A stretch of DNA of 64,000 bases from Ilumatobacteraceae bacterium (GCA_022843125.1 JALHOG010000001.1:6088-70087), one strand, 5' to 3'; positions 1-64,000 are shown, numbered from the stretch's first letter. The notes: generated by a model from the sequence alone, not told the origin. Translations and numbers: made by a program.

Positions 1-245
1 CGGGGATACCGCAGCTCGCCGAGCGCTCGGAGCGTGCTCTCGATCACCGCCGCTTCATCGTGCGCGGGCACGAGCATGAGGAAGCGGTGCACAGGCGCCC
101 CGTCGATCGCCGGGCGTGAGCGTCGCGCCCCGGCGAGCGTGAGCAGGCCGAGGTACGCCGCGATCGCCGCGTTGACGGCGGTCAGGACGGCGAGCGGCGC
201 GTCGGCTGCGGTGCCGGCGGCTCTGATGCCGCGTCGAGGGTGCAT
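1..245 (-). CDS. glycosyltransferase family 2, N-terminal fragment (gene runs off the window start)
   Basis: Absent from the ORF track because it has no stop in the window. My reverse translation from ATG at 245 gives MHPRRGIRAAGTAADAPLAVLTAVNAAIAAYLGLLTLAGARRSRPAIDGAPVHRFLMLVPAHDEAAVIESTLRALGELRYP. That is a TM helix followed by the VPAxxE...L..L..YP opening typical of GT2 enzymes. The start lies 2 nt after the upstream stop (248-250). Confidence 0.6.
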   Translation of the reverse strand, partial: MHPRRGIRAAGTAADAPLAVLTAVNAAIAAYLGLLTLAGARRSRPAIDGAPVHRFLMLVPAHDEAAVIESTLRALGELRYP

Positions 246-247
246 CG

Positions 248-838
248 TCAGACCGTCGACTCGGGAAGGATCCGGGCGGGTACGCCAACGGCAGTGCAAC
301 GATCTGGGACGTCACGCAACACGACAGCGTTCGCGCCGACTCTGGCGTCGCAGCCGACCGTGATCCCGCCCAGGATGCGGGCGCCGACCCCGATGAACGC
401 ACGGTCGCCCACCACGGGCCACACCCCATCCTCGAGCGTGCCGAATGTGACCTGCCCGACGACGGTGACGTCCTCGCCGATCGAGGCGGCATGGAGGACG
501 CAGCCCACCGGGTGGGCGATGTACAGCCCGCCGCCCACCGGGGTCGACGGCGCGAGTTCGAGACCGTACAGCCGCAGGAGGCGTCGTTGGACGTAGCCGC
601 CGACACCACGGACACCGGCAGCGCGACACCATTGAGCGAACCTGAACCACGCCATCGCACGCAACGGTGGGTACCGGATGAGCAGCCGCAGGGCGATCGG
701 CCACGTCACCTCGGAGGGGTCGGCGACCTGCTGCGGTCTGACCCAGCGCGCGGCATCGCGCGTGAAGTTGACGATGTGTTCGCCGCCCGCCGGACGCAGC
801 ATGGTGCGTAGTCTGCCACCGGGGGCGAACATCTCCAT
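248..838 (-). CDS. hexapeptide-repeat (LbH) O-acetyltransferase, serine-acetyltransferase/WcaB-like
   Basis: C-terminal part of ORF 248..1324. It contains IGEDVTVVGQVTFG...VVGDRAFIGVGARILGGITVGCDARVGANAVVLRDVPDRCTAVGVPARIL. I trimmed it to ATG 838 (MEMFAPGG) because the upstream part overlaps the acyltransferase gene ending at 877. Confidence 0.8.
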   Translation of the reverse strand: MEMFAPGGRLRTMLRPAGGEHIVNFTRDAARWVRPQQVADPSEVTWPIALRLLIRYPPLRAMAWFRFAQWCRAAGVRGVGGYVQRRLLRLYGLELAPSTPVGGGLYIAHPVGCVLHAASIGEDVTVVGQVTFGTLEDGVWPVVGDRAFIGVGARILGGITVGCDARVGANAVVLRDVPDRCTAVGVPARILPESTV

Positions 839-876
839 GTGAATTCGGTTGGGCGGCTCGGCGCGCCGCCGGCCCG

Positions 877-2079
877 TCACCCAGCGCCGCCCCACCGGCC
901 GACGATGGCGTTCCGGGCCGGTACCTCGAGCCAGCGGTGAGCCAACGCCGAGGCCCCGAGCGTGACGACCACCGCGCAGATGGCCTCCAGCTGCGTCGGA
1001 GGTGCGGGGCCGTCGTTGACGACCAGCCACGCAGCCCACTGGAGGATGTAGAACGCGTAGCTGACCTCGCCGAGCCGGACCATCGGACGTGTCGCGAGGA
1101 TCCGACTCAGCGGGCTCGAGCCCCACGCGACTGCAGCGATGATGGCCACCACCACGGGGAGGTACACCGCGAAGAGCCGCAGATCGACCAGCGCTCGGGC
1201 GTCGGTGGCTGCGGGGTAGCAGGCCGCCGCAGGGCACGGTGACGTGAACTGGATGGCGACGGCTCCGACGCAGGCGCCGATGAGGAGCCCCGAACGCACG
1301 CGCTGTGACTCCAGCCATCGCCAACCGCCGCGTGCGTCACGCCGGTACTCGGTGCGGAACGCAGCGCCGAGGAGACAGCCGATCACGAACTCGCCGAGCC
1401 GCAACGCCGGGATGTTGGCGAGCCGGCTGACGATCAGTCGGGCGCCGTCGACGTCGCCGTTCCGGCCGAGCAGGTAGGCGCCGGCAGCGATCGAGATCGT
1501 GACGTACGCGGTGATCTGGATGACAGCGACCGACGCGATCGCACGCCCGATCCAGCGTCGCCGCATGATCGGCCACACCACCATCGGGACGAGCAACGGA
1601 AACGTCACGTAGAAGAACGCCTCGACCGAGATGCTCCATGCGGGCCCGTTCCAGAGGTTGAACACCTGGAACGGGAACCACGCCTGCACCAGTAGGACGT
1701 TGGCGACGAACCCCACGACCACCGCTGCGGCGCCGTGCTCGGTGAAGGGATCGCGAAGTGCGAGAACGAGCGGTGCCACGAGTGCGAGAGCGAGGAGATG
1801 GAGCGGTGTGATCCGGGCGAACCTCGCGATGGCGAAGCGGCGCATGGAGCCGTCGCTCGTTCGTCGCGCGAGACGTTCTCCATACGTGTGCACGAGCACG
1901 AACCCGCTCAGCACGAAGAACAGGGAGACGCCCGCGCCGCCCTGGGCAGCGGCGGTCGGGTCGAGCCCCGGGATCATCTCCGGGAAGTGTTCGATCGCGA
2001 CCACTACGGCGGCGACGAACCGCAGCCCGGTGAGCGAGTCGATCCGCTCGCTGCCGGTTGTCGTGACGGGTGCAGTCAT
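877..2079 (-). CDS. membrane acyltransferase family 3 (OafA-like O-acyltransferase)
   Basis: ORF 877..2169. The protein is multi-TM and opens with LTGLRFVAAVVVAIEHF, typical of acyltransferase_3. Start taken at ATG 2079 (MTAPVTTTGSERIDSLTGLRF). The upstream GTG/ATG at 2169 is also possible. Confidence 0.8.
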   Translation of the reverse strand: MTAPVTTTGSERIDSLTGLRFVAAVVVAIEHFPEMIPGLDPTAAAQGGAGVSLFFVLSGFVLVHTYGERLARRTSDGSMRRFAIARFARITPLHLLALALVAPLVLALRDPFTEHGAAAVVVGFVANVLLVQAWFPFQVFNLWNGPAWSISVEAFFYVTFPLLVPMVVWPIMRRRWIGRAIASVAVIQITAYVTISIAAGAYLLGRNGDVDGARLIVSRLANIPALRLGEFVIGCLLGAAFRTEYRRDARGGWRWLESQRVRSGLLIGACVGAVAIQFTSPCPAAACYPAATDARALVDLRLFAVYLPVVVAIIAAVAWGSSPLSRILATRPMVRLGEVSYAFYILQWAAWLVVNDGPAPPTQLEAICAVVVTLGASALAHRWLEVPARNAIVGRWGGAG

Positions 2080-2250
2080 GCCGAGCGGCCTCCGCCGCAG
2101 GGACGGTCGCGCTCGGGCATCTCGATCGAACGTGGCCGGGGCCCCACAGCGGACCTCCTCTCGGGTCAACGAAGGCTAGGGCACGGCTGACACACGATCG
2201 CATTCGAATCTGCAGGGTCGCGGCGGCGTCACTCGGGTAGCGTCTGGCCG

Positions 2251-3618
2251 GTGACGGAGCGGCGGAAACTCCTTCCCTTGTCGGCCTGGTGCTTGGTTGC
2301 CTGCGTCCTCGTCGCGGCTGCGTGCTCGGCAACCGAGGACTCTGCGGTGGCGCCCACCACGGTGGCGAGCCCGACCGAGGTGGAGCCCACGGTCCAGCCG
2401 GAGCCGTCGATCGTGTCCACGATTGCGCCGCCCCCGCGAGTGGCGTCGCCAGCGACGCTCGACGGTGAGCGGTTCGTCGAGACGTTCGACGGGGCCCCCG
2501 CGTCGCCCACTCCGTGGCGCCCGAGCAACTGGGACGTCACGGTGCACTCCCGGGACGTGTCCACCTTCGAGCAGCTCGAGCCGATGGCTGCGGAGCACGG
2601 TCCGGACTGCGCCGGGCCACCGGCGACCCACGAGAGCTCGACGTACGAGAGCGCCGTCTATCAGTGTCGGGATCACGTGATGACGGCCATCAACGCCGGT
2701 GGATACGCGATGATCTACCTCACCCCTGATCGTATGGTCGACTTCTCCGAGGGTGAGGCGGTCATCCAGGTCGACGTCTCCACGTTGCGGAGCTCCGATC
2801 GGGACTGGTGGGACGTCTGGATCACGCCGTACGACGACAGCCTGCAGCTGCCGCTCGATCTCGGATCCGACGTCGACGCCACCGGACCACCCAGGGTCGG
2901 GATCCAGGTCACCCTCGCCACCGAGAACCAGATGAAGGCCGTCATCTGGGACGACTTCGAGGCGGTGCAGTTCCCCGACTGGCCCAACGACGCGGTCACC
3001 GGTGACACGTTCACCGGCTACGAGACGTTCCTGACGCCCGACGCGGCACGCAGAGACACCTTCGAGATCGCCATCTCCCGGAACCGTCTCCGCGTCGGCA
3101 TGCCGCAGTACGACTTCTGGTGGGTCGACACCGAGATCCCCGAGCTCGACTGGACGCAGGGCGTGGTCCAACTCGGGCACCACTCCTACAATCCCACGAA
3201 GGACTGCAACGTCGACAACACGCCGGTGCCGCCGGTCGCCGAGTGTCTGCCGAACACCTGGCACTGGGACAACCTGGTGATCGACCCGTCAGTCGGTTTC
3301 TCGATCGTCCAGGTGACGCCGACGCAGGCGGATGCTTCGTCGTCGGTCGTGGAGCTGGAACAGGCGGCGCTCCCGGACTCGCACCTGCGCTTCACCGGGA
3401 TCGGCAATCAGCTCCAGGTCCGCTTCGACGGAGCAGCATGGGAGGACGCACAAGTCCAGGCAACCCAGCGCGAGACCAAGGAAGAGCACTTCGCGAGCTA
3501 CTGGCACCCGATCCCGACCGGGACGACCCGGGTCGAGTTCCGTGGTGAAGACTGGTGGGGAGGGCCGTGGCTCGTCCGGGGTGTTTCGGCGTGGAGCCCG
3601 GCGGTCGTCGCGAACTGA
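2251..3618 (+). CDS. predicted lipoprotein of unknown function
   Basis: ORF track. The N-terminus MTERRKLLPLSAWCLVACVLVAAACSATED has a basic n-region, a hydrophobic core and lipobox-like LVAC/AAAC. The mature part is Trp/Asp-rich (DWWDVWITP, NTWHWDN) and I recognise no family. Confidence 0.6.
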   Translation: MTERRKLLPLSAWCLVACVLVAAACSATEDSAVAPTTVASPTEVEPTVQPEPSIVSTIAPPPRVASPATLDGERFVETFDGAPASPTPWRPSNWDVTVHSRDVSTFEQLEPMAAEHGPDCAGPPATHESSTYESAVYQCRDHVMTAINAGGYAMIYLTPDRMVDFSEGEAVIQVDVSTLRSSDRDWWDVWITPYDDSLQLPLDLGSDVDATGPPRVGIQVTLATENQMKAVIWDDFEAVQFPDWPNDAVTGDTFTGYETFLTPDAARRDTFEIAISRNRLRVGMPQYDFWWVDTEIPELDWTQGVVQLGHHSYNPTKDCNVDNTPVPPVAECLPNTWHWDNLVIDPSVGFSIVQVTPTQADASSSVVELEQAALPDSHLRFTGIGNQLQVRFDGAAWEDAQVQATQRETKEEHFASYWHPIPTGTTRVEFRGEDWWGGPWLVRGVSAWSPAVVAN

Positions 3619-3790
3619 CTGCGGTGAGCCGAGCGGCTCGCCGAGCCACGGCGCGCAACGGAAGGTCACCGATCGTGGGGGAGCGCTACAGTCGGCCGGA
3701 TGGCGGCGGGAACGTGTGCGCGACGCGAGCGCGTCGCGATCGTCCTCGTGCGCCGGACGCTGCGGATCGGATGCGCGCTGGTGATGCTCT

Positions 3791-5290
3791 GTGAGCGATG
3801 ACCTGATCGGCGACGACCCGCCCGCAGCCGTGGCCCCCGACCGATCGTCGGTACGGCGCAACCTCGCGACCTTGATGACGTCGCAAGTCGTCACGTGGAC
3901 CCTCGCGACGGCGAGTGCCTACATCGTCCCGAGGTTCCTCGGACCTGCGGTGCTCGGTGAACTGCGCCTCGCGACGTCGCTGTGGTTGCTCGCCGCCACC
4001 GTCGCAGCCGTCGGCACCACTCAGTACCTCCAGATCGAGATCGCCCAGAACTCCCAGCGCGGGCTCGAGCTGGTGGGGCCGACGCTCGTGCTCCGCACCC
4101 TCGTCCTGCTCGGCGGCGCCGGCGTCATCGGGCTCTACGTGGGCTTGACGGACGGCTCGGGTCGCTTCTTCCTGATCGTCGGGCTGGCCGGGGCGGCGGC
4201 GACCGTGATGCTGTGGGCCGACGCACTCGGCGCGGCATTCATGGGCCTGGAACGGATGTCGGTGCCGGCGCTGGCGAACGGGCTCAACAAGGGGATCTAC
4301 TTCGTCGGCATCGTGATCCTGCTCGGTGTCGGAGCGGGCGTGTGGGGCGTGCTCGGTGTCACCATCGCGGCGCCGCTGATCGTGCTCGTCTACCTCATGG
4401 TGCAGTTCGGTCGACGGGCGCCACTGTCATTCGCCGGCTGGCCCGCCGAATCGCGACGGATCTTCGGGGCGAGTCGTACATTCATGGCCGCGACAGTGGC
4501 GTTGGTCGCGTACCAGCAGATCGACATGATCGTCATCTCATGGGTCGCCGATGAGGAGGACCTCGGCTGGTACGGCGCGGCTGACGTGTTGTTCGGCTCG
4601 CTGCTGTTCCCGGCAACGGTGCTGATGGGAGCGATCTTCCCGACACTCGGCCGCCTGCACAAGAGCGATCCGGCCGAGCTGCGCCGTCTCGTGGAGCGGG
4701 CGTTCTCGTTGCTCGTGCTGGCGGCAGTGCCGATCGGTCTCGGCACCATGGTCATCGCTCCCCGCTTCGCGCCGCTCCTCTACGGCGATGACTTCGCCGA
4801 GACCGGACAGGTGCTCGAAGTACTCGGACCGGTGGCGATCCTGACGTTCGGCACGATCCTGTTCGGCACCGTCGCCCTCACCACCGAGCGCGGGTCGTTG
4901 TGGGTCGCGGTGATGTTCGGCGCGGCAGCGCTCACCATCCCGCTCGACCTGCTCCTCGTGCCCTGGGCTGACGACCGCTACGGCAACGGCGCTGTCGGGG
5001 GTGCGCTCGCATACGTCGTCACCGAGGCGATCCAGTTCGGGATCGGGATCGTGGTCGTGACTCCCTTTCTCCTGAACCGCGCCCTGCTGTGGAGAGTCGC
5101 TCGGATCGCCATCGCCGGTGGCGCCATGTTGGCGGTCGGGCTGCTGCTGCGGTCCTCCCCCCAACTCGTCACCATCGCCGCATGCACGGGGGTGTACGCA
5201 GTCGGCATCCTGGCTCTCCGTGTGCTCTCCGAGGACGAGCGTCAGATGATCCGTGGCCTGCTCGCCAAGGTCGGGGTCGGCTCCGCGTGA
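3791..5290 (+). CDS. polysaccharide/oligosaccharide flippase (Wzx/MOP superfamily)
   Basis: ORF track, 499 aa. It is highly hydrophobic with about 12-14 predicted TM segments. Its size and layout fit the polysaccharide biosynthesis protein family, and it sits in a glycan locus. Confidence 0.75.
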   Translation: MSDDLIGDDPPAAVAPDRSSVRRNLATLMTSQVVTWTLATASAYIVPRFLGPAVLGELRLATSLWLLAATVAAVGTTQYLQIEIAQNSQRGLELVGPTLVLRTLVLLGGAGVIGLYVGLTDGSGRFFLIVGLAGAAATVMLWADALGAAFMGLERMSVPALANGLNKGIYFVGIVILLGVGAGVWGVLGVTIAAPLIVLVYLMVQFGRRAPLSFAGWPAESRRIFGASRTFMAATVALVAYQQIDMIVISWVADEEDLGWYGAADVLFGSLLFPATVLMGAIFPTLGRLHKSDPAELRRLVERAFSLLVLAAVPIGLGTMVIAPRFAPLLYGDDFAETGQVLEVLGPVAILTFGTILFGTVALTTERGSLWVAVMFGAAALTIPLDLLLVPWADDRYGNGAVGGALAYVVTEAIQFGIGIVVVTPFLLNRALLWRVARIAIAGGAMLAVGLLLRSSPQLVTIAACTGVYAVGILALRVLSEDERQMIRGLLAKVGVGSA

Positions 5291-5360
5291 GTGTGACGCC
5301 GGGGCGATGCCTCGCCCATGCGGCAGGCACTCCGCCCCCGCATCGGCGGAGGACGAATAC

Positions 5361-6569
5361 ATGAACACGGGTTCCGCAGATCGACTACCATCGGGGCCGA
5401 TGAGGCCGGCACGATCCAACGGGCGGGATGACCGGGTCCGGCTGTTGCTGATGACCAACTCGGTCGCCGTCGGCGGGATGGAGGAGCACGTTCGCCTGAT
5501 CGCTCAGGAGCTCGATCGCAGCCGCTTCGAGGTACATGCAGTGCTGCCCGACTGGTCGGCCACGAACGACTGGGCTCCGGCGCTCGGGGCCGCCGCCGAC
5601 ACGCTGACCTTCCTCACGCCCGATCGGCGGCACGGTGCCTCGGCGCAGGTGCGGGAGCTGTGGCGGCTCGTACGGTTCGCACGCGCGAACCGGTTCGACG
5701 TGGCGCACGTGCACGGCACGTCGTATCACGGCCTGTCACTCACGATCCTCGCCCTCCGCCTCGCCGGGGTCCGCCGCATCTGTCTGACCGAGCACCTCGC
5801 TCCCGAGGAACCCCAGTCGCGCCGACTCCGCCTCATGAGGGCGGGCCTCTCCCGCATGCTGTCGGTCCTGGTCGCCGTGTCCGAGAACAACCGCGACGCT
5901 CGCGTCGCCAACCTCGGCATGCCGGCCTGCCCGATCGAGGTCGTCAACAACGGCATCGACGTGTCGCGGTTCGACAGTGCCGACGACCCTGCGTCGGCGG
6001 CGGCTCTTCGCGAGGAGATCGGCATCGACCCGGGGGCGCTCGTCGTCGGCACCGCCATCAGGCTGGAGGCCGACAAGGGTGTCGACGACCTGGTGCGGGC
6101 GTTCGCCCTCGTCCGCGAGCGGCACGGCGACGCCGAGCTCCTGATCGTCGGGGACGGCTCGCAGCGGCTCGCGCTCGAGGCGTTGGCCGAGCAGTGCGGC
6201 GTTGCGGACCACACGCGCTTCGTCGGGTTCCAGCCTGCACCCCAGCCGTACATCCGCCTCATGGACGTGTTCGTGCTGCCGGTGCCGTTCGGTTCGGCCT
6301 CGATCGGCTTGCTCGAGGCCATGGCGATGTCGCGACCGTGCGTGATCACCTTCGGCGGCCGCAAGGAAGCGGTCGTCCACGACGAGTGCGGGTATTGCGC
6401 TGCGCCGAGAGACCCCGCCTCGCTCGCCCATCACATCGGACTCCTGCTCGATGACGATGAACGGCGGATGGAGTTCGGGCGCAAATCCCGTGAGCGGGTC
6501 GAACGCGAGTATTCTGCAGTCCGAGTGGCTCGCCATCTGGAGGTGATCTACGGCGGATCGATGGGTTAG
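5361..6569 (+). CDS. glycosyltransferase family 4 (GT-B)
   Basis: ORF 5253..6569. Contains RVRLLLMTNSVAVGGMEEHV plus the C-terminal GT4 signature (FVLPVPFGSASIGLLEAMAMSRPCV). Start chosen at ATG 5361, preceded by GGAGGA. ATG 5400 is an alternative. Confidence 0.85.
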   Translation: MNTGSADRLPSGPMRPARSNGRDDRVRLLLMTNSVAVGGMEEHVRLIAQELDRSRFEVHAVLPDWSATNDWAPALGAAADTLTFLTPDRRHGASAQVRELWRLVRFARANRFDVAHVHGTSYHGLSLTILALRLAGVRRICLTEHLAPEEPQSRRLRLMRAGLSRMLSVLVAVSENNRDARVANLGMPACPIEVVNNGIDVSRFDSADDPASAAALREEIGIDPGALVVGTAIRLEADKGVDDLVRAFALVRERHGDAELLIVGDGSQRLALEALAEQCGVADHTRFVGFQPAPQPYIRLMDVFVLPVPFGSASIGLLEAMAMSRPCVITFGGRKEAVVHDECGYCAAPRDPASLAHHIGLLLDDDERRMEFGRKSRERVEREYSAVRVARHLEVIYGGSMG

Positions 6570-6572
6570 GTA

Positions 6573-7694
6573 ATGCGACGATTTCGAATCGCGTTCGTGC
6601 TCGACCAGGTAGCGGGGCACGTCACGAACGCACAGAACCTGCGGCGTGTCCTCGAGGACGACGACGAGATCGACCCTGTCTGGGGCGAGATCAACTACGT
6701 CAAGGAGGGCGGTCGGATCGAGCGTGCTCACGACCATCTCCGCTGGCTACCGTCGCATCCGTTCGGCGTTGCTCGTGGCGTCGTCGAGCAGCGGCGAGTC
6801 CTCACCCAGCGGCCTGTCGATGCGATCATGACGAACACGTCGATCGCTCACTACCAGGTAGGCCCGTTGCGGCGGACCCCGACGCTGTTCGACTTCGACT
6901 CGACCCCCGTGCAGCTCGACCGCATGGGCGGGTACGCCGACCCTGACAGCGGTGCGACGGCGTGGGCGAAGCTGCGCCTGATGCGCCGTCTGTTCCATTC
7001 CGTCGACATCAACCACGCCTGGTCCCACTGGGCGCAGCAGTCGGTCATCGATGACTACGGCGTCGATCCGAACACGGTCGTGGTCAACCCTCCGGGGGTC
7101 GACCTCGCTCGCTGGACCACGCACGGCCGCTCACCCTCGACCCCGGGCGAACCTTCACGGGTGCTGTTCGTCGGTGGCGACTTCGAGCGCAAGGGCGGTC
7201 ACGATCTCCTCGCCTGGCACGCGTCGCTCGCGCCGGGCACCGTCGATCTCGACATCGTGACCCGGGAGGACGTGAGCGCACAGCCCGGGGTGAAGGTGCA
7301 CCACGGGCTCCAACCGAACAGCGCCGAACTGATGGAGCTCTATCGGAGAGCCGACGTGTTCGTGCTGCCGAGCCATGGAGAGTGCTTCGGCATCGCCACG
7401 GTCGAGGCGATGGCCTGCGGCATTCCTGTCGTCGTCAGCGATGTGGGCGGTACCGCAGACATCGTCGATCCTGGCGAGAACGGCTACATCGTGCCCGCCC
7501 ACGACGCACCCGCGCTGGGGCGCGCGATCGAGCAGATCCTGGCAGATCCGGCGATGGCCGCCCACATGGGGCGGCACGGTCGATCGATCGCCGAGGAGCG
7601 TTTCGACGTGTCCCGCAATGCGAAGCGCACGCTCGAACTCCTCAAGCAACTCGCCGATCGCAGTCGGTCGGCGTCAGCGTCAGCGCCGGCGTAG
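6573..7694 (+). CDS. glycosyltransferase family 4 (GT-B)
   Basis: ORF track. Contains FVGGDFERKGG...ADVFVLPSHGECFGIATVEAMACGIPVVVSDVGG (E-x7-E region). It is a paralogue of the GT4 at 17405..18553. Confidence 0.85.
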   Translation: MRRFRIAFVLDQVAGHVTNAQNLRRVLEDDDEIDPVWGEINYVKEGGRIERAHDHLRWLPSHPFGVARGVVEQRRVLTQRPVDAIMTNTSIAHYQVGPLRRTPTLFDFDSTPVQLDRMGGYADPDSGATAWAKLRLMRRLFHSVDINHAWSHWAQQSVIDDYGVDPNTVVVNPPGVDLARWTTHGRSPSTPGEPSRVLFVGGDFERKGGHDLLAWHASLAPGTVDLDIVTREDVSAQPGVKVHHGLQPNSAELMELYRRADVFVLPSHGECFGIATVEAMACGIPVVVSDVGGTADIVDPGENGYIVPAHDAPALGRAIEQILADPAMAAHMGRHGRSIAEERFDVSRNAKRTLELLKQLADRSRSASASAPA

Positions 7695-8654
7695 CGCCGT
7701 CACCCGCGCTCGGGCATCGCGAACGATCGGCCTCAGCGGGCTGAACTCGACGGACGCTCGGACCCGGCGCACCGCATGCCTCCATCCCGTCGACTCGACC
7801 CGTCGGTACTGCGTGATCATGCCATCGAGCCGGCGCTCGGGCCGGAACCCGACGCGTTGGATGAGGCGCTGCAGTGGAAGTTCGTCGTCGTAGAGGAACT
7901 GGGCGTTCTCGGCGGTGCGCGGTCGGACGGCGAAGTTCGCGAACAGCAGGCCGTCACTCGCGATCGCGTCGTGCAGTTGCCGGAGCACGGTCTCGAGGTC
8001 GGGGATGTGCACGAGCGTGTCGATCGCCGTCACCACGTCGTAGCGGGCGGTCGCGAGCAGGTCGTCGTTCAGGTCGATCGACCGGATGTGATCGCCGCGG
8101 CGGCCGTGGCGGAACTGCGCGAACTCCAGCATCGACGTTGCGATGTCGGCCATGTCGGACTCGAAGCCCAACCGGTGGAACATCTGACTGGTGACGCCGA
8201 CGCCACACCCGAAGTCGAGGTGGCGGCCGCGGGTGACCCCCTGATCGGCCAGCTCCGATGCGATCGCCGCGCTCACGGGGTAGCGGTAGAGCTCGGCCTG
8301 CAGGTAGGCGAACCAGAGTAGGTCGAAGCTCCATGACCGGGTGGTGCGGTAGAAGTCGGTGATGCCCGCCGGCGACTCGCGGTCGTCGGCCGACCACTCC
8401 TCGGTCGACCACTCCTCCCAGTGCACGCAACGGTGCACCACCTCGTCGGGCGAGAGTTCGTAGTACTCGGACAGGTCGGCGACCACACCATCGCGGACCG
8501 ATCCGCCATCGAGCCGCAGCGAGTCGCGGAAGCGCTCGAGCGCCGGGCTCTGGGCTGCGCGCGACATGATCGCGCTGAAGTCGGCCGGATCGGGTGCCGG
8601 CTCGTCCGGATCGAGCGGGTCGGGGTGCAGGCCCCCTTTGTCGGGTCCGCTCAC
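7680..8654 (-). CDS. class I SAM-dependent methyltransferase
   Basis: C-terminal part of ORF 7680..9110. Motif I is LDFGCGVGV, followed by YDVVTAIDTLVHIPD. Start taken at GTG 8654, which overlaps the upstream stop as GTGA. ATG 8567 is an alternative. Confidence 0.75.
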   Translation of the reverse strand: MSGPDKGGLHPDPLDPDEPAPDPADFSAIMSRAAQSPALERFRDSLRLDGGSVRDGVVADLSEYYELSPDEVVHRCVHWEEWSTEEWSADDRESPAGITDFYRTTRSWSFDLLWFAYLQAELYRYPVSAAIASELADQGVTRGRHLDFGCGVGVTSQMFHRLGFESDMADIATSMLEFAQFRHGRRGDHIRSIDLNDDLLATARYDVVTAIDTLVHIPDLETVLRQLHDAIASDGLLFANFAVRPRTAENAQFLYDDELPLQRLIQRVGFRPERRLDGMITQYRRVESTGWRHAVRRVRASVEFSPLRPIVRDARARVTALRRR

Positions 8655-9568
8655 GCGCTCGCCCCTCTCGGACGTCGGGCGACACCCATGGCGCTGCGGG
8701 ACAGCCCGAGCAGCACGTGGGGGAGCGAGAACCGGCACGCGTACCAGGTGCTGCGCACCGCTCGGATGCGCGCCCCGTTGCGCCAGTTCTCGCGTGCGTA
8801 GTTCATGAACACGCCGGCGCACCATCCGTGGTGCCGCCACAGGATCGGCCGGAGCCGCAGCTTCGTCGTCAACGGCAGGTCGGCGGTCTGGCGGCGGAAG
8901 ATCATCCCGATCTCGTCGAAGCGATCCCACGACAGCTTCTCCTCCGCCTGGTCTCGCTGGCGGAACAGCAACACCGGTACCTCGATGGCGCCGACCGGGT
9001 GCTTCTTCGCGATTCGCAACAGCCAGTCCCAGTCGCTGTCGCTGATGTAGCGACCGTCGTAGGCGCCCGCCTCGCGCGCCCGGTCCATCCGCGTGAGGAT
9101 CGTGGCGCACTGCGGGAAGTACCCGAGCAGACGCTCGAAGATCATCCCCGAAGCCAGCGGCCCGCTCGGGAACGGTTCGGCGAACGGCTCGAGTGCGGAC
9201 GTGGTCATCTGCGCCTGCCCGTGCACGGCGGCGTACTCCGGATGCGCGTCGAACGCGGCGAGCTGTGCCGAGATCGCAGCGGGGAGCAGGACGTCGTCGT
9301 CGTCGACGAGGCAGTAGAAGTCGCCGGTGGCGGCGTCGAGGCCGCGGTTGCGGGCGCCGGCCATGCCGAGGCCCATCGTTCGGACCACGGTGACCGGGTA
9401 CCCGGCGAGGACCGCCGAGGTGTCGTCGGTCGAACCGTCATCGACGACGACGATCTCGAGATCGAATCGCGACTGGTCGAGTGCCAGAGCCGACTCGATC
9501 GCCGCACCGACCACACGGGCCCGGTTCCTCGTGGTGATGACGATGCTGACGACCGGACGCTGCGTCAT
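8651..9568 (-). CDS. glycosyltransferase family 2
   Basis: Part of ORF 8651..9898. Opens [20 protein letters not shown]...EIVVVDDGSTDDT...DDDD (DxD). ATG 9568 overlaps the upstream stop as ATGA. Confidence 0.85.
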   Translation of the reverse strand: MTQRPVVSIVITTRNRARVVGAAIESALALDQSRFDLEIVVVDDGSTDDTSAVLAGYPVTVVRTMGLGMAGARNRGLDAATGDFYCLVDDDDVLLPAAISAQLAAFDAHPEYAAVHGQAQMTTSALEPFAEPFPSGPLASGMIFERLLGYFPQCATILTRMDRAREAGAYDGRYISDSDWDWLLRIAKKHPVGAIEVPVLLFRQRDQAEEKLSWDRFDEIGMIFRRQTADLPLTTKLRLRPILWRHHGWCAGVFMNYARENWRNGARIRAVRSTWYACRFSLPHVLLGLSRSAMGVARRPRGASA

Positions 9569-10329
9569 GCCGCCGCCCTCACGTCGTCGAGTGGCCGGTA
9601 CGCCGGGACGTCGAGGAGGCGGTCGACCGTGACGAACTCGTAGCCACCCGCCACGAGTTCGGGAACGATGCGGCGCATCGTTTCGACGGTGACCGACTTG
9701 TCCCACTCCTTCACCAGCGGAAAGGCGTCGTGGAAGCAGAAGATGGAACCGGGCTTGGCGTCGGCGATCGCCTGGCGGGCGACATCGTCCGGGTCGGGTT
9801 CGGGGACCTTCCAGTCGAGCGTGTAGACGTCCCAACCGACGATCGTGTAGCCGAGCCGATGCAGACGGCGGCCCTCCCATGGGGTGAGCCACCCCCACGG
9901 AGGTCGGTAGAGGGCGGGGCGCTTGCCGAGGACGGTGGCGATGCGAGTCTCGGCATCGACGATGTGGTCGGTGTCGCGGAACGACAGACCTGCGCCGCGG
10001 CTGTGGCGTTGGGAGTGGCTGCCGACGACATGGCCTTCGCGATCGGTTCGCTCGAGGATCTCCGGGTTCATGGCCACGTTCTCGCCGACGCAGAAGAACG
10101 TGCCGGGCACTCCGAGCTCGCCGAGGACGTCGAGGAGGCGCTCGGTCGACCCGACGCAGGGGCCGTCGTCGAACGTGAGGGCGACGCGCTTGGAGGTCCG
10201 GGGGCCGTGGTAGACGTACTGCCCCCGTCCGCCGTACGGCGGGGACAGCAGCTTCGTGAGGACCGGATCTCCGATCGAGTACACGAGGTTGCCGAGGTTC
10301 ACGTCGACTCCTCCGTCATCCGAGATCAC
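9565..10329 (-). CDS. polysaccharide deacetylase (CE4 / NodB homology domain)
   Basis: ORF track. Contains [10 protein letters not shown]...PGTFFCVG...[11 protein letters not shown], the NodB motifs 1-3. Confidence 0.85.
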
Positions 10330-11473
10330 CGGCGACTCGTCGCACGGCGTCGATCACGTACTCGATGTCGGCGTCGTCCATGGTGGGGTAGAGCGGCAAC
10401 ACGACGTGCCGGTCCTGGGCCCATTCGGAAACGGGCAGATGGTGGTCGCCGGCGTACGGCACCTCACGATGCGCGTTCATGATCCCGCGGCGTGACGACA
10501 CCCCCACATCGAGGAGCGCCTGCATGAACGCCCGCTGGTCGGCGCCGTCGGGGATGCGGATCGCATAGCTCTGGAAGTTGCTCCGGGCCCACTCGGGTTC
10601 GTGTGGCGGTTCGATGCCCGCCACCTGGGCGAACGCGTCGTTGTATCGGGTCGCGATCTCACGGCGGCGAGCCACGATGTCGGGCATCCGCTTGAGCTGC
10701 TCGCGCCCGACAGCAGCCTGGATGTCGGTCATGCGGTAGTTGAAGCCGATGACCGAGTGCTCCTCGAAGATGACCTGGTTGGCGCTGTGGCGCACACGGT
10801 CGTTGACCGACATGCCGTGCTGGCGGAGCAGCTTGAAGCGCGCATCGAGCTCGGGATCGTGTGTGGTGAGCATGCCGCCGTCGCCGGTGCTCATCACCTT
10901 GCGCGGATGGAACGAGAAGCACGCCACGTCGCCGTGGGGGTGCCCGATGCGGTGCCAGTCGCCGTCGACGAGCACCTCGCTGCCGATCGCGCAGGCAGCG
11001 TCCTCGACGACGGGCAGGCCGCGCCGCCGGCCGATCTCGACGATCGCGGTGAGGTCGCACGGCAGCCCGATCTGGTGCACGCACAGGATCGCCCTGGTGC
11101 GATCGGTGATCGCCGCCTCGATGAGCGCGGGGTCGAGGTTCTTGGTCGCGGCATCGACATCGACGAACACCGGCGTCGCACCGCAGTACGTGATCGAGTT
11201 GGCGGTGGCGATGTAGGAGTGGCTGACGGTGATGACCTCGTCGCCGGGTCCGACGCCGACGCCCATCAGCGCCAGGTGCAATGCCGTCGTGCAGTTCGAC
11301 ACCGCGGTCGCGTGAGGGGCGCCCACGAACGTCGCGAACTCGTGCTCGAACGCGGCCACCTCGGGGCCCTGGGTCACCCAACCCGACAGGATGACCCGCT
11401 GCGCGGCGTCGGCCTCGGGCTGGCCCATCACGGGCTTGGCGATCGGTACGTTGCGGAGGGCTACATCGCTCAT
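10316..11473 (-). CDS. DegT/DnrJ/EryC1/StrS family sugar aminotransferase
   Basis: ORF 10316..11497. Contains [13 protein letters not shown]...[32 protein letters not shown]...[15 protein letters not shown] (PLP lysine region). Start taken at ATG 11473, which forms an ATGA overlap with the upstream stop. Confidence 0.9.
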
Positions 11474-12444
11474 GTCGGATCTCCGTTCACGCGCCACCAG
11501 TCGACGAGTTGTCGCAGCCCGGTGTGGAGATCGACCTCGGCGACGAAGCCCAGGCGCTCACGTGCGGCCGACACGTCGGCGAGTCGGCGCGGCACCGGGT
11601 TGACCGACCGCTCGGGGCCGTACTCGGGCTGCAGGTCGGCGCCCATCACCTCGGTGAGCGCGGCGGCGAGACCGTTGAGGCTCGTCTCGGTCGCGCTGGC
11701 GATGTTGAAGATCTCGTCGTTCGCATCCGACTGTGCGGCCAGGATGTTGGCGCGGGCGATGTCGGTGGCGTAGATGAAGTCCATCGTCTGCTTGCCGTCA
11801 CCGAAGATCAGCGGTGGCTCACCGGCGGTGATCCGGTTCATCCAGCGGATCAGCACCTCGGTGTAGACGCCGATCGTGTCCATCCGTGGGCCGTACACGT
11901 TGAAGTACCGGAGCCCGACGTACGGCAGGCCGAACATGTCGTTGTACGACCGCAGCAGACCCTCGTTGTAGACCTTGAGCGCACCGTAGAGCGTGCGGTT
12001 GTTGTACGGGTGGTGCGACTCGTTGGTGGGGAACGACTCGGCGAGGCCGTACACCGATGCGCTCGACGACGCGATCACCTTGCTGGCGCCGGCGCGATGA
12101 GCGGCATCCACCACGTTGAAGGTTCCGGTCCCGAGGACGTCGTGCGCGAGCCGCGGATCCTCCGCACAGTGCGTGATGCGGATCGCCGCGAGGTGGAACA
12201 CGAGATCGGCGCCGTCGATGGCCTTCGTGACGGCGTCGGCGTCGCGGACGTCGCCCTCGACGATCTCGACCGGCCCGCGCGCCATGGCGTCGGCGAGGTT
12301 CGACATCCGCCCTCGCGTGAGATTGTCGAACACCACGATGTCGCCGTAGGTGCCCTGTTCGCGGCCGGCGACGAGGAGGTCGACGACGTGCGAGCCGATC
12401 AGGCCGGCACCTCCGGTGACGACGACTTTGCCGTAGTCGGGCAT
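11470..12444 (-). CDS. NAD-dependent sugar epimerase/dehydratase (extended SDR)
   Basis: C-terminal 324 aa of ORF 11470..13782. Opens [22 protein letters not shown] (GxxGxxG) and has YGALK (YxxxK). The upstream 445 aa of that ORF is an out-of-frame read across the next gene. Confidence 0.9.
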
Positions 12445-12464
12445 GGGTGTCTCCTGTTTCTGCG

Positions 12465-13577
12465 TCAGCGTGCGTCGCACCAGGCGCGCACGGCGGTGAC
12501 GACGCGCTCCTGCTGCTCGGGGGTGATCTCGGGGAACATCGGGAGCGACAGCACCTCGTCGGCGGCGGCCTCGGCGTGCGGGAAGTCGCCGCGACCATGG
12601 CCCAGCTCGGCGAAGGCCTGCTGCAGGTGGACCGGGATCGGGTAGTGGATGCCGGTGCCGACACCCTGCTCGGTGAGATGAGCCTGCAGCCCGGCGCGGT
12701 CGTCGGTGCGGATCGCGTACACGTGGTACACGTGGCGGCGGTCGTCGAGCTGGCGAGGCACCTCGACGCCCGATCCGGCGAGCCACTCGTCGTAGCGGGC
12801 AGCGGCGGCGCGGCGGGCCTCGGTCCACCCTTCGATGTGCGCCATCTTCACCTTCAGCACGGCGCCCTGCATGCCTTCGAGCCGGTAGTTGAAGCCCTTG
12901 AGGACGTGGTGGTACTTCTCTTCGGCGCCCCAGTCGCGGAGCATGCGCACGGTTCGGGCGACCTGGTCGTCGCTCGTGGTGACAGCACCACCTTCGCCGT
13001 AGGCGCCGAGGTTCTTGCCGGGATAGAAGCTGAAGCAACCGGCGAGTCCGATCGACCCGGCGCGACGGCCCCGGTACTCGGCGCCGTGCGCCTGCGCTGC
13101 GTCCTCGATCACGGCGATGCCGCGACGGTCGGCGACTTCGACGATCGGATCCATGTCGGCCATCTGGCCGTAGAGGTGAACGGGCACGATGGCCTTGGTG
13201 CGCTCGGTGATCGCCGCCTCGATCGCCCTCGGGTCGATCGTGAACGACACGGGGTCGATGTCGACGAAGACCGGGGTGGCACCGCAGTAGTCGATCGCCG
13301 ACACCGATGCGATGAACGTGTGGGGAGTGGTGATCACCTCGTCGCCGGGCCCGATGCCCGCCGCGAGCATGGCGAGGTGCAGGGCGCTGGTCCCGGAGCT
13401 GGTGCCGAGCACGTGCGTGCTCTGCGCATACGGCGCGAACAGCGATTCGAACGCGACGACGTCGCGGCCCAGGACGAACTGGGTGCTGTCGAGCAGCGCG
13501 AGGACCGCCTCGTCGATGTCTGCCTTGATCGAGAGGTACTGCGCCCGCAGGTCGACGAAGGGAACGGAACCGGACAT
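12465..13577 (-). CDS. DegT-family aminotransferase, WbpE-like
   Basis: Part of ORF 12465..13775 from [25 protein letters not shown]. Contains [31 protein letters not shown] and FSFYPGKNLGAYGEGG. Confidence 0.9.
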   Translation of the reverse strand: MSGSVPFVDLRAQYLSIKADIDEAVLALLDSTQFVLGRDVVAFESLFAPYAQSTHVLGTSSGTSALHLAMLAAGIGPGDEVITTPHTFIASVSAIDYCGATPVFVDIDPVSFTIDPRAIEAAITERTKAIVPVHLYGQMADMDPIVEVADRRGIAVIEDAAQAHGAEYRGRRAGSIGLAGCFSFYPGKNLGAYGEGGAVTTSDDQVARTVRMLRDWGAEEKYHHVLKGFNYRLEGMQGAVLKVKMAHIEGWTEARRAAAARYDEWLAGSGVEVPRQLDDRRHVYHVYAIRTDDRAGLQAHLTEQGVGTGIHYPIPVHLQQAFAELGHGRGDFPHAEAAADEVLSLPMFPEITPEQQERVVTAVRAWCDAR

Positions 13578-14605
13578 CAGACACTCCCTCGCATCGGCAG
13601 GATCTCGATCGGCAGCCCGCGTCGGGCCATCGACTCGTGGGCGGCTTCGAGGATTCGGACGACCCGCAGGCCGGCGCGCCCGTCGGACAGGGGCGTGTCG
13701 CCGGAGATGATGCAGTCGACGAAGTGCTGCGTTTCGATCGCGAGGGCCTCGACGTTGTCGAGCCGCGGCGCCCACATGTCACCGGTGCGGTACCCGACGT
13801 GCCGCTGGTACACGGCCTCTTCGGCCTCGTCGAGGATCACGCCCTTGTCGTAGACCTTGACCTTCTCGCTCATGTCGACATCGTCGAAGACCACCATCTT
13901 CTCCGAGCCGCAGAGCAGCGTCTGGCGCACCTTGACCGGTGCAAGCCAGTTGACGTGGAAGTGGGCGATCAGGTTGTCGGGGAACATGCACGTGAGGTAC
14001 GCCATGTTCTCCGGCTGCCCCGGCACGTGCGCGACGCCCGTGGCCGACACCGTCACCGGGTCGCAGTCGAGCAGGTAGTCCATGATCGACAGGTCGTGGA
14101 CGGCCAGGTCCCACATGACGCTCACGTCGCTCTGGAACAGGCCGAGGTTCACGCGAACCGAGTCGTAGTAGTACAGCTTCCCGAGCTCGCCCGCTGACAC
14201 CAGCTCGTGGATCTTACGGACCGCGCTCGTGTAGATGAATGTGTGGTCGACCATCAGCGTCAGCTCGCGCTCGTCGGCGAGAGCGATCAGCTCCTCGCCC
14301 TCGGCCGAGGTCGCGGTGAACGGCTTCTCGACGAAGACGTGCTTGCCGGCGAGCAGCGCTTGTTTGGCGAGCGGGTAGTGGGTGCTCACCGGCGTGGCGA
14401 TGACAACGGCGTCGACCGCCGGGTCGGCGAGCATCGCGCCGGCGTCGGTGTACGTGTTCACCGCCGGATAGAGCTTGTTGACGACACCGAGCCGCTCCTG
14501 GCGGCCGTCGCACACGGCCACGACACCGGCGCCGTCGACCTGCGCGAAGTTCCTGACGAGGTTGGGGCCCCAGTAGCCGTATCCGATGACGCCGATCCCG
14601 ATCAT
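13577..14605 (-). CDS. Gfo/Idh/MocA oxidoreductase, WbpB-like
   Basis: ORF track. Opens [20 protein letters not shown] (Rossmann fold) and has the EKP motif in HVFVEKPF. Confidence 0.9.
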
Positions 14606-15165
14606 GCTCGCTCCGCCTCGTGCACGCTGGCCGTGCGTGCCTCATCTGCCGTCTCGAAGCGCTGGCCGGCCGCGCTCACGTATCCGATGATCCGACCCGG
14701 GTTCCCGATCACGAGCGCGTGGTCGGGCACGTCCTTGGTGACGACGGTACCGGACCCGATCATCGCCCATCTGCCGATTTCGATGCCGGTGACGACCACT
14801 GCGCCGGCGCCGATCGCGGCGCCGTGGCGCACGACGGTGCGGCCGAGTTCCCAGTCGTCGGCGGACTTCAGCGCACCCGCCGGCGTGATCGCCCGCGGCA
14901 CCTTGTCGTTCGTGAAGATCACATGCGGTCCGACGAACACGCCGTCTTCGAGCGTGACGCCCTCGTACAGTGATGCGTTGTTCTGGACCTTGACGTTGTC
15001 GCCGAGCTCGACGTCGACGTCGACGAAGCAGTTGCGCCCGAGGATGCAACCGCGTCCGACTCGTGCGCCGGCCCGGACCTGCACGAGTGCCCAGACCTTC
15101 GTGCCGTCGCCGAGGGTTGCACCGTCTTCCACCAGTGCGGTGGGGTGCACGAAGGTCCCACTCAT
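14602..15165 (-). CDS. LbH N-acetyltransferase, WbpD-like
   Basis: ORF track. Hexapeptide repeats run through [21 protein letters not shown]...[41 protein letters not shown]. Confidence 0.85.
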
Positions 15166-15346
15166 CGTCCGATCATCCGTTCACTTCCGCCGTTCACGGG
15201 CCCATACCCGCTGTGTCAACATTGTGCACGCTACTGGCCGTCGGACGGGGCGCGATTTCAAGATTCACCGACCGTTTACCGTGGAGCGCGCGAGCCCGGC
15301 CACTGATCGTCCGATCGGCGCCGCCCCGACCGTCAGCGCGGTCGGA

Positions 15347-16324
15347 TCATCCCACGAGACGGTCGAACGCCTCGCGCCCACCGAGCTCATCGGCCATCCC
15401 CCGGTGCAGCTCGACGGCGTAGACGCCGCTGAGGGCGTACCGGCGGACCCGAACGAGACGTGTCTGCAGCGCGAGGCGTTCGAGCAGGGCGACCGATCGG
15501 GTGCGCCACCGGTCGGAGCGGATGCATCGCTTGACGAGCACGCGGATCGCGACGTGGTGCTGGCGGAACGTGTGGCGGCGGAAGCCGTAGATCCACGATT
15601 GCCCGCGATCCCGGGCGAAGACGATCTCGTTGCGGCCGTACAGGTACGCCGCAGACCGCCACGCCTCGTACGAGCGCTCGGCGTAATGCTCGCCTCTGGC
15701 GGACGGCTCGAAGTGGAACGTGAGGCCGTGGTCGGCCAGGCGGAACGCGAGCTCGATGTCCTCCGCCCGGCGAAACTCGGTGTCGAAGCCGCCCACGTCG
15801 ATCAGGTGCGATCGCCGCACCGACGCGTTCCCGGTGTAGAACTGCCGCGACGTCGCCTCGTACCTGCCCTGCAGCATGTCGTCGTACTGCTTGGCGAGCA
15901 TCGCCTGCTCCCAGGCGATCCATGGCGACATGTCATGGTCGGGAGGGTCGAGCATCGGCCCGATCACCACGACGCGATCGCCGAGGCGATGGTGGGCATC
16001 GCGGTGCGCTCGGAGCAGGCGTGCGTCGGCGACGACGTCATCGTCGACGAACACCACCAACTCGCCCATCGCTCGGGCGACGCCTGCGTTGCGTGCCCCG
16101 GCCGGACCCTGGTTGGCTTGGACCAGCGCGACGATCGGGAGCGGCACGTCCGCACTGTGGAGGTAGGCGTCGGTGTCGTCGGTACTGCCATCTGACACGA
16201 CGATCACCTCGAACGGCTCGTCGATGTCCTGCACGGCCAGCGATCGCAACACCCGGTGCAGACGCTCGCGCCGGTTGAAGGTGGGGACGACGACGCTGAT
16301 CCGCGGCGAGACCGGGTCGTTCAC
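15347..16324 (-). CDS. glycosyltransferase family 2
   Basis: ORF track. Contains [24 protein letters not shown]...[13 protein letters not shown]...VFVDDDV. Confidence 0.85.
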
Positions 16325-16863
16325 AGCGTCTTCACGACCTTGGCGGGTACCCCGACGGCCACGGAGCGGGGAGGGATGTCGTGCGTGACGACACTGCCGA
16401 TGCCGATGACCGAGTCGTCACCGATGGTGACCCCGGGCATCACGATCACACGCGCGCCGAGCCAGACGTTCTCACCGATCGTGATCGGTCGTGCCGTCGG
16501 CGGCTCGAGGCGCCGTTCGGGGTCGACGTCGTGGAATCCGGTGTCCATGATCATGCAGTGCGGGCCGATCAGTGCCCGCGGGCCGATCGTGACGCGCTCG
16601 ATCGCGACGATCGAGCACCCGAAGTTGATGAGCGATCGCTCGCCGATCTCCAGCGTCGCACCACGCTCTGCAACGAGCTCCAGGGTCGCAACGGTCGACA
16701 CGAACTGGACGCGGTCGCCGATCAGCAGGTTGCCGCGAGCGATCACGACCGGGCGACCGCGGAGTCGGACGCGCGCTCCGAGCCGAGCTGCACGCCGGAG
16801 GTACCAGCGTGCTCGCAACGTCGCGACGGCGTCGCCGCGGCGTTGCCACGCGCGACGGATCAC
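16321..16863 (-). CDS. LbH acetyltransferase (maltose/galactoside O-acetyltransferase-like)
   Basis: C-terminal part of ORF 16321..17361. Contains [51 protein letters not shown]. Start taken at GTG 16863, which overlaps the upstream stop as GTGA. Confidence 0.75.
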
Positions 16864-17408
16864 GGCAGTTCCCGAACAGGTCGAGCGGGAACGCCGGCGA
16901 CGAGCGTGTTGGGAGCGACGTCGCTGGCAACCACGGACCCGGCCGCGACGAGCGAACCTGGACCGATGGTGACCCCTGGGAGCACTGTCGCTCGTGCGCC
17001 GAGCCAGCAGCCGTTCCCGATGGTCACGGGCGCCGTTCGGTTGGCGGCAGCGCGTTGTGACGCATCGCCGATCTCGTGCGTCTGCGTCAGGAGCATCACG
17101 TTCTGGCCGATCGCCACGTCGTCGCCGATCTCGATCCGATCGGAGGCGTCGAGGTAACACCCTGCGTTGATCCAGACGCGGGCGCCGATCTCCACACGTC
17201 GAGCGCCGTTGCGTCCGGCGATCGTGAGGTGTCCACCGATCACTGACGCTCGACCGATCCGAACCCCGGCGCTCCGGAACAGCTTCGTGCGTACTCGGTT
17301 GCCGACGAGGTCGGGCAGCGCGCCGCTCACCGCTTCGGCGAGCGGCAGCATCGGCCGGCATCCGTTGAGCTCCTCACGAGCGACGCGGACGATCCGTCGA
17401 AGTTTCAC
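16860..17408 (-). CDS. LbH acetyltransferase (tandem paralogue of the preceding gene)
   Basis: ORF track. Contains [51 protein letters not shown]. Confidence 0.8.
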
Positions 17409-18553
17409 GTCGGAACCGTTCGCAGGCCCGCAGCTCCCTCGAGCAGCGCAGCGATCCGGCGGGCATTGGCGCGAGCATCGTGATCTGCTTCGGCGAGCGC
17501 CCGAGCGCCTGCGCCCAGGCGGCGACGCATCTCGCCGTCAGCGACCAACTGCCGCAACGCATCGCGTAGCGCATCTCGATCCGACGGCGGCACGAGCGCT
17601 CCGGTCGATCCTGGTCGGACGATCTCGCTGATCGCCCCGACGTCGGTCGAGATCAGCGGGAGACCGGCCGCAGCAGCTTCGGCGAGCACCATCGGGAGGC
17701 AGTCGCCCAGGGTCGGTAGGCAGAAGATGTCGGCGGCGTGGTATTGGGCGATCAGTTCCGGACTGTTCGACGTGAGCCCGCGATGCACCACGACGCCGGG
17801 CTCCTCGCTGACGTCCGCACCGGTGACGAGATGGAGTTCGATCGACGGCAGCCCCGACTCGAGGTTGAGGGCCCGCACGGCGTCGATCAGGAGATCCCCG
17901 CCCTTGCGGCGCAGGTCGCCGCCGACGAACAGCACACGGACAGGTTGCCCCGCAGCGACGGCGGGCGCATCGGGGCGCGCCCATCGCTCGACGTCGACGC
18001 CCGGTGCGATCACGGTCACCCTCGTCGCATCGACCCCGTAGGCGTCGACGAGGCCACGCTTTCCCCAGTGCGACCACGACACGATGTGCTGGGCCCGACG
18101 GAAGCAGGCGCGATTCGCCCGGAACTTGAGGGCCTCGACGCGTGGGTGGGATCGATCGTGCGCGTAGAACTCACCGAGTTCGTCGTACTGCTTCGGTGTG
18201 GCGTCGATCGACACCACGGTGGGTGTCGATCGCATCCACGGGCCGAGCAACACGGCGGGCACCTGGGTGTGGACGAACATCGCGGCCGGACGCCCGCTCC
18301 GGCGCCGCCGGAGGATCAGCCCGCGCGCGGCGCGGGCACCGGCGCGCACCGTCCAGTTCGTCCAGATCGGGAACGACCATCGGCCGACGTCGAAGGGCAC
18401 GAGGAGGAACTCGGGCGCGAGGTGGCCGTCGTCAGGCACGAGGGCCCGAAGGTTCTTGGTGTGCGTCACGTGGCCCAGCGTCTGTTCCATCACGAACAGC
18501 GCCGCAGGGCGATGTCGGCCGTGATCGCGACTGGATCGCCTGTCGTGCGCCAC
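17405..18553 (-). CDS. glycosyltransferase family 4 (GT-B)
   Basis: C-terminal part of ORF 17405..19015. Contains FVGGDLRRKGGD...ADIFCLPTLGDCLPMVLAEAAAAGLPLISTDVGA. Its N-terminus aligns with the GT4 at 6573 (ALFVMEQTLGHVTHTKNL versus AFVLDQVAGHVTNAQNL). Start at GTG 18553 is tentative. Confidence 0.8.
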   Translation of the reverse strand: MAHDRRSSRDHGRHRPAALFVMEQTLGHVTHTKNLRALVPDDGHLAPEFLLVPFDVGRWSFPIWTNWTVRAGARAARGLILRRRRSGRPAAMFVHTQVPAVLLGPWMRSTPTVVSIDATPKQYDELGEFYAHDRSHPRVEALKFRANRACFRRAQHIVSWSHWGKRGLVDAYGVDATRVTVIAPGVDVERWARPDAPAVAAGQPVRVLFVGGDLRRKGGDLLIDAVRALNLESGLPSIELHLVTGADVSEEPGVVVHRGLTSNSPELIAQYHAADIFCLPTLGDCLPMVLAEAAAAGLPLISTDVGAISEIVRPGSTGALVPPSDRDALRDALRQLVADGEMRRRLGAGARALAEADHDARANARRIAALLEGAAGLRTVPT

Positions 18554-18834
18554 CTGATGTCCGTTCTCGTCGATCCCGCCTGATCGCTGCCCCGAGCAGA
18601 CAGCGATCACGATGGTAGCGGCGCGCACCGCCGAGCGTCGCCGGTGCTGACCGCGTTGCAGGGTGAGTTCACTCAGGGTTCTCTCAAGAAGGACGGGTCG
18701 CCCTCCGATAGGCGATCGATGAAGCAGAAGTCGGTCGACCGCGCATCGACAAGGGGCTACCGTTGCGCCGGGCGATCTCCGGCGCCGACCGATCGACCAG
18801 GTTCGGCGGGTCTGCAGATCGAGGCGGAGAAGAG

Positions 18835-21800
18835 ATGAGCGGAGAAGCGGGAACGAGCGTGCCGGCACGCCGCGTCGCGATCGTCGGCGACGCGACGTTG
18901 ACCGGGCAGTGCGTCGAGGTGGCGCGTGGACGCGGGCTCGATGTCGTGGTCGTGGCGACCGAGCACCCCCACGTACGAGCGCAGGCCTCGGAGTTCGGTG
19001 TCCCCGTCGTCGCATCGGCCGACGTCGTCCGGGGCGCGCTCGACGTGTTCGAGTTCGACGTGCTCCTGAGCATCGCGAACCTCCGTGTGCTGCCCGAGTC
19101 GGTGCTGCGCCGTGCTCGGTACGCGATCAACTTCCACGACGGGCCGCTGCCGGCGCTCGCAGGGCTGAACGTCACCACATGGGCGATCCTCGCCGGTGCC
19201 GAGACCCATGCCGTCACGTGGCACCTGATGACCGACGACGTGGATGGCGGCGCCGTCGTCACCACCGAGTCGTTCGACATCGACGGCGATGACACCGCGT
19301 TCTCGCTCAATGCTCGCTGCTACGAGGCGGCGATGGTCAGCTTTCCGCGCGTGGTCGATGCGCTCGTGTCCGGTCGGATCGAGGCGACGCCGCAGCCGGC
19401 CGGGGAGCGGCGCACGTGCAAACGCTTCGAGCGTCCTGCGTTGATCATCGATCCGGCTCGTCACGCAGTCGCAACGGTCCGGGAGATCCGCGCCTGCAGC
19501 CTCGGTCATGCCGCTCCCAACTCGATCGGCGCGTCGCACCTCATTGCCAACGGACAGGTCGTGGTCGTCACGGGTGCTCGCATCGCCGAGTCCGTCGGGG
19601 CGCCGGCCGGCACGGTGACGATCGACGATGGCGCGCTCCGGTTGGCGGCCACCGGTGGTGACATCGTGATCGACGGGATCGAATCGGTCGACGGCCGTCA
19701 GCTCCTGCCTGCCGACGCGCTCGCCACTCTCGGCCTCACGTCAGGCTCGGTCGTGCCGAGCCCGGCGCCTGCGTTGGCGGATGCATTCGCCGCGCTCGAC
19801 CCTGCCCTCGCCCGCCATGAACCCTTCTGGCGAACTGCGCTCGCGGGCATGTCGTCCTCGGCACGACCGTGGTTCCTCGAACGCCCCACGTCGTCGCCGG
19901 CGGTGGTGCGCCGCGACCTGCCACGCGGCGCAACGCCCGACGACGTGGCTGCCGCCATCGCGGCATGGAGCCGCCGAGCGCTCGGCGCCGCCGAGGCGGT
20001 GTTCGCCGTCGCCGACGAGTCGGCACGATCCTGCGTCGCAGCGCTGTTCCCGCTCGCACAGCAGCCCGTGGTGCGGATCGCCGTCGACGACGGCGTCCCG
20101 TTCGGAGAGCTCTGCCACCGAGCTGCGCGCACGCGGACCGAAGCACTCGACCACGGGCCGTTCCTGAGCGACCTGGTCGGACGTGATCCGGTGCTGCGAG
20201 GGACGGTGATCGCGCCGCATCTGACACTCGACACCAGAACCGCCGAGATCGCGCCCGACGCCCATCCACACGCACCGTCATCGACGCTGCGCGTGGGCGT
20301 CCACGACGGACGCCTCGAGTGCCGCGGGCCTGCTGAGCAGCGCTCGCTCGAGCGGTTCGCCGATCAGATCGTCGTGCTGCTGGCCGCCGGCCTCGCGGCT
20401 CCCGGCACACCCATCGGCGAACTGCCGATGCTCGGCGCCGACGAAGTCGCCGAGCTCGATTCGATCAACCGCACCGAGATCACGTTCGACCGCGACGCCA
20501 CGATCGACGAGCTGTTCCGCCGGCAGGCCGAGCGCACACCGGCCGCGCCCGCACTCACATTCGGCGGCGAGACGCTCACCTACGAGCAACTCACCCGACG
20601 CGTCGACGCGATCGCTTCCCAGCTCGCTGCAGCCGGTGTCGGGCGGAACGACCGCGTCGGCATCGCGCTCGAGCGGAGCGCCGACATGGTGGCGTCGGTA
20701 CTCGCCACGCTCGCGTGCGGTGCCGCCTACGTGCCGCTCGACCCCACCTACCCGCCCGACCGCATCTCGCTGATGATCGAGGACAGCGGTCTGCGGGTCC
20801 TCGTCGCCGAGCCCGGCAACCCCGTGGTCGTCGGCGCGCCCGATGGCGTCGTGGTGATCCAGCCGACGCCCGACAGAACCGGCGCCGGTGCGTCCCTGCC
20901 GGTGGGCGGCCACATCGCCGACGATCTCGCGTACGTCATCTACACCTCGGGTTCGACGGGCACGCCCAAGGGCGTGATGCTCGAGCACCGGAACGTCGTC
21001 AATTTCTTCGCGGCCATGGACGCCGTGATCGACCACGATCCCCCCGGCGTCTGGCTCGCCGTCACGAGCCTCTCGTTCGACATCTCCGTCCTGGAGTTGC
21101 TGTGGACCGTGACCCGCGGCTTCCACGTCGTCGTCAAGCCGGACAGCGGGGCGAAGGCGATGCGACGGCACGCTCCGGCTCTCCGGCCGATGTCGATGAG
21201 CCTCTTCTACTTCGCTGCCGGCGAGGACACCGCCGCCGACGGCTATCGGCTGCTGCTCGACAGTGCTCGGTGGGCCGATGCCCAGGGGCTGGAGGCGGTG
21301 TGGACGCCCGAGCGGCACTTCCACGCGTTCGGCGGTGCCTACCCCAACCCGTCGGTGATCGGCGCCGCGATCGCTGCCGTCACCGATCGCATCCGCATCC
21401 GTGCGGGCAGCGTGGTGGCCCCGCTGCACTCGCCGGCCCGGATCGCCGAGGAATGGGCCGTCGTCGACAACCTGTCGGGTGGTCGCGTCGACATCTCGTT
21501 CGCAGCCGGATGGCAGCCCAACGACTTCGTCCTCAACCCCGATGCGTACGCGACCGCCCGCGAGTCGCTGCCGAGCATCGTCGACACCGTGCGGCGGCTG
21601 TGGCGCGGCGAATCGGTCGACATGGCAGGTCCCGACGGCGCGATGGTGCCCATCCGGACCCTCCCGCGCCCGATCCAGCCGGAACTCCCGGTGTGGCTCA
21701 CCTCGGCCGGGTCGACCCCCACCTTCGAGCGCGCCGGGGCGATGGGTGTCAACCTGCTCACGCACCTCCTCGGCCAGTCGATCGAGCAGCTGGCGGAGAA

Positions 21801-23496
21801 CGTCGCCGCGTATCGGCGGGCGTGGCGCGACGCAGGCCACCCGGGCGAGGGGCGTGTGACGCTCATGCTGCACACCTACCTGCACGACGACGCCGACGAG
21901 GCACGTCGCGTCGCCCATGAACCGATGAAGCGGTACCTCGGCACGGCGGCCGGCCTGCTCCGCAACATGGCCTCGGCGTTCCCGGTGTTCGCGGGGAGCG
22001 GGAAGGACGCCGACGAGGCGTTCGCCTCGCTGACCCCCGACGAGCTCGACCAATTGCTCGAGATGGCGGCCGCTCGCTACCTGCACACGAGTGGCCTGTT
22101 CGGCACGGTCGACGACGCCGCCGAGCTGCTCGCCCGGTGCAGCGCCGCCGGTGCCGACGAGATCGCGTGCCTGGTCGACTTCGGCATCGACACCGACGCC
22201 GTGCTCGGCTCCCTGCCGTTGCTCGGCGCCGTGCACAATCGGTTGGTCGCCGGTCGGGCGGCCGGGTCACCGGCGGTATCGGAGGCTGTCGACGCGCTCG
22301 ACGTCTCGTTCGCCCAGCTCGTCGCCGATCACTCGGTCACCCACCTGCAGTGCACACCGTCGTTGGCCACGATGCTCGTCGCCGATCCCGCCGACCGCGC
22401 TGCGCTCGGCACGATCCCGCATGTCATGCTCGGTGGCGAGGCGCTCCCGACAGCGCTCGCATCCGAGCTGACGGCGATGTTGCCGGGCCGGCTCACCAAC
22501 ATGTACGGCCCGACCGAGACCACCATCTGGTCGCTCGTGCACGACGTCACATCGGTGCCTTCGACGGGCATCCCGATCGGCCGCCCGATCGGGAACAACA
22601 CGGTCTTCGTGCTCGACCCCGCTGGGCGTCGGCTCCCGATCGGCGCGTTCGGTGAGCTCCACATCGGCGGTGACGGGGTGGCGCGCGGATACCACGAGCG
22701 ACACGAGCTCACGGCACAGCGCTTCGTCGACCGGCCGGGCATGGGCCGCGTGTACGCGACCGGCGACGTCGTCCGGTTCAACGGTGACGGGATCGTCGAG
22801 TTCGCCGGGCGCTCTGATCACCAGGTGAAGATCCGTGGCCATCGCATCGAGCTCGGCGAGATCGAGACCGTGATCGACGGCCACCCCGACATCGTCCAAT
22901 CGGTCGTCGTCGCCCACCGCCCTCCGACGGGCGACCCGCGGCTGGTGGCCTTCGTGGTCACGAGCGCCGGGGTGCCCGTCGACGAGGCGCTCGTGCGCAG
23001 CTCGGTCGGCGAGCGGCTCCCCGAGGCGTATGTGCCGACTCGCGTGGTGCGGCTCGACGGGTTGCCGCTCACCCCCAACGGCAAGACCGACCGGAGCCGG
23101 CTGGAAGCCGATGTCGAGGCGTACCTCGCAGGTGTGCCCGATGTCGAGCTCGCCACTCCTGTTCTCGACGACGACACGGAACAGCTCGTGGCCGAGGTGT
23201 GGCAGGCCGAGTTGCGCCGTCCAGTCGGACCCGATGACAACTTCTTCGAGATCGGCGGCAACTCGCTGCTCGCCGTCACGGTGTTCCGCTCGGTGTGCGA
23301 GCGGACGGGTGCCGAACTCGCACTGACCGACGTCTTCCGCTTCCCGACGATCCGCACCTTCGCCGCCCACCTCCGACGTGTCTCCGAGCAGCGCGCCGGT
23401 GGCGCGTCCGGCCCGGAGGCAGCGGCATCGGCGCCGAGCGGCGCGATCGACCGCGGCGCGATGCGGCGGCGGGCGCTCGCCAGGCGAGGGGGATGA
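18835..23496 (+). CDS. NRPS loading protein: formyltransferase-like, C-terminal half of a condensation domain, adenylation domain interrupted by an LLM, then PCP
   Basis: ORF 18763..23496. Start taken at ATG 18835, preceded by GAGGCGGAGAAGAG. A-domain core motifs are A3 YTSGSTGTPKG (20941-20973), A4 FDIS (21076-21087), A5 NMYGPTE (22498-22518), YATGD, GRSDHQVKIRGHRIELGEIE and PNGKTDR. The PCP motif FFEIGGNSL has its Ser codon at 23263-23265. Confidence 0.9.
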   Translation: MSGEAGTSVPARRVAIVGDATLTGQCVEVARGRGLDVVVVATEHPHVRAQASEFGVPVVASADVVRGALDVFEFDVLLSIANLRVLPESVLRRARYAINFHDGPLPALAGLNVTTWAILAGAETHAVTWHLMTDDVDGGAVVTTESFDIDGDDTAFSLNARCYEAAMVSFPRVVDALVSGRIEATPQPAGERRTCKRFERPALIIDPARHAVATVREIRACSLGHAAPNSIGASHLIANGQVVVVTGARIAESVGAPAGTVTIDDGALRLAATGGDIVIDGIESVDGRQLLPADALATLGLTSGSVVPSPAPALADAFAALDPALARHEPFWRTALAGMSSSARPWFLERPTSSPAVVRRDLPRGATPDDVAAAIAAWSRRALGAAEAVFAVADESARSCVAALFPLAQQPVVRIAVDDGVPFGELCHRAARTRTEALDHGPFLSDLVGRDPVLRGTVIAPHLTLDTRTAEIAPDAHPHAPSSTLRVGVHDGRLECRGPAEQRSLERFADQIVVLLAAGLAAPGTPIGELPMLGADEVAELDSINRTEITFDRDATIDELFRRQAERTPAAPALTFGGETLTYEQLTRRVDAIASQLAAAGVGRNDRVGIALERSADMVASVLATLACGAAYVPLDPTYPPDRISLMIEDSGLRVLVAEPGNPVVVGAPDGVVVIQPTPDRTGAGASLPVGGHIADDLAYVIYTSGSTGTPKGVMLEHRNVVNFFAAMDAVIDHDPPGVWLAVTSLSFDISVLELLWTVTRGFHVVVKPDSGAKAMRRHAPALRPMSMSLFYFAAGEDTAADGYRLLLDSARWADAQGLEAVWTPERHFHAFGGAYPNPSVIGAAIAAVTDRIRIRAGSVVAPLHSPARIAEEWAVVDNLSGGRVDISFAAGWQPNDFVLNPDAYATARESLPSIVDTVRRLWRGESVDMAGPDGAMVPIRTLPRPIQPELPVWLTSAGSTPTFERAGAMGVNLLTHLLGQSIEQLAENVAAYRRAWRDAGHPGEGRVTLMLHTYLHDDADEARRVAHEPMKRYLGTAAGLLRNMASAFPVFAGSGKDADEAFASLTPDELDQLLEMAAARYLHTSGLFGTVDDAAELLARCSAAGADEIACLVDFGIDTDAVLGSLPLLGAVHNRLVAGRAAGSPAVSEAVDALDVSFAQLVADHSVTHLQCTPSLATMLVADPADRAALGTIPHVMLGGEALPTALASELTAMLPGRLTNMYGPTETTIWSLVHDVTSVPSTGIPIGRPIGNNTVFVLDPAGRRLPIGAFGELHIGGDGVARGYHERHELTAQRFVDRPGMGRVYATGDVVRFNGDGIVEFAGRSDHQVKIRGHRIELGEIETVIDGHPDIVQSVVVAHRPPTGDPRLVAFVVTSAGVPVDEALVRSSVGERLPEAYVPTRVVRLDGLPLTPNGKTDRSRLEADVEAYLAGVPDVELATPVLDDDTEQLVAEVWQAELRRPVGPDDNFFEIGGNSLLAVTVFRSVCERTGAELALTDVFRFPTIRTFAAHLRRVSEQRAGGASGPEAAASAPSGAIDRGAMRRRALARRGG
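18868..19700 (+). other. formyltransferase-like domain (N and C subdomains) of the loading protein; boundaries approximate
   Basis: Contains RRVAIVGD...AINFHDGPLPALAGLN. Asn 19129-19131 and His 19135-19137 match the N-x-H of FMT/GART-type transferases. LMTDDVDGG supplies the Asp. Confidence 0.7.
21190..22230 (+). other. LLM domain inserted between A4 and A5 of the adenylation domain; boundaries approximate
   Basis: Contains MSMSLFYFAAGEDTAADGYRLLLDSARWADAQGLEAVWTPERHFHAFGGAYPNPSVIGAAIAAVTDRIRIRAGSVVAPLHSPARIAEEWAVVDNLSGGRVDISFAAGW...ACLVDFGIDTD. This is the pattern of FMN-dependent LLM domains found embedded in NRPS/PKS proteins. Confidence 0.8.
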
Positions 23497-26400
23497 GCGT
23501 GCAGGACGACGCAAACGCCGAGACAGACATCGCGATCGTCGGCATGTCGGGCCGCTTCCCGGGCGCGCCCGACGCCGAGGCGCTGTGGGAGCGCGTCGTG
23601 GCCGGCGACGACTGCCTCGCCGATCTCGACCCGAGATCACTCATCGCCGCCGGTGTCGACGCAGCGCTGGTTCGCCGACCCGAGTTCGTGCCGCGTGCCG
23701 GCGTGATCGAGGGCGTCGATCAGTTCGACCACGACTTCTTCGGGATCAGCCACCGCGATGCGTCGGTCATGGATCCGCAGCACCGGCATTTCATGGAGTC
23801 GGCGTGGGAGGCGCTCGAGTCGTCGGGCAACACGCCCGAGGGCTTCGACGGGGCGATCGGTGTGTTCGCCGGGTCCGGGATGAACACGTACCTGCTGCAC
23901 AACCTGCTGACGAACCCGTCGCTCGTCGAACAGCTCGGCTGGTTCCTGCTCCGTCACACCGGGAACGACAAGGACTTCCTCACCACCACGCTCTCGTACC
24001 GGCTCGGCCTCCGCGGCCCCTCGGTCAACGTGCAGACCGCCTGCTCGACGTCGCTCGTCGCCGTGCACCTGGCGGTGCAGAGCCTGCTCTCGTTCGAGTG
24101 CGACCTGGCGCTCGCCGGCGGCGTCACGATCGAGTTCCCGCACGGTCGCGGCTACGAGTACCGCGAGGGGGAGATCCTCTCCCCGAACGGTCGCTGTCGA
24201 GCGTTCGATGCCGCATCCGACGGGACGGTCATCACCGGGGGTGCTGCGGTCGTGGCCCTCCGCCGCCTCGCCGACGCCCAGCAGAACGGCGACCCGATCC
24301 TCGCGGTCATCAAGGGCTCGGCCGTCAACAACGACGGCAACCGCAAGGTGGGGTACTTGGCACCCAGCGTCGACGGCCACGCAGATGTGGTCAAGGAGGC
24401 GCTCACGGTCAGCGGTGTCGACCCGAGGTCGATCGGCCTGCTCGAGGCCCACGGCACGGGCACCGCCGTCGGTGACCCGATCGAGGTCGCCGCACTCACC
24501 GAGGCGTTTCGCTCGGGCACCGCCGACCAGGGCTTCTGCCGGCTCGTCTCGACGAAGCCCAACATCGGGCACCTCGACACGGCGGCCGGCACGGCGAGCC
24601 TCATCAAGGTGGTCCAGGCGTTACGCCACGGCATCCTGCCCCCGCTCGCCAACCACACCGCGCCGAGCCCGCTGCTCGGCATCGAGCGGACCCCGTTCGT
24701 GCTGTCGGCCGAGGCCGCCCCATGGACCGCTGACGGCCCGCGCCGGGCCGGCGTCAGCTCGCTCGGTGTCGGTGGCACGAATGCGCACGTGGTCGTCGAG
24801 GAGGCGCCGCCCGTACCGCCGACGCCCGCGGCAGTTCCGGGGCAGATCATCACGTTGTCGGGCTCCTCGCGTGCGGCGGTCGACGACGCGGCCGAGCGTC
24901 TCGCCGCATTCATCGAGCGGCAGCCCGAGACCAACCTCGCCGACGTTGCGCACACGATGATCACGGGCCGCCGTGTGCATCGCCATCGGCGGGTGGTGGC
25001 CGTCACCGATGCGTCCAGCGCGCCCGCAGAGCTCCGTAGCACCGATCGTCGGCGCTGTCCAACGGCCGAGGCGCCCGCCGAGCGACCCCAGATCGCGTTC
25101 GTCTTCCCGGGCGGTGGCTCGCAATACCCGGGCATGGGGGCCGGGCTCGACGCCCGTTTCGACGAGTTCCACCGCGTCCGGCGTGAGGGCATCGAGATCG
25201 TGCGTCGGCTCGGCGGTGCCGATCTCGACCCGCTGCTCTCCGACGGTGGCGACGCCGATCTGCTCCGCCAGCCGACCGCGTCGCTGCCCGCCGTGTTCAT
25301 CACGTCGACCGCGCTCGCCCGCCAGTGGCAGACATGGGGCGTCGAGCCGGACGTCATGGTCGGGCACAGCCTCGGTGAGTACGTCGCTGCGCACCTCGCG
25401 GGCGTGATCTCGTACGAGGACGCGCTGCGGCTCGTGGTCGTCCGCTCGGCGCTCATGGAGCGCGCAGCCGTCGGTGGTGCGGCGATGCTCGTCGTTCCAC
25501 TGCCCGAAGCCGAGGTGGTGCGTCGGCTCCCCGCCGAGCTGTCGCTCGCCACGGTGAACACCGACGACGAGTGCGTCGTCGCCGGCCCGGCCGACGCCGT
25601 GTCCCGGTTCGCCGACGCCCTGACCGGAGAGGGCATCGAGGTGACCCGCATCCCGCTCGCCGCCGCAGCTCACTCGTCGATGCTCGACGGCGTGCTCGAC
25701 GAGTTCGAAGCGGTCGTGCGCACGGTCACGCTCCACTCGCCGCAGCGTCCATATCTCTCGAACGTCACCGGGACCTGGATCACCGAACAGCAGGCCACCG
25801 ACCCGCGCTACTGGGTGCAGCACCTGCGGGGCACGGTCCGCTTCGCAGACGGGCTGCGGACGGCGATCGGGGAGCGAACGACCGTCGTGGTCGAGCTGGG
25901 CCCGGGCCAGACGCTGGCGTCGTACGCCCGCCGCAGCGGCCTGCCCGTGCGGGCGATCTCGACCCTGCGACACCCCGACGACCTCGTCAGTGATGTCAAC
26001 CACACGCTGGGTGCGTTCGCGCAGCTCTGGACGCACGGAGTCGACGTCGACCTCGACCACACGACAGGTGAGGGTCGAGGTGAGGGTCGCCGGAAGCTCC
26101 GGCTGCCGACCTACCCGTTCCAGCGGGTGCGGTGCTGGATCGAGCCGGGCAGCGGTTCGGCGCTCGGAGGGAGCAATCCCTCGGCGTCGACCGACATCGA
26201 ACCCGCCGTCGAACGGTTCGCGGACGTCGATCAGATGGGTTGGCAGCTCACCTGGGTCGAAGCGCCTGATCCCGAGCGCGTCGCGAGCGAGCGGCGCTGG
26301 ATCGTCGTCGGCGGCGCGGATGCGGTCGTCGACGAGCTACGGTGCCGTGGGCGCACGGTCGTGCGCCGCGATCGTCTCGTGCTCGACGATGCCGAGTTGG

Positions 26401-29400
26401 TGGGCGATGAGTCCGCCCCGGTGGGCGTGCTGCTCGCCGGTTCGGGCGGCGACGTCGAGGGAGCGATGTCGCTCTGGCTCGATCAGGCTGCGGACGCCGT
26501 CCGCTGGCTGTCGAACACGTCGACCGACCCGCGCTTCGTCGCACTCACCTCGGCGGCGATGCCCGCTGGAGGCTCGGTCACGAACCCCATCGACGCACTC
26601 GCGATGGGTGCGGTCCTGGTGGCGCCCCGCGAGTACGCCGGGCTCGCGACGGCCCTGGTCGATGTCGTCGAGGGTGCCGACGTCGACATCGGTGCGATCG
26701 TCGACGAGATCGAGGGGGCGAGCGGCATCGTGGTGCTGGGCGACGGGCAGCGCCGCTCGCCGGGACCGGTCGCCGAGGCGCCGACATCGTTCGACGCGCA
26801 GCCGGGGATCCGGCACGGCGGGACCTACGTGGTCACCGGTGGATTGGGCGGGATCGGTGAGGTGATCGCAGCGCACCTCGCGACGCAGCACGCGACCAAC
26901 CTGGTGATCCTCACCACCGACGACCTCCCCCGGGGGATCGATCGCGACCGCTTCCTTCGCCGGCACGCGTACGACCACCCCACCTGCCGCCGCCTCCGGA
27001 GGATCGCCCATCTCGAGCAGCTCGGCGTCAAGGTGGTCGTCGAGCGCGCCGACGTGAGCGACCCCGACCAGATCCGGGCGGCACTCGACGCTGCCGAGCG
27101 GACCGTCGGTCCGATCGACGGTGCGATCCACGCTGCGGGCCGGTTGCGCGACCGCCCGATCGGGCTCGCCACGCCCGACGACCACCGGTTCGTCATCGAG
27201 CCGAAAGTCGGCGCGGCGGTCGTGCTCGCGTCCGAGCTCGCACGACGCGGCGCCGATCTGCTCGTGCTCGTGTCGTCGACGAGCACGATCCTCGCTCCCG
27301 AGGGCCAGATGTCGTACGTCGCTGCCAACGGTGTGCTCGACGCGATGGCCGGCGACCGGAACGGACTCCGGATCGTGACGCTGTCGTCGGGCGTCTGGTC
27401 GGGTCTCGGCATGGCGACCGAGGCCGGCCGGCGTTCCCGACTCGCGCTTCCGGGCGGCGACGCGCTGGAGCACCCGGTGTTCGCCGAGGGAGGGCTCGAC
27501 CATCGCGGCGATTTCGTCGCGACCGGGCAGCTCCACCCGCAGCACCACTGGGTGGTCGATGATCACCGGACTGCCGATGGCACAGCGGTCCTGCCCGGAA
27601 CCGGGCATGTGGCGCTCCTGCTCGCAGCGGCCCGGCTCGCCGGGGTGAACCACCCGCAGCTCGACGACGTCACGCTGATCGAGCCCCTGATCGTCCCCGA
27701 TGACCGTCCGGTGACGGTGCGGGTCGTGGTCGAGCGCGACGTCGACGGTCGCAGGGCAGTGCGCGTCGACAGCGATGGTGGAGGGGGCGCACAGTGGACG
27801 ACGCACAGCGAAGCGACCGTGTCGGATGGGCCCGCCGCAGCGCGCCGGATCGACATCGATGCGATCGTCGCACGCTGCGGACTCGATGCGGGTCATCCCA
27901 TGGCGGCGGCGGCGGAGCACCTCGTGCTCGGGCCGATGTGGCAGCTGGACGGCCAGGTGTGGCTTGGCGACCGCGAGGCCTTCGGACGGGTCGCAGGAGG
28001 CGACGACACCGATGTCGACGACGGATGGATCGCACATCCCTCGGTGGTCGATCTGGCCACCGGTGTCGCGATCGCGCTGGCCGCATCGGAAGGTTCGCAG
28101 CTCTTCGTGCCCGTTGCGTACGAAGCGGTGCGTCTCAGCGCTCCGGTGATGGGCCCCTGTGTCGTACACGCGACGCGGCGCCCCTCCGACACCGGAGACC
28201 TCGTCGCCGACATCGTGATCGCGAATGCGGATGGCACGGCACTGCTCACGATCGACGGTCTCCACCTTCGCGGGATCGACGTCTCCGTGTTGTCCAATGC
28301 ATCCCAACACCACACGGCCGGAGCACCGGGCGGAGCGGGAACGGACCGCGGCGTGCTCGATCTCGCCGAGCCGCTCGGCCTGCGCCCCGAGGAGGCACTT
28401 CCCTGGTTCGATCGTCTGGTGGGGTCCGACCTCGACCGGGTCATCGTGACGTCGATCGACCTCGAATCGCTGCGACGCACCGAAGCACCGGCTCACGGGG
28501 GCACGCCTGCGGCGGTCGACCGACCCGGCGTCACGGCCGGTCTCGACGATCAGCTCACACTGATGTGGCAGGAACTGCTCGGCGTCGCCCAGGTCGGACC
28601 CGACGACGACTTCTTCGACCTCGGCGGGCACTCCCTCATGGCGATCCGCCTCATGACGCGCATCAAGCGCGAGCTCGGCGTGCGCTTCGAGCTCTCGACG
28701 ATCTTCGAGGCATCGACCGTCCCTGCGCTCGCGGCCCTCGTCCGGCAGCAGCGCCCGGACATCGATGCGGCCCTGTCGTCGTCATCGGGTGAGGCCGCAG
28801 CCGCGCCCCTCGCCGTCGGTCAGATGCCGGCACCAGTGCGCAAGCAACTCGTGACGATCAGTCGTCGTGGGGAGCGGCGGCCGTTCTACGTGGTGCACGG
28901 TGCCGGCGGCAATGTGCTGTTCCTGTCGACGCTCGCACGCGCGCTCGCCGGAGATCGGCCGATCCACGGCTTCCAGGCGATCGGCGTCAACGAAGGTGAG
29001 ATCCCCGATCGGTCGATCGAGGAGATGGCGGCCCGCTACGTCGCCGAGCTGCGAGAGCACTCCCCGGCCCCCTATCTCCTGGGCGGGTACTCGGGCGGTG
29101 GGATCGTGGCGCTCGAGATGGTGCGGCAGCTCGCTGCGCTGGGTGACCAGGTGGAGCACCTCGTCCTGTTCGACAGCGCACCACCGGGAACCACCTGGCC
29201 ACGATTCCGCGTCCGCTGGACCCGTCTGCTCCGCCGGCTGCTCGCCGGCGAGGCGGCACCCGTCAAGGCGCACACCATCCGGGGCGTGAAGGCGTCGCTG
29301 CGGCGAGTACTGCCGGAGCGGGCCGAACAGCGCCAGGAGCATGACCTGCAGGAGCGAGCGCTCGGCTACGCCGGCGACGACACGGGATTCGTCAACCTCT

Positions 29401-29693
29401 TCTACTATTTCTCGGCGACTGCGGACCAGTACAGCATCGGCACCTACGACGTCGATGTGACCGTGATGAAGGCCAACCACGTGTGGCCGGTTCACCGCGA
29501 CGACTACTACTGGTCCGACTACATCGTCGGGCAGCTCACGTGGCGCAGCGTCCCCGGGGATCACCACTCCATGTTCTATCCGGAGCACGCACCGGCACTG
29601 GCTGCGGCGGTTCGCGCCGTGCTCGACCCGCTCGACGCGGCGAGCGCGCCCCTTGACACAGACGGTGGTCGGGCAGCCGCGGATCGCCCGTGA
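23493..29693 (+). CDS. type I polyketide synthase, KS-AT-KR-DH-CP-TE
   Basis: ORF 23295..29693. ATG 23493 overlaps the upstream stop as ATGA. The KS motif TACSTS has Cys at 24042-24044, followed by EAHGTGT and NIGH. The AT motif GHSLGE has Ser at 25368-25370. The KR has GTYVVTGGLGGIG (26821-26859) and a SYVAAN Tyr at 27315-27317. The DH has HPVF...DDHRTADGTAVLPG with His at 27564-27566, then LGPMW and HPSVVDLATG. The carrier motif FFDLGGHSL has Ser at 28632-28634. The TE has GGYSGGG (29083-29103). Confidence 0.95.
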   Translation: MSVQDDANAETDIAIVGMSGRFPGAPDAEALWERVVAGDDCLADLDPRSLIAAGVDAALVRRPEFVPRAGVIEGVDQFDHDFFGISHRDASVMDPQHRHFMESAWEALESSGNTPEGFDGAIGVFAGSGMNTYLLHNLLTNPSLVEQLGWFLLRHTGNDKDFLTTTLSYRLGLRGPSVNVQTACSTSLVAVHLAVQSLLSFECDLALAGGVTIEFPHGRGYEYREGEILSPNGRCRAFDAASDGTVITGGAAVVALRRLADAQQNGDPILAVIKGSAVNNDGNRKVGYLAPSVDGHADVVKEALTVSGVDPRSIGLLEAHGTGTAVGDPIEVAALTEAFRSGTADQGFCRLVSTKPNIGHLDTAAGTASLIKVVQALRHGILPPLANHTAPSPLLGIERTPFVLSAEAAPWTADGPRRAGVSSLGVGGTNAHVVVEEAPPVPPTPAAVPGQIITLSGSSRAAVDDAAERLAAFIERQPETNLADVAHTMITGRRVHRHRRVVAVTDASSAPAELRSTDRRRCPTAEAPAERPQIAFVFPGGGSQYPGMGAGLDARFDEFHRVRREGIEIVRRLGGADLDPLLSDGGDADLLRQPTASLPAVFITSTALARQWQTWGVEPDVMVGHSLGEYVAAHLAGVISYEDALRLVVVRSALMERAAVGGAAMLVVPLPEAEVVRRLPAELSLATVNTDDECVVAGPADAVSRFADALTGEGIEVTRIPLAAAAHSSMLDGVLDEFEAVVRTVTLHSPQRPYLSNVTGTWITEQQATDPRYWVQHLRGTVRFADGLRTAIGERTTVVVELGPGQTLASYARRSGLPVRAISTLRHPDDLVSDVNHTLGAFAQLWTHGVDVDLDHTTGEGRGEGRRKLRLPTYPFQRVRCWIEPGSGSALGGSNPSASTDIEPAVERFADVDQMGWQLTWVEAPDPERVASERRWIVVGGADAVVDELRCRGRTVVRRDRLVLDDAELVGDESAPVGVLLAGSGGDVEGAMSLWLDQAADAVRWLSNTSTDPRFVALTSAAMPAGGSVTNPIDALAMGAVLVAPREYAGLATALVDVVEGADVDIGAIVDEIEGASGIVVLGDGQRRSPGPVAEAPTSFDAQPGIRHGGTYVVTGGLGGIGEVIAAHLATQHATNLVILTTDDLPRGIDRDRFLRRHAYDHPTCRRLRRIAHLEQLGVKVVVERADVSDPDQIRAALDAAERTVGPIDGAIHAAGRLRDRPIGLATPDDHRFVIEPKVGAAVVLASELARRGADLLVLVSSTSTILAPEGQMSYVAANGVLDAMAGDRNGLRIVTLSSGVWSGLGMATEAGRRSRLALPGGDALEHPVFAEGGLDHRGDFVATGQLHPQHHWVVDDHRTADGTAVLPGTGHVALLLAAARLAGVNHPQLDDVTLIEPLIVPDDRPVTVRVVVERDVDGRRAVRVDSDGGGGAQWTTHSEATVSDGPAAARRIDIDAIVARCGLDAGHPMAAAAEHLVLGPMWQLDGQVWLGDREAFGRVAGGDDTDVDDGWIAHPSVVDLATGVAIALAASEGSQLFVPVAYEAVRLSAPVMGPCVVHATRRPSDTGDLVADIVIANADGTALLTIDGLHLRGIDVSVLSNASQHHTAGAPGGAGTDRGVLDLAEPLGLRPEEALPWFDRLVGSDLDRVIVTSIDLESLRRTEAPAHGGTPAAVDRPGVTAGLDDQLTLMWQELLGVAQVGPDDDFFDLGGHSLMAIRLMTRIKRELGVRFELSTIFEASTVPALAALVRQQRPDIDAALSSSSGEAAAAPLAVGQMPAPVRKQLVTISRRGERRPFYVVHGAGGNVLFLSTLARALAGDRPIHGFQAIGVNEGEIPDRSIEEMAARYVAELREHSPAPYLLGGYSGGGIVALEMVRQLAALGDQVEHLVLFDSAPPGTTWPRFRVRWTRLLRRLLAGEAAPVKAHTIRGVKASLRRVLPERAEQRQEHDLQERALGYAGDDTGFVNLFYYFSATADQYSIGTYDVDVTVMKANHVWPVHRDDYYWSDYIVGQLTWRSVPGDHHSMFYPEHAPALAAAVRAVLDPLDAASAPLDTDGGRAAADRP

Positions 29694-29852
29694 ACACCGG
29701 GAGAACAGAGAGAAATCCGGTAGCGGGGCAGCCGCGCGTTTGATAACCATGTGTGATGACCGGCGGGTCAGCGGTTCAATGCTCGTGCTACGTGGTGCGA
29801 GCAGACCTCATTCGACGGGCATCATCGGTGAGTGGCGGGAAGGAAGCGAGTC

Positions 29853-31166
29853 ATGGAAACACAAGCGATGCAGGTGGCGATCATCGGCACGGGCTACGTC
29901 GGGCTCACCACTGGGGTGTGCCTCGCTCACCTCGGCGCCCACGTGATCTGCTGCGACGTCGACGAGCGCAAGGTCACCCTGCTCAAGAACGGGGTCGTGC
30001 CGATCGTCGAGGACGGCCTCGCCGAGGTCATGCAGGGTGCGATCGACGCCGGACGGCTGTCGTTCGTCGTCGGGAACGATCCGGCGGTCCGCACCGCTGA
30101 TGTCGTCTTCCTCTGCGTGCCGACCCCGCAGGACGAGGACGGCTCCGCCGACCTGTCGTATGTGCGTGCGGCAGCCACCGAGATCGGTCCGATCCTCAAG
30201 CCCGGCGCCGTGGTCGTCAACAAGTCGACCGTGCCGGTCGGTTCGTTCGGTGTCGTCGGAGAGACCCTCGACCGGGACGACGTGTCGGTCGTGTCGAACC
30301 CCGAGTTCCTCCGCGAGGGCACGGCGCTCCACGACTTCCTCAATCCCGACCGGGTCGTGATCGGGTCCGACGACGAGCGGGCAGCGCAGATGGTCGCCGC
30401 CCTGTACGCGGGCCTCGACACCCAGTTCGTCTTCACCGATCCCACGTCGGCCGAGCTCATCAAGTACGCCGCGAACGGGTTCCTCGCGATGAAGATCTCG
30501 TTCATCAACAGCGTGGCCGCACTGTGCGAGCACGTCGGCGCCGACATCGCTCGCGTCGTCGAGGGCATCGGGAGCGACCGCCGGATCGGGTCGCAGTTCC
30601 TCCAGCCCGGCCCCGGCTGGGGCGGGAGTTGCTTCCCGAAGGACTCGCGTGCCCTCGTCTCGACCGCGGCACAGCACGGGTACGACTTCTCGCTCATGCG
30701 CGGCGTGATCGACATCAACGAGCAGCAGTACGACCGCATGGTGCACAAGGTGATGGCGGCTGTCGGTCGTGACGTGTCGCTCGACGGTGTGGTGGTGGGT
30801 GCGCTCGGGCTCACCTTCAAGGCCGGCACCGACGATCTGCGCGAGTCGCCCGGCCTCCGGGTGATCGACGTGCTACGCGCTCGAGGCGCGACGATCCAGG
30901 CCTACGACCCGACGACCACCGGTGAGCTCAACCCGATCCAACGGGAACGGCTCGCCGGGCTCAACCTCAAGGCGGGTGCACTCGATGCAGCGCACGGTGC
31001 CGACGTCGTGGTCATCCTCACCGAGTGGCCCGAGTTCACCACGCTCGATCTGGAGAAGGTGGCGAGCGTCATGCGTGGCGCAGCGGTCGTCGACTGCCGC
31101 AACCTGCTCGATGGAGACCTCGTCCGCAGCGCGGGGCTCGGGTATCAGGGGGTCGGCCGCTCGTGA
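29853..31166 (+). CDS. ugd: UDP-glucose 6-dehydrogenase (UDP-glucose/GDP-mannose dehydrogenase family)
   Basis: ORF 29832..31166. Contains [23 protein letters not shown] and GGSCFPKD with the catalytic Cys. ATG 29853 is preceded by GGAAGGAAG. ATG 29868 is an alternative. UDP-GlcNAc versus UDP-Glc specificity cannot be decided by eye. Confidence 0.85.
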
Positions 31167-32140
31167 TCACACATCGCACCTTGGTCGCCGGCGGTGCCGG
31201 CTTCCTCGGGTCGCACCTGTGCGACCTGTTGATCGAGCGCGGCGACCATGTCGTGTGCGTCGACGACTGCAGCACCGGCCGGATCGAGAACATCGAGCAC
31301 CTGGTCGATCACGATCGCTTCCGTTTCATCCATCATGACGTCGTGCAACCGGGGCTCGACGAGCTCGTCGCCGGCGTATGGGCAGGCGAGCACCCGACCC
31401 GGGTGATGCACATGGCGAGCCCGGCCTCCCCGCCGGAGTACCTGCGCCGTCCGATCGACACCTTGGAGGTCGGCAGCGTCGGGACGAAGCGCCTCCTCGA
31501 CCTGGCGCTCGTCGCGGGCGCACGGTTCTTCCTCGCCTCCACCAGCGAGGTCTACGGCGACCCGCTCGTGCATCCCCAGCCCGAAACGTACTGGGGCAAC
31601 GTCAACCCGATCGGCGAACGCTCGGTGTACGACGAGTCGAAGCGCTACGCCGAGGCGATCACGATGGCCTACCACCGCGAGTTCGACCTCGACATCCGGA
31701 TCGTGCGCATCTTCAACACGTACGGTCCGCGCATGCAGGCCGACGACGGCCGCGTCGTGACGAACTTCGTCAACCAAGCGCTGCGCGGCGATCCGCTCAC
31801 CGTGTTCGGCGACGGCAAGCAGACCCGCAGCTTCTGCTACGTCGACGACGAGGTGCGAGGGTTGCTCGCACTGATGGAGGGCCCGGTCACAGGGCCGGTC
31901 AACATCGGCAACCCCGGCGAGTTCACGATGATCGAGTTCGCCGAACTCGTGCTCGAGCTCACCGGGTCGCCATCGGTGATCGAGCATCGGCCATTGCCCT
32001 CCGATGATCCGAAGGTGCGTCAGCCCGACATCACGATCGCCCGAGACGTCCTCGGCTGGGAACCGACGATCGAGCTCCGCGACGGCCTCACCCGCACGAT
32101 CGACTGGTTCCGGGCGAAGTCGGCCGAGCGCGTCGCTTGA
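31163..32140 (+). CDS. uxs: UDP-glucuronate decarboxylase (UDP-xylose synthase family)
   Basis: Part of ORF 31025..32140. Contains [15 protein letters not shown] and [39 protein letters not shown], typical of UXS. GTG 31163 overlaps the ugd stop as GTGA. Confidence 0.85.
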
Positions 32141-32142
32141 CG

Positions 32143-32697
32143 TCACGCCTCGACGCATGCGTCGGAGGCGGACCCGCTCGGCTCCGGCGTCCAGAAGGTG
32201 CAGGCGCCGGCGGCAGCGAGGAGCACGTACTCGATCAGGGTGCCGACGCGCAGGTCGAAGATCTCGCGCCGGTAGAGCAGCGAGTCGACCTGGTGGAGGG
32301 ACACGGTCCTGACTGCGACGTACGCACCGACCGTGAGCACCATCACCGTCATCGGGAGATAACGCCGCCGGCGCTCCGGGATCCGCCAACACGCTGCGGC
32401 GACCGAGACCAACCAGGCACCTCCGACGGCCAGCACCACGGCGGCCTGGAGCGGCCGCCGAGCGTCGTACCAGCCGGCTTCGTATGCTTCGCCACGCACC
32501 TGATCGATGACCCATTCCGCGAGCCCCTGCGCTCGGCCGAGGGCCATCACGAAGAACACCCAGGCGGTCATCAGCCAGAACGGCCGCCAGGTCGCCGGAT
32601 CGGCACGGTCTTCACGCCGGCCGGCGAGCAGCGCCAGGACGCCGACCGCGACGTACGCCAACAGACGGAGCCAGTTCTGGTCGGCCCACTGGAGCAT
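32143..32697 (-). CDS. integral membrane protein, unknown function
   Basis: ORF track, 184 aa with about 5 hydrophobic segments. It starts 3 nt after the stop of the PLP-enzyme gene. No family recognised. Confidence 0.5.
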   Translation of the reverse strand: MLQWADQNWLRLLAYVAVGVLALLAGRREDRADPATWRPFWLMTAWVFFVMALGRAQGLAEWVIDQVRGEAYEAGWYDARRPLQAAVVLAVGGAWLVSVAAACWRIPERRRRYLPMTVMVLTVGAYVAVRTVSLHQVDSLLYRREIFDLRVGTLIEYVLLAAAGACTFWTPEPSGSASDACVEA

Positions 32698-32700
32698 GGC

Positions 32701-33906
32701 TCACCCGAACGTCGCGTCGAGTGCGGCGGTGAGATCGGCGACGAGGTCGCCGGGATCTTCGAGACCGACGGAGAAGCGCAGGTGGCCGAGCCGCCGGAAC
32801 GGTTCCGGATAGTAGGCGACCCTGGGTCCGTCGGTGCCGACATGGACGATCAGCGATTCGTCGTGGCCGAGCGACACCGCCGACGTGATCACACGCAGGT
32901 TCGCGACGAATCGGTTCTGGGTTGCCGGGTCGCCGTCGACGGCGAACGCCATCATCGCGCCGAAGCCACGACCGCCGAACTGGCGCACCGCCAGCGCGTG
33001 CTGTGGATGGGCATCGAGGCCCGGGTACGCCACGTAGGCCACCCGAGCGTCGGCGGCGAGCGCTTCGGCGAGGTGCACTGCGGTGTCCATCTGGCGCTGT
33101 AGCCGGAGCGGCAGGGTGATCGAACCGCGAGCGATGAGCCACGCGTTGAACGGTGAGATCACGCCGCCGACGTCGACCATCGCATCGGTCTTGATCGGCT
33201 GGACGAGCTCGCGCCTTCCGATCACGGCGCCACCCATCGCGTCGCCATGGCCGTTGATGAACTTCGTGAGCGAGTGCACCACGAGGTCGGCGCCGTCGGC
33301 GAGCGGGCGGTAGAGCGGGGGCGGCGAGAACGTCGAGTCGACCGAGACGATCGCCCCTGCGGCATGCGCGAGTTCGGCGACCGCAGCGATGTCGGTCACG
33401 CGGGTCGTCGGGTTGGCGATCACTTCGAGGTGGACGAGCTTCGTGTCGGGTCGGATTGCCGCACGCACCGCATCGAGGTCGGACGTGTCGACGAAGGTCG
33501 CCTCGATGCCGTACCGCTCGGGGAGGAGGTCACGGAAGAGACGGAACACCGCCTCGTACGCGATGTCGGCGACGACGACGTGATCACCGGTGCGGAGATG
33601 GGTGAAGAACACGGCGTGCAGCGCAGCAACGCCCGATGCCAGGACGACGGCGTCCTCGCCACCGTCGAGCACCGCCAGCTTCTGCTGCAGGGCCAGCTGG
33701 TTGGCACCTGAGTTGCGCGTGTACAGGGGGATGTCGGTGCCCGACCAACTGATCGCCGACGGGTCGTCGGGCAGGGCGTACGAGTTCGCCATGACGATGG
33801 GGGAGCGGATCGCCCCCGAGCCAGCGTCGATCGCGTTACCTGCATGGACTGCCTGGGTGGCGAACGCCAGCGTGGTCGGGTCGTGCTTGTCGGGTCGCGG
33901 CGTCAC
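32701..33906 (-). CDS. Cys/Met-metabolism PLP-dependent enzyme (cystathionine gamma-synthase / gamma-lyase / O-acylhomoserine sulfhydrylase fold)
   Basis: ORF track. Contains TLAFATQAVHAG...IVMANSY...YTRNSGANQLALQQKLAVLDGGEDAVVLASG...VVHSLTKFINGHGD. The TK in SLTKF is the PLP lysine. It starts 9 nt after the NRPS stop. Confidence 0.85.
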   Translation of the reverse strand: MTPRPDKHDPTTLAFATQAVHAGNAIDAGSGAIRSPIVMANSYALPDDPSAISWSGTDIPLYTRNSGANQLALQQKLAVLDGGEDAVVLASGVAALHAVFFTHLRTGDHVVVADIAYEAVFRLFRDLLPERYGIEATFVDTSDLDAVRAAIRPDTKLVHLEVIANPTTRVTDIAAVAELAHAAGAIVSVDSTFSPPPLYRPLADGADLVVHSLTKFINGHGDAMGGAVIGRRELVQPIKTDAMVDVGGVISPFNAWLIARGSITLPLRLQRQMDTAVHLAEALAADARVAYVAYPGLDAHPQHALAVRQFGGRGFGAMMAFAVDGDPATQNRFVANLRVITSAVSLGHDESLIVHVGTDGPRVAYYPEPFRRLGHLRFSVGLEDPGDLVADLTAALDATFG

Positions 33907-33915
33907 TCACGAATC

Positions 33916-36900
33916 CTACGGGGCGACGCAGGCAGCGAGCTCGGACTCGATCGCAGCGCCGAGCGCGGACGAGTTCGCCATCTCGACGAGACCGGCGTGC
34001 GTGCCACACACGGCGCGTGTGGTGATCCGGCCGGTCGTGATGCCGAACCAGCCCGTTTCGACGGCGCTGCGCCGATCCGGCGCGTTCCACTCCTCGCTGA
34101 GGATGAGCGCGACGTCCGTGCAGAGGCTGGGGGGTTGATACACGGCGTGGGCCGTCGCGTGTTGCCGCCTGACCTGAGCGATGCGGACCTCGGTCGGCGA
34201 TCCCACCCGCGTCTGAACGACGCGCTCGTACACCAGATGGAGCTGCCATGAGATCGCCTGCCGAAGGCGTCCGTCTCGGAAGTACTGCCATGCACGACGC
34301 ACGGGATGGACGCGGCCACGAGCCGACAACGGTGCACCCGGTGCCTCCGCGTCGACGAGCACCAGCAGATCGGCGGCTTCACCGCGCCGCTCGAGCTGGA
34401 AGACCATCTCGGCGGCGACCGTACCACCGGCGCAGTGGCCGCCGATGAGGTATGGCCCAGCTGGCTGGACATCGCGGATCTCTGCGAGGTAGTGCTCGGC
34501 CATCGCCTCCACGGTGGCGTGAGCCGAGTCCCCGGTGTCGATTCCCTGGGGTTGCAGCACGTAGAGGGGGCGACGGCCGAGCACCTGTCCGAGGTTCGCG
34601 AAGCTCAACGACGTGATGAGGTACGGCGCCACGTAGAAGAAGGGGCGTTCGTCACCCGCCGGCTGGATCGGCACGAGCGAGGTCCACTTCGATGCCGTCC
34701 CTGACTCGACGGCGGTGGCGAACTCCATCAACGTCGGCGTCTGGAAGATCGACGACAACGGGACCTCGACGCCGAGCCGCCGCTCGACCTCGCTGATCAG
34801 TCGGATCGCGAGGAGGGAGTGGCCGCCGAGGTGGAAGAAGTTGTCGTGGCGTCCGATGGTGGGGGTGTCGAGGACGGTGGCCCAGATGGTGGCGATGGTG
34901 GTTTCGGTGCCGGGGTGGGGTGGTTGGTGGGTGGTGTCGTGGTGGGGGGTGTGGTGGGTGGTGGGTGGTGGGAGTTGGTTGCGGTCGATCTTGTTGGTGG
35001 TGGTGAGTGGGAAGGTGTCGAGGGGGACCACGATGGTGGGGATCATGTGGTCGGGGAGGGTGCGTTGGCACCAGGTTCGGATGTCGTGTGGTGTGGGTGG
35101 TGTGGTGTGGGGTGTGGTGGTGATGTAGGCGACGAGGCGGGTGTCGTCGGGGGTGGGTTGGTGGGTGGTGACGGCGCTGGCGGTGATGTTGGGGTGTTGG
35201 TCGAGGGTGGCTTCGATTTCGCCGAGTTCGATGCGTTGGCCGCGGAGTTTGAGTTGGTGGTCGGTGCGGCCGTGGAAGTGGTAGGTGGGGGGTTGGTCGG
35301 GGTTGGTGTGTCGGTGGGCGAGGTCGCCGGTGCGGTACATGCGGTCGCCGGGGTGGAAGGGGTCGGGGAGGAAGCGTTCGGTGGTGAGGTCGGGGCGGTT
35401 GTGGTAGCCGCGGGCGACGCCGTTGCCGGCGATGTAGAGCTCGCCGATGGTGCCGTCGGGGACGGGTTGTTGGTGGTCGTCGAGGACGTAGACGCGTGTG
35501 CCGGGAATCGGCGACCCCAACGCCACCACCGACGCGAGTGCGGCGGAGAACCCGTCGGGCAGTCGCTCGAAGGTCGACCACACCGTGGTCTCGGTCGGGC
35601 CGTAGACGTTGAACACACGGCCGGCGACCCCGGCGAGCTGAGTCGCGAGCTCCGGGGTCATGACCTCGCCGCCGCACACGGCAGTGAGTGAGGAATCGGG
35701 CGGGAGCCCTCCGTCCAGGAGCATTCGCCAGCGGGTCGGTGTCGCCTGCACCAGCGTCGCCCCGTTCGACCGCACGAGGTCGATCAGCGCCCGGGGGTCG
35801 GTCGTCTCATCGCGTGTGGGCACGGTGATCGACGCTCCGACGGCGAGCGGGAGCAGGATCTCCATCAACGAGGGGTCGAAGGACAGTCGAGTGAGCGCCA
35901 CGACGACGTCGTCGTGCGTGAGCTCGAGCCGTGCCTGCGCGCCCACCAGGAAGTGCAGCAACTGGCGTCGCTCGACCAGGACGCCCTTCGGTCGGCCGGT
36001 CGAGCCCGACGTGTACATGATGTAGGCCGAGTCGTGCGGCCCTCCGCGGGGAGCGACTGGGCTGCCGACCGGCTGCGAGAGCACGTCCGAGATGTCGACG
36101 GTGACGGTCGTTCCGGGGCCGGAGTCCTGGTCGCTGCGGGTGGTCGCCGTTCGGTCGACCAGCATGAGCGCACATTCGCTGTCTTCGGTGATGAACCGCA
36201 GACGGTCGACGGGCAGGTCCGGATCGAGCGGAACGAAGGCGGCTCCCGCCCGCAGCACGCCGACGACCGCGGCGATCATCTCGGGGGAACGCTCGAGCCG
36301 GATGCCGACGCGTGTCTCGCGACCGGCACCCCGGTCGATCAGGAATGTCGCGACTCGATCGGCCCAGTCATCGAGTGTCCGGTAGGTGACGGAGTCTCCG
36401 CCGCAACGCACGGCGATCTGCTCAGGGTCGGCGATCGCCCGCTGTCGGAGAGCGCTGTCCGGGTCGGGCATGTCCGAGTTCGGCTCGGCTGCTGCGGCCG
36501 CCCACTCCTGGCGCAATGCAGCCGTCTCGGCACCGGAACACAGGGGGAGCACCACCGTCGAGATCTCCGGCGTCTCGATCCCCGCTTCGAGGATCCGCCA
36601 GAAGCGCTCCAGCGTCTCCTCGATCCGCGCACGATCGAACAGGTCCGTGTCGTACTCGACCACGGCGAGCTGCGCAGCGGTGCTGATCGCGAGCGACAAG
36701 TCGAGCTGCGTCGCTCCGCGGTCGACGTGCACGAACTCGACGTCGACACCATCGAGTTGGGGTAGCCCGAACGGAGCATTCAGAACGTTGAAGAACGTCC
36801 GATAGAGCGCCGGGCGCTCCCGCAGCCCGGCGGTGCCGAGACGCGTGACGACCTGAGCGAACGGTGCGTCCTGATGATCGAACGCTTCGAGCGAGCCTGC

Positions 36901-39900
36901 TTCGACCGTGCGGACGAGTTCGAGGAACGTCGGTGCTCCAGATGTGTCGGTCCGCAGGACCAGCGTGTTCACGAGCGACGCGACGAGGTTCTCGCTCTCG
37001 AGCCAGTTGCGATTGGCGATCGCCGTCCCTGTGGTGACATCGCTCGCTCCGGACAGGCGTGCAACGACGAGTTGGAACGCAGCGAGCATCACCATGAACG
37101 GCGACACCTGGTGCGTTCGGCAGAAGGCCTGGAGTGCGTCGAACAGCCCCTCGGGGAACGGGGCCGTGATCGTCTCGCCCTGGGATGTGACGACGAGCGG
37201 TCGCGGTCGGTCCGATGGGAGCTCGGGTGCGCGTGCGTCGCGAAGCCGGTTCACCCAGTAGTCGATGTGCTCGTCGACGATGCGCCCGTCGACCAGCGCA
37301 CGATGCCACCGGGCGTACTCCCCGGCGTGTCCGGGATCTTGCAGGTCGGCGCCGTGTCCGAGCCGGAGCGCGTTGTACGACGCAGCCACCTCGCTGGTGA
37401 GCAACCCGAACGCCCACTCGTCCCCGATGATGTGATGCATCGACACGAGCACCCCGTGGTCGTCGTCGGCGAGCCGGTAGAGCTTCAGACGGATCAGGGG
37501 CAGCTGGTCGAGTCGGAACGGTTCGGTCGCGTCGGCGGTGATCGTGGCGAGGGCCGCATCCCATCCGAGCGGGGACTGACCTGCGCCGAGGTCGACGATC
37601 TCGAGCCCGACATCGGGTGCGTCGTCGAGGACCCGTTGAACGGGTGCGCCGTCGACGACCGGGAAGATCGACCTCAGGCCGGCATGGCGCTGCACGACGG
37701 TCGCGACGGCATCCTGGAGATGGTCCAACTCGAGCGGCCCTCGGAGGCGGCCGGCGAACGTGATGTGGTAGGCGAGCCCGTCGGGTTCCAGCTCGTGCAG
37801 GAACCACATGCGCTCCTGCGAGTAGCTGAGCGGGAAGTCGCCGGCATGGTTCGTTCCCTGGTCGTCGGCGCTCGCCGGGCGTACCGGGACGACGGCGTGC
37901 TCGTCGATGGCGGCGGCCAACTCGGCGACGGTCGGGTGCCTGAACACCGCGCTGACCGGGACCTCGACGCCGAGCTCTCGCCGGAGACGCGACGCGATGC
38001 GGGTGGCGAGGAGGGAGTGGCCGCCGAGGTGGAAGAAGTTGTCGTGGCGTCCGATGGTGGGGGTGTCGAGGACGGTGGCCCAGATGGTGGCGATGGTGGT
38101 TTCGGTGCCGGGGTGGGGTGGTTGGTGGGTGGTGTCGTGGTGGGGGGTGTGGTGGGTGGTGGGTGGTGGGAGTTGGTTGCGGTCGATCTTGTTGGTGGTG
38201 GTGAGTGGGAAGGTGTCGAGGGGGACCACGATGGTGGGGATCATGTGGTCGGGGAGGGTGCGTTGGCACCAGGTTCGGATGTCGTGTGGTGTGGGTGGTG
38301 TGGTGTGGGGTGTGGTGGTGATGTAGGCGACGAGGCGGGTGTCGTCGGGGGTGGGTTGGTGGGTGGTGACGGCGCTGGCGGTGATGTTGGGGTGTTGGTC
38401 GAGGGTGGCTTCGATTTCGCCGAGTTCGATGCGTTGGCCGCGGAGTTTGAGTTGGTGGTCGGTGCGGCCGTGGAAGTGGTAGGTGGGGGGTTGGTCGGGG
38501 TTGGTGTGTCGGTGGGCGAGGTCGCCGGTGCGGTACATGCGGTCGCCGGGGTGGAAGGGGTCGGGGAGGAAGCGTTCGGTGGTGAGGTCGGGGCGGTTGT
38601 GGTAGCCGCGGGCGACGCCGTTGCCGGCGATGTAGAGCTCGCCGATGGTGCCGTCGGGGACGGGTTGTTGGTGGTCGTCGAGGACGTAGACGCGTGTGCC
38701 GGGAATCGGCGACCCCAACGCCACCACCGACGCGCCGGGCTCGATCAGCTGTGCTGTGGCGAACACCGTCGATTCGGTCGGGCCGTAGGTGTTCCACACA
38801 GCGCCGGCGCGAGCGTTGAGGGCCGCAGCGAGATCCAGCGTCAGAGCCTCGCCGCCGCTCACTGCGATGAAGTCGCCGCGTCCCTCCCATCCCCACTCGA
38901 GCAGCATCCGCCACGCCGTCGGGGTCCCATCCATGTATGTCGCACCCACCGTGTCGAGCAGTCGGCTCAACGCTGCCGCGTCGGTTCGGGTGGAGTCGTC
39001 GGCGATGACCAGCTCGGCGCCGACCAGGAGCGCCATGAAGATGTCGGTGACGGAGGTGTCGAACGAGATGGCCGACTGACAGACCACCACGTCGTCGGGC
39101 CCCACACCGGTCAGATCTGCGAGAGCCAGTGCCCGCTGAGCAACCGCCCACTGCTCGATCTCGACGCCCTTCGGGGTCCCGGTCGAGCCTGACGTATACA
39201 TGACGTACGCGAGACTGTCCGGTCCGACCGCCGGGAGTTCTGCTGTGGAGTCGGGGAGATGCCGGGGGTCGATGCGCGTGATGTCTGCGAGCGGCCCAGG
39301 AACGGCCGCATCGGAGATGAGCACCGTCGCACCTGCATCCTGCACCATGAACGCCATCCGATCGACCGGGAGGTTCTGGTCGATCGGGACGTACGGGACC
39401 CCCGCCTTCAGGCAGGCGACGAGCGCTGTCACGAGGCCCACCGAACGCTCGATGATCACGCCGGCCGATGAACCATCGGTGGTGTGGAGGGCGATCGCCC
39501 GGGCCATCGCTTCGGAGTGGTGCTCGAGTTCGGCGTACGTGAGGTGTGTCTCACCGCAACGAACGGCGGTGCGATCGGGCCATCGCTGGCACCGGTCACG
39601 GAGCAGTGCGGCCAAGCTCGTCGTGTCGGTCGGTGCCGATGCGATGGCAGCCCACTCGGCTGCGAGGGCGGCGCGCTCGTGGGTGCCGAGCAGCTGCAAC
39701 TGCGCGACGTCGCGATCGACGTCGACCCGGCCGGTCATGATCACTCGCCAGACCCGATCGAGCAACACCCTGACCTCGTGGGCGTCGAAGTACTCGCTCC
39801 CGAACTCGGCGCCGAAGTAGAGGCGGTCCGAACCGTCCGAGAGCAGCAGTGTCAACGGGAGAGCCGCAGGCCGGTGCGTATGGCTGACCGAGTTGATCTC

Positions 39901-41091
39901 GAGGCCACCGAGTGTCGCCACGATGCCGGGAACGCTGAGTGACGTCCCGGCGATGGTGTCGGGGTCGACCAGTCGGGTCGACTTCTGCCAGATGAATCCG
40001 ATCGTGGCCGAGGGCATCGGGAGCCCTTCCGACCTCAGCACCTCGACGACCTGTTGGAACGGGATGGCGCGGTGCGCCTTGGCCTCCGCGATCTCGTCGG
40101 CGACTGATCGGACGACTGTCCGGAACGAACTGCGCGGCTGGGCCCGCTGCAGCAACAGACTCGGTTCGGCGAAGCATCCGATCGTGCGTGCCGTGCGATG
40201 GGTGCGCCCGGCCCAGGTCGTCACCACGGCGATCTCATCGAGCTGTTGGGTCCGGAGGAGCACGACGTGCAGCGCGGCGAGCACGATCGCTTCGCGCGGC
40301 ACGCCGAGTTCACGTGCGAGCGACACGAGCGCGTCGTTCTCTTCGGACGAGACATCGCGGTGGACGATCTCGCCACGGTGTGGATCGGCGCCCGGTTGCG
40401 GGGTGGGGAGGCGGGGGACCGTCGCAGCACCACCCGCTGCGAACGTTCGGCGCCAATGCGCGAGGCACGCGTCCGCTCGCGGGTGCTCGTCGAGGGCCGA
40501 TTGATCAGCGACATGATCGGCCCATCGCCGACCGGACACCCGACCGGACACCCGAGGGGTCTCGGGCTGACCGCCTCGCAACCCGCCGTAGTGCGAGTTG
40601 ATCTCGGTGAAGAGCACCGCGAGCGACCACAGATCGACGACCAGGTGGTGCGCGGCGAGAACCACGACGTGGTCGTCGTCGCTGACGCGCAGGACCGCGA
40701 TCCGACACAGCGGTCCGCGTTCCAGGTCGTACGCGCGCGCGGCGAACTCCGACACGTACGACGACACACGTTGCTCGTCCCAGTCCGGAGCGTCGACCAC
40801 CGTGTGCTCCATCTCGGCCGGGGCGTCGAGCCGGAGCCGAGGTTCGCCGTCGACGTCGATCAGCCGAGCCCCCAGGATCTCATGGCGCGCCACGACGTCG
40901 AGCGCACCGGCCACGTAGGCGTCGGTGTCGAGCTGCTCGACGATTCGGAACGTGGCGATCAGCCTGTTGACGATCGAGTCGCCGACGATCTGCTCGCGGA
41001 TCCACATCGATCGTTGAACGGGTGTGAGCGGCAGCTGATCGGCTGTCGGTGCCACATGACCGTGACTGGTCTGGGTATGCGGCGCCGTCAT
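33916..41091 (-). CDS. non-ribosomal peptide synthetase, C-A-PCP-C-A-PCP-TE
   Basis: ORF 33916..41193. Start taken at ATG 41091 (MTAPHTQTS). C1 has HHLVVD (40633-40650). A1 has A3 YTSGSTGTPKG (about 39166-39201). The PCP1 Ser codon is 38014-38016. C2 has HHIIGD (37420-37437). A2 has A3 YTSGSTGRPKG (about 35983-36021). The PCP2 Ser codon is 34816-34818. The TE spans about 34680-33919 and carries GGHCAGG. Confidence 0.95.
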   Translation of the reverse strand: MTAPHTQTSHGHVAPTADQLPLTPVQRSMWIREQIVGDSIVNRLIATFRIVEQLDTDAYVAGALDVVARHEILGARLIDVDGEPRLRLDAPAEMEHTVVDAPDWDEQRVSSYVSEFAARAYDLERGPLCRIAVLRVSDDDHVVVLAAHHLVVDLWSLAVLFTEINSHYGGLRGGQPETPRVSGRVSGRRWADHVADQSALDEHPRADACLAHWRRTFAAGGAATVPRLPTPQPGADPHRGEIVHRDVSSEENDALVSLARELGVPREAIVLAALHVVLLRTQQLDEIAVVTTWAGRTHRTARTIGCFAEPSLLLQRAQPRSSFRTVVRSVADEIAEAKAHRAIPFQQVVEVLRSEGLPMPSATIGFIWQKSTRLVDPDTIAGTSLSVPGIVATLGGLEINSVSHTHRPAALPLTLLLSDGSDRLYFGAEFGSEYFDAHEVRVLLDRVWRVIMTGRVDVDRDVAQLQLLGTHERAALAAEWAAIASAPTDTTSLAALLRDRCQRWPDRTAVRCGETHLTYAELEHHSEAMARAIALHTTDGSSAGVIIERSVGLVTALVACLKAGVPYVPIDQNLPVDRMAFMVQDAGATVLISDAAVPGPLADITRIDPRHLPDSTAELPAVGPDSLAYVMYTSGSTGTPKGVEIEQWAVAQRALALADLTGVGPDDVVVCQSAISFDTSVTDIFMALLVGAELVIADDSTRTDAAALSRLLDTVGATYMDGTPTAWRMLLEWGWEGRGDFIAVSGGEALTLDLAAALNARAGAVWNTYGPTESTVFATAQLIEPGASVVALGSPIPGTRVYVLDDHQQPVPDGTIGELYIAGNGVARGYHNRPDLTTERFLPDPFHPGDRMYRTGDLAHRHTNPDQPPTYHFHGRTDHQLKLRGQRIELGEIEATLDQHPNITASAVTTHQPTPDDTRLVAYITTTPHTTPPTPHDIRTWCQRTLPDHMIPTIVVPLDTFPLTTTNKIDRNQLPPPTTHHTPHHDTTHQPPHPGTETTIATIWATVLDTPTIGRHDNFFHLGGHSLLATRIASRLRRELGVEVPVSAVFRHPTVAELAAAIDEHAVVPVRPASADDQGTNHAGDFPLSYSQERMWFLHELEPDGLAYHITFAGRLRGPLELDHLQDAVATVVQRHAGLRSIFPVVDGAPVQRVLDDAPDVGLEIVDLGAGQSPLGWDAALATITADATEPFRLDQLPLIRLKLYRLADDDHGVLVSMHHIIGDEWAFGLLTSEVAASYNALRLGHGADLQDPGHAGEYARWHRALVDGRIVDEHIDYWVNRLRDARAPELPSDRPRPLVVTSQGETITAPFPEGLFDALQAFCRTHQVSPFMVMLAAFQLVVARLSGASDVTTGTAIANRNWLESENLVASLVNTLVLRTDTSGAPTFLELVRTVEAGSLEAFDHQDAPFAQVVTRLGTAGLRERPALYRTFFNVLNAPFGLPQLDGVDVEFVHVDRGATQLDLSLAISTAAQLAVVEYDTDLFDRARIEETLERFWRILEAGIETPEISTVVLPLCSGAETAALRQEWAAAAAEPNSDMPDPDSALRQRAIADPEQIAVRCGGDSVTYRTLDDWADRVATFLIDRGAGRETRVGIRLERSPEMIAAVVGVLRAGAAFVPLDPDLPVDRLRFITEDSECALMLVDRTATTRSDQDSGPGTTVTVDISDVLSQPVGSPVAPRGGPHDSAYIMYTSGSTGRPKGVLVERRQLLHFLVGAQARLELTHDDVVVALTRLSFDPSLMEILLPLAVGASITVPTRDETTDPRALIDLVRSNGATLVQATPTRWRMLLDGGLPPDSSLTAVCGGEVMTPELATQLAGVAGRVFNVYGPTETTVWSTFERLPDGFSAALASVVALGSPIPGTRVYVLDDHQQPVPDGTIGELYIAGNGVARGYHNRPDLTTERFLPDPFHPGDRMYRTGDLAHRHTNPDQPPTYHFHGRTDHQLKLRGQRIELGEIEATLDQHPNITASAVTTHQPTPDDTRLVAYITTTPHTTPPTPHDIRTWCQRTLPDHMIPTIVVPLDTFPLTTTNKIDRNQLPPPTTHHTPHHDTTHQPPHPGTETTIATIWATVLDTPTIGRHDNFFHLGGHSLLAIRLISEVERRLGVEVPLSSIFQTPTLMEFATAVESGTASKWTSLVPIQPAGDERPFFYVAPYLITSLSFANLGQVLGRRPLYVLQPQGIDTGDSAHATVEAMAEHYLAEIRDVQPAGPYLIGGHCAGGTVAAEMVFQLERRGEAADLLVLVDAEAPGAPLSARGRVHPVRRAWQYFRDGRLRQAISWQLHLVYERVVQTRVGSPTEVRIAQVRRQHATAHAVYQPPSLCTDVALILSEEWNAPDRRSAVETGWFGITTGRITTRAVCGTHAGLVEMANSSALGAAIESELAACVAP
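34432..34434 (-). other. TE active-site nucleophile codon is TGC (Cys) in the GxCxG motif GGHCAGG
   Basis: Plus strand 34424-34450 reads ccaccggcgcagtggccgccgatgagg. In gene sense this is CTC ATC GGC GGC CAC TGC GCC GGT GGT, or LIGGHCAGG, in frame with the stop at 33916. Confidence 0.9.
34808..35536 (-). repeat. 729-bp direct repeat, copy A (module 2: A-domain A6-A10 region, linker, and start of PCP up to GGHSLLA)
   Basis: Base-by-base comparison by eye found it identical to 38006..38734, at an offset of 3198 bp (a multiple of 3). The encoded 243 aa are identical in both modules. Confidence 0.9.
38006..38734 (-). repeat. 729-bp direct repeat, copy B (module 1: A-domain A6-A10 region, linker, and start of PCP)
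   Basis: Identical to 34808..35536. Divergence begins immediately outside both ends: agtgcgg versus ccgggct on one side, atc versus gtg on the other. Confidence 0.9.
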
Positions 41092-41820
41092 GCGTCCCCG
41101 TCGGGGCGGGGCACAGCGATGGCCGACCGACCGATTCGGCGTCCCCCCGGCACGCCATGCGTCAGCCGACCGCACGAAGCCACGCGAGACCACACGTGCA
41201 CCAGTTGTCTCCTCCGATTGTTGCGGGGGTGAAGGCGTGCGCCGCCCAAGCGTGTGGTCATGTCAATGGTAACCAACCCGCAGGGCTGGATTTGGCATTC
41301 TTGACGAAATCTGCAAACGGCGGCGGGCTGCCCGCGGGTACATCCGGCCCTTGCGGCGCTCTGCACCGCCGGTCGTCAACAGCCGATTCCCTGGATCTGA
41401 TCGGGTGCATCATCGAGCGCGTCTTCGAACAGACCGCACACCTCGCCGACGGCCCTCGACCACATCAGTGCTGCAACTCATCCCGCTCTTCCTGATCGCC
41501 GTGTGGAACCGAATCAACCTGCTCTACGTCGTCATCCGTGGTCGTGTTCGACGATAGTCGATCCTCTCCGAGTGCGGTCTCGAGATGCGGCGACCGGGGA
41601 GTGGGACGTGCACGGTGAATCGGCTCGGTGAACGTCGTCGTCGCTCAGGTCAATGACTCCACCGAGTGACATCTCGACAGGGCCGATGGCTCGGGCAGGT
41701 GCGCTCGACGGAGCCTCACCGGCTCGATCGCCGAAGACGTCGAGGTGAGCGGCAGCAGCCGGGTTCGTGTCGCATCGGAGGGTTACCCGGTTGCGGAGTC
41801 CGGCAGTCGGCGCGATCTGC

Positions 41821-42321
41821 TCAGGTGACGAACGGGACGTATCCCTGGACGTCGACGATGACGTGAGTGCTGCCCGTGCCGCCGCACACGACCTCGATCG
41901 AGTTCTCCTGGCCGACGGTCGTCAGGGCGAGGTTGGCGAGCGTCTGCCCGCCTGTCGTCCAGTTGACGTTGGACGTCCCCGGCGTGTCGAGCTCGCCCGA
42001 CGCGTCGCCGCCCCACACCGTGAGGAACCCGCCGCCGACGGTCTGGGTGATCGTGACGTTGACGAACACCGCGAGCGCGAACTCGGGATATGCGGCACCG
42101 ACGTTCACGGCCACCGAGTCGCCGGGTCGGAACGCGCGGCCGCCGAGCACGCTCGTGGTCTGGCGCGAGTCGAACACGCGGATCGGCGACAGCAGTGTGA
42201 CGAGCTGGCCGGCGATCGGTGTCGGCGTCGCTGCGAGGGCGGGGCGACCGGCGATCGGAGCAGCAACAGCGGCAGCACCTCCGACGGCGATCATCCGGCG
42301 GCGGGAGAAGAGTGCGGGCAT
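41821..42321 (-). CDS. Tat-signal secreted protein, unknown function
   Basis: ORF track. MPALFSRRRMIAVGGAAAVAAPIAGRPALA-AT has a twin-arginine motif and an AxA cleavage site. A strong RBS, GAGGAGG, lies upstream of ATG 42321. The mature domain has a beta-rich pattern (RVFDSR...FLTVWGG...SNVNW...VIVDVQGYV). Confidence 0.7.
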   Translation of the reverse strand: MPALFSRRRMIAVGGAAAVAAPIAGRPALAATPTPIAGQLVTLLSPIRVFDSRQTTSVLGGRAFRPGDSVAVNVGAAYPEFALAVFVNVTITQTVGGGFLTVWGGDASGELDTPGTSNVNWTTGGQTLANLALTTVGQENSIEVVCGGTGSTHVIVDVQGYVPFVT

Positions 42322-42413
42322 GACGAGACCTCCTCGGTTCGTCCTTCCATCATGCGCTCACGACCCTCCGGGCGCCAGCACGGGGCGTGTCAGGCGGCGA
42401 GGGCGGGTCTCGC

Positions 42414-43697
42414 TCAGCCCCAGGTGACCGGGAGACGGCTGGGGCCTCGGAAGCTGATGTTGGGGAACGGGACGGTGGCCCGGTCGTCAGCGAGGGCGAG
42501 GGTGGGAAGACGATCGAGGACGACCTCGAGCACGATCCGCGCCTCGAAGCGGGCGAACTTGGCACCGAGGCAGTAGTGGTTGCCCTTGCCGAACGAGATG
42601 TTCTTGACCGCATCGGGCCGGCTGATGTCGAATCCGTCGGGGTCGTCGAACGCATGTGGGTCCCGATTGGCCGCGGCCAGGTTGAGGAAGATCGGGGTGC
42701 CGGCGGGCAGGTCGACGCCGCCGAGCGTGGTGTCGCAGGTGGTGACCCGCCGCCAACCGATCTGCGGCGAGTTCCAGCGGATGACCTCCTCGAGCGCCTT
42801 GGGGACGAGCGTCGGATCGGCCACCAACGCCTGCCACGCATCGCGACGGGGCAGCAGGGACACCAGCGCGTTGCCGATGAGGAGCGTCACGGGCTCGTGC
42901 CCTGCGAACGACAGGCCGTAGAGGATCGACTCGACCTCTCGGTACGACAGGTCGTCCGGGTTCGCGAGGTGGTATCCGATCAGCTCGGACGCCAGATCGT
43001 CACCGGGCTCGGCGCGCTTCCCTGCAGCGAACTCACGGACGTACCGCCAGTACGCCAGCATGTTGGTGGTGATGTCGACCTGCTCGGTCGGGGTCGGCTG
43101 CCCCCAGGAGAAGGCCAACCGGTTGGCGCACCAGTCCTTCAGTTGCTGGTCGTCACGTTCGGGGAAGCCGATGAACCGGAACACGACCTCGCCCGGTAGC
43201 GGGTAAGCGAGCGATGCCACGAAATCGGCGGGTGGCCCCGCGGCGAGCATGGTGTCGACGAGCTCGTTGGCGCGCCGGCGGATGTACGGCTCGAGCGTCT
43301 GGATCCGCCGGTTCGAGAACAGCAGCTTCGTGTAGTTGCGGATGCGGCCGTGGTCGGGCTCCTGGCGGTTCGACATCACCGCGACCGGGTCGAAGTCGGG
43401 CGCGGCGAGCACAGCGGCAGCGTCGGCCGTGATCGGGAAGACCGGATCCTGGACGTTCGCCGACGAGTACACGTCGGGGTTCATGAACACCTCGGTCACC
43501 AGGTCCATCTGCGACACCATGACGAAGCCGAGCGACTCGGCGTAGACCACCGGCGCCGTCTCGCGGATCGCCGACGCGATCGGGTACGGGTCGGCGACGT
43601 ACTCCGCCGCGAGCGGGCTGAATCCGTGGTCGACCGGGCAGCCCGCGGGAATGGGCGGCGGCCCGCTACGGATCTGGTGGTACGCGGTCTCGGTCAT
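42414..43697 (-). CDS. cytochrome P450
   Basis: C-terminal 427 aa of ORF 42414..44321, starting at MTETAYHQ with RBS GAGGGGGA. The heme-binding loop is FGKGNHYCLGAKFA, the EVIRW region gives ExxR, and the I-helix reads GLSFAGHEPV. Confidence 0.9.
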   Translation of the reverse strand: MTETAYHQIRSGPPPIPAGCPVDHGFSPLAAEYVADPYPIASAIRETAPVVYAESLGFVMVSQMDLVTEVFMNPDVYSSANVQDPVFPITADAAAVLAAPDFDPVAVMSNRQEPDHGRIRNYTKLLFSNRRIQTLEPYIRRRANELVDTMLAAGPPADFVASLAYPLPGEVVFRFIGFPERDDQQLKDWCANRLAFSWGQPTPTEQVDITTNMLAYWRYVREFAAGKRAEPGDDLASELIGYHLANPDDLSYREVESILYGLSFAGHEPVTLLIGNALVSLLPRRDAWQALVADPTLVPKALEEVIRWNSPQIGWRRVTTCDTTLGGVDLPAGTPIFLNLAAANRDPHAFDDPDGFDISRPDAVKNISFGKGNHYCLGAKFARFEARIVLEVVLDRLPTLALADDRATVPFPNISFRGPSRLPVTWG

Positions 43698-43827
43698 CGG
43701 ATCCCCCTCGTTGCGCCGACACCCCAGATCGTGACAGCGATCACCGCAACAGGAAAGCCGGTTCTGTACATCCGGGCGATGAGGAGAACTCATCGACGCG
43801 CGCCTCCAGATCGCGGCGGGCGTTACC

Positions 43828-44502
43828 GTGCGACGTGTGTCCAGCCGCGAGCCCGCCGATGATGCCGTCGAGCCGGTGACCCGCGCGCTCGAGGCGCTCG
43901 GGCTGGCGATCGATCGGCCCCAGCTCCGGTTCGGGGCGTCGGCGATCGACGCCGGGGCGATCGCGGATCTCCGGCCGGAGGAGGCGGTCGCGGTCGCCGC
44001 CTCGGTCGCATCGCGTCGCGCCGAGTTCGCGAGTGGCCGAACGCTGCTGCGGCGGGTGCTCGGCGTCGACGTCGCCGTCCCGGTCGGCGCAGATCGGCGC
44101 CCCGTGCTGCCGCCGGACGTCACGGCCTCCGTGGCGCACGACGCCGACCTCGTGATCGTGGCGGTGGCCCGCGACCAACCCTTCACCGTCGGGATCGATG
44201 TCGAACGCGTCGGCGCCGTCGATCGCACGCTCGTTCCGATCGTGCTTCGACCCGACGAGCCAGGCATCGATCCGACCCTCGCGTTCTGCGCGAAGGAGGC
44301 GGTGTACAAGGCGTGGAGCATGGCCGGCGGCCGTTTCCTCGAGCACCACGACGTCCGTCTGTCGATCGTCGGCCCGACCGTTCACGCCGAGGTGCTCGCC
44401 GTCGGGCCCGACGACCCGACGGTGCGGATCGGCGGCGGTTGGGCGACCACCGCGGGGCGTTACGTGGTCCTGGTCGTCGCCGAACCGGTCGGCGCTCGAT
44501 GA
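43828..44502 (+). CDS. 4'-phosphopantetheinyl transferase (Sfp/EntD type)
   Basis: ORF track. Contains SVAHDADLVIVAVA, TVGIDVERV and FCAKEAVYKAW, the PPTase motifs. The GTG start at 43828 is tentative. Confidence 0.8.
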   Translation: MRRVSSREPADDAVEPVTRALEALGLAIDRPQLRFGASAIDAGAIADLRPEEAVAVAASVASRRAEFASGRTLLRRVLGVDVAVPVGADRRPVLPPDVTASVAHDADLVIVAVARDQPFTVGIDVERVGAVDRTLVPIVLRPDEPGIDPTLAFCAKEAVYKAWSMAGGRFLEHHDVRLSIVGPTVHAEVLAVGPDDPTVRIGGGWATTAGRYVVLVVAEPVGAR

Positions 44503-44552
44503 CCGGCGATGAGCGCTCCGCCCGGATGTCGTTGGTTCCATAGGCTGCGCTC

Positions 44553-45494
44553 ATGGGTTCGTCATTCACCCTCCGTCAGCTCGCCTACTTCGTCGCGGCG
44601 GCCGATCACGGCTCGATGACCGCAGCGGGTCGAGCGGTGCACGTGTCGCAGTCTGCGATCTCGCTGGCCGTGGGCGACCTGGAGCGCGAGCTCGGCGCTC
44701 AGCTGTTCGTCCGCGCGCACGGCCTCTCGTTGACGCCGGCCGGGCATCGCATCATCGCCGGAGCCCGCGAGTTGCTCGCCGGCGCGGCCGCCCTCGCCGA
44801 TGACGCACGCGAGCTCGGCGACGCGTTGACGGGCGATCTGACGGTGGCCTGCTACGACACGATCGCTCCGTTCCTGATGCCGCAGCTCGTGGCCGGCTTC
44901 GCCGTCAAGGAGCCCGATGTCCGGCTGGATGTGCGAGAAGGTGACATGGCCGAACTCCACGAGCTGGTGCGATCGGGCGGGAGCGAGCTGATGATCTGCT
45001 ACGACCTCGATCTCGGGCGCGACATCGCGGCCACCCCGCTGCTGGCCACGCGCCCCTACGTTCTGTTGCCGGCGGATCACCCGCTGACCGAACGCGACGA
45101 GATCCCGCTCGGTGAGCTCGCCGGCCAACCACTCGTGCTGCTCGACCAGCCGCAGCCCGCTGCGTACTTCCTCGGACTCTTCGCCGCCGCCGGGCTCACG
45201 GCGCGGATCGCGCACCGGACCTCCAGCTTCGAAATGGTCCGCTCGCTCGTGGCGAGATCGCTCGGCTGTTCGTTGCTGATCCAACGACCGGCGCTCGATG
45301 TGAGCTATGAGGGTCTGCCACTGGCGTGCCGCCCGTTGGCCGACCCGGCGCGAACGTTGACGATCGTCGCCGCCGCGCCGCGCACGACCCGAGCCACCCG
45401 CCGTGCCACTGCGTTCATCGCGCACTGCGTCGATCACCTGGCGGTCGGCGCACCTCCGACCGAGTACGTGCACCCGCCGGCCGTATCCGCCTGA
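44553..45494 (+). CDS. LysR family transcriptional regulator
   Basis: ORF track. The N-terminal HTH is LRQLAYFVAAADHGSMTAAGRAVHVSQSAISLAVGDLERELG, followed by a substrate-binding domain. Confidence 0.9.
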   Translation: MGSSFTLRQLAYFVAAADHGSMTAAGRAVHVSQSAISLAVGDLERELGAQLFVRAHGLSLTPAGHRIIAGARELLAGAAALADDARELGDALTGDLTVACYDTIAPFLMPQLVAGFAVKEPDVRLDVREGDMAELHELVRSGGSELMICYDLDLGRDIAATPLLATRPYVLLPADHPLTERDEIPLGELAGQPLVLLDQPQPAAYFLGLFAAAGLTARIAHRTSSFEMVRSLVARSLGCSLLIQRPALDVSYEGLPLACRPLADPARTLTIVAAAPRTTRATRRATAFIAHCVDHLAVGAPPTEYVHPPAVSA

Positions 45495-45721
45495 TCACCC
45501 GGCGGTGGGAACGAGGTGCATGGAACTGGCCCGTTCGGGGTATCAGGCTGCGGGCGGGCCGATCCTGCCCACCACCCCTCCCTCACCGTGTACCCGTCGT
45601 TCAGCCCCCTGCGCCGCCCGCCGTCTGCGCCCAGCCCGGCGCAGGTCGGCGACCCTCTGGGATCACCCTGGTGGGCGATCAGGTCGCGCGGCAGGATGGT
45701 CGCCGTGATCGGAACGTCGTC

Positions 45722-48196
45722 GTGACCTCCGCCGATACGGGTGTGCCGGCCGGTCGATCGGGCGGGGGCGACTCCGAGCGCGCTCGCGCCGAGCGGGTGC
45801 TGTCGGTCGTGCAGGCGATCGACGAGGGCTACTGCGTGTCCGAGATCGTGGTCGACGAACACGGCGTGCCATGCGATTACCGGTTCCTCGAGGTCAACGC
45901 CGCTTTCGAGCAGCTCACGGGGTTGGTCGATCCCGTCGGCCGCTGCGCCCGCGACATGGTTCCTGGCCTGGAGGACCACTGGATCGAGACCTATGCCCAG
46001 GTGGCGCTCGACGGCGAACCGATCCGGTTCGAGCAGGGTTCGGACGCCATGGGACGATGGTTCGACGTGTTCGCGCTGCCGATCGCGCCGTACGGGCGAT
46101 TCGCGCTCGTGTTCCGGGATCAGACCGAGCGGCACGCGGCCGAGATGGCGCTGGTGGAGAGCGAGCACCGGTTCCGGACGATGGCCGACCAGCTGCCGAT
46201 GTTCATGTGGGAGCACGACGCCAGCGGGGCCGTGCGCTGGGTCAATCAGACGCTCTGCGACTTCGCGGGGCTGACCCGGGAGCAGATGATCGCCGACGGT
46301 TGGCAATCGACAACTCACCCCGACGACGACCTCAGCCTCGCCGTCGGATTCTTGGAGTCGGTCGATCGACGCACCGAGTTCCACGGGCAGGCCCGCCTGC
46401 GACGTTCGGACGGCGAGTGGCGATGGATCGAGACATGGGGCAGGCCCCGATACGGCACGGCGGGCGACTACCTCGGCCACCTCGGCACGAGCATCGACGT
46501 CACCGATCGGGTCGAGAGCGAGCATGCGGTCCGCAGCGGCGCCCGGTTCCTGCGGCGCCTGATCGACAACCTGTTCGCGTTCGTCGGCGTGTTGACGCCC
46601 GACGGCACCCTGATCGAGGCGAACCGGGCGCCGCTCGACGCGGCCGGCATCAGCTCGGCCGACGTGATCGGCCGGAAGTTCTGGGAGGCCCGGTGGTGGA
46701 CGGTCGACTCCCGCACGCAGCAGCAGCTTCGCGATGCCATCGAGCGTGCCGCCGCGGGCGAGGTCGTCCGCTACGACGTCCAGGTCCGCGGCACCGGTGA
46801 CGACCTGATCTGGATCGACTTCCAGCTCGCGCCGCTGCGCGACGACAACGGCACGGTCACCCATCTCGTTCCCTCCGGCCACGTGATCAGCGAGCGGATC
46901 GAGACCGAGCAGCGACTCGCGGCCGCGCTCGACGCCGAACGGCGCACCCGCGAACGCGTCGAGTTGCTCCAGCGCAACGCCACACAGCTCGCAGGCGCGA
47001 TCACGATCGACGAGGTGGCGTCGGCCCTGCTCGACGAACTGAGCGACTCGATGGGGCTCGACCTCACCGCGCTGAACGTCGTGCGCGGTGACCGCCTCGA
47101 GGTCATCGCTCCCTCGCAGATGCCCGACGAGGCCGTGTCGAGGTACCAGGACGTGTCCGTCGAGGCCGATCTGCCCGGTCCGATCGCGATCCGGACGAAC
47201 CAGCCCGTCGTCGTCAGCGGGCGCGAGTTGATCCGCGAGCGGTTCCCCGACGTCGTCGACGCCGCCAACCAACTCCCCGCCATCGAGACCATCGCCACCT
47301 TGCCGCTGCGCGCCGCATCCGGGCGCCCGATCGGGGCGCTGTTCCTGGCCTCGCCGAAGAGCGGTTGGCTCGACGCGAACACGCTCGACCTCCTCACCAG
47401 CATCGCCGGTCAGACCGGCCTCGCTCTCGAGCGCGCCCAGCTCCACCGTGAGCTGATCGAGGCGCACCAGGTCGAGCACACGATCGCGCTGCAGCTGCAG
47501 CGAGCGATGCTGCCGGACCGGGTGGTCGAGATCCCGAACGTGCACATCGCTGCCCGCTACGTCGCCGCCGGTGACCTCATGGCGATCGGGGGAGACTGGT
47601 ACGACACGTTCGCCTGGTCGGACAGGCACGTCGCCGTGACCGTCGGCGACGTCGTCGGCCACGATCTGGCCGCGGCGACCACGATGGGGCGATTGCGGAT
47701 CGGCGTCAACGCGTTGATGCAGCACTGCGACTCGACCCCGTCGTCGGTCCTCGATGCGTACGCCGGCTACGGGGCCGACCTCGGTCCGGCGTTCGCCACC
47801 GCGACGTGCGTCGTCATCGACGCCGTAACGGGTTCGCTCAGCTACGCCAACGCCGGCCATCCCGCACCGCTCGTGGTGATGCCCGACGGGGATGTCCGCT
47901 GGCTCGCCATGGCTGGGTCGCCGCCGCTCGGCGTGCCGACGACCGCCGGACATGCCGGGCAGATCAGTCAGCTACCGCCCGGTGCGACGGTCGTGCTCTA
48001 CTCCGACGGCTTGATCGAGCGTCGTCGGGTCCCGCTCGACATCGGGTTCGCGCGGCTCGCGGCCAGCGCTGCACAGCACGCAGCAGCCGACGTCGACCAG
48101 CTCGCGGACGCGATCCTCGCCGATCTCACCGACGACCACATCGCCGACGACGTGATCGTCGTCTGCGTTCGATGGACCCCTCCGGTCGATGACTGA
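45722..48196 (+). CDS. multi-PAS, GAF, PP2C (SpoIIE-type) sensor serine phosphatase
   Basis: Part of ORF 45326..48196. Three PAS-like blocks are present, including FRTMADQLPMFMWEHDASG and FLRRLIDNLFAFVGVLTPDG. A GAF-like region follows, then PP2C/SpoIIE motifs (GGDWYD, VGDVVGHD, YANAGHPAP, LYSDGLIE). Start at GTG 45722 is tentative. Confidence 0.8.
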   Translation: MTSADTGVPAGRSGGGDSERARAERVLSVVQAIDEGYCVSEIVVDEHGVPCDYRFLEVNAAFEQLTGLVDPVGRCARDMVPGLEDHWIETYAQVALDGEPIRFEQGSDAMGRWFDVFALPIAPYGRFALVFRDQTERHAAEMALVESEHRFRTMADQLPMFMWEHDASGAVRWVNQTLCDFAGLTREQMIADGWQSTTHPDDDLSLAVGFLESVDRRTEFHGQARLRRSDGEWRWIETWGRPRYGTAGDYLGHLGTSIDVTDRVESEHAVRSGARFLRRLIDNLFAFVGVLTPDGTLIEANRAPLDAAGISSADVIGRKFWEARWWTVDSRTQQQLRDAIERAAAGEVVRYDVQVRGTGDDLIWIDFQLAPLRDDNGTVTHLVPSGHVISERIETEQRLAAALDAERRTRERVELLQRNATQLAGAITIDEVASALLDELSDSMGLDLTALNVVRGDRLEVIAPSQMPDEAVSRYQDVSVEADLPGPIAIRTNQPVVVSGRELIRERFPDVVDAANQLPAIETIATLPLRAASGRPIGALFLASPKSGWLDANTLDLLTSIAGQTGLALERAQLHRELIEAHQVEHTIALQLQRAMLPDRVVEIPNVHIAARYVAAGDLMAIGGDWYDTFAWSDRHVAVTVGDVVGHDLAAATTMGRLRIGVNALMQHCDSTPSSVLDAYAGYGADLGPAFATATCVVIDAVTGSLSYANAGHPAPLVVMPDGDVRWLAMAGSPPLGVPTTAGHAGQISQLPPGATVVLYSDGLIERRRVPLDIGFARLAASAAQHAAADVDQLADAILADLTDDHIADDVIVVCVRWTPPVDD

Positions 48197-48214
48197 CGGG
48201 GCGCCGCATGCCGT

Positions 48215-49462
48215 TCAGGACGGCGCCGTCCGGGTTTCGTCGGCGGCGAGCCGGGCACGCGCGGGGCGGGTTGCTGCGAGGTACACGGCCGAAGCGCCGA
48301 TGCCGATCACCGCGAAGCAGGCGATCGCGGCCCGGACCCCGATCACGTCGGCGAGCAGCCCAGCGGCCACGTTCGAGATCGTGATGATCAGCGTGACGAT
48401 GCCGAAGTCGCCTGCGATGATGCGCCCGCGCACGTGGTCGGGCGCCCGCGCCTGGAGTCCGTAGGTCGACAGCGTCCACTGGGCGCCACCGCCGAGGTGG
48501 GCGAGGAGCACGAGCACGAGCGCCACGGTGAACAACGGGGCGACGCTGAGGCCGAGATAGCACACGCCGAACGCCGCTCCCGACCACCCACAGACACGCA
48601 ACACGCGTGCGAGCGACGGCCCGACGAAGCGAGCGGCGATCAGCGGACCGAGCGCGACCCCGACGCCGCGAGCGCCGATCATCAGGCCCGTTTCGCGGTC
48701 GCCGCCGCCGAGCTCGGTGGTGACCAGGACGGCCAGCAAGCCCACGATGCCTGCGCCCATCGCGAACGAGGCCTTCGACGCGAGGAGTGCGAGCAGGACC
48801 GTGTCGCGGCGGGCGAAGCCGATCGCCTCGCGCATGTCGGCGATCGGCCGCATGCGGGTCCGGGTGGTTCGGTCGTCGCGCTCAGCTTGCATCGGGCGAC
48901 GGATCATCATCACCACACCCGACGCCACCACGAACGAGCATGCGTTGACGATGAAGGCGACGTCGCGGCCGAACACGCCGGCGACCACACCGCCGAGGGC
49001 CGCACCGATCGCGAGCATCGCTCCCCACAACGAACCGAACAGGAGCGCCGCCTTCGCCAGTTCCCCGGAGGAGCGGGTGAGGTTCGGGAGCGCCGCCTGG
49101 GCGGACGGGCCGACGAACGAGCCGAAGGCGGAGATCGCACAGAGGCACAGGTAGCCGACCCACAAGGTGCCGACGGAGTCGACGAGGAGGAGCCCCGCCG
49201 CCGCGACCGCCTGCATGATCGACACCGTGCTGATGACGAGTTTGCGGTTGAACCGATCGGCAACCGGCCCGGAGATCGGCGTCATCAGGAACGCGGGGAG
49301 CGCCTGGGCCACGTAGACCAGGGTGACGAGGATCGAGCGGTCGCTGATGTCCTGCACGGCGCCGACGAACGCCACGTACGCGAACCAGTCACCCATGTAC
49401 GAGATGACCTGAGCGAGGAACAACGACCGCACGTCTCGGTTCGTTCGCAGCAGCGTCCACAT
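48215..49462 (-). CDS. MFS transporter (EntS/MFS_3-like)
   Basis: ORF 48215..49483. It has 12 TM-like segments and the N-terminus MWTLLRTNRDVRSLFLAQVISYMGDWF. ATG 49462 is preferred. GTG 49483 is an alternative. Confidence 0.85.
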   Translation of the reverse strand: MWTLLRTNRDVRSLFLAQVISYMGDWFAYVAFVGAVQDISDRSILVTLVYVAQALPAFLMTPISGPVADRFNRKLVISTVSIMQAVAAAGLLLVDSVGTLWVGYLCLCAISAFGSFVGPSAQAALPNLTRSSGELAKAALLFGSLWGAMLAIGAALGGVVAGVFGRDVAFIVNACSFVVASGVVMMIRRPMQAERDDRTTRTRMRPIADMREAIGFARRDTVLLALLASKASFAMGAGIVGLLAVLVTTELGGGDRETGLMIGARGVGVALGPLIAARFVGPSLARVLRVCGWSGAAFGVCYLGLSVAPLFTVALVLVLLAHLGGGAQWTLSTYGLQARAPDHVRGRIIAGDFGIVTLIITISNVAAGLLADVIGVRAAIACFAVIGIGASAVYLAATRPARARLAADETRTAPS

Positions 49463-49505
49463 GCCCGCTCGTTCATAGCGCACGCCGAGCCGGCGCTCGC
49501 GGTCG

Positions 49506-49533
49506 ACGTCACGTCACGTCACGTCACGTCACG
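49506..49533. repeat. pentanucleotide microsatellite (ACGTC) x5.6
   Basis: Read directly as acgtc acgtc acgtc acgtc acgtc acg. It lies 23-44 nt upstream of the possible MFS starts. Confidence 0.95.
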
Positions 49534-49869
49534 CCGAACCCGCCGTCACATGTTCGCGAGGCGACCCCGGTGGACTCGGCTGGCGGGACAGCCGATCCGG
49601 CCCGGGGCCACCACCGACCATCACGGGTCGGTACCTCGACGCTACGGACGTCGTCGCCGGGTGCGGCTCGCCCGCACGGGTGCTTCCTCGGGCTCGTCGC
49701 CGGCACGATCGAGCGCAGCGGATACCGCACGTTTGAGTGGATCGGACCGGGGTTACAACCGTTGTCGTCGGGGGACGACCCGCGACGTCGAGCGGGCACC
49801 TCGCACCCGCGACACCCCACTCGGACACACGCAACTGACATCCAACCCACTCACACCAGGAGATCACCC

Positions 49870-50154
49870 ATGTTCGGCTTCATCGTGTTCCTGCTCATCG
49901 TCGGTGTCATCGCCGGCTTCGTCGCACGGCTGCTCGTGCCGGGCCCAGATCCGATGTCGATCGTCGGCACGATCGCGCTCGGTATCGTCGGATCGTTCGT
50001 CGGCGGCTTCATCGGTTGGGCGATCTTCGGCAAGGACTTCAGTGAAGGCGCGCTCCAGGCGTCCGGGCTGATCGGTTCGATCGTCGGAGCCGTTGTCGCG
50101 CTGCTCGTCTACCGGGCGTTCAGCGGTCGTGGCAACCGACGCACCCTCGCCTGA
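49870..50154 (+). CDS. GlsB/YeaQ/YmgE family stress-response membrane protein
   Basis: Inner part of ORF 49570..50154. MFGFIVFLLIVGVIAGFVARLLVPGPDPMSIVGTIALGIVGSFVGGFIGW is typical of the transglycosylase-associated (GlsB) family. RBS AGGAGA lies 6 nt upstream of ATG 49870. Confidence 0.85.
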   Translation: MFGFIVFLLIVGVIAGFVARLLVPGPDPMSIVGTIALGIVGSFVGGFIGWAIFGKDFSEGALQASGLIGSIVGAVVALLVYRAFSGRGNRRTLA

Positions 50155-50177
50155 TCGAACCGTCGACCGGTGCAACC

Positions 50178-50393
50178 TCAGCGGTTGGCGCGTCGTCGGC
50201 TGGCGGGGCGGATCTCCGCGGCGACGCACCGTACGTAGGCGCCGGCGGCGCAGGCGGCGAACCAGGGGGCGAGGTACGCCCATCGCCAGCCGTCGTTGCG
50301 ATCGGCGTCGGGCGTGACGGCCGCGTCGTCGCGGGTGCGGTCCCGCACGTGGGTCCACGATGTTGCGACGTCACGGTCGGCGACGGCGATCAC
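50178..50393 (-). CDS. small hypothetical protein (71 aa)
   Basis: ORF track. Third-position GC is very high in this frame, as read codon by codon. It has a hydrophobic C-terminal segment. No family recognised. Confidence 0.35.
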   Translation of the reverse strand: MIAVADRDVATSWTHVRDRTRDDAAVTPDADRNDGWRWAYLAPWFAACAAGAYVRCVAAEIRPASRRRANR

Positions 50394-50545
50394 AGCGCCC
50401 TCCGACCGAATCGACCAGGAGCCGCGGTGCGGAACCTGATGCCGGAAGAGTGGACGAGTTTCCTTGGCGAAGCCATGGCTTGCCTCCTCGAAGAGCGGGT
50501 GGCGGAGAGGATTCCCCGTCGCGAGGCTTTGTATGCGTTACGTGG

Positions 50546-51058
50546 TCATTCTGCCACGTTGCGCACGATTGGGCGAGGCACCCCCGGCGCGACCGTTCGC
50601 GCGAGGATGCCGAGCGTCGAGCGCAGCGTCAGCTCGGAGATGATCGGGAAGATGTCGCGCTCGCGCCACACGCTGTCGATCCGCGACCAGTCGTAGTAGG
50701 AGGTGACCAGGGTGGCCGGCCCGTCGCCGGTGTCGATCGGTTCGAGCTGGTATCCGTAGATGTGCCCGATGTGCGGCGTGATCTGACCACGGATCGTCCA
50801 GGCGATCTCGAGATCCTCCTCGTACTCGGTGAACACGACCGAGACGTCGTACAGCCCGAGCGGGAAGTCGTTGAGGGCCTCGCGGTCCATGTGGATCACG
50901 AACTCGTCACCCACCTGCGAAGCCGGCTCGCCGGTGGCCGACATGAGCATCCCCGAGGCATCGATAGCGACGTGACCGGCAGGGTCTCGCAGCACCGAGA
51001 AGATGGCGGCCGGCGAAGCGGGGATCACCCGTTGGACCTCGAAGCGTTCTGCGGTCAT
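50546..51058 (-). CDS. SRPBCC (START/Bet v1-like) family protein
   Basis: C-terminal 170 aa of ORF 50546..52072, starting at MTAERFEVQRVIPASPAAIFSVLRDPAGHVAID. This opening is typical of polyketide-cyclase/SRPBCC proteins. Confidence 0.75.
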   Translation of the reverse strand: MTAERFEVQRVIPASPAAIFSVLRDPAGHVAIDASGMLMSATGEPASQVGDEFVIHMDREALNDFPLGLYDVSVVFTEYEEDLEIAWTIRGQITPHIGHIYGYQLEPIDTGDGPATLVTSYYDWSRIDSVWRERDIFPIISELTLRSTLGILARTVAPGVPRPIVRNVAE

Positions 51059-51133
51059 GGTCGCAGCCTGCCACGTGGGGTAGAAACGCGACATGTCATG
51101 GCAGGTCGAACGTCGTCGGGTGGTCTCGGCCGG

Positions 51134-52078
51134 ATGGTCGCGATGAGCGAGGATCGGTTGCGGTTGCTCGTCGTGGGCGCCGGTCGCATGGGGCGGGTGC
51201 ACCTGCGTGCGATCGAGGCCTCGTCGGCCGCGGTGGCGACGGTCGTGGTCGAGCCGTTCGATGCCGCCCGCGAGTCGCTCTCGGGCCAGGGGTTCGAGGT
51301 GTGGCCGTCGCTCGACGACGCGCTCGCAGCCGGTGGGTTCGATGCGGCGCTGATCGCTGCTCCGTCGCCGCTCCACCCTGGCCTCGTGGCGTCGCTGATG
51401 GCGGCCGGCGTGCCGACGCTGTGCGAGAAGCCGCTCGGTCTGCACAGCAACGACACGGCGCAGGCCGCGGCGCTCGCCGCCGACGCAGGCGTCGCGCTGC
51501 AGATCGGGTACTGGCGCCGGTTCGTTCCCGAGTTGCAGGTGCTCCGAGACGAGATCGCGAGCGGGCAGCTGGGCGACATCGCGATGATCCAGGCCTGGCA
51601 GTGGGACGGCGAGCCGCCTGCGGCCGCCTTCCGGCTCACGAGCGGCGGGCCGCTGCTCGACATGGGCGTGCACGAGTTCGACATGGTGCGTTGGCTCACC
51701 GGCCAGGACATCGCGCTGCTGGCCGTCGTCGACAGCGGGGTCAACTCCGTCGAGCCGGTCGAGGGCGACCCGGAGAGCGTGCTCGCCACCGGAAAGCTGT
51801 CGGGTGGCGGCGTTGCCGTCATCTCCCTCGGGCGACGTTTCGACCGCGGCGATTGCTGCTGGGTCGAGGTGATCGGCACCAGAGGTTCCCGACGGTGCGA
51901 GTTCATGATCGGCGATGCCGGCGACGTCGTGTTCCAGTCGGCGCTCGTCGCCCAGGTCGACGCGTTCGTGGCGATGGTGCGCGGCGCTCCGTCGTCGGCC
52001 GCCACTGCCGACGATGCGGTGGCTGCACTCCGAGCGGTCGAGCTCGGCACCGCGATGTACGCCAACCAGCACACGTGA
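51134..52078 (+). CDS. Gfo/Idh/MocA oxidoreductase (inositol 2-dehydrogenase-like)
   Basis: C-terminal part of ORF 50360..52078. Contains LRLLVVGAGRMGRVHLRAI and TLCEKPLG (EKP motif). The start is ATG 51134 or 51143. Confidence 0.85.
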   Translation: MVAMSEDRLRLLVVGAGRMGRVHLRAIEASSAAVATVVVEPFDAARESLSGQGFEVWPSLDDALAAGGFDAALIAAPSPLHPGLVASLMAAGVPTLCEKPLGLHSNDTAQAAALAADAGVALQIGYWRRFVPELQVLRDEIASGQLGDIAMIQAWQWDGEPPAAAFRLTSGGPLLDMGVHEFDMVRWLTGQDIALLAVVDSGVNSVEPVEGDPESVLATGKLSGGGVAVISLGRRFDRGDCCWVEVIGTRGSRRCEFMIGDAGDVVFQSALVAQVDAFVAMVRGAPSSAATADDAVAALRAVELGTAMYANQHT

Positions 52079-52092
52079 GATCCGGAGCTCCC

Positions 52093-53004
52093 ATGAACGT
52101 CACCATCGCCAACGCACCGATCAGCTGGGGTGCGTTCGAGCTCACCGTCGGCCAGCACCCGGGCGTTCCCGACGCCGATCGCATCCTCGAGTTGCTCGTC
52201 GAGGCGGGGTACGACGGCATCGACCTCGGGCCCGTCGGCTACCTCGGGCGCGGCAACGAGATCCGGTCCCGTCTCGCCCGCCACGGCATCGGGCTCGCCG
52301 GCGGCTACATCGAGTTGCCGTTCTCCGACCACGATGCACTCACCGGGAAGCTGGCCGAGCTCGACGATCTGCTCGACACGTTCGATGAGGCCGCACCCGC
52401 CTCGGGGCCCGCGCCGCGTCCCACGATCGCCGATGGCGGCGCTCCGCACCGGCGGGTCGCGGTCGGTCGCTCGGCCACCGATCGGTCGGTCGGTCTCGAC
52501 GACCGCCAGTGGCAGCAGTGGGCCGCCGGGATGGCGATCGTGCTCGACCGGTGTCGGTCACGTGGCTACGAACCGACGCTGCATCCCGAGACCGGCACCT
52601 TCATCGAGGCCGAATGGGAGATCGATCGCGCGCTCGAGCTCACCGAGGTGGGGCTGTGCCTCGAGACCGGGCACCAGATGGTGGGCGGCGGGGACGCGCT
52701 CGTCACGCTCGAACGGTGGGGTGACCGGATCAACCACGTCCACGTCAAGGACGCGCGTGCGTCGGTGATCGACCGCATCGTCGATGATGGAATGCCGGTC
52801 GAGTCGATCTGGCAGGAGCGAGCTTTCTGCGCCCTCGGTGACGGCGACGTGGCGATCGGCGCGATCCTCGACCGGCTCGCGGCGACCGACTACTCGGGTT
52901 GGGTCGTCGTCGAGCAAGACATCTTCCCAGGCCCCGACGACCCCGCCGCCGCCCAGCGCGACCAGGTCGCCAACCGCGCCCTCCTCCGCGCCCACGGCTT
53001 CTGA
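52093..53004 (+). CDS. sugar phosphate isomerase/epimerase (xylose isomerase-like TIM barrel, IolE-like)
   Basis: C-terminal part of ORF 51301..53004. Contains MNVTIANAPISWGAFE...HPETGTFIE...HVHVKD...WVVVEQD. RBS GGAG lies before ATG 52093. Confidence 0.8.
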   Translation: MNVTIANAPISWGAFELTVGQHPGVPDADRILELLVEAGYDGIDLGPVGYLGRGNEIRSRLARHGIGLAGGYIELPFSDHDALTGKLAELDDLLDTFDEAAPASGPAPRPTIADGGAPHRRVAVGRSATDRSVGLDDRQWQQWAAGMAIVLDRCRSRGYEPTLHPETGTFIEAEWEIDRALELTEVGLCLETGHQMVGGGDALVTLERWGDRINHVHVKDARASVIDRIVDDGMPVESIWQERAFCALGDGDVAIGAILDRLAATDYSGWVVVEQDIFPGPDDPAAAQRDQVANRALLRAHGF

Positions 53005-53031
53005 GCGGACGAACGGGCATGATGAGGCTCT

Positions 53032-54057
53032 ATGCCGTCGCTCGATGACTACGCCCGTGTCCCCCTGCTGTTCGGTCCGTCACCGATCCATCCGTTGCCA
53101 CGGTTGTCGGCTGCGCTCGGTGGGGGAGTCGAGATCTGGGCGAAGCGGGAGGACTGCAACTCCGGCATCGCCTTCGGCGGGAACAAGGTCCGCAAGCTCG
53201 AGTACCTCGCGGCCGACGCGATCGCGCAGGGGTGCGACACGCTGGTGTCGATCGGAGGCATCCAGTCGAATCACACGCGCCAGGTCACCGGCGTCGCGTG
53301 CGCACTCGGGCTGAAGGCCGTCACGGTCCAGGAGGGCTGGGTCGACTGGCCCGACGCCGCCTACGACAAGGTCGGCAACATCCAGCTCACCCGGATCATG
53401 GGGGGCGACATCCGCGTCGACCCGGCCGGGTTCGACATCGGCATCCGCGATTCATGGCGTCGGGCGATCGACTCGGTGATCGAGGCGGGCGGCACGCCGT
53501 ACCCGATCCCGGCGGGCGCGTCCGACCACCCGCTCGGCGGGATGGGGTTCGCCAACTGGGCCCGCGAGGTCGCGCAGCAGGAGGTGGAGCGGGGGATCTT
53601 CTTCGACCACGTGATCGTGTGCACCGTCACCGGTTCGACCCACGCCGGCATGATCGCCGGCTTCGCCCTGGAAGATCGGCCCGACCGGCGCCTGATCGGG
53701 ATCGACGCATCGAAGACGCTCGACCAGACGATCGACCAGGTCACCCGCATCGCGACCGACACCGCCGCGAAGATCGGCGTCGACCGCGACCTTCGGCCCG
53801 ACGAGATCACGGTGCTGCCCGGCTACGAGGGCCCGGCGTACGGCGTGCCCGACGAGCAGACGATCGAGGCGATCCACCTCGCGGCGCGAACCGACGGCAT
53901 GCTCACCGACCCGGTCTACGAGGGCAAGTCGATGGCCGGCCTGATCGGGCTGATCCGCAGCGGCGAGATCCCGCCCGGCTCGAAGGTGCTCTACGCCCAC
54001 CTCGGCGGCCAGACCGCCCTCCCCGCCTACGCAGGAGCCAAAGGCCTCGGCTCGTGA
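53032..54057 (+). CDS. acdS: 1-aminocyclopropane-1-carboxylate deaminase
   Basis: ORF track. It is colinear with characterised AcdS throughout: [74 protein letters not shown]. Confidence 0.9.
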
Positions 54058-54136
54058 CGGAATGGGTCAGACCAACTCCGTCACAACTCCGTCACAGCCC
54101 GAGCCGTGACGGAGTTGGTCTGACCCATTCCGTCAC
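54054..54136. terminator. 31-bp perfect inverted repeat (83-nt hairpin element) between convergent genes; candidate bidirectional terminator or REP/MITE-like element
   Basis: The left arm 54054-54084 is gtgacggaatgggtcagaccaactccgtcac. It equals the reverse complement of the right arm 54106-54136, gtgacggagttggtctgacccattccgtcac. The loop is 21 nt. No U-tract follows. Confidence 0.6.
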
Positions 54137-54429
54137 GCAGTGGCGATGTGGGCGCGGACCGACGTAGCCGTCTCGTCCATCCAGCCCTTCTTCGTCGCGT
54201 AGGCGATCATCGTGTCGAAGTTGGTGGCGAACTCGGGGTCGCCCACCTGGGCCAGACCCGAGGTGCGCAGCCAGTCGATGTCGGCCCACACGTGACCGTC
54301 GTCGGCCTGGCGAACGAACTCGTCGTACTGGATCGTGTCGAGCTCGGTCTCGCATTCGGCGTGCAAACGGTCGAGCCGGTCGGCGTCGGTGAGGCGCGGC
54401 GGGGTGTCGGCTCGGAGCACGATGATCAT
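54133..54429 (-). CDS. hypothetical protein (98 aa)
   Basis: ORF track, ATG start (MIIVLRADTPPRL...). Codon bias is good. No family recognised. Confidence 0.5.
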   Translation of the reverse strand: MIIVLRADTPPRLTDADRLDRLHAECETELDTIQYDEFVRQADDGHVWADIDWLRTSGLAQVGDPEFATNFDTMIAYATKKGWMDETATSVRAHIATA

Positions 54430-54454
54430 GCGGCGTGTCCTATCACGCTGCGTG

Positions 54455-55360
54455 TCACGCTGTCCCGCCGAACAACGCCTCCATCACCTCGGCGACGATC
54501 TGGGAGCGCGGCGGCATCCCCGGCATCTGCTCGACCGGTTGCGGATCGACGCGATCGCCGATCGTGTGGAAGCGATCCATCGCGATCTCGACGAACTCGG
54601 GATTCGGGAAGACCCAGTACCTGCCGGCGCGCACCGCGTCGATCACATGATCGGCGACGGCGGCCGGCTGCATCCCCTCGTCGATCGCCCGCCCGACGTA
54701 CTTCCGGGCCACCTCGCCCGCCGGGTCGACCGCCGGGCGCTCGCCGAGTTCGTCGGGCCAGTTGCGCTCGGCGTCGAGGATGCTCGTGCGGATCCAACCG
54801 GGGCACAGGCAGCTGACGCCGATCGGCAGCCCTGCGGTGCGCAGCGTGCCGTACAGACCTTCGGTGATCGCGACGACGGCGTGCTTGCTGGCGTCGTACG
54901 CGGGGGAGAAGCCGGGGATCAATCCGGCCATCGACGCCGTGTTGACGATGTGGCCCTGACCCGCCGCAGCGAGGTGCGGCAGGAAGCTTCGAACCCCGTG
55001 GACGACGCCCCAGAAGTTGACGTTCATCACCCACTGCCACGACTCGATGCCGCCGAACCACGGGTCGCCGCCACCGGCGACGCCGGCGTTGTTGCACACC
55101 AGGTTGACGGTGCCGAACCGCTCGATCGTCGCGGCCGCGAGCGCGTCGACCTGTTCGACCTTGCTGACGTCGGTGCGCACCGCCAGCACGTCGACACCGT
55201 GGGCGTCGGCGATCGAACGGCTCGCCGCATCGAGTGCGTCGTCCTGGACGTCGGCGATCACGATCGAGCAGCCCTGCGCGGCGAAGGCGTTCGCCATCGC
55301 CAACCCGATGCCGCTGCCGCCACCGGTGACGACTGCAACCGTTCCGGTCCCCAGATCCAT
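54455..55360 (-). CDS. short-chain dehydrogenase/reductase (classical SDR)
   Basis: C-terminal 301 aa of ORF 54455..55906. Contains MDLGTGTVAVVTGGGSGIGLA (TGxxxGxG), NNAG, and S...YDASK (YxxxK). Confidence 0.9.
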   Translation of the reverse strand: MDLGTGTVAVVTGGGSGIGLAMANAFAAQGCSIVIADVQDDALDAASRSIADAHGVDVLAVRTDVSKVEQVDALAAATIERFGTVNLVCNNAGVAGGGDPWFGGIESWQWVMNVNFWGVVHGVRSFLPHLAAAGQGHIVNTASMAGLIPGFSPAYDASKHAVVAITEGLYGTLRTAGLPIGVSCLCPGWIRTSILDAERNWPDELGERPAVDPAGEVARKYVGRAIDEGMQPAAVADHVIDAVRAGRYWVFPNPEFVEIAMDRFHTIGDRVDPQPVEQMPGMPPRSQIVAEVMEALFGGTA

Positions 55361-55458
55361 GCCCGACCCCCTCGTTCGTCTCGGCGGCGAACCTAACGCG
55401 CACGGTGTCACCCGCCCGAGCTGCCGCCTGCCCCGAGCGGCGACGGTACCGTGCGGGC

Positions 55459-55743
55459 GTGCACGCCGCCGCGTACCAGGTCGACATCCGGATCCCCACT
55501 GCACAGTCCCTGAAGGACCGCCGCCAGGTCGTCCGGTCCATCCTCGCCGTCGCCCGGGAACGCTTCCACGTGTCGGCAGCCGAGGTGGGCGGACAGGACA
55601 CGTGGCAGCTCGCGTCGTTCGGTTTTGCCGTCGTTGCTTCTGAGGCCCGGCTGGTCGACGAGACGCTCGACGAGATCGAGCGCTACCTGTGGTCGCGCCC
55701 CGAGATCGAGGTGCTCGGCGGGGAGGTCCGCTGGGTCGAATGA
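55459..55743 (+). CDS. DUF503 (YlxP-like) family protein
   Basis: Part of ORF 55405..55743, starting at GTG 55459. VHAAAYQVDIRIPTAQSLKDRRQVVRSILAVARERF matches the DUF503 opening (SLKxKR). Confidence 0.7.
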   Translation: MHAAAYQVDIRIPTAQSLKDRRQVVRSILAVARERFHVSAAEVGGQDTWQLASFGFAVVASEARLVDETLDEIERYLWSRPEIEVLGGEVRWVE

Positions 55744-55791
55744 CGCTCGGAAACGGGTCCGATTCGTCTGGGCCGATCCTGTCGTCCCGCC

Positions 55792-55820
55792 TGTCAATTT
55801 TGCCGCGACCTCGATAGCGT
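55792..55820 (+). promoter_or_regulatory. candidate sigma-70-type promoter of the cold-shock gene
   Basis: TGTCAA (55792-55797), a 17-nt spacer, then TAGCGT (55815-55820, TANNNT type). It lies about 57 nt upstream of ATG 55878. Pattern match only. Confidence 0.3.
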
Positions 55821-55877
55821 TTCGGTGATGTCTCGTCCCACGGTGGGGCGGGGCGAGTTACAGAAAGCAGCAATTCA

Positions 55878-56078
55878 ATGGCCACCGGCACTGTGAAGTT
55901 CTTCAATGATCAGAAGGGCTTCGGTTTCATCAGCCGTGAGGACGGCCCCGACGTGTTCGTGCACTTCTCGAACATCGAGGGCACCGGCCGTCGCACCCTC
56001 CTCGATGGTCAGGCAGTCGAGTTCGAAATCGCACCGGGCCGTAAGGGTCCCGAGGCGACCAACGTTCGCGTCGTCTGA
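55878..56078 (+). CDS. cspA: cold-shock protein (CspA family)
   Basis: ORF track. [33 protein letters not shown] carries the RNP1 (KGFGFI) and RNP2 (VFVHF) motifs. Confidence 0.95.
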
Positions 56079-56154
56079 TCGTCCCGAGACGGGCGCTCGG
56101 CGCCCACGGCGTGATGTCGGTGACTTCGTCGCCGGTCGCGCCACCACTCTGATT

Positions 56155-56181
56155 CGGCCGGCCCCTCGGGGCCGGCCGTTT
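56155..56181 (+). terminator. GC-rich hairpin plus short T-run downstream of csp, between convergent csp and ppc
   Basis: cggccggcccc (56155-56165) pairs with ggggccggccg (56168-56178), followed by ttt. Confidence 0.55.
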
Positions 56182-56189
56182 CGCGTCTG

Positions 56190-58955
56190 TCAGCCGGAGT
56201 TGCGCAGGCCGGTGGCGATCGTGTTGAGGGTCAGTTGGATGCCGCGCTCGATCCGCTCGTCGCGGTCGCCGGCGCGGTGGCGCTGCAGCAGTTCGACCTG
56301 CAAGACGTGGAGCGGGTCGAGGTACGGGAATCGGTTTCGTATGCTGCGCGAGAGCGCGGGGTTGGTGGCGAGCGGATCAGGCGACCCGGTGAGCCGGGCG
56401 TGCCACTCGCGGGCGAGCGCGTGCTCCGCCGAGATCATCGCGAGGATGTCGTCTCGCAACGACGCATCGGTGACCAGCGCTTCGGCGTACCGCCTGCCGA
56501 TCGCGAGGTCGGTCTTGGCCAGCACCATGCCCATGTTGTCGAGCGCGGTCCGCAGGAACGGCCAGTCGGCGTGCATGCGTTCGAGCAGTGCCGCTCGTTC
56601 CGGGGTGCTCGCGAATGATTCGAACGCCGATCCGACGCCGTACCACCCCGGCAGGTTGAGACGGCACTGGCTCCACCCGAACACCCACGGGATCGCGCGG
56701 AGATCCTCGATCCGGTCGCTCTGCTTGCGTGAGGCCGGCCGGCTGCCCACGTTGAGCGTCGCGATCTCGCCGATCGGCGTGATCTGGCGGAAGAACTCGA
56801 CGAATCCGGGATGGCCGACGAGGTCGCGATAGGCGCCGAGCGCGAGTGCTGCGAGTTCCTCCATCGCCTCGGTGTAGGCGTGGGCGTCGGCTCCCAGTCG
56901 CTCGCCGTCGAGGAAGCTCGCCTCGAGGGTGGCGGCAACCAGCGTCTCGAGATTGCGTCGTGCCGATGCCGGTTGCGCGTACTTCGCAGCGACCATCTCG
57001 CCCTGCTCGGTCAGGCGCAGCGCGCCGCGCACCGAGCCCGGCGGCTGGGCGAGGATCGCCTCGTACGCCGGGCCGCCGCCGCGGCCCACGGTGCCGCCGC
57101 GACCGTGGAACAGACGGATGCGCACACCGTGGCGTTCGGCCGTGGCCACCAACGCCTTCTGGGCCCGGTACAGCTGCCACTGCGCAGCGAGGTAGCCACC
57201 GTCCTTGTTGGAGTCGGAGTAGCCGATCATGACCTCCTGACGCTGGTCGCGCGAGGTGACGATCTGTGCGTAGCGCTCGTGCGTGAGGAGCGCGTCGAGC
57301 GTTGCCGAGGCCTGGTGCAGGTCGGTGATGGTCTCGAACAGCGGGACGATGTCGAGGGCGGAGGTGATCGTCCCGGCCGCGGCGTCGACTCGGACGAGGC
57401 CGACCTCTTTCAGGAGCACAGCGACCTCGAGCACGTCGCTGACCGATTCCGCTTTCGAGATCACGTAGTGGGGCACGGCTCGCTCGCCGAAGCGGGCGTG
57501 GGCGGACGCGGCCTCGCGCAGCACCGCGAGCTCGCTGGTCGTCAGCTCGTCGTAGTGGACGAACGGTGTGACGAGCGGACGTTGGCCGCCGAGCTCGGCC
57601 GTCAGGAGTTCGACGCGAGCGGCTTCGGGGAGCCCGATGTAGTCGTCGGCCACACCGGCGGCCCGGAACAGCGCGGCGATCACCTGATCGTGGACCTCGG
57701 AGTTCTGGCGCATGTCGAGCCCGCACAGGTGTGCCCCGAAGATCTCGATGCTGCGCCGAACCGGGTCGACGAGCGCGTCGGCGAGGGCACCGGCCCCGTG
57801 GGACTGCAGCGAGTCGATCACGATGTCGAGGTCCGCAGCGATCTCGGCTTCGCTCTCGTACGGCGGCAGGTCGGAGTGGGGCGGCGGCCCAGGCACCTGG
57901 TCGAGCACGAGCGACGCCATCGCCCACATCCGGGCGTGGATGCCGCGCATGGCGCGGCGGTACGGCTCGTCGCTGCGGAACGGTGAGTCGTCGTGCGCCG
58001 CGTCGGCGAGCGCCACCAGGCGGTCGGTCGGGCGGATCAGACGGTCCGACATCGACAGCTCGAGCGACAACCGGAAGATCGCACCGAGGTGATACTCGAA
58101 CGCCGCCTCGGCATGCGACTCCACGGCGAGCCGGAGCACGGGTGCGGTGACGAACGGGTTGCCGTCGCGATCGCCGCCGATCCAGGACCCCATCGACACG
58201 ACCTGCGGATTGCGGACGTCGTGGCCGAGGCGTTCGGCAGCGAGCCGTTCGAGGTCGCGGGTGAGCGTGGGGACGGTGGCGAAGATGCTCGACCGGTAGT
58301 AGCGCAGCGCTTCATTGATCTCGTCGCGGACTCGGAGCTTGGAGAGCCGCACCTCGGCGGTCTGCCAGAGCGCCAGCACCTCGAGTTGCAGCAGGTCGTC
58401 GATCTCGGCCAACTCGGTCGGGCTGCCCGCCGCGGGAGCGCGTCGTTGGAGGAGGCGGGCGACGTTGTCGACGTGATTCAGCACGGTCTTGCGGCGTACC
58501 TCGGTGGGGTGGGCCGTGATGACCGGCGAGACGACCACCGTGGCCAGTGCGGCGGCGATCGCCGTCGCGTCGACGCCTTTCGCGAGGAGATGGTCGAAGC
58601 TCGCGGTCAGGCTGCCCGTCTGCGAGCCGGTCCCGGCGTCGCGGTGGAACCGCCGACGCCGCTCCTGGTGCACGTCCTCGGCGGTGTTCGCGAGCAGTGA
58701 CAACCATCCGAACGCGCGGATCAGGTGCACCTGATGGTCGAGATCGCTGCCGCTGAGTTCGGCGGTGAGCGCCGGGACCGGATCGTTGCCGTCGCGGCGC
58801 TCGCTGACCGCGGTCTGGCGGACACGCTCGACAAGATCGAACGCTTCGGTTCCTGCGTGCGCGCGCAGTACGTCGCCGATCAGCCGACCGAGCAGTCTGA
58901 TGTCGTCACCGGCGTCGTAGGTGGGACGGTGGGCGTCGATGGCCGGGTCGCTCAT
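56190..58955 (-). CDS. ppc: phosphoenolpyruvate carboxylase
   Basis: ORF track, 921 aa. Contains VITAHPTEVRRKTV, GYSDSNKDGG, FHGRGGTVGRGGGP and the C-terminal LRNSG. Confidence 0.95.
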   Translation of the reverse strand: MSDPAIDAHRPTYDAGDDIRLLGRLIGDVLRAHAGTEAFDLVERVRQTAVSERRDGNDPVPALTAELSGSDLDHQVHLIRAFGWLSLLANTAEDVHQERRRRFHRDAGTGSQTGSLTASFDHLLAKGVDATAIAAALATVVVSPVITAHPTEVRRKTVLNHVDNVARLLQRRAPAAGSPTELAEIDDLLQLEVLALWQTAEVRLSKLRVRDEINEALRYYRSSIFATVPTLTRDLERLAAERLGHDVRNPQVVSMGSWIGGDRDGNPFVTAPVLRLAVESHAEAAFEYHLGAIFRLSLELSMSDRLIRPTDRLVALADAAHDDSPFRSDEPYRRAMRGIHARMWAMASLVLDQVPGPPPHSDLPPYESEAEIAADLDIVIDSLQSHGAGALADALVDPVRRSIEIFGAHLCGLDMRQNSEVHDQVIAALFRAAGVADDYIGLPEAARVELLTAELGGQRPLVTPFVHYDELTTSELAVLREAASAHARFGERAVPHYVISKAESVSDVLEVAVLLKEVGLVRVDAAAGTITSALDIVPLFETITDLHQASATLDALLTHERYAQIVTSRDQRQEVMIGYSDSNKDGGYLAAQWQLYRAQKALVATAERHGVRIRLFHGRGGTVGRGGGPAYEAILAQPPGSVRGALRLTEQGEMVAAKYAQPASARRNLETLVAATLEASFLDGERLGADAHAYTEAMEELAALALGAYRDLVGHPGFVEFFRQITPIGEIATLNVGSRPASRKQSDRIEDLRAIPWVFGWSQCRLNLPGWYGVGSAFESFASTPERAALLERMHADWPFLRTALDNMGMVLAKTDLAIGRRYAEALVTDASLRDDILAMISAEHALAREWHARLTGSPDPLATNPALSRSIRNRFPYLDPLHVLQVELLQRHRAGDRDERIERGIQLTLNTIATGLRNSG

Positions 58956-59092
58956 GGTCAGACAGTTTGCACGAGGGGCGATCGTCGCGCTTCCGGTTCA
59001 TGGTGCGTTCACGCGGAGTGGGCGGTTGGTTCGCGCACGGTCATGTCGAGGTTCATCGACGGAACCCGGCGGAGTGGGTACCGTACGAGCCG

Positions 59093-60319
59093 ATGGCTGG
59101 TCCGAAGGTGCTCGTGATGGTGTTGGCCGGTGGAGAGGGCAAGCGCCTGCTCCCGCTCACGAACGATCGGGCCAAGCCCGCCGTTCCATTCGGGGGTGCG
59201 TACCGCATCATCGACTTCGCGTTGTCGAACTTCGCCAACGCCAACATGTTGAAGATCGTCGTGCTCACCCAGTACAAGAGCCACAGCCTCGACCGTCACA
59301 TCAGCCAGACCTGGCGATTCTCGACGCTCCTCGGCAATTACGTCACGCCGGTGCCTGCGCAGATGCGACGTGGCCCGCAGTGGTTCCGTGGGTCGGCCGA
59401 CGCGATCTACCAGAACCTCAACCTCATCACCGACGAGCGCCCCGACATCGTCTGTGTCTTCGGGGCCGACCACATCTACCGCATGGATCCGCGCCAGATG
59501 GTCGACCACCACGTCGCTTCGGGGTCCGGGGTGACCGTGGCGGCGATCCCGGTCCCCAAGCACGAGGCGCACCAGTTCGGCGTGATCGAATCCGACGCCG
59601 ACGGTCGCATCATCGAGTTCCACGAGAAGTCGCTGAGCGCACCCACCATGCCGGGCGACGACACCCGCTGTCTTGCGAGCATGGGCAACTACGTGTTCGA
59701 CACCCAGACACTCGTCGACATCGTCACGCCCAACGAGAAGGAACCGCTCACCGACATGGGCGGTGACGTGATCCCGGCGCTCACTCGCCAAGGAGTCGCC
59801 CAGGTGTACGACTTCTCGTTGAACGAGGTGCCCGGCCAGGACGAGCGCGAGCGTGGTTACTGGCGCGACGTCGGCACCATCGACGCCTACTACGACGCCA
59901 ACATGGATCTCATCGCGCCGGTGCCGGTCTTCAACCTCTACAACGAGCAGTGGCCCGTCTACACCCACCGCCGCCCGCTCCCGCCGGCGAAGGTGTCGCG
60001 CGGGGTCGGTGGCGAACCCGCGTTCGTCGACGGATGCCTCCTCGGTCAGGGTTCGATCGTGTCGGGCGCCCACGTCGAGCGATCGATCATCAGCCCCGGC
60101 GCCTTCATCGATCACGACGCCCACGTGACCGACTCCATCATCATGGAGGGTGTCCACATCGGCGCCGGCGCTCGCCTGAAGCACTGCATCATCGACAAGA
60201 ACGTGATCGTGCCCGACTGGCACCGGATCGGTTTCGATCGGGAACGCGACGCCGAGCACCACACGCTCAGCGACAGTGGTGTCGTCGTCGTCGAGAAGGG
60301 CCGCGTGATCGGCGCGTAG
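59093..60319 (+). CDS. glgC: glucose-1-phosphate adenylyltransferase
   Basis: Part of ORF 58967..60319, starting at ATG 59093. Contains VLVMVLAGGEGKRLLPLTNDRAKPAVPFGGAYRIIDFALSN and QWFRGSADAIYQN. Confidence 0.95.
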   Translation: MAGPKVLVMVLAGGEGKRLLPLTNDRAKPAVPFGGAYRIIDFALSNFANANMLKIVVLTQYKSHSLDRHISQTWRFSTLLGNYVTPVPAQMRRGPQWFRGSADAIYQNLNLITDERPDIVCVFGADHIYRMDPRQMVDHHVASGSGVTVAAIPVPKHEAHQFGVIESDADGRIIEFHEKSLSAPTMPGDDTRCLASMGNYVFDTQTLVDIVTPNEKEPLTDMGGDVIPALTRQGVAQVYDFSLNEVPGQDERERGYWRDVGTIDAYYDANMDLIAPVPVFNLYNEQWPVYTHRRPLPPAKVSRGVGGEPAFVDGCLLGQGSIVSGAHVERSIISPGAFIDHDAHVTDSIIMEGVHIGAGARLKHCIIDKNVIVPDWHRIGFDRERDAEHHTLSDSGVVVVEKGRVIGA

Positions 60320-60363
60320 TCGCAGCTCCCGATACAACTCGATCGGGCATGTGGTGTGGTGTA

Positions 60364-60374
60364 TGGTCTGACCA
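60364..60374. promoter_or_regulatory. candidate FadR/GntR-type operator TGGTCTGACCA
   Basis: This is a perfect palindrome (TGGTC-T-GACCA) that matches the TGGT-N3-ACCA core of FadR-subfamily operators. It lies 38 nt upstream of the first gene of an operon encoding a FadR/GntR regulator, and overlaps a TATGGT -10-like hexamer (60362-60367). Confidence 0.4.
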
Positions 60375-60411
60375 TCAGTCCATCTCTCCGGACTCGTGGG
60401 AGGAACGCCGT

Positions 60412-60912
60412 ATGGGGATCAGCCGGATGAATCACGCCGTGCTGTACGTGCGCGACGCCCGCCGTCAGCAGCGGTTCTACGCCGAGGTGTTGGGGTTCTC
60501 CACGGTGATCGATCACCCGGACGGGGCGTTCGTGTTCATGCGAGGGCCCGACTCGGCCAACCATCACGACATCGCGTTCTTCACCATCGGGGCCGACGCC
60601 GCACCGAGCGAGGCGGGGCAACGAACCGTCGGGATGTACCACATCGCCTGGGAGGTCGGGACGCTCGACGAGCTGGTCGACGTGCGCGAGCGGCTCCGGG
60701 CCGCCGGTGCGCTCGTGGGCGCGAGTGACCACGGGGCCAACAAGAGCCTCTACGCGAAGGATCCCGACGGCCTCGAGTTCGAGGTCATGTGGCTGGTTCC
60801 GGCCGACCGGTGGGGAGACGAGGAGAACGAGGCGATCATCCGACCGCTCGATCTCGATGCCGAGCTGCTCGTCGACGCCCGCCTGAGCAGCGGCGGGGGA
60901 GCGGGCTCGTGA
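60412..60912 (+). CDS. VOC (glyoxalase/bleomycin-resistance/extradiol dioxygenase) family protein
   Basis: Part of ORF 59950..60912, starting at ATG 60412 with RBS GGGAGGA. Contains MNHAVLYVRDARRQQRFYAEVLGF...HIAWEV...LYAKDPDGLEFEV. Confidence 0.8.
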   Translation: MGISRMNHAVLYVRDARRQQRFYAEVLGFSTVIDHPDGAFVFMRGPDSANHHDIAFFTIGADAAPSEAGQRTVGMYHIAWEVGTLDELVDVRERLRAAGALVGASDHGANKSLYAKDPDGLEFEVMWLVPADRWGDEENEAIIRPLDLDAELLVDARLSSGGGAGS

Positions 60913-61634
60913 CCGTCGAGTTCGGCCCGGTCACCCGCCAGACTGTCGCCGAGCAGGTGCGTGCCCGCCTTGCCGAGCGGATCGCATCCGGTGAGCTGGC
61001 GCCCGGGTCGCCCGTGCCCGCCGAGCGGACCCTGAGCGAGCAGTTCGGAGTGGCGCGCACCTCGGTACGCGAAGCGCTCCAGGGCCTCGTGTCGAAGGGG
61101 CTCGTCGAGCGTCGCGGCAACCGCATGTACGTCGCCGAGTTGTTGCCCGGGGTCGCGTTCGCGACCCCCGACCAGACGGCGGCCGACTCGCGCAAGCAGT
61201 TCGTCGCCCAGCTGTTCGAGACCCGTCGCGTGCTCGAGCTGCCGATCTTCGAGCTCGCCGGTTGTCGCGCCTCGGCCGACGAGCGCGACTCGATCCGGCG
61301 CGCGGCGCAGGAGTTCTGGTTCGGCATGCCGCTCGAGGAGTTCCGGGTGCTCGACCGCCGGTTCCACACCATGATCGCCCACGCCTGCGGCAATCCGCTG
61401 CTGGTCGAGATGTACGGCAAGGTGCTCGACGCGCTGTTCCGGAGCTCGGAGTTCGAGTCGCTCCTGTTCCACGAGGCCAACCGCGAGCAGGTCGACGAGC
61501 TGATCGCCGGCTCGATCCGTGAGCACCAGGCCATCGCGAAGGCCTTCCACGACGGCACGTCGGTCGACGTGATGGCCGCCGCCGAGCAACACCTCGCCAA
61601 CGTCGAGCACCGCATGGTCGACGACCTCATCTGA
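60909..61634 (+). CDS. GntR family transcriptional regulator, FadR subfamily (FCD C-terminal domain)
   Basis: Part of ORF 60789..61634. Contains LPAERTLSEQFGVARTSVREALQGLVSKGLVERR (winged HTH). GTG 60909 overlaps the VOC stop as GTGA. Confidence 0.85.
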   Translation: MTVEFGPVTRQTVAEQVRARLAERIASGELAPGSPVPAERTLSEQFGVARTSVREALQGLVSKGLVERRGNRMYVAELLPGVAFATPDQTAADSRKQFVAQLFETRRVLELPIFELAGCRASADERDSIRRAAQEFWFGMPLEEFRVLDRRFHTMIAHACGNPLLVEMYGKVLDALFRSSEFESLLFHEANREQVDELIAGSIREHQAIAKAFHDGTSVDVMAAAEQHLANVEHRMVDDLI

Positions 61635-61661
61635 TCTGACACCACCCCACCAGAGGACACG

Positions 61662-62045
61662 ATGGATCCCAGCCACCCCTACTGCTACTTCCTCGAGGAC
61701 GACAAGTTCCTCGAGACCGACCGACCGGGTTTCCGGCGCCGGATCATCACCGGTGAGCACCTGCAGATGTGCTTCTGGCGGATCAAGGGTGGTGCCACCG
61801 GCAGCTATCTGCACCACCACGTCGAGAACGAGCAGCTCGGCATGATCATGCGCGGCAAGCTCGACTTCCGCATCGGCGACCCCGACAGCGACGAGCGGGT
61901 CGTGCTGAGCGCCGGGGAGGCCTACCTCGCGCCCAAGGCGGTGTGGCACGGCGACTCGGTCTTCGTCGGGGATGACGAGTACGACGAGTGCTGGATCCTC
62001 GACATCTTCTCCCCGCCCCGCGCCGACTTCGCGAAGGAGGGGTGA
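61662..62045 (+). CDS. cupin domain protein
   Basis: ORF track. Contains GSYLHHHVENEQLGMIMRGKLDF...GEAYLAPKAVWHG, a two-motif cupin pattern. RBS AGAGGA. Confidence 0.7.
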   Translation: MDPSHPYCYFLEDDKFLETDRPGFRRRIITGEHLQMCFWRIKGGATGSYLHHHVENEQLGMIMRGKLDFRIGDPDSDERVVLSAGEAYLAPKAVWHGDSVFVGDDEYDECWILDIFSPPRADFAKEG

Positions 62046-64000
62046 CCGTGGGCGAACGCGACTGGCGGCTCGCCGTCGACATCGGCGGCACCTTCACCGA
62101 CCTCGTCCTGCTCGACGCGAGCACCGGCACCGTGGTGGTCGACAAGACGCTCACCACCCCCAGCGCGCCCCTCGATGGCGTGCGTCGCGGCGTCGGCCAG
62201 CTGCTCGCCAAGGCGAACGTGCGCCCGAGCGACATCACCGCGCCGATCGTCCACGCCACCACGCTGATCACCAACGCCCTGATCGAGGGCAAGACCGGGC
62301 GCGCCGGGCTCGTCACCACCGACGGTTTCGGCGACACGTTGCTCATCCGCGACGAGCACCGGTACGACATGTACGACCTCCAGATCGAGTTCCCGGCACC
62401 GCCGATCCCGCGCGACCGTACCTTCGAGATCTCGGAGCGGGTGTCCGCGCAGGGTGCCGTGGTCGAGGTGCCGGGCAGTGGAGCCCTCGACGCGCTCGTC
62501 GCCGAGCTGGCCGCAGCGAACCTCGAGTCAGTGGCGGTGTGCTTCCTGAACAGCTACGTCAACGCCGCCAACGAGCGGGTGGTCGCCGACCACATCCGCA
62601 GCGAGCTCGGCATCCCGGTGTGCATATCGGGCGAGGTGTCGCCGCAGATCCGCGAGTACCCGCGCATGATCACCACCGCCTGCAACGCGGCGACGATGCC
62701 CGTCATCGGCCCGTACCTCGACGAGCTGCAGAAGTGGCTCTCGGCCGAGGGGTTCGGCGGATCGGTCCTGATGATGCTGTCGAACGGTGGCGTGGTCTCG
62801 GCCGACGACGCCGCACGCTTCCCGATCCGTCTCGTCGAGAGTGGCCCGGCCGCCGGTGCGCTCGCCGGCTCCTGGTTCGCGAAGCGGATGGACCTGGAGC
62901 GCCTGATGTGCTTCGACATGGGTGGGACCACCGCCAAGGCGTGCCTGATCGAGCACGGGCAGCCCGAGCTCACGAACACGTTCGAGGTCGCCCGCATCTA
63001 CCGCTTCAAGAAGGGTTCGGGCTTCCCGGTGTCGGTGCCGTCGGTCGATCTCGTCGAGATCGGTGCCGGCGGCGGCAGCCTGGCCCGCGTCGACCAGTTC
63101 GGCCTGTTGAAGGTCGGGCCCGAGTCGGGCGGCGCCGATCCCGGCCCGGCCTCGTACGGTCGCGGCGGCACCGAGCCCGCCGTCACCGACGCCGACGTCC
63201 TGCTCGGCCTGCTCGACCCGGCCGGCTTCCTGGGCGGCGACATGCCGCTCGACGCCGGCCTCGCCGAGAGCGCCGCCCGCCACGTCGCCGATGCGCTCGA
63301 CCTCGACGTGATCGACACCGCCTCGGGCATCCACGAGGTCGTCAACCAGAACATGGCGGCCGCCGCCCGCATGCACGCGGTCGAGATGGGCGTCGACCTG
63401 CGCGGCATCCCGGTCATCGCGTTCGGCGGTGCCGGCCCGGTGCACGCGTGCGGCGTGGCCGAGCTGCTCGAGTCGCCACAGGTCGTGTTCCCCGTGAACG
63501 CCTCGGTGCTGTCGGCGTTCGGCACGCTCGTGTCGCCCGTTCGGATCGACCTCGCACGCTCGATGGTGCGTGACCTCGCCTCGATCGACGAGGCCGAACG
63601 TGACGCGGTGCTCGACGAGCTGCGCACCGAGGGGCGCCGCGTGCTGCTCGCAGCAGGCGTCGACGCCGACGCCGTGCGTTTCCGGTACGGCGCCGACGTG
63701 CGGTACACCGGCCAGGGCAACGAAGTGACGATCTGGGTGGGTGAGGGCGACAGCTGGCCTGCCACGTCGGACGAGCTGAGGGAGGGGTTCGAGCGCGAGT
63801 ACCGCCGGATCTACGGTCTCACGATCCCCGACGTCGGCCTGCAGGCCGTCACGTGGCGGATCTCTGCCGTGTCGGAGGCGGCCGAGTTCGAGCCGGGCGC
63901 GGTCGCAGCCGGCACCGGCGCCGTGCCGAAGGGCCGGCGGCCCGTGTGGTTCACCCGCGGCGAGCCCGCCCAGCAGGTGGACGTCTACCAGCGGTCCTCG
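62042..64000 (+). CDS. hydantoinase/oxoprolinase family protein (HyuA-like), 3'-truncated by the window end
   Basis: Absent from the ORF track because there is no stop in the window. My translation from GTG 62042 gives VTVGERDWRLAVDIGGTFTDLVLLD...TTLITNALIEGK...VAFGGAGPVHA, which is in frame at 63413. The start overlaps the cupin stop as GTGA. Confidence 0.85.
   Translation, partial: MTVGERDWRLAVDIGGTFTDLVLLDASTGTVVVDKTLTTPSAPLDGVRRGVGQLLAKANVRPSDITAPIVHATTLITNALIEGKTGRAGLVTTDGFGDTLLIRDEHRYDMYDLQIEFPAPPIPRDRTFEISERVSAQGAVVEVPGSGALDALVAELAAANLESVAVCFLNSYVNAANERVVADHIRSELGIPVCISGEVSPQIREYPRMITTACNAATMPVIGPYLDELQKWLSAEGFGGSVLMMLSNGGVVSADDAARFPIRLVESGPAAGALAGSWFAKRMDLERLMCFDMGGTTAKACLIEHGQPELTNTFEVARIYRFKKGSGFPVSVPSVDLVEIGAGGGSLARVDQFGLLKVGPESGGADPGPASYGRGGTEPAVTDADVLLGLLDPAGFLGGDMPLDAGLAESAARHVADALDLDVIDTASGIHEVVNQNMAAAARMHAVEMGVDLRGIPVIAFGGAGPVHACGVAELLESPQVVFPVNASVLSAFGTLVSPVRIDLARSMVRDLASIDEAERDAVLDELRTEGRRVLLAAGVDADAVRFRYGADVRYTGQGNEVTIWVGEGDSWPATSDELREGFEREYRRIYGLTIPDVGLQAVTWRISAVSEAAEFEPGAVAAGTGAVPKGRRPVWFTRGEPAQQVDVYQRSS

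Follow-up and report, generated by a model that had tools for sequence, protein, structure and literature searches.

The NRPS gene in the window, by which we mean the whole 64-kb stretch of DNA that was analysed, carries the same segment in both of its modules, and it is very probable that this is a GRINS element (genetic repeat of intense nucleotide skew), extending from A6 to the carrier core, that was duplicated anciently and has been repeatedly converted since. Comparison of the sequences shows that the 0.73-kb segment was already duplicated, within the same boundaries, before at least three lineages of Acidimicrobiaceae type (the three that carry the cassette in this comparison) split from their common ancestor, and that the copies stayed identical or nearly so within each lineage while the lineages themselves diverged. 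The combination of identity within genomes, divergence between genomes and saturated flanks implies an old origin plus repeated conversion.

The NRPS gene and its repeated cassette

The gene encodes two modules, on which Pfam places two each of the Condensation, AMP-binding, AMP-binding_C and PP-binding domains, with Thioesterase last. The motifs that identify a type I modular NRPS are present (A3 to A10, the A10 Lys, the carrier Ser and FFHLGGHS), and HHxxxD is found in both C domains. In the database the gene is called from 41007 (P0001), as a protein of 2363 aa that is 100% identical to the window NRPS. In the following list, features are ordered in the direction of transcription.

33916-41193, minus strand: NRPS gene with two modules, C1-A1-T1-C2-A2-T2-TE; longest ORF, 2425 aa, GTG at 41193
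38735-39198, minus strand: module-1-specific A1 core, A3 to just past A5, with the substrate-pocket positions; not homogenised
38006-38734, minus strand: cassette copy of module 1, aa 821-1063; 729/729 match to 34808-35536
37796-38005, minus strand: remainder of T1 after GGHSLLA, module-1-specific, which must work with C2
35537-36015, minus strand: module-2-specific A2 core, A3 to just past A5; not homogenised
34808-35536, minus strand: cassette copy of module 2, aa 1887-2129; same content as the module 1 copy
34598-34807, minus strand: remainder of T2 after GGHSLLA, module-2-specific, which has to function with the TE domain

A neighbouring PKS gene (23295-29693) has neither the repeat nor the skew described below.

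The two cassette copies are identical at all 729 of the 729 bases compared, a perfect match that is far beyond chance. They are spaced by 3198 nt, or 1066 codons, and are thus in frame within one gene, as both the spacing and the ORF confirm; their common peptide of 243 aa (ASVVALGSPIPG...FFHLGGHSLLA) agrees with the translation and with the positions of the motifs. The identity, spacing, frame and peptide had all been given in the first-pass annotation and hold up on analysis, as does its statement that the specificity-pocket part differs between the modules, with only the A10 Lys lying in the repeat. A3, A4 and A5, together with the residues just past A5, fall outside the repeat and are divergent, and the pocket positions that motifs anchor, 235/236/239 and 322/330/331, differ between module 1 and module 2. 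The cassette itself spans A6, A7, A8, A9 and A10, including the Lys of A10, as well as the A-T linker and, with its Ser, the core of the carrier domain. A self-comparison of the window, also proposed at that stage, finds no mismatches in the repeat and no long repeat across the window other than the 729-nt pair.

Both ends of the cassette are sharp. The exact match can not be extended by a single base on either side, identity at the same offset is approximately 30–55% in the 100-nt blocks adjoining the repeat, and gapped alignment of the two modules gives 54% identity for 360 nt of upstream and 48% for 210 nt of downstream sequence. The 5′ boundary falls in a non-conserved loop, and the 3′ end of the identity lies three residues past the carrier Ser in all three genomes with the cassette.

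Nucleotide skew and membership of the GRINS class

As defined by Nivina et al. (2021), GRINS are segments of more than 500 bp with more than 80% DNA identity within the same gene cluster, and with mean absolute GC and TA skews above 0.15 in 150-nt windows moved in 30-nt steps. The cassette exceeds all of these values (729 nt, 100% identity, mean |GC skew| 0.58 and mean |TA skew| 0.47), and its GC and TA skews are correlated (r=0.78). On the coding strand, which is nearly all C and A, the GC skew is -0.53 and the TA skew -0.39. Skew peaks at the third positions of codons (GC -0.85, TA -0.93), nearly all of which are C; of the four-fold sites, 84% are C and 0% are T. The encoded peptide is correspondingly unusual in composition, with Thr at 16%, Pro at 12.3%, His at 9.1% and Gln at 4.1%, against 7.2, 5.9, 2.8 and 3.4% in the remaining protein, in keeping with the richness in Pro, Thr, His and Gln described for negatively skewed GRINS regions (Nivina et al. 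2021). The first-pass annotation had not remarked on the skew.

None of the controls has comparable skew: mean |GC| and |TA| skews are 0.07 and 0.10 in the remainder of the NRPS gene, 0.08–0.14 in the outgroup gene (L041), and among 56 other NRPS A6-to-T regions the medians are 0.10/0.10 and the maxima 0.25/0.18. A scan of the window found no other GRINS and no single-copy skewed regions. Two causes of the skew were considered and rejected. Amino-acid selection for Thr/Pro/His-rich linkers is contradicted by the peak of the skew at four-fold synonymous sites, and ordinary codon optimisation by the rest of the gene, where C and G are about equally frequent at third positions.

GRINS were defined on PKS clusters, mostly of Streptomyces, with NRPS cases mentioned only in passing (Nivina et al. 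2021), and the element described here sits in an NRPS gene, outside that context. Since GRINS also occur in some NRPS modules and in other gene families (Nivina et al. 2021), a PKS context is not an essential criterion. The repeat is a clear NRPS example of GRINS, a kind of element already known.

Orthologues and the history of the cassette

Identity matrices were made for the upstream, cassette and downstream partitions of four genomes, for which we use the labels W for the window gene, L1 for the L001/L002 gene, L3 for the L003 gene and outgroup for P0055/L041. L1, from an uncultured Acidimicrobiaceae MAG, has a perfect repeat of 725 nt with codon boundaries as in the window, and L3, from a second uncultured Acidimicrobiaceae MAG, has cassette copies that are 98.9% identical; in both orthologues the boundaries match those of the window to within a codon. 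The repeat is absent from the distant homologue P0055/L041, where the two equivalent regions are 55.7% identical. The L3 gene has at least ten frame changes, and part of the difference between its copies may be sequencing error or decay.

The expectation of concerted evolution, that copies cluster by genome and flanks by orthology, describes these genes well. Across the three lineages, cassette copies are 100, 100 and 98.9% identical within genomes and 87–92% identical between them, and thus group by genome, whereas the flanks, with between-genome identities of 57–82%, group by module across genomes; for example, the 360 nt 5′ of the module 1 cassette group with module 1 of the orthologues. 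Outside the cassette, W and L1 have 49% amino-acid identity, and their four-fold sites in the flanks are 43% identical compared with 37% expected from composition, which is saturation.

The copies are probably kept alike by repeated non-reciprocal, homology-dependent conversion of the RecA type between them, with tracts confined by the sudden drop in homology on either side. Selection probably fixes the ends, with the substrate pocket on the upstream side and the carrier docking part, which faces C2 in one module and the TE domain in the other, on the downstream side. The C/A-written cassette keeps all catalytic motifs, and its product is thus presumably still a functional A-subdomain, linker and beginning of a carrier domain.

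The first-pass annotation had proposed a very recent gene conversion or duplication. Gene conversion appears to be the right process, but a single very recent event in the window genome only, of which the present identity would be a snapshot that will decay, is very unlikely. The absence of any difference in 729 nt does suit such an event, and the last homogenisation was certainly recent: the copies can have diverged by about 0.4% at the most, a value not above roughly 3% of the divergence between the W and L1 cassettes. However, the comparison of orthologues contradicts a one-off event: two further, diverged genomes also have a homogenised cassette that begins and ends at the same points, and it is improbable that a boundary in a non-conserved loop, as at the 5′ end, should have arisen independently at one and the same codon. 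The skew, too, would go unexplained. The related genomes are not the same organism seen again through contaminated or chimeric assemblies, as the cassettes of L001 and L003 are about 13% different from those of the window, and the L001 gene is 51% different in amino acids outside the cassette. The further prediction of a 3198-bp in-frame collapse to a one-module NRPS is mechanistically reasonable and remains plausible; given that two modules have been kept in three lineages, such deletions, if they occur, have not been fixed.

It is very unlikely that the cassette is instead laterally mobile, having arrived already skewed from an outside donor into both modules and possibly having been exchanged among the lineages. 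Its composition is foreign to its gene, and it is closer between genomes than the flanks are, beyond what composition predicts: at four-fold sites the identity is 90.6%, where composition would lead one to expect 73%. This excess similarity could reflect either slower change under directional pressure or lateral exchange. Against a donor, the cassette tree, (W,(L1,L3)), is the same as that of the flanks, and every genome would have to have received two insertions with identical boundaries. No donor was found among species-representative genomes, where the best full-cassette match has at most 46% amino-acid identity and one partial match 53% over 139 residues, or among JGI metagenome contigs, where the best match has at most 49% and one partial match 55%. 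Word-index searching with the cassette peptide gave matches of at most 53% identity, and with the C1 domain four weak matches; the known positives P0001 and P0002 were among neither set, so that these results have no bearing on additional copies, orthologues or collapsed one-module forms. A match to a Streptomyces NRPS in a plasmid search (76% over one third of the repeat) was set aside as irrelevant.

Least probable of all is an assembly or polishing artefact in which the assembler evened out two diverged segments or entered one segment at two places: although perfect repeats are a known hazard, as had been pointed out from the sequence at the outset, and the many indels in L003 show that at least one related assembly is imperfect, three separate assemblies have one architecture with differing cassette sequences, the ORF is intact and in frame across both copies, the codon-exact boundaries are common to the genomes, the related contigs are 154–712 kb long (with MFD names that match the Microflora Danica long-read project, as far as can be inferred from names), and in L003 near-identical yet distinct copies were resolved. 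The window's own two copies are supported by analogy with these other assemblies.

Template-strand features and substitution spectrum

Under the preferred reading of an ancient duplication with repeated conversion, the complementary strand of the cassette, which is rich in G and T, offers a plausible reason for frequent conversion in its dense TGG repeats and predicted G-quadruplex motifs. TGG is 5.8 times and TGGTGG 46 times as frequent as background on the template strand of the cassette, and RecA has a preference for binding TGG repeats (PMC3763553). In a regex scan, four of the eight G-quadruplex motifs in the 64-kb window were located in the two cassettes:

34944-34972, plus strand: canonical G-quadruplex motif in a (TGG)n-like run of the template strand
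35139-35165, plus strand: second G-quadruplex motif in the same copy
38142-38170 and 38337-38363: the same two motifs in the other copy

Differences between the W and L1 cassettes are dominated by A↔C transversions (51 of 92), as are the changes that can be polarised on the L1 and L3 branches (26 of 45, with just one C-to-T), a proportion that misalignment of low-complexity CCA/CAC sequence could inflate. Lineage changes in the cassette remain within the C/A alphabet. This spectrum is at odds with the transition-based origin, by tautomers or deamination, that has been proposed for GRINS.

At synonymous sites the cassette is far less diverged than the flanks, also when composition is allowed for. 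The low synonymous divergence and the C/A-bound changes point in the direction of a skew that is actively maintained by a directional process, with the G/T-rich template strand itself driving a high rate of conversion, without amounting to proof. We put this forward tentatively, as a suggestion with more chance of being wrong than right; if it were true, GRINS would be self-reinforcing, “recombination-attracting” recodings of protein segments.

Implications

Nearly all described GRINS are many-copy elements in PKS genes of Streptomyces, and because they are many-copy, their history is hard to read. The element described here is a minimal case, with two copies, exact ends and an outgroup that is neither skewed nor repeated, and its three lineages separate homogenisation within genomes cleanly from divergence between genomes. 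It extends well-documented GRINS to the A-T segments of NRPSs and to an uncultured actinobacterial class, and is a single GRINS element that persists, with its boundaries fixed, over a divergence that saturates synonymous sites. The A↔C-dominated substitution spectrum can be tested against the mechanisms proposed for GRINS. For engineering purposes, the stretch between the boundaries, from after A5 to the carrier core, is an exchange block tolerated in nature that spares both substrate choice and downstream docking.

Relation to known systems

The cassette resembles other GRINS in its length, identity within the cluster, size of skew, correlation of GC and TA skew and third-position peak, in being rich in Pro, Thr and His on the negatively skewed strand, in its association with gene conversion, and in that copies are closer within the cluster than across homologous clusters. 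It is unlike the described cases in being an NRPS A-T segment rather than a PKS domain, and in having uncultured Acidimicrobiaceae-type hosts rather than Streptomyces. While the GRINS of macrolide PKSs are 75–95% identical, here there are only two copies and they are 100% identical, and while most PKS GRINS are unique to one synthase, here the cassette and its boundaries are common to diverged orthologues.

For PKS and NRPS gene clusters, concerted evolution among modules was reportedly described by Medema and colleagues in 2014. There, as here, paralogous module segments of one genome resemble each other more than orthologous ones do across genomes, but the unit in our case is a sharply bounded sub-domain block with extreme skew, and not whole domains or modules. 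Swaps and recombination of subdomains within A domains have reportedly been documented by Cruesemann (2013), Kries (2015) and Baunach (2021). These likewise part the pocket-bearing portion of the A domain from the rest; in those swaps, however, the pocket is moved and specificity changed, whereas here the pocket is the part left unexchanged. At the pilin locus of Neisseria, gene conversion is said, by Cahoon and Seifert in 2009, to depend on a G-quadruplex. The locus, with its frequent RecA-dependent conversion, has in common with the cassette a G-rich, structure-forming strand, which is a resemblance only, the motifs here being predicted.

A natural NRPS recombination breakpoint has been located adjacent to and within the carrier core motif, and is the basis of XUT units (Bozhueyuek et al., bioRxiv 10.1101/2022.12.02.518901). 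On its 3′ side the cassette ends three residues past the Ser of FFxxGGxS, next to this proposed breakpoint. XUT units consist of part of a T domain, C, A and part of the next T domain, whereas the cassette begins inside the A domain, after A5, so that it matches the XUT type of boundary at one of its two ends.

The repeated block and its boundaries

The sole long repeat within the 64-kb window is a pair of cassettes carried by one bimodular non-ribosomal peptide synthetase (NRPS) gene, with the domain order C-A-T-C-A-T-TE in Pfam. As the first-pass annotation had reported, the copies are identical (729 of 729 positions) and 3198 nt, or 1066 codons, apart; the match can not be extended by one base at either end.

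33916-41193, minus strand: NRPS open reading frame holding both copies (database gene call P0001, which starts at 41007)
38006-38734, minus strand: cassette of module 1
34808-35536, minus strand: cassette of module 2

The peptide common to both copies (243 amino acids, ASVVALGSPIPG to FFHLGGHSLLA) comprises adenylation-domain core motifs A6, A7, A8, A9 and A10 (with its Lys), the linker between A and T, and the core of the carrier domain, which bears the phosphopantetheine Ser. Outside the cassette lie motifs A3-A5 and the residues that directly follow A5, and these are unlike between modules. The motif and domain layout first proposed thus stands, but not its strand, as the gene is on the minus strand and the 38006-38734 copy is therefore that of module 1. 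The edges of the block are very sharp, since identity between modules in gapped alignments is only 54% over the upstream 360 nt and 48% over the downstream 210 nt.

Upstream, the block borders the part of the A core that bears the substrate pocket; downstream, it borders the carrier-domain part past the Ser, the partner of which is C2 in module 1 and TE in module 2. The 3' end adjoins the carrier-core motif FFxxGGxS, proposed by Bozhueyuek et al. (bioRxiv 10.1101/2022.12.02.518901) as a breakpoint where NRPSs recombine in nature, and used by them to build functional chimeras. We infer that the block is an inter-module exchange unit that spares substrate choice and downstream docking.

Base composition and recoding

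The first-pass annotation missed the nucleotide composition of the cassette. Its coding strand has a GC skew of -0.53 and an AT skew of +0.39 (-0.04 and -0.03 in the remainder of the gene), and when the 64 kb is scanned in 729-nt windows, only the two cassettes stand out as skew outliers. The third codon position carries the extreme skew (GC -0.85, TA -0.93), with mild skew at the first two. At four-fold sites for which orthologues keep the same amino acid, cassette codons end in C (84%), A (10%) or G (6%), with T at 0%; elsewhere in the gene, C and G occur in roughly equal shares. The encoded protein is enriched in Thr (16%), Pro (12.3%) and His (9.1%) relative to the protein elsewhere (7.2, 5.9 and 2.8%), and every catalytic motif is retained despite the recoding. 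Its lack of G and U makes for a cassette mRNA with far less predicted structure (-0.21 versus about -0.47 kcal/mol per nt).

In mRNA sense, the transcript of 34808-35536 and 38006-38734 is rich in C, poor in G and, by prediction, nearly free of structure, features that classically mark Rho loading sites, and it encodes the Pro-rich runs PPPTT and TPPTP. It may affect the coupling of transcription and translation, though this is purely speculative.

Relatives carrying or lacking the cassette

In a collection of 5.8 billion sequences, the protein nearest to P0001 is P0002 (53% identity, equal length and architecture), followed by P0055 (41% identity). The P0002 gene is found on a 712-kb contig (L001 and L002, together L1) of the uncultured Acidimicrobiaceae MAG MFD09779.bin.1.243, and carries at the equivalent position a perfect internal repeat of 725 nt that ends at the same codons as that of the window. 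A one-genome-per-species scan with the cassette alignment identified only one further close locus, L003 (L3), in a second Acidimicrobiaceae MAG (MFD03551.bin.2.127), with the same boundaries and copies that are 98.9% identical. Among JGI metagenome contigs, full-cassette matches had at most 49% amino-acid identity, with one partial match at 55%. The repeat is absent from the P0055 gene (L041, the outgroup), the two equivalent regions of which are 55.7% identical and unskewed.

The orthologous NRPS of L003 (7684-14791) has at least 10 reading-frame changes and the giant gene downstream is likewise fragmented, reflecting either pseudogene decay or consensus indel errors; the glycosyltransferase-type genes upstream look intact. 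At L002 12400-14640 and L003 18500-20150, this giant gene adjoining the orthologous NRPS (2945 aa, DUF4082/Big_5 repeats) has extended tandem repetition in its DNA, with period lengths of 1122, 807 and 315 nt and stretches of exact identity reaching 431 nt. No counterpart of the gene lies beside the window NRPS.

Perfect identity is a known hazard of short-read assembly, as was pointed out initially, but an artefact is unlikely here: three assemblies with differing cassette sequences have one common architecture, the NRPS reading frame is unbroken across both copies, and the related contigs are long, with MFD names that match the Nanopore project Microflora Danica (a link drawn from the names). 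Collapse to one module is a reasonable prediction from sequence for a 729-nt direct repeat, as a 3198-bp deletion is computed to stay in frame and give a 1359-aa C-A-T-TE protein. Both modules are kept in three lineages, and so any such deletions have not been fixed.

Concerted evolution of the cassettes

Identity matrices were made for upstream, cassette and downstream partitions in four genomes.

Identity within and between genomes (W, the window; flanks, upstream and downstream partitions)
Flanks, L1 versus L3, same module: 79-82%
Flanks, W versus L1, same module: 57-68%
Flanks, module 1 versus 2, any genomes among W, L1 and L3: 38-64%
Cassette, within genome: W 100%, L1 100%, L3 98.9%
Cassette, between genomes: 87-92%

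Flank sequences group by module and cassette sequences by genome, a textbook pattern of concerted evolution. Outside the cassette, W and L1 have 49% amino-acid identity, and their four-fold sites are saturated (43% identical, near the 37% expected from composition), indicating that the lineages are old relative to the last homogenisation. With no difference in 729 nt, divergence between the W copies is at most about 0.4% (95% bound), compared with 12.8% between the W and L1 cassettes (a ratio of about 3%); this holds independently in L1. The original observation is confirmed and its interpretation is supported in part: gene conversion is the right kind of process, but one very recent event is not supported. 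Three independent events stopping at one codon in the non-conserved A5-A6 loop, where the 5' boundary lies, are improbable. The simplest history would be one origin of the block predating the split of the W, L1 and L3 lineages, followed by repeated conversion inside it.

Short homogenised tracts of normal, unskewed composition are found around A5 in L1 (L001 12233-12274 and 15407-15448) and, upstream of both cassettes, in L3; they are not present in the window. Within them, pocket codons 322 and 330/331 stay module-specific; though the sites are few, this would fit a filtering of conversion by selection on substrate choice.

Other genes at the locus

The TE nucleophile motif GGHCAG (34426-34443, minus strand; NRPS aa 2251-2256) has Cys in place of the usual Ser, as do P0002 and P0055 (GGHCSGS). 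Cys-TE domains are known in NRPSs that form beta-lactone and beta-lactam. The surrounding genes are as follows.

18763-23496, plus strand: fusion of a formyltransferase with an A domain into which a luciferase-like monooxygenase is inserted, then a carrier domain
23295-29693, plus strand: KS-AT-KR-DH-ACP-TE polyketide synthase
29832-32140: UDP-glucose dehydrogenase and epimerase/dehydratase genes, a sugar-nucleotide pair also near the L001 NRPS
32701-33906, minus strand: Cys/Met-type PLP enzyme gene, directly downstream of the NRPS
42414-44321, minus strand: 635-aa reading frame of coding-like composition

The first two, of unusual architecture, are on the strand opposite to the neighbouring NRPS. 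The last matches cytochrome P450 only at aa 504-604 (the last ~100 residues) and has no Pfam match in its first ~500 residues; it may be an over-called start or a fusion gene.

Comparison with GRINS

The genetic repeats of intense nucleotide skew (GRINS) are defined by Nivina et al. (PMC8256042) as duplicated regions of over 500 bp that are more than 80% identical to DNA elsewhere in the cluster and in which the absolute GC and TA skews each average over 0.15 (150-nt windows, 30-nt step). Their GC and TA skews are correlated, third codon positions are most skewed, and regions of negative skew are rich in Pro, Thr, His and Gln. The cassette has 729 nt, 100% identity and skews of 0.58 (GC) and 0.47 (TA), correlated at r=0.78; control regions are unskewed.

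Mean absolute skews of controls
Rest of gene: GC 0.07, TA 0.10
Both equivalent regions of L041, the homologue without the repeat: GC 0.08-0.09, TA 0.09-0.14
56 other NRPS A6-to-T regions, median: GC 0.10, TA 0.10
Same 56 regions, maximum: GC 0.25, TA 0.18

The cassette thus belongs to the known GRINS kind, in the less documented setting of an NRPS, and intragenic gene conversion over a long period has probably kept its copies identical. L029, from an uncultured Solirubrobacterales MAG, may hold another, weaker GRINS of the NRPS type, with near-identical segments (2263-3739 and 8566-10051) ~6.3 kb apart, exact runs of up to 280 nt and an A6-to-T skew of 0.25/0.16, slightly over the thresholds.

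Gene conversion dependent on G-quadruplexes is known in Neisseria. The cassette template strand is G/T-rich, with TGG at 5.8 times and TGGTGG at 46 times background, and the two cassettes hold four of the eight canonical G-quadruplex motifs counted across the window. TGG repeats are preferentially bound by RecA, according to PMC3763553. These features are a candidate, testable reason for frequent conversion.

A<->C changes make up 51 of the 92 differences between W and L1, and 26 of the 45 changes polarised along the branches to L1 and L3, with a single C->T change, although counts are small and misalignment of CCA/CAC runs can yield spurious A<->C differences. Change is thus confined to a C/A alphabet. 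Divergence at cassette four-fold sites is also lower than expected (90.6% identical versus 73% from composition), and together these suggest a directional pressure still at work, not a relic. Such a pattern is a poor fit to the transition-based origin of skew suggested for GRINS (PMC8256042). The cassette is not a new kind of element, but a clean, minimal and informative case of a known kind.
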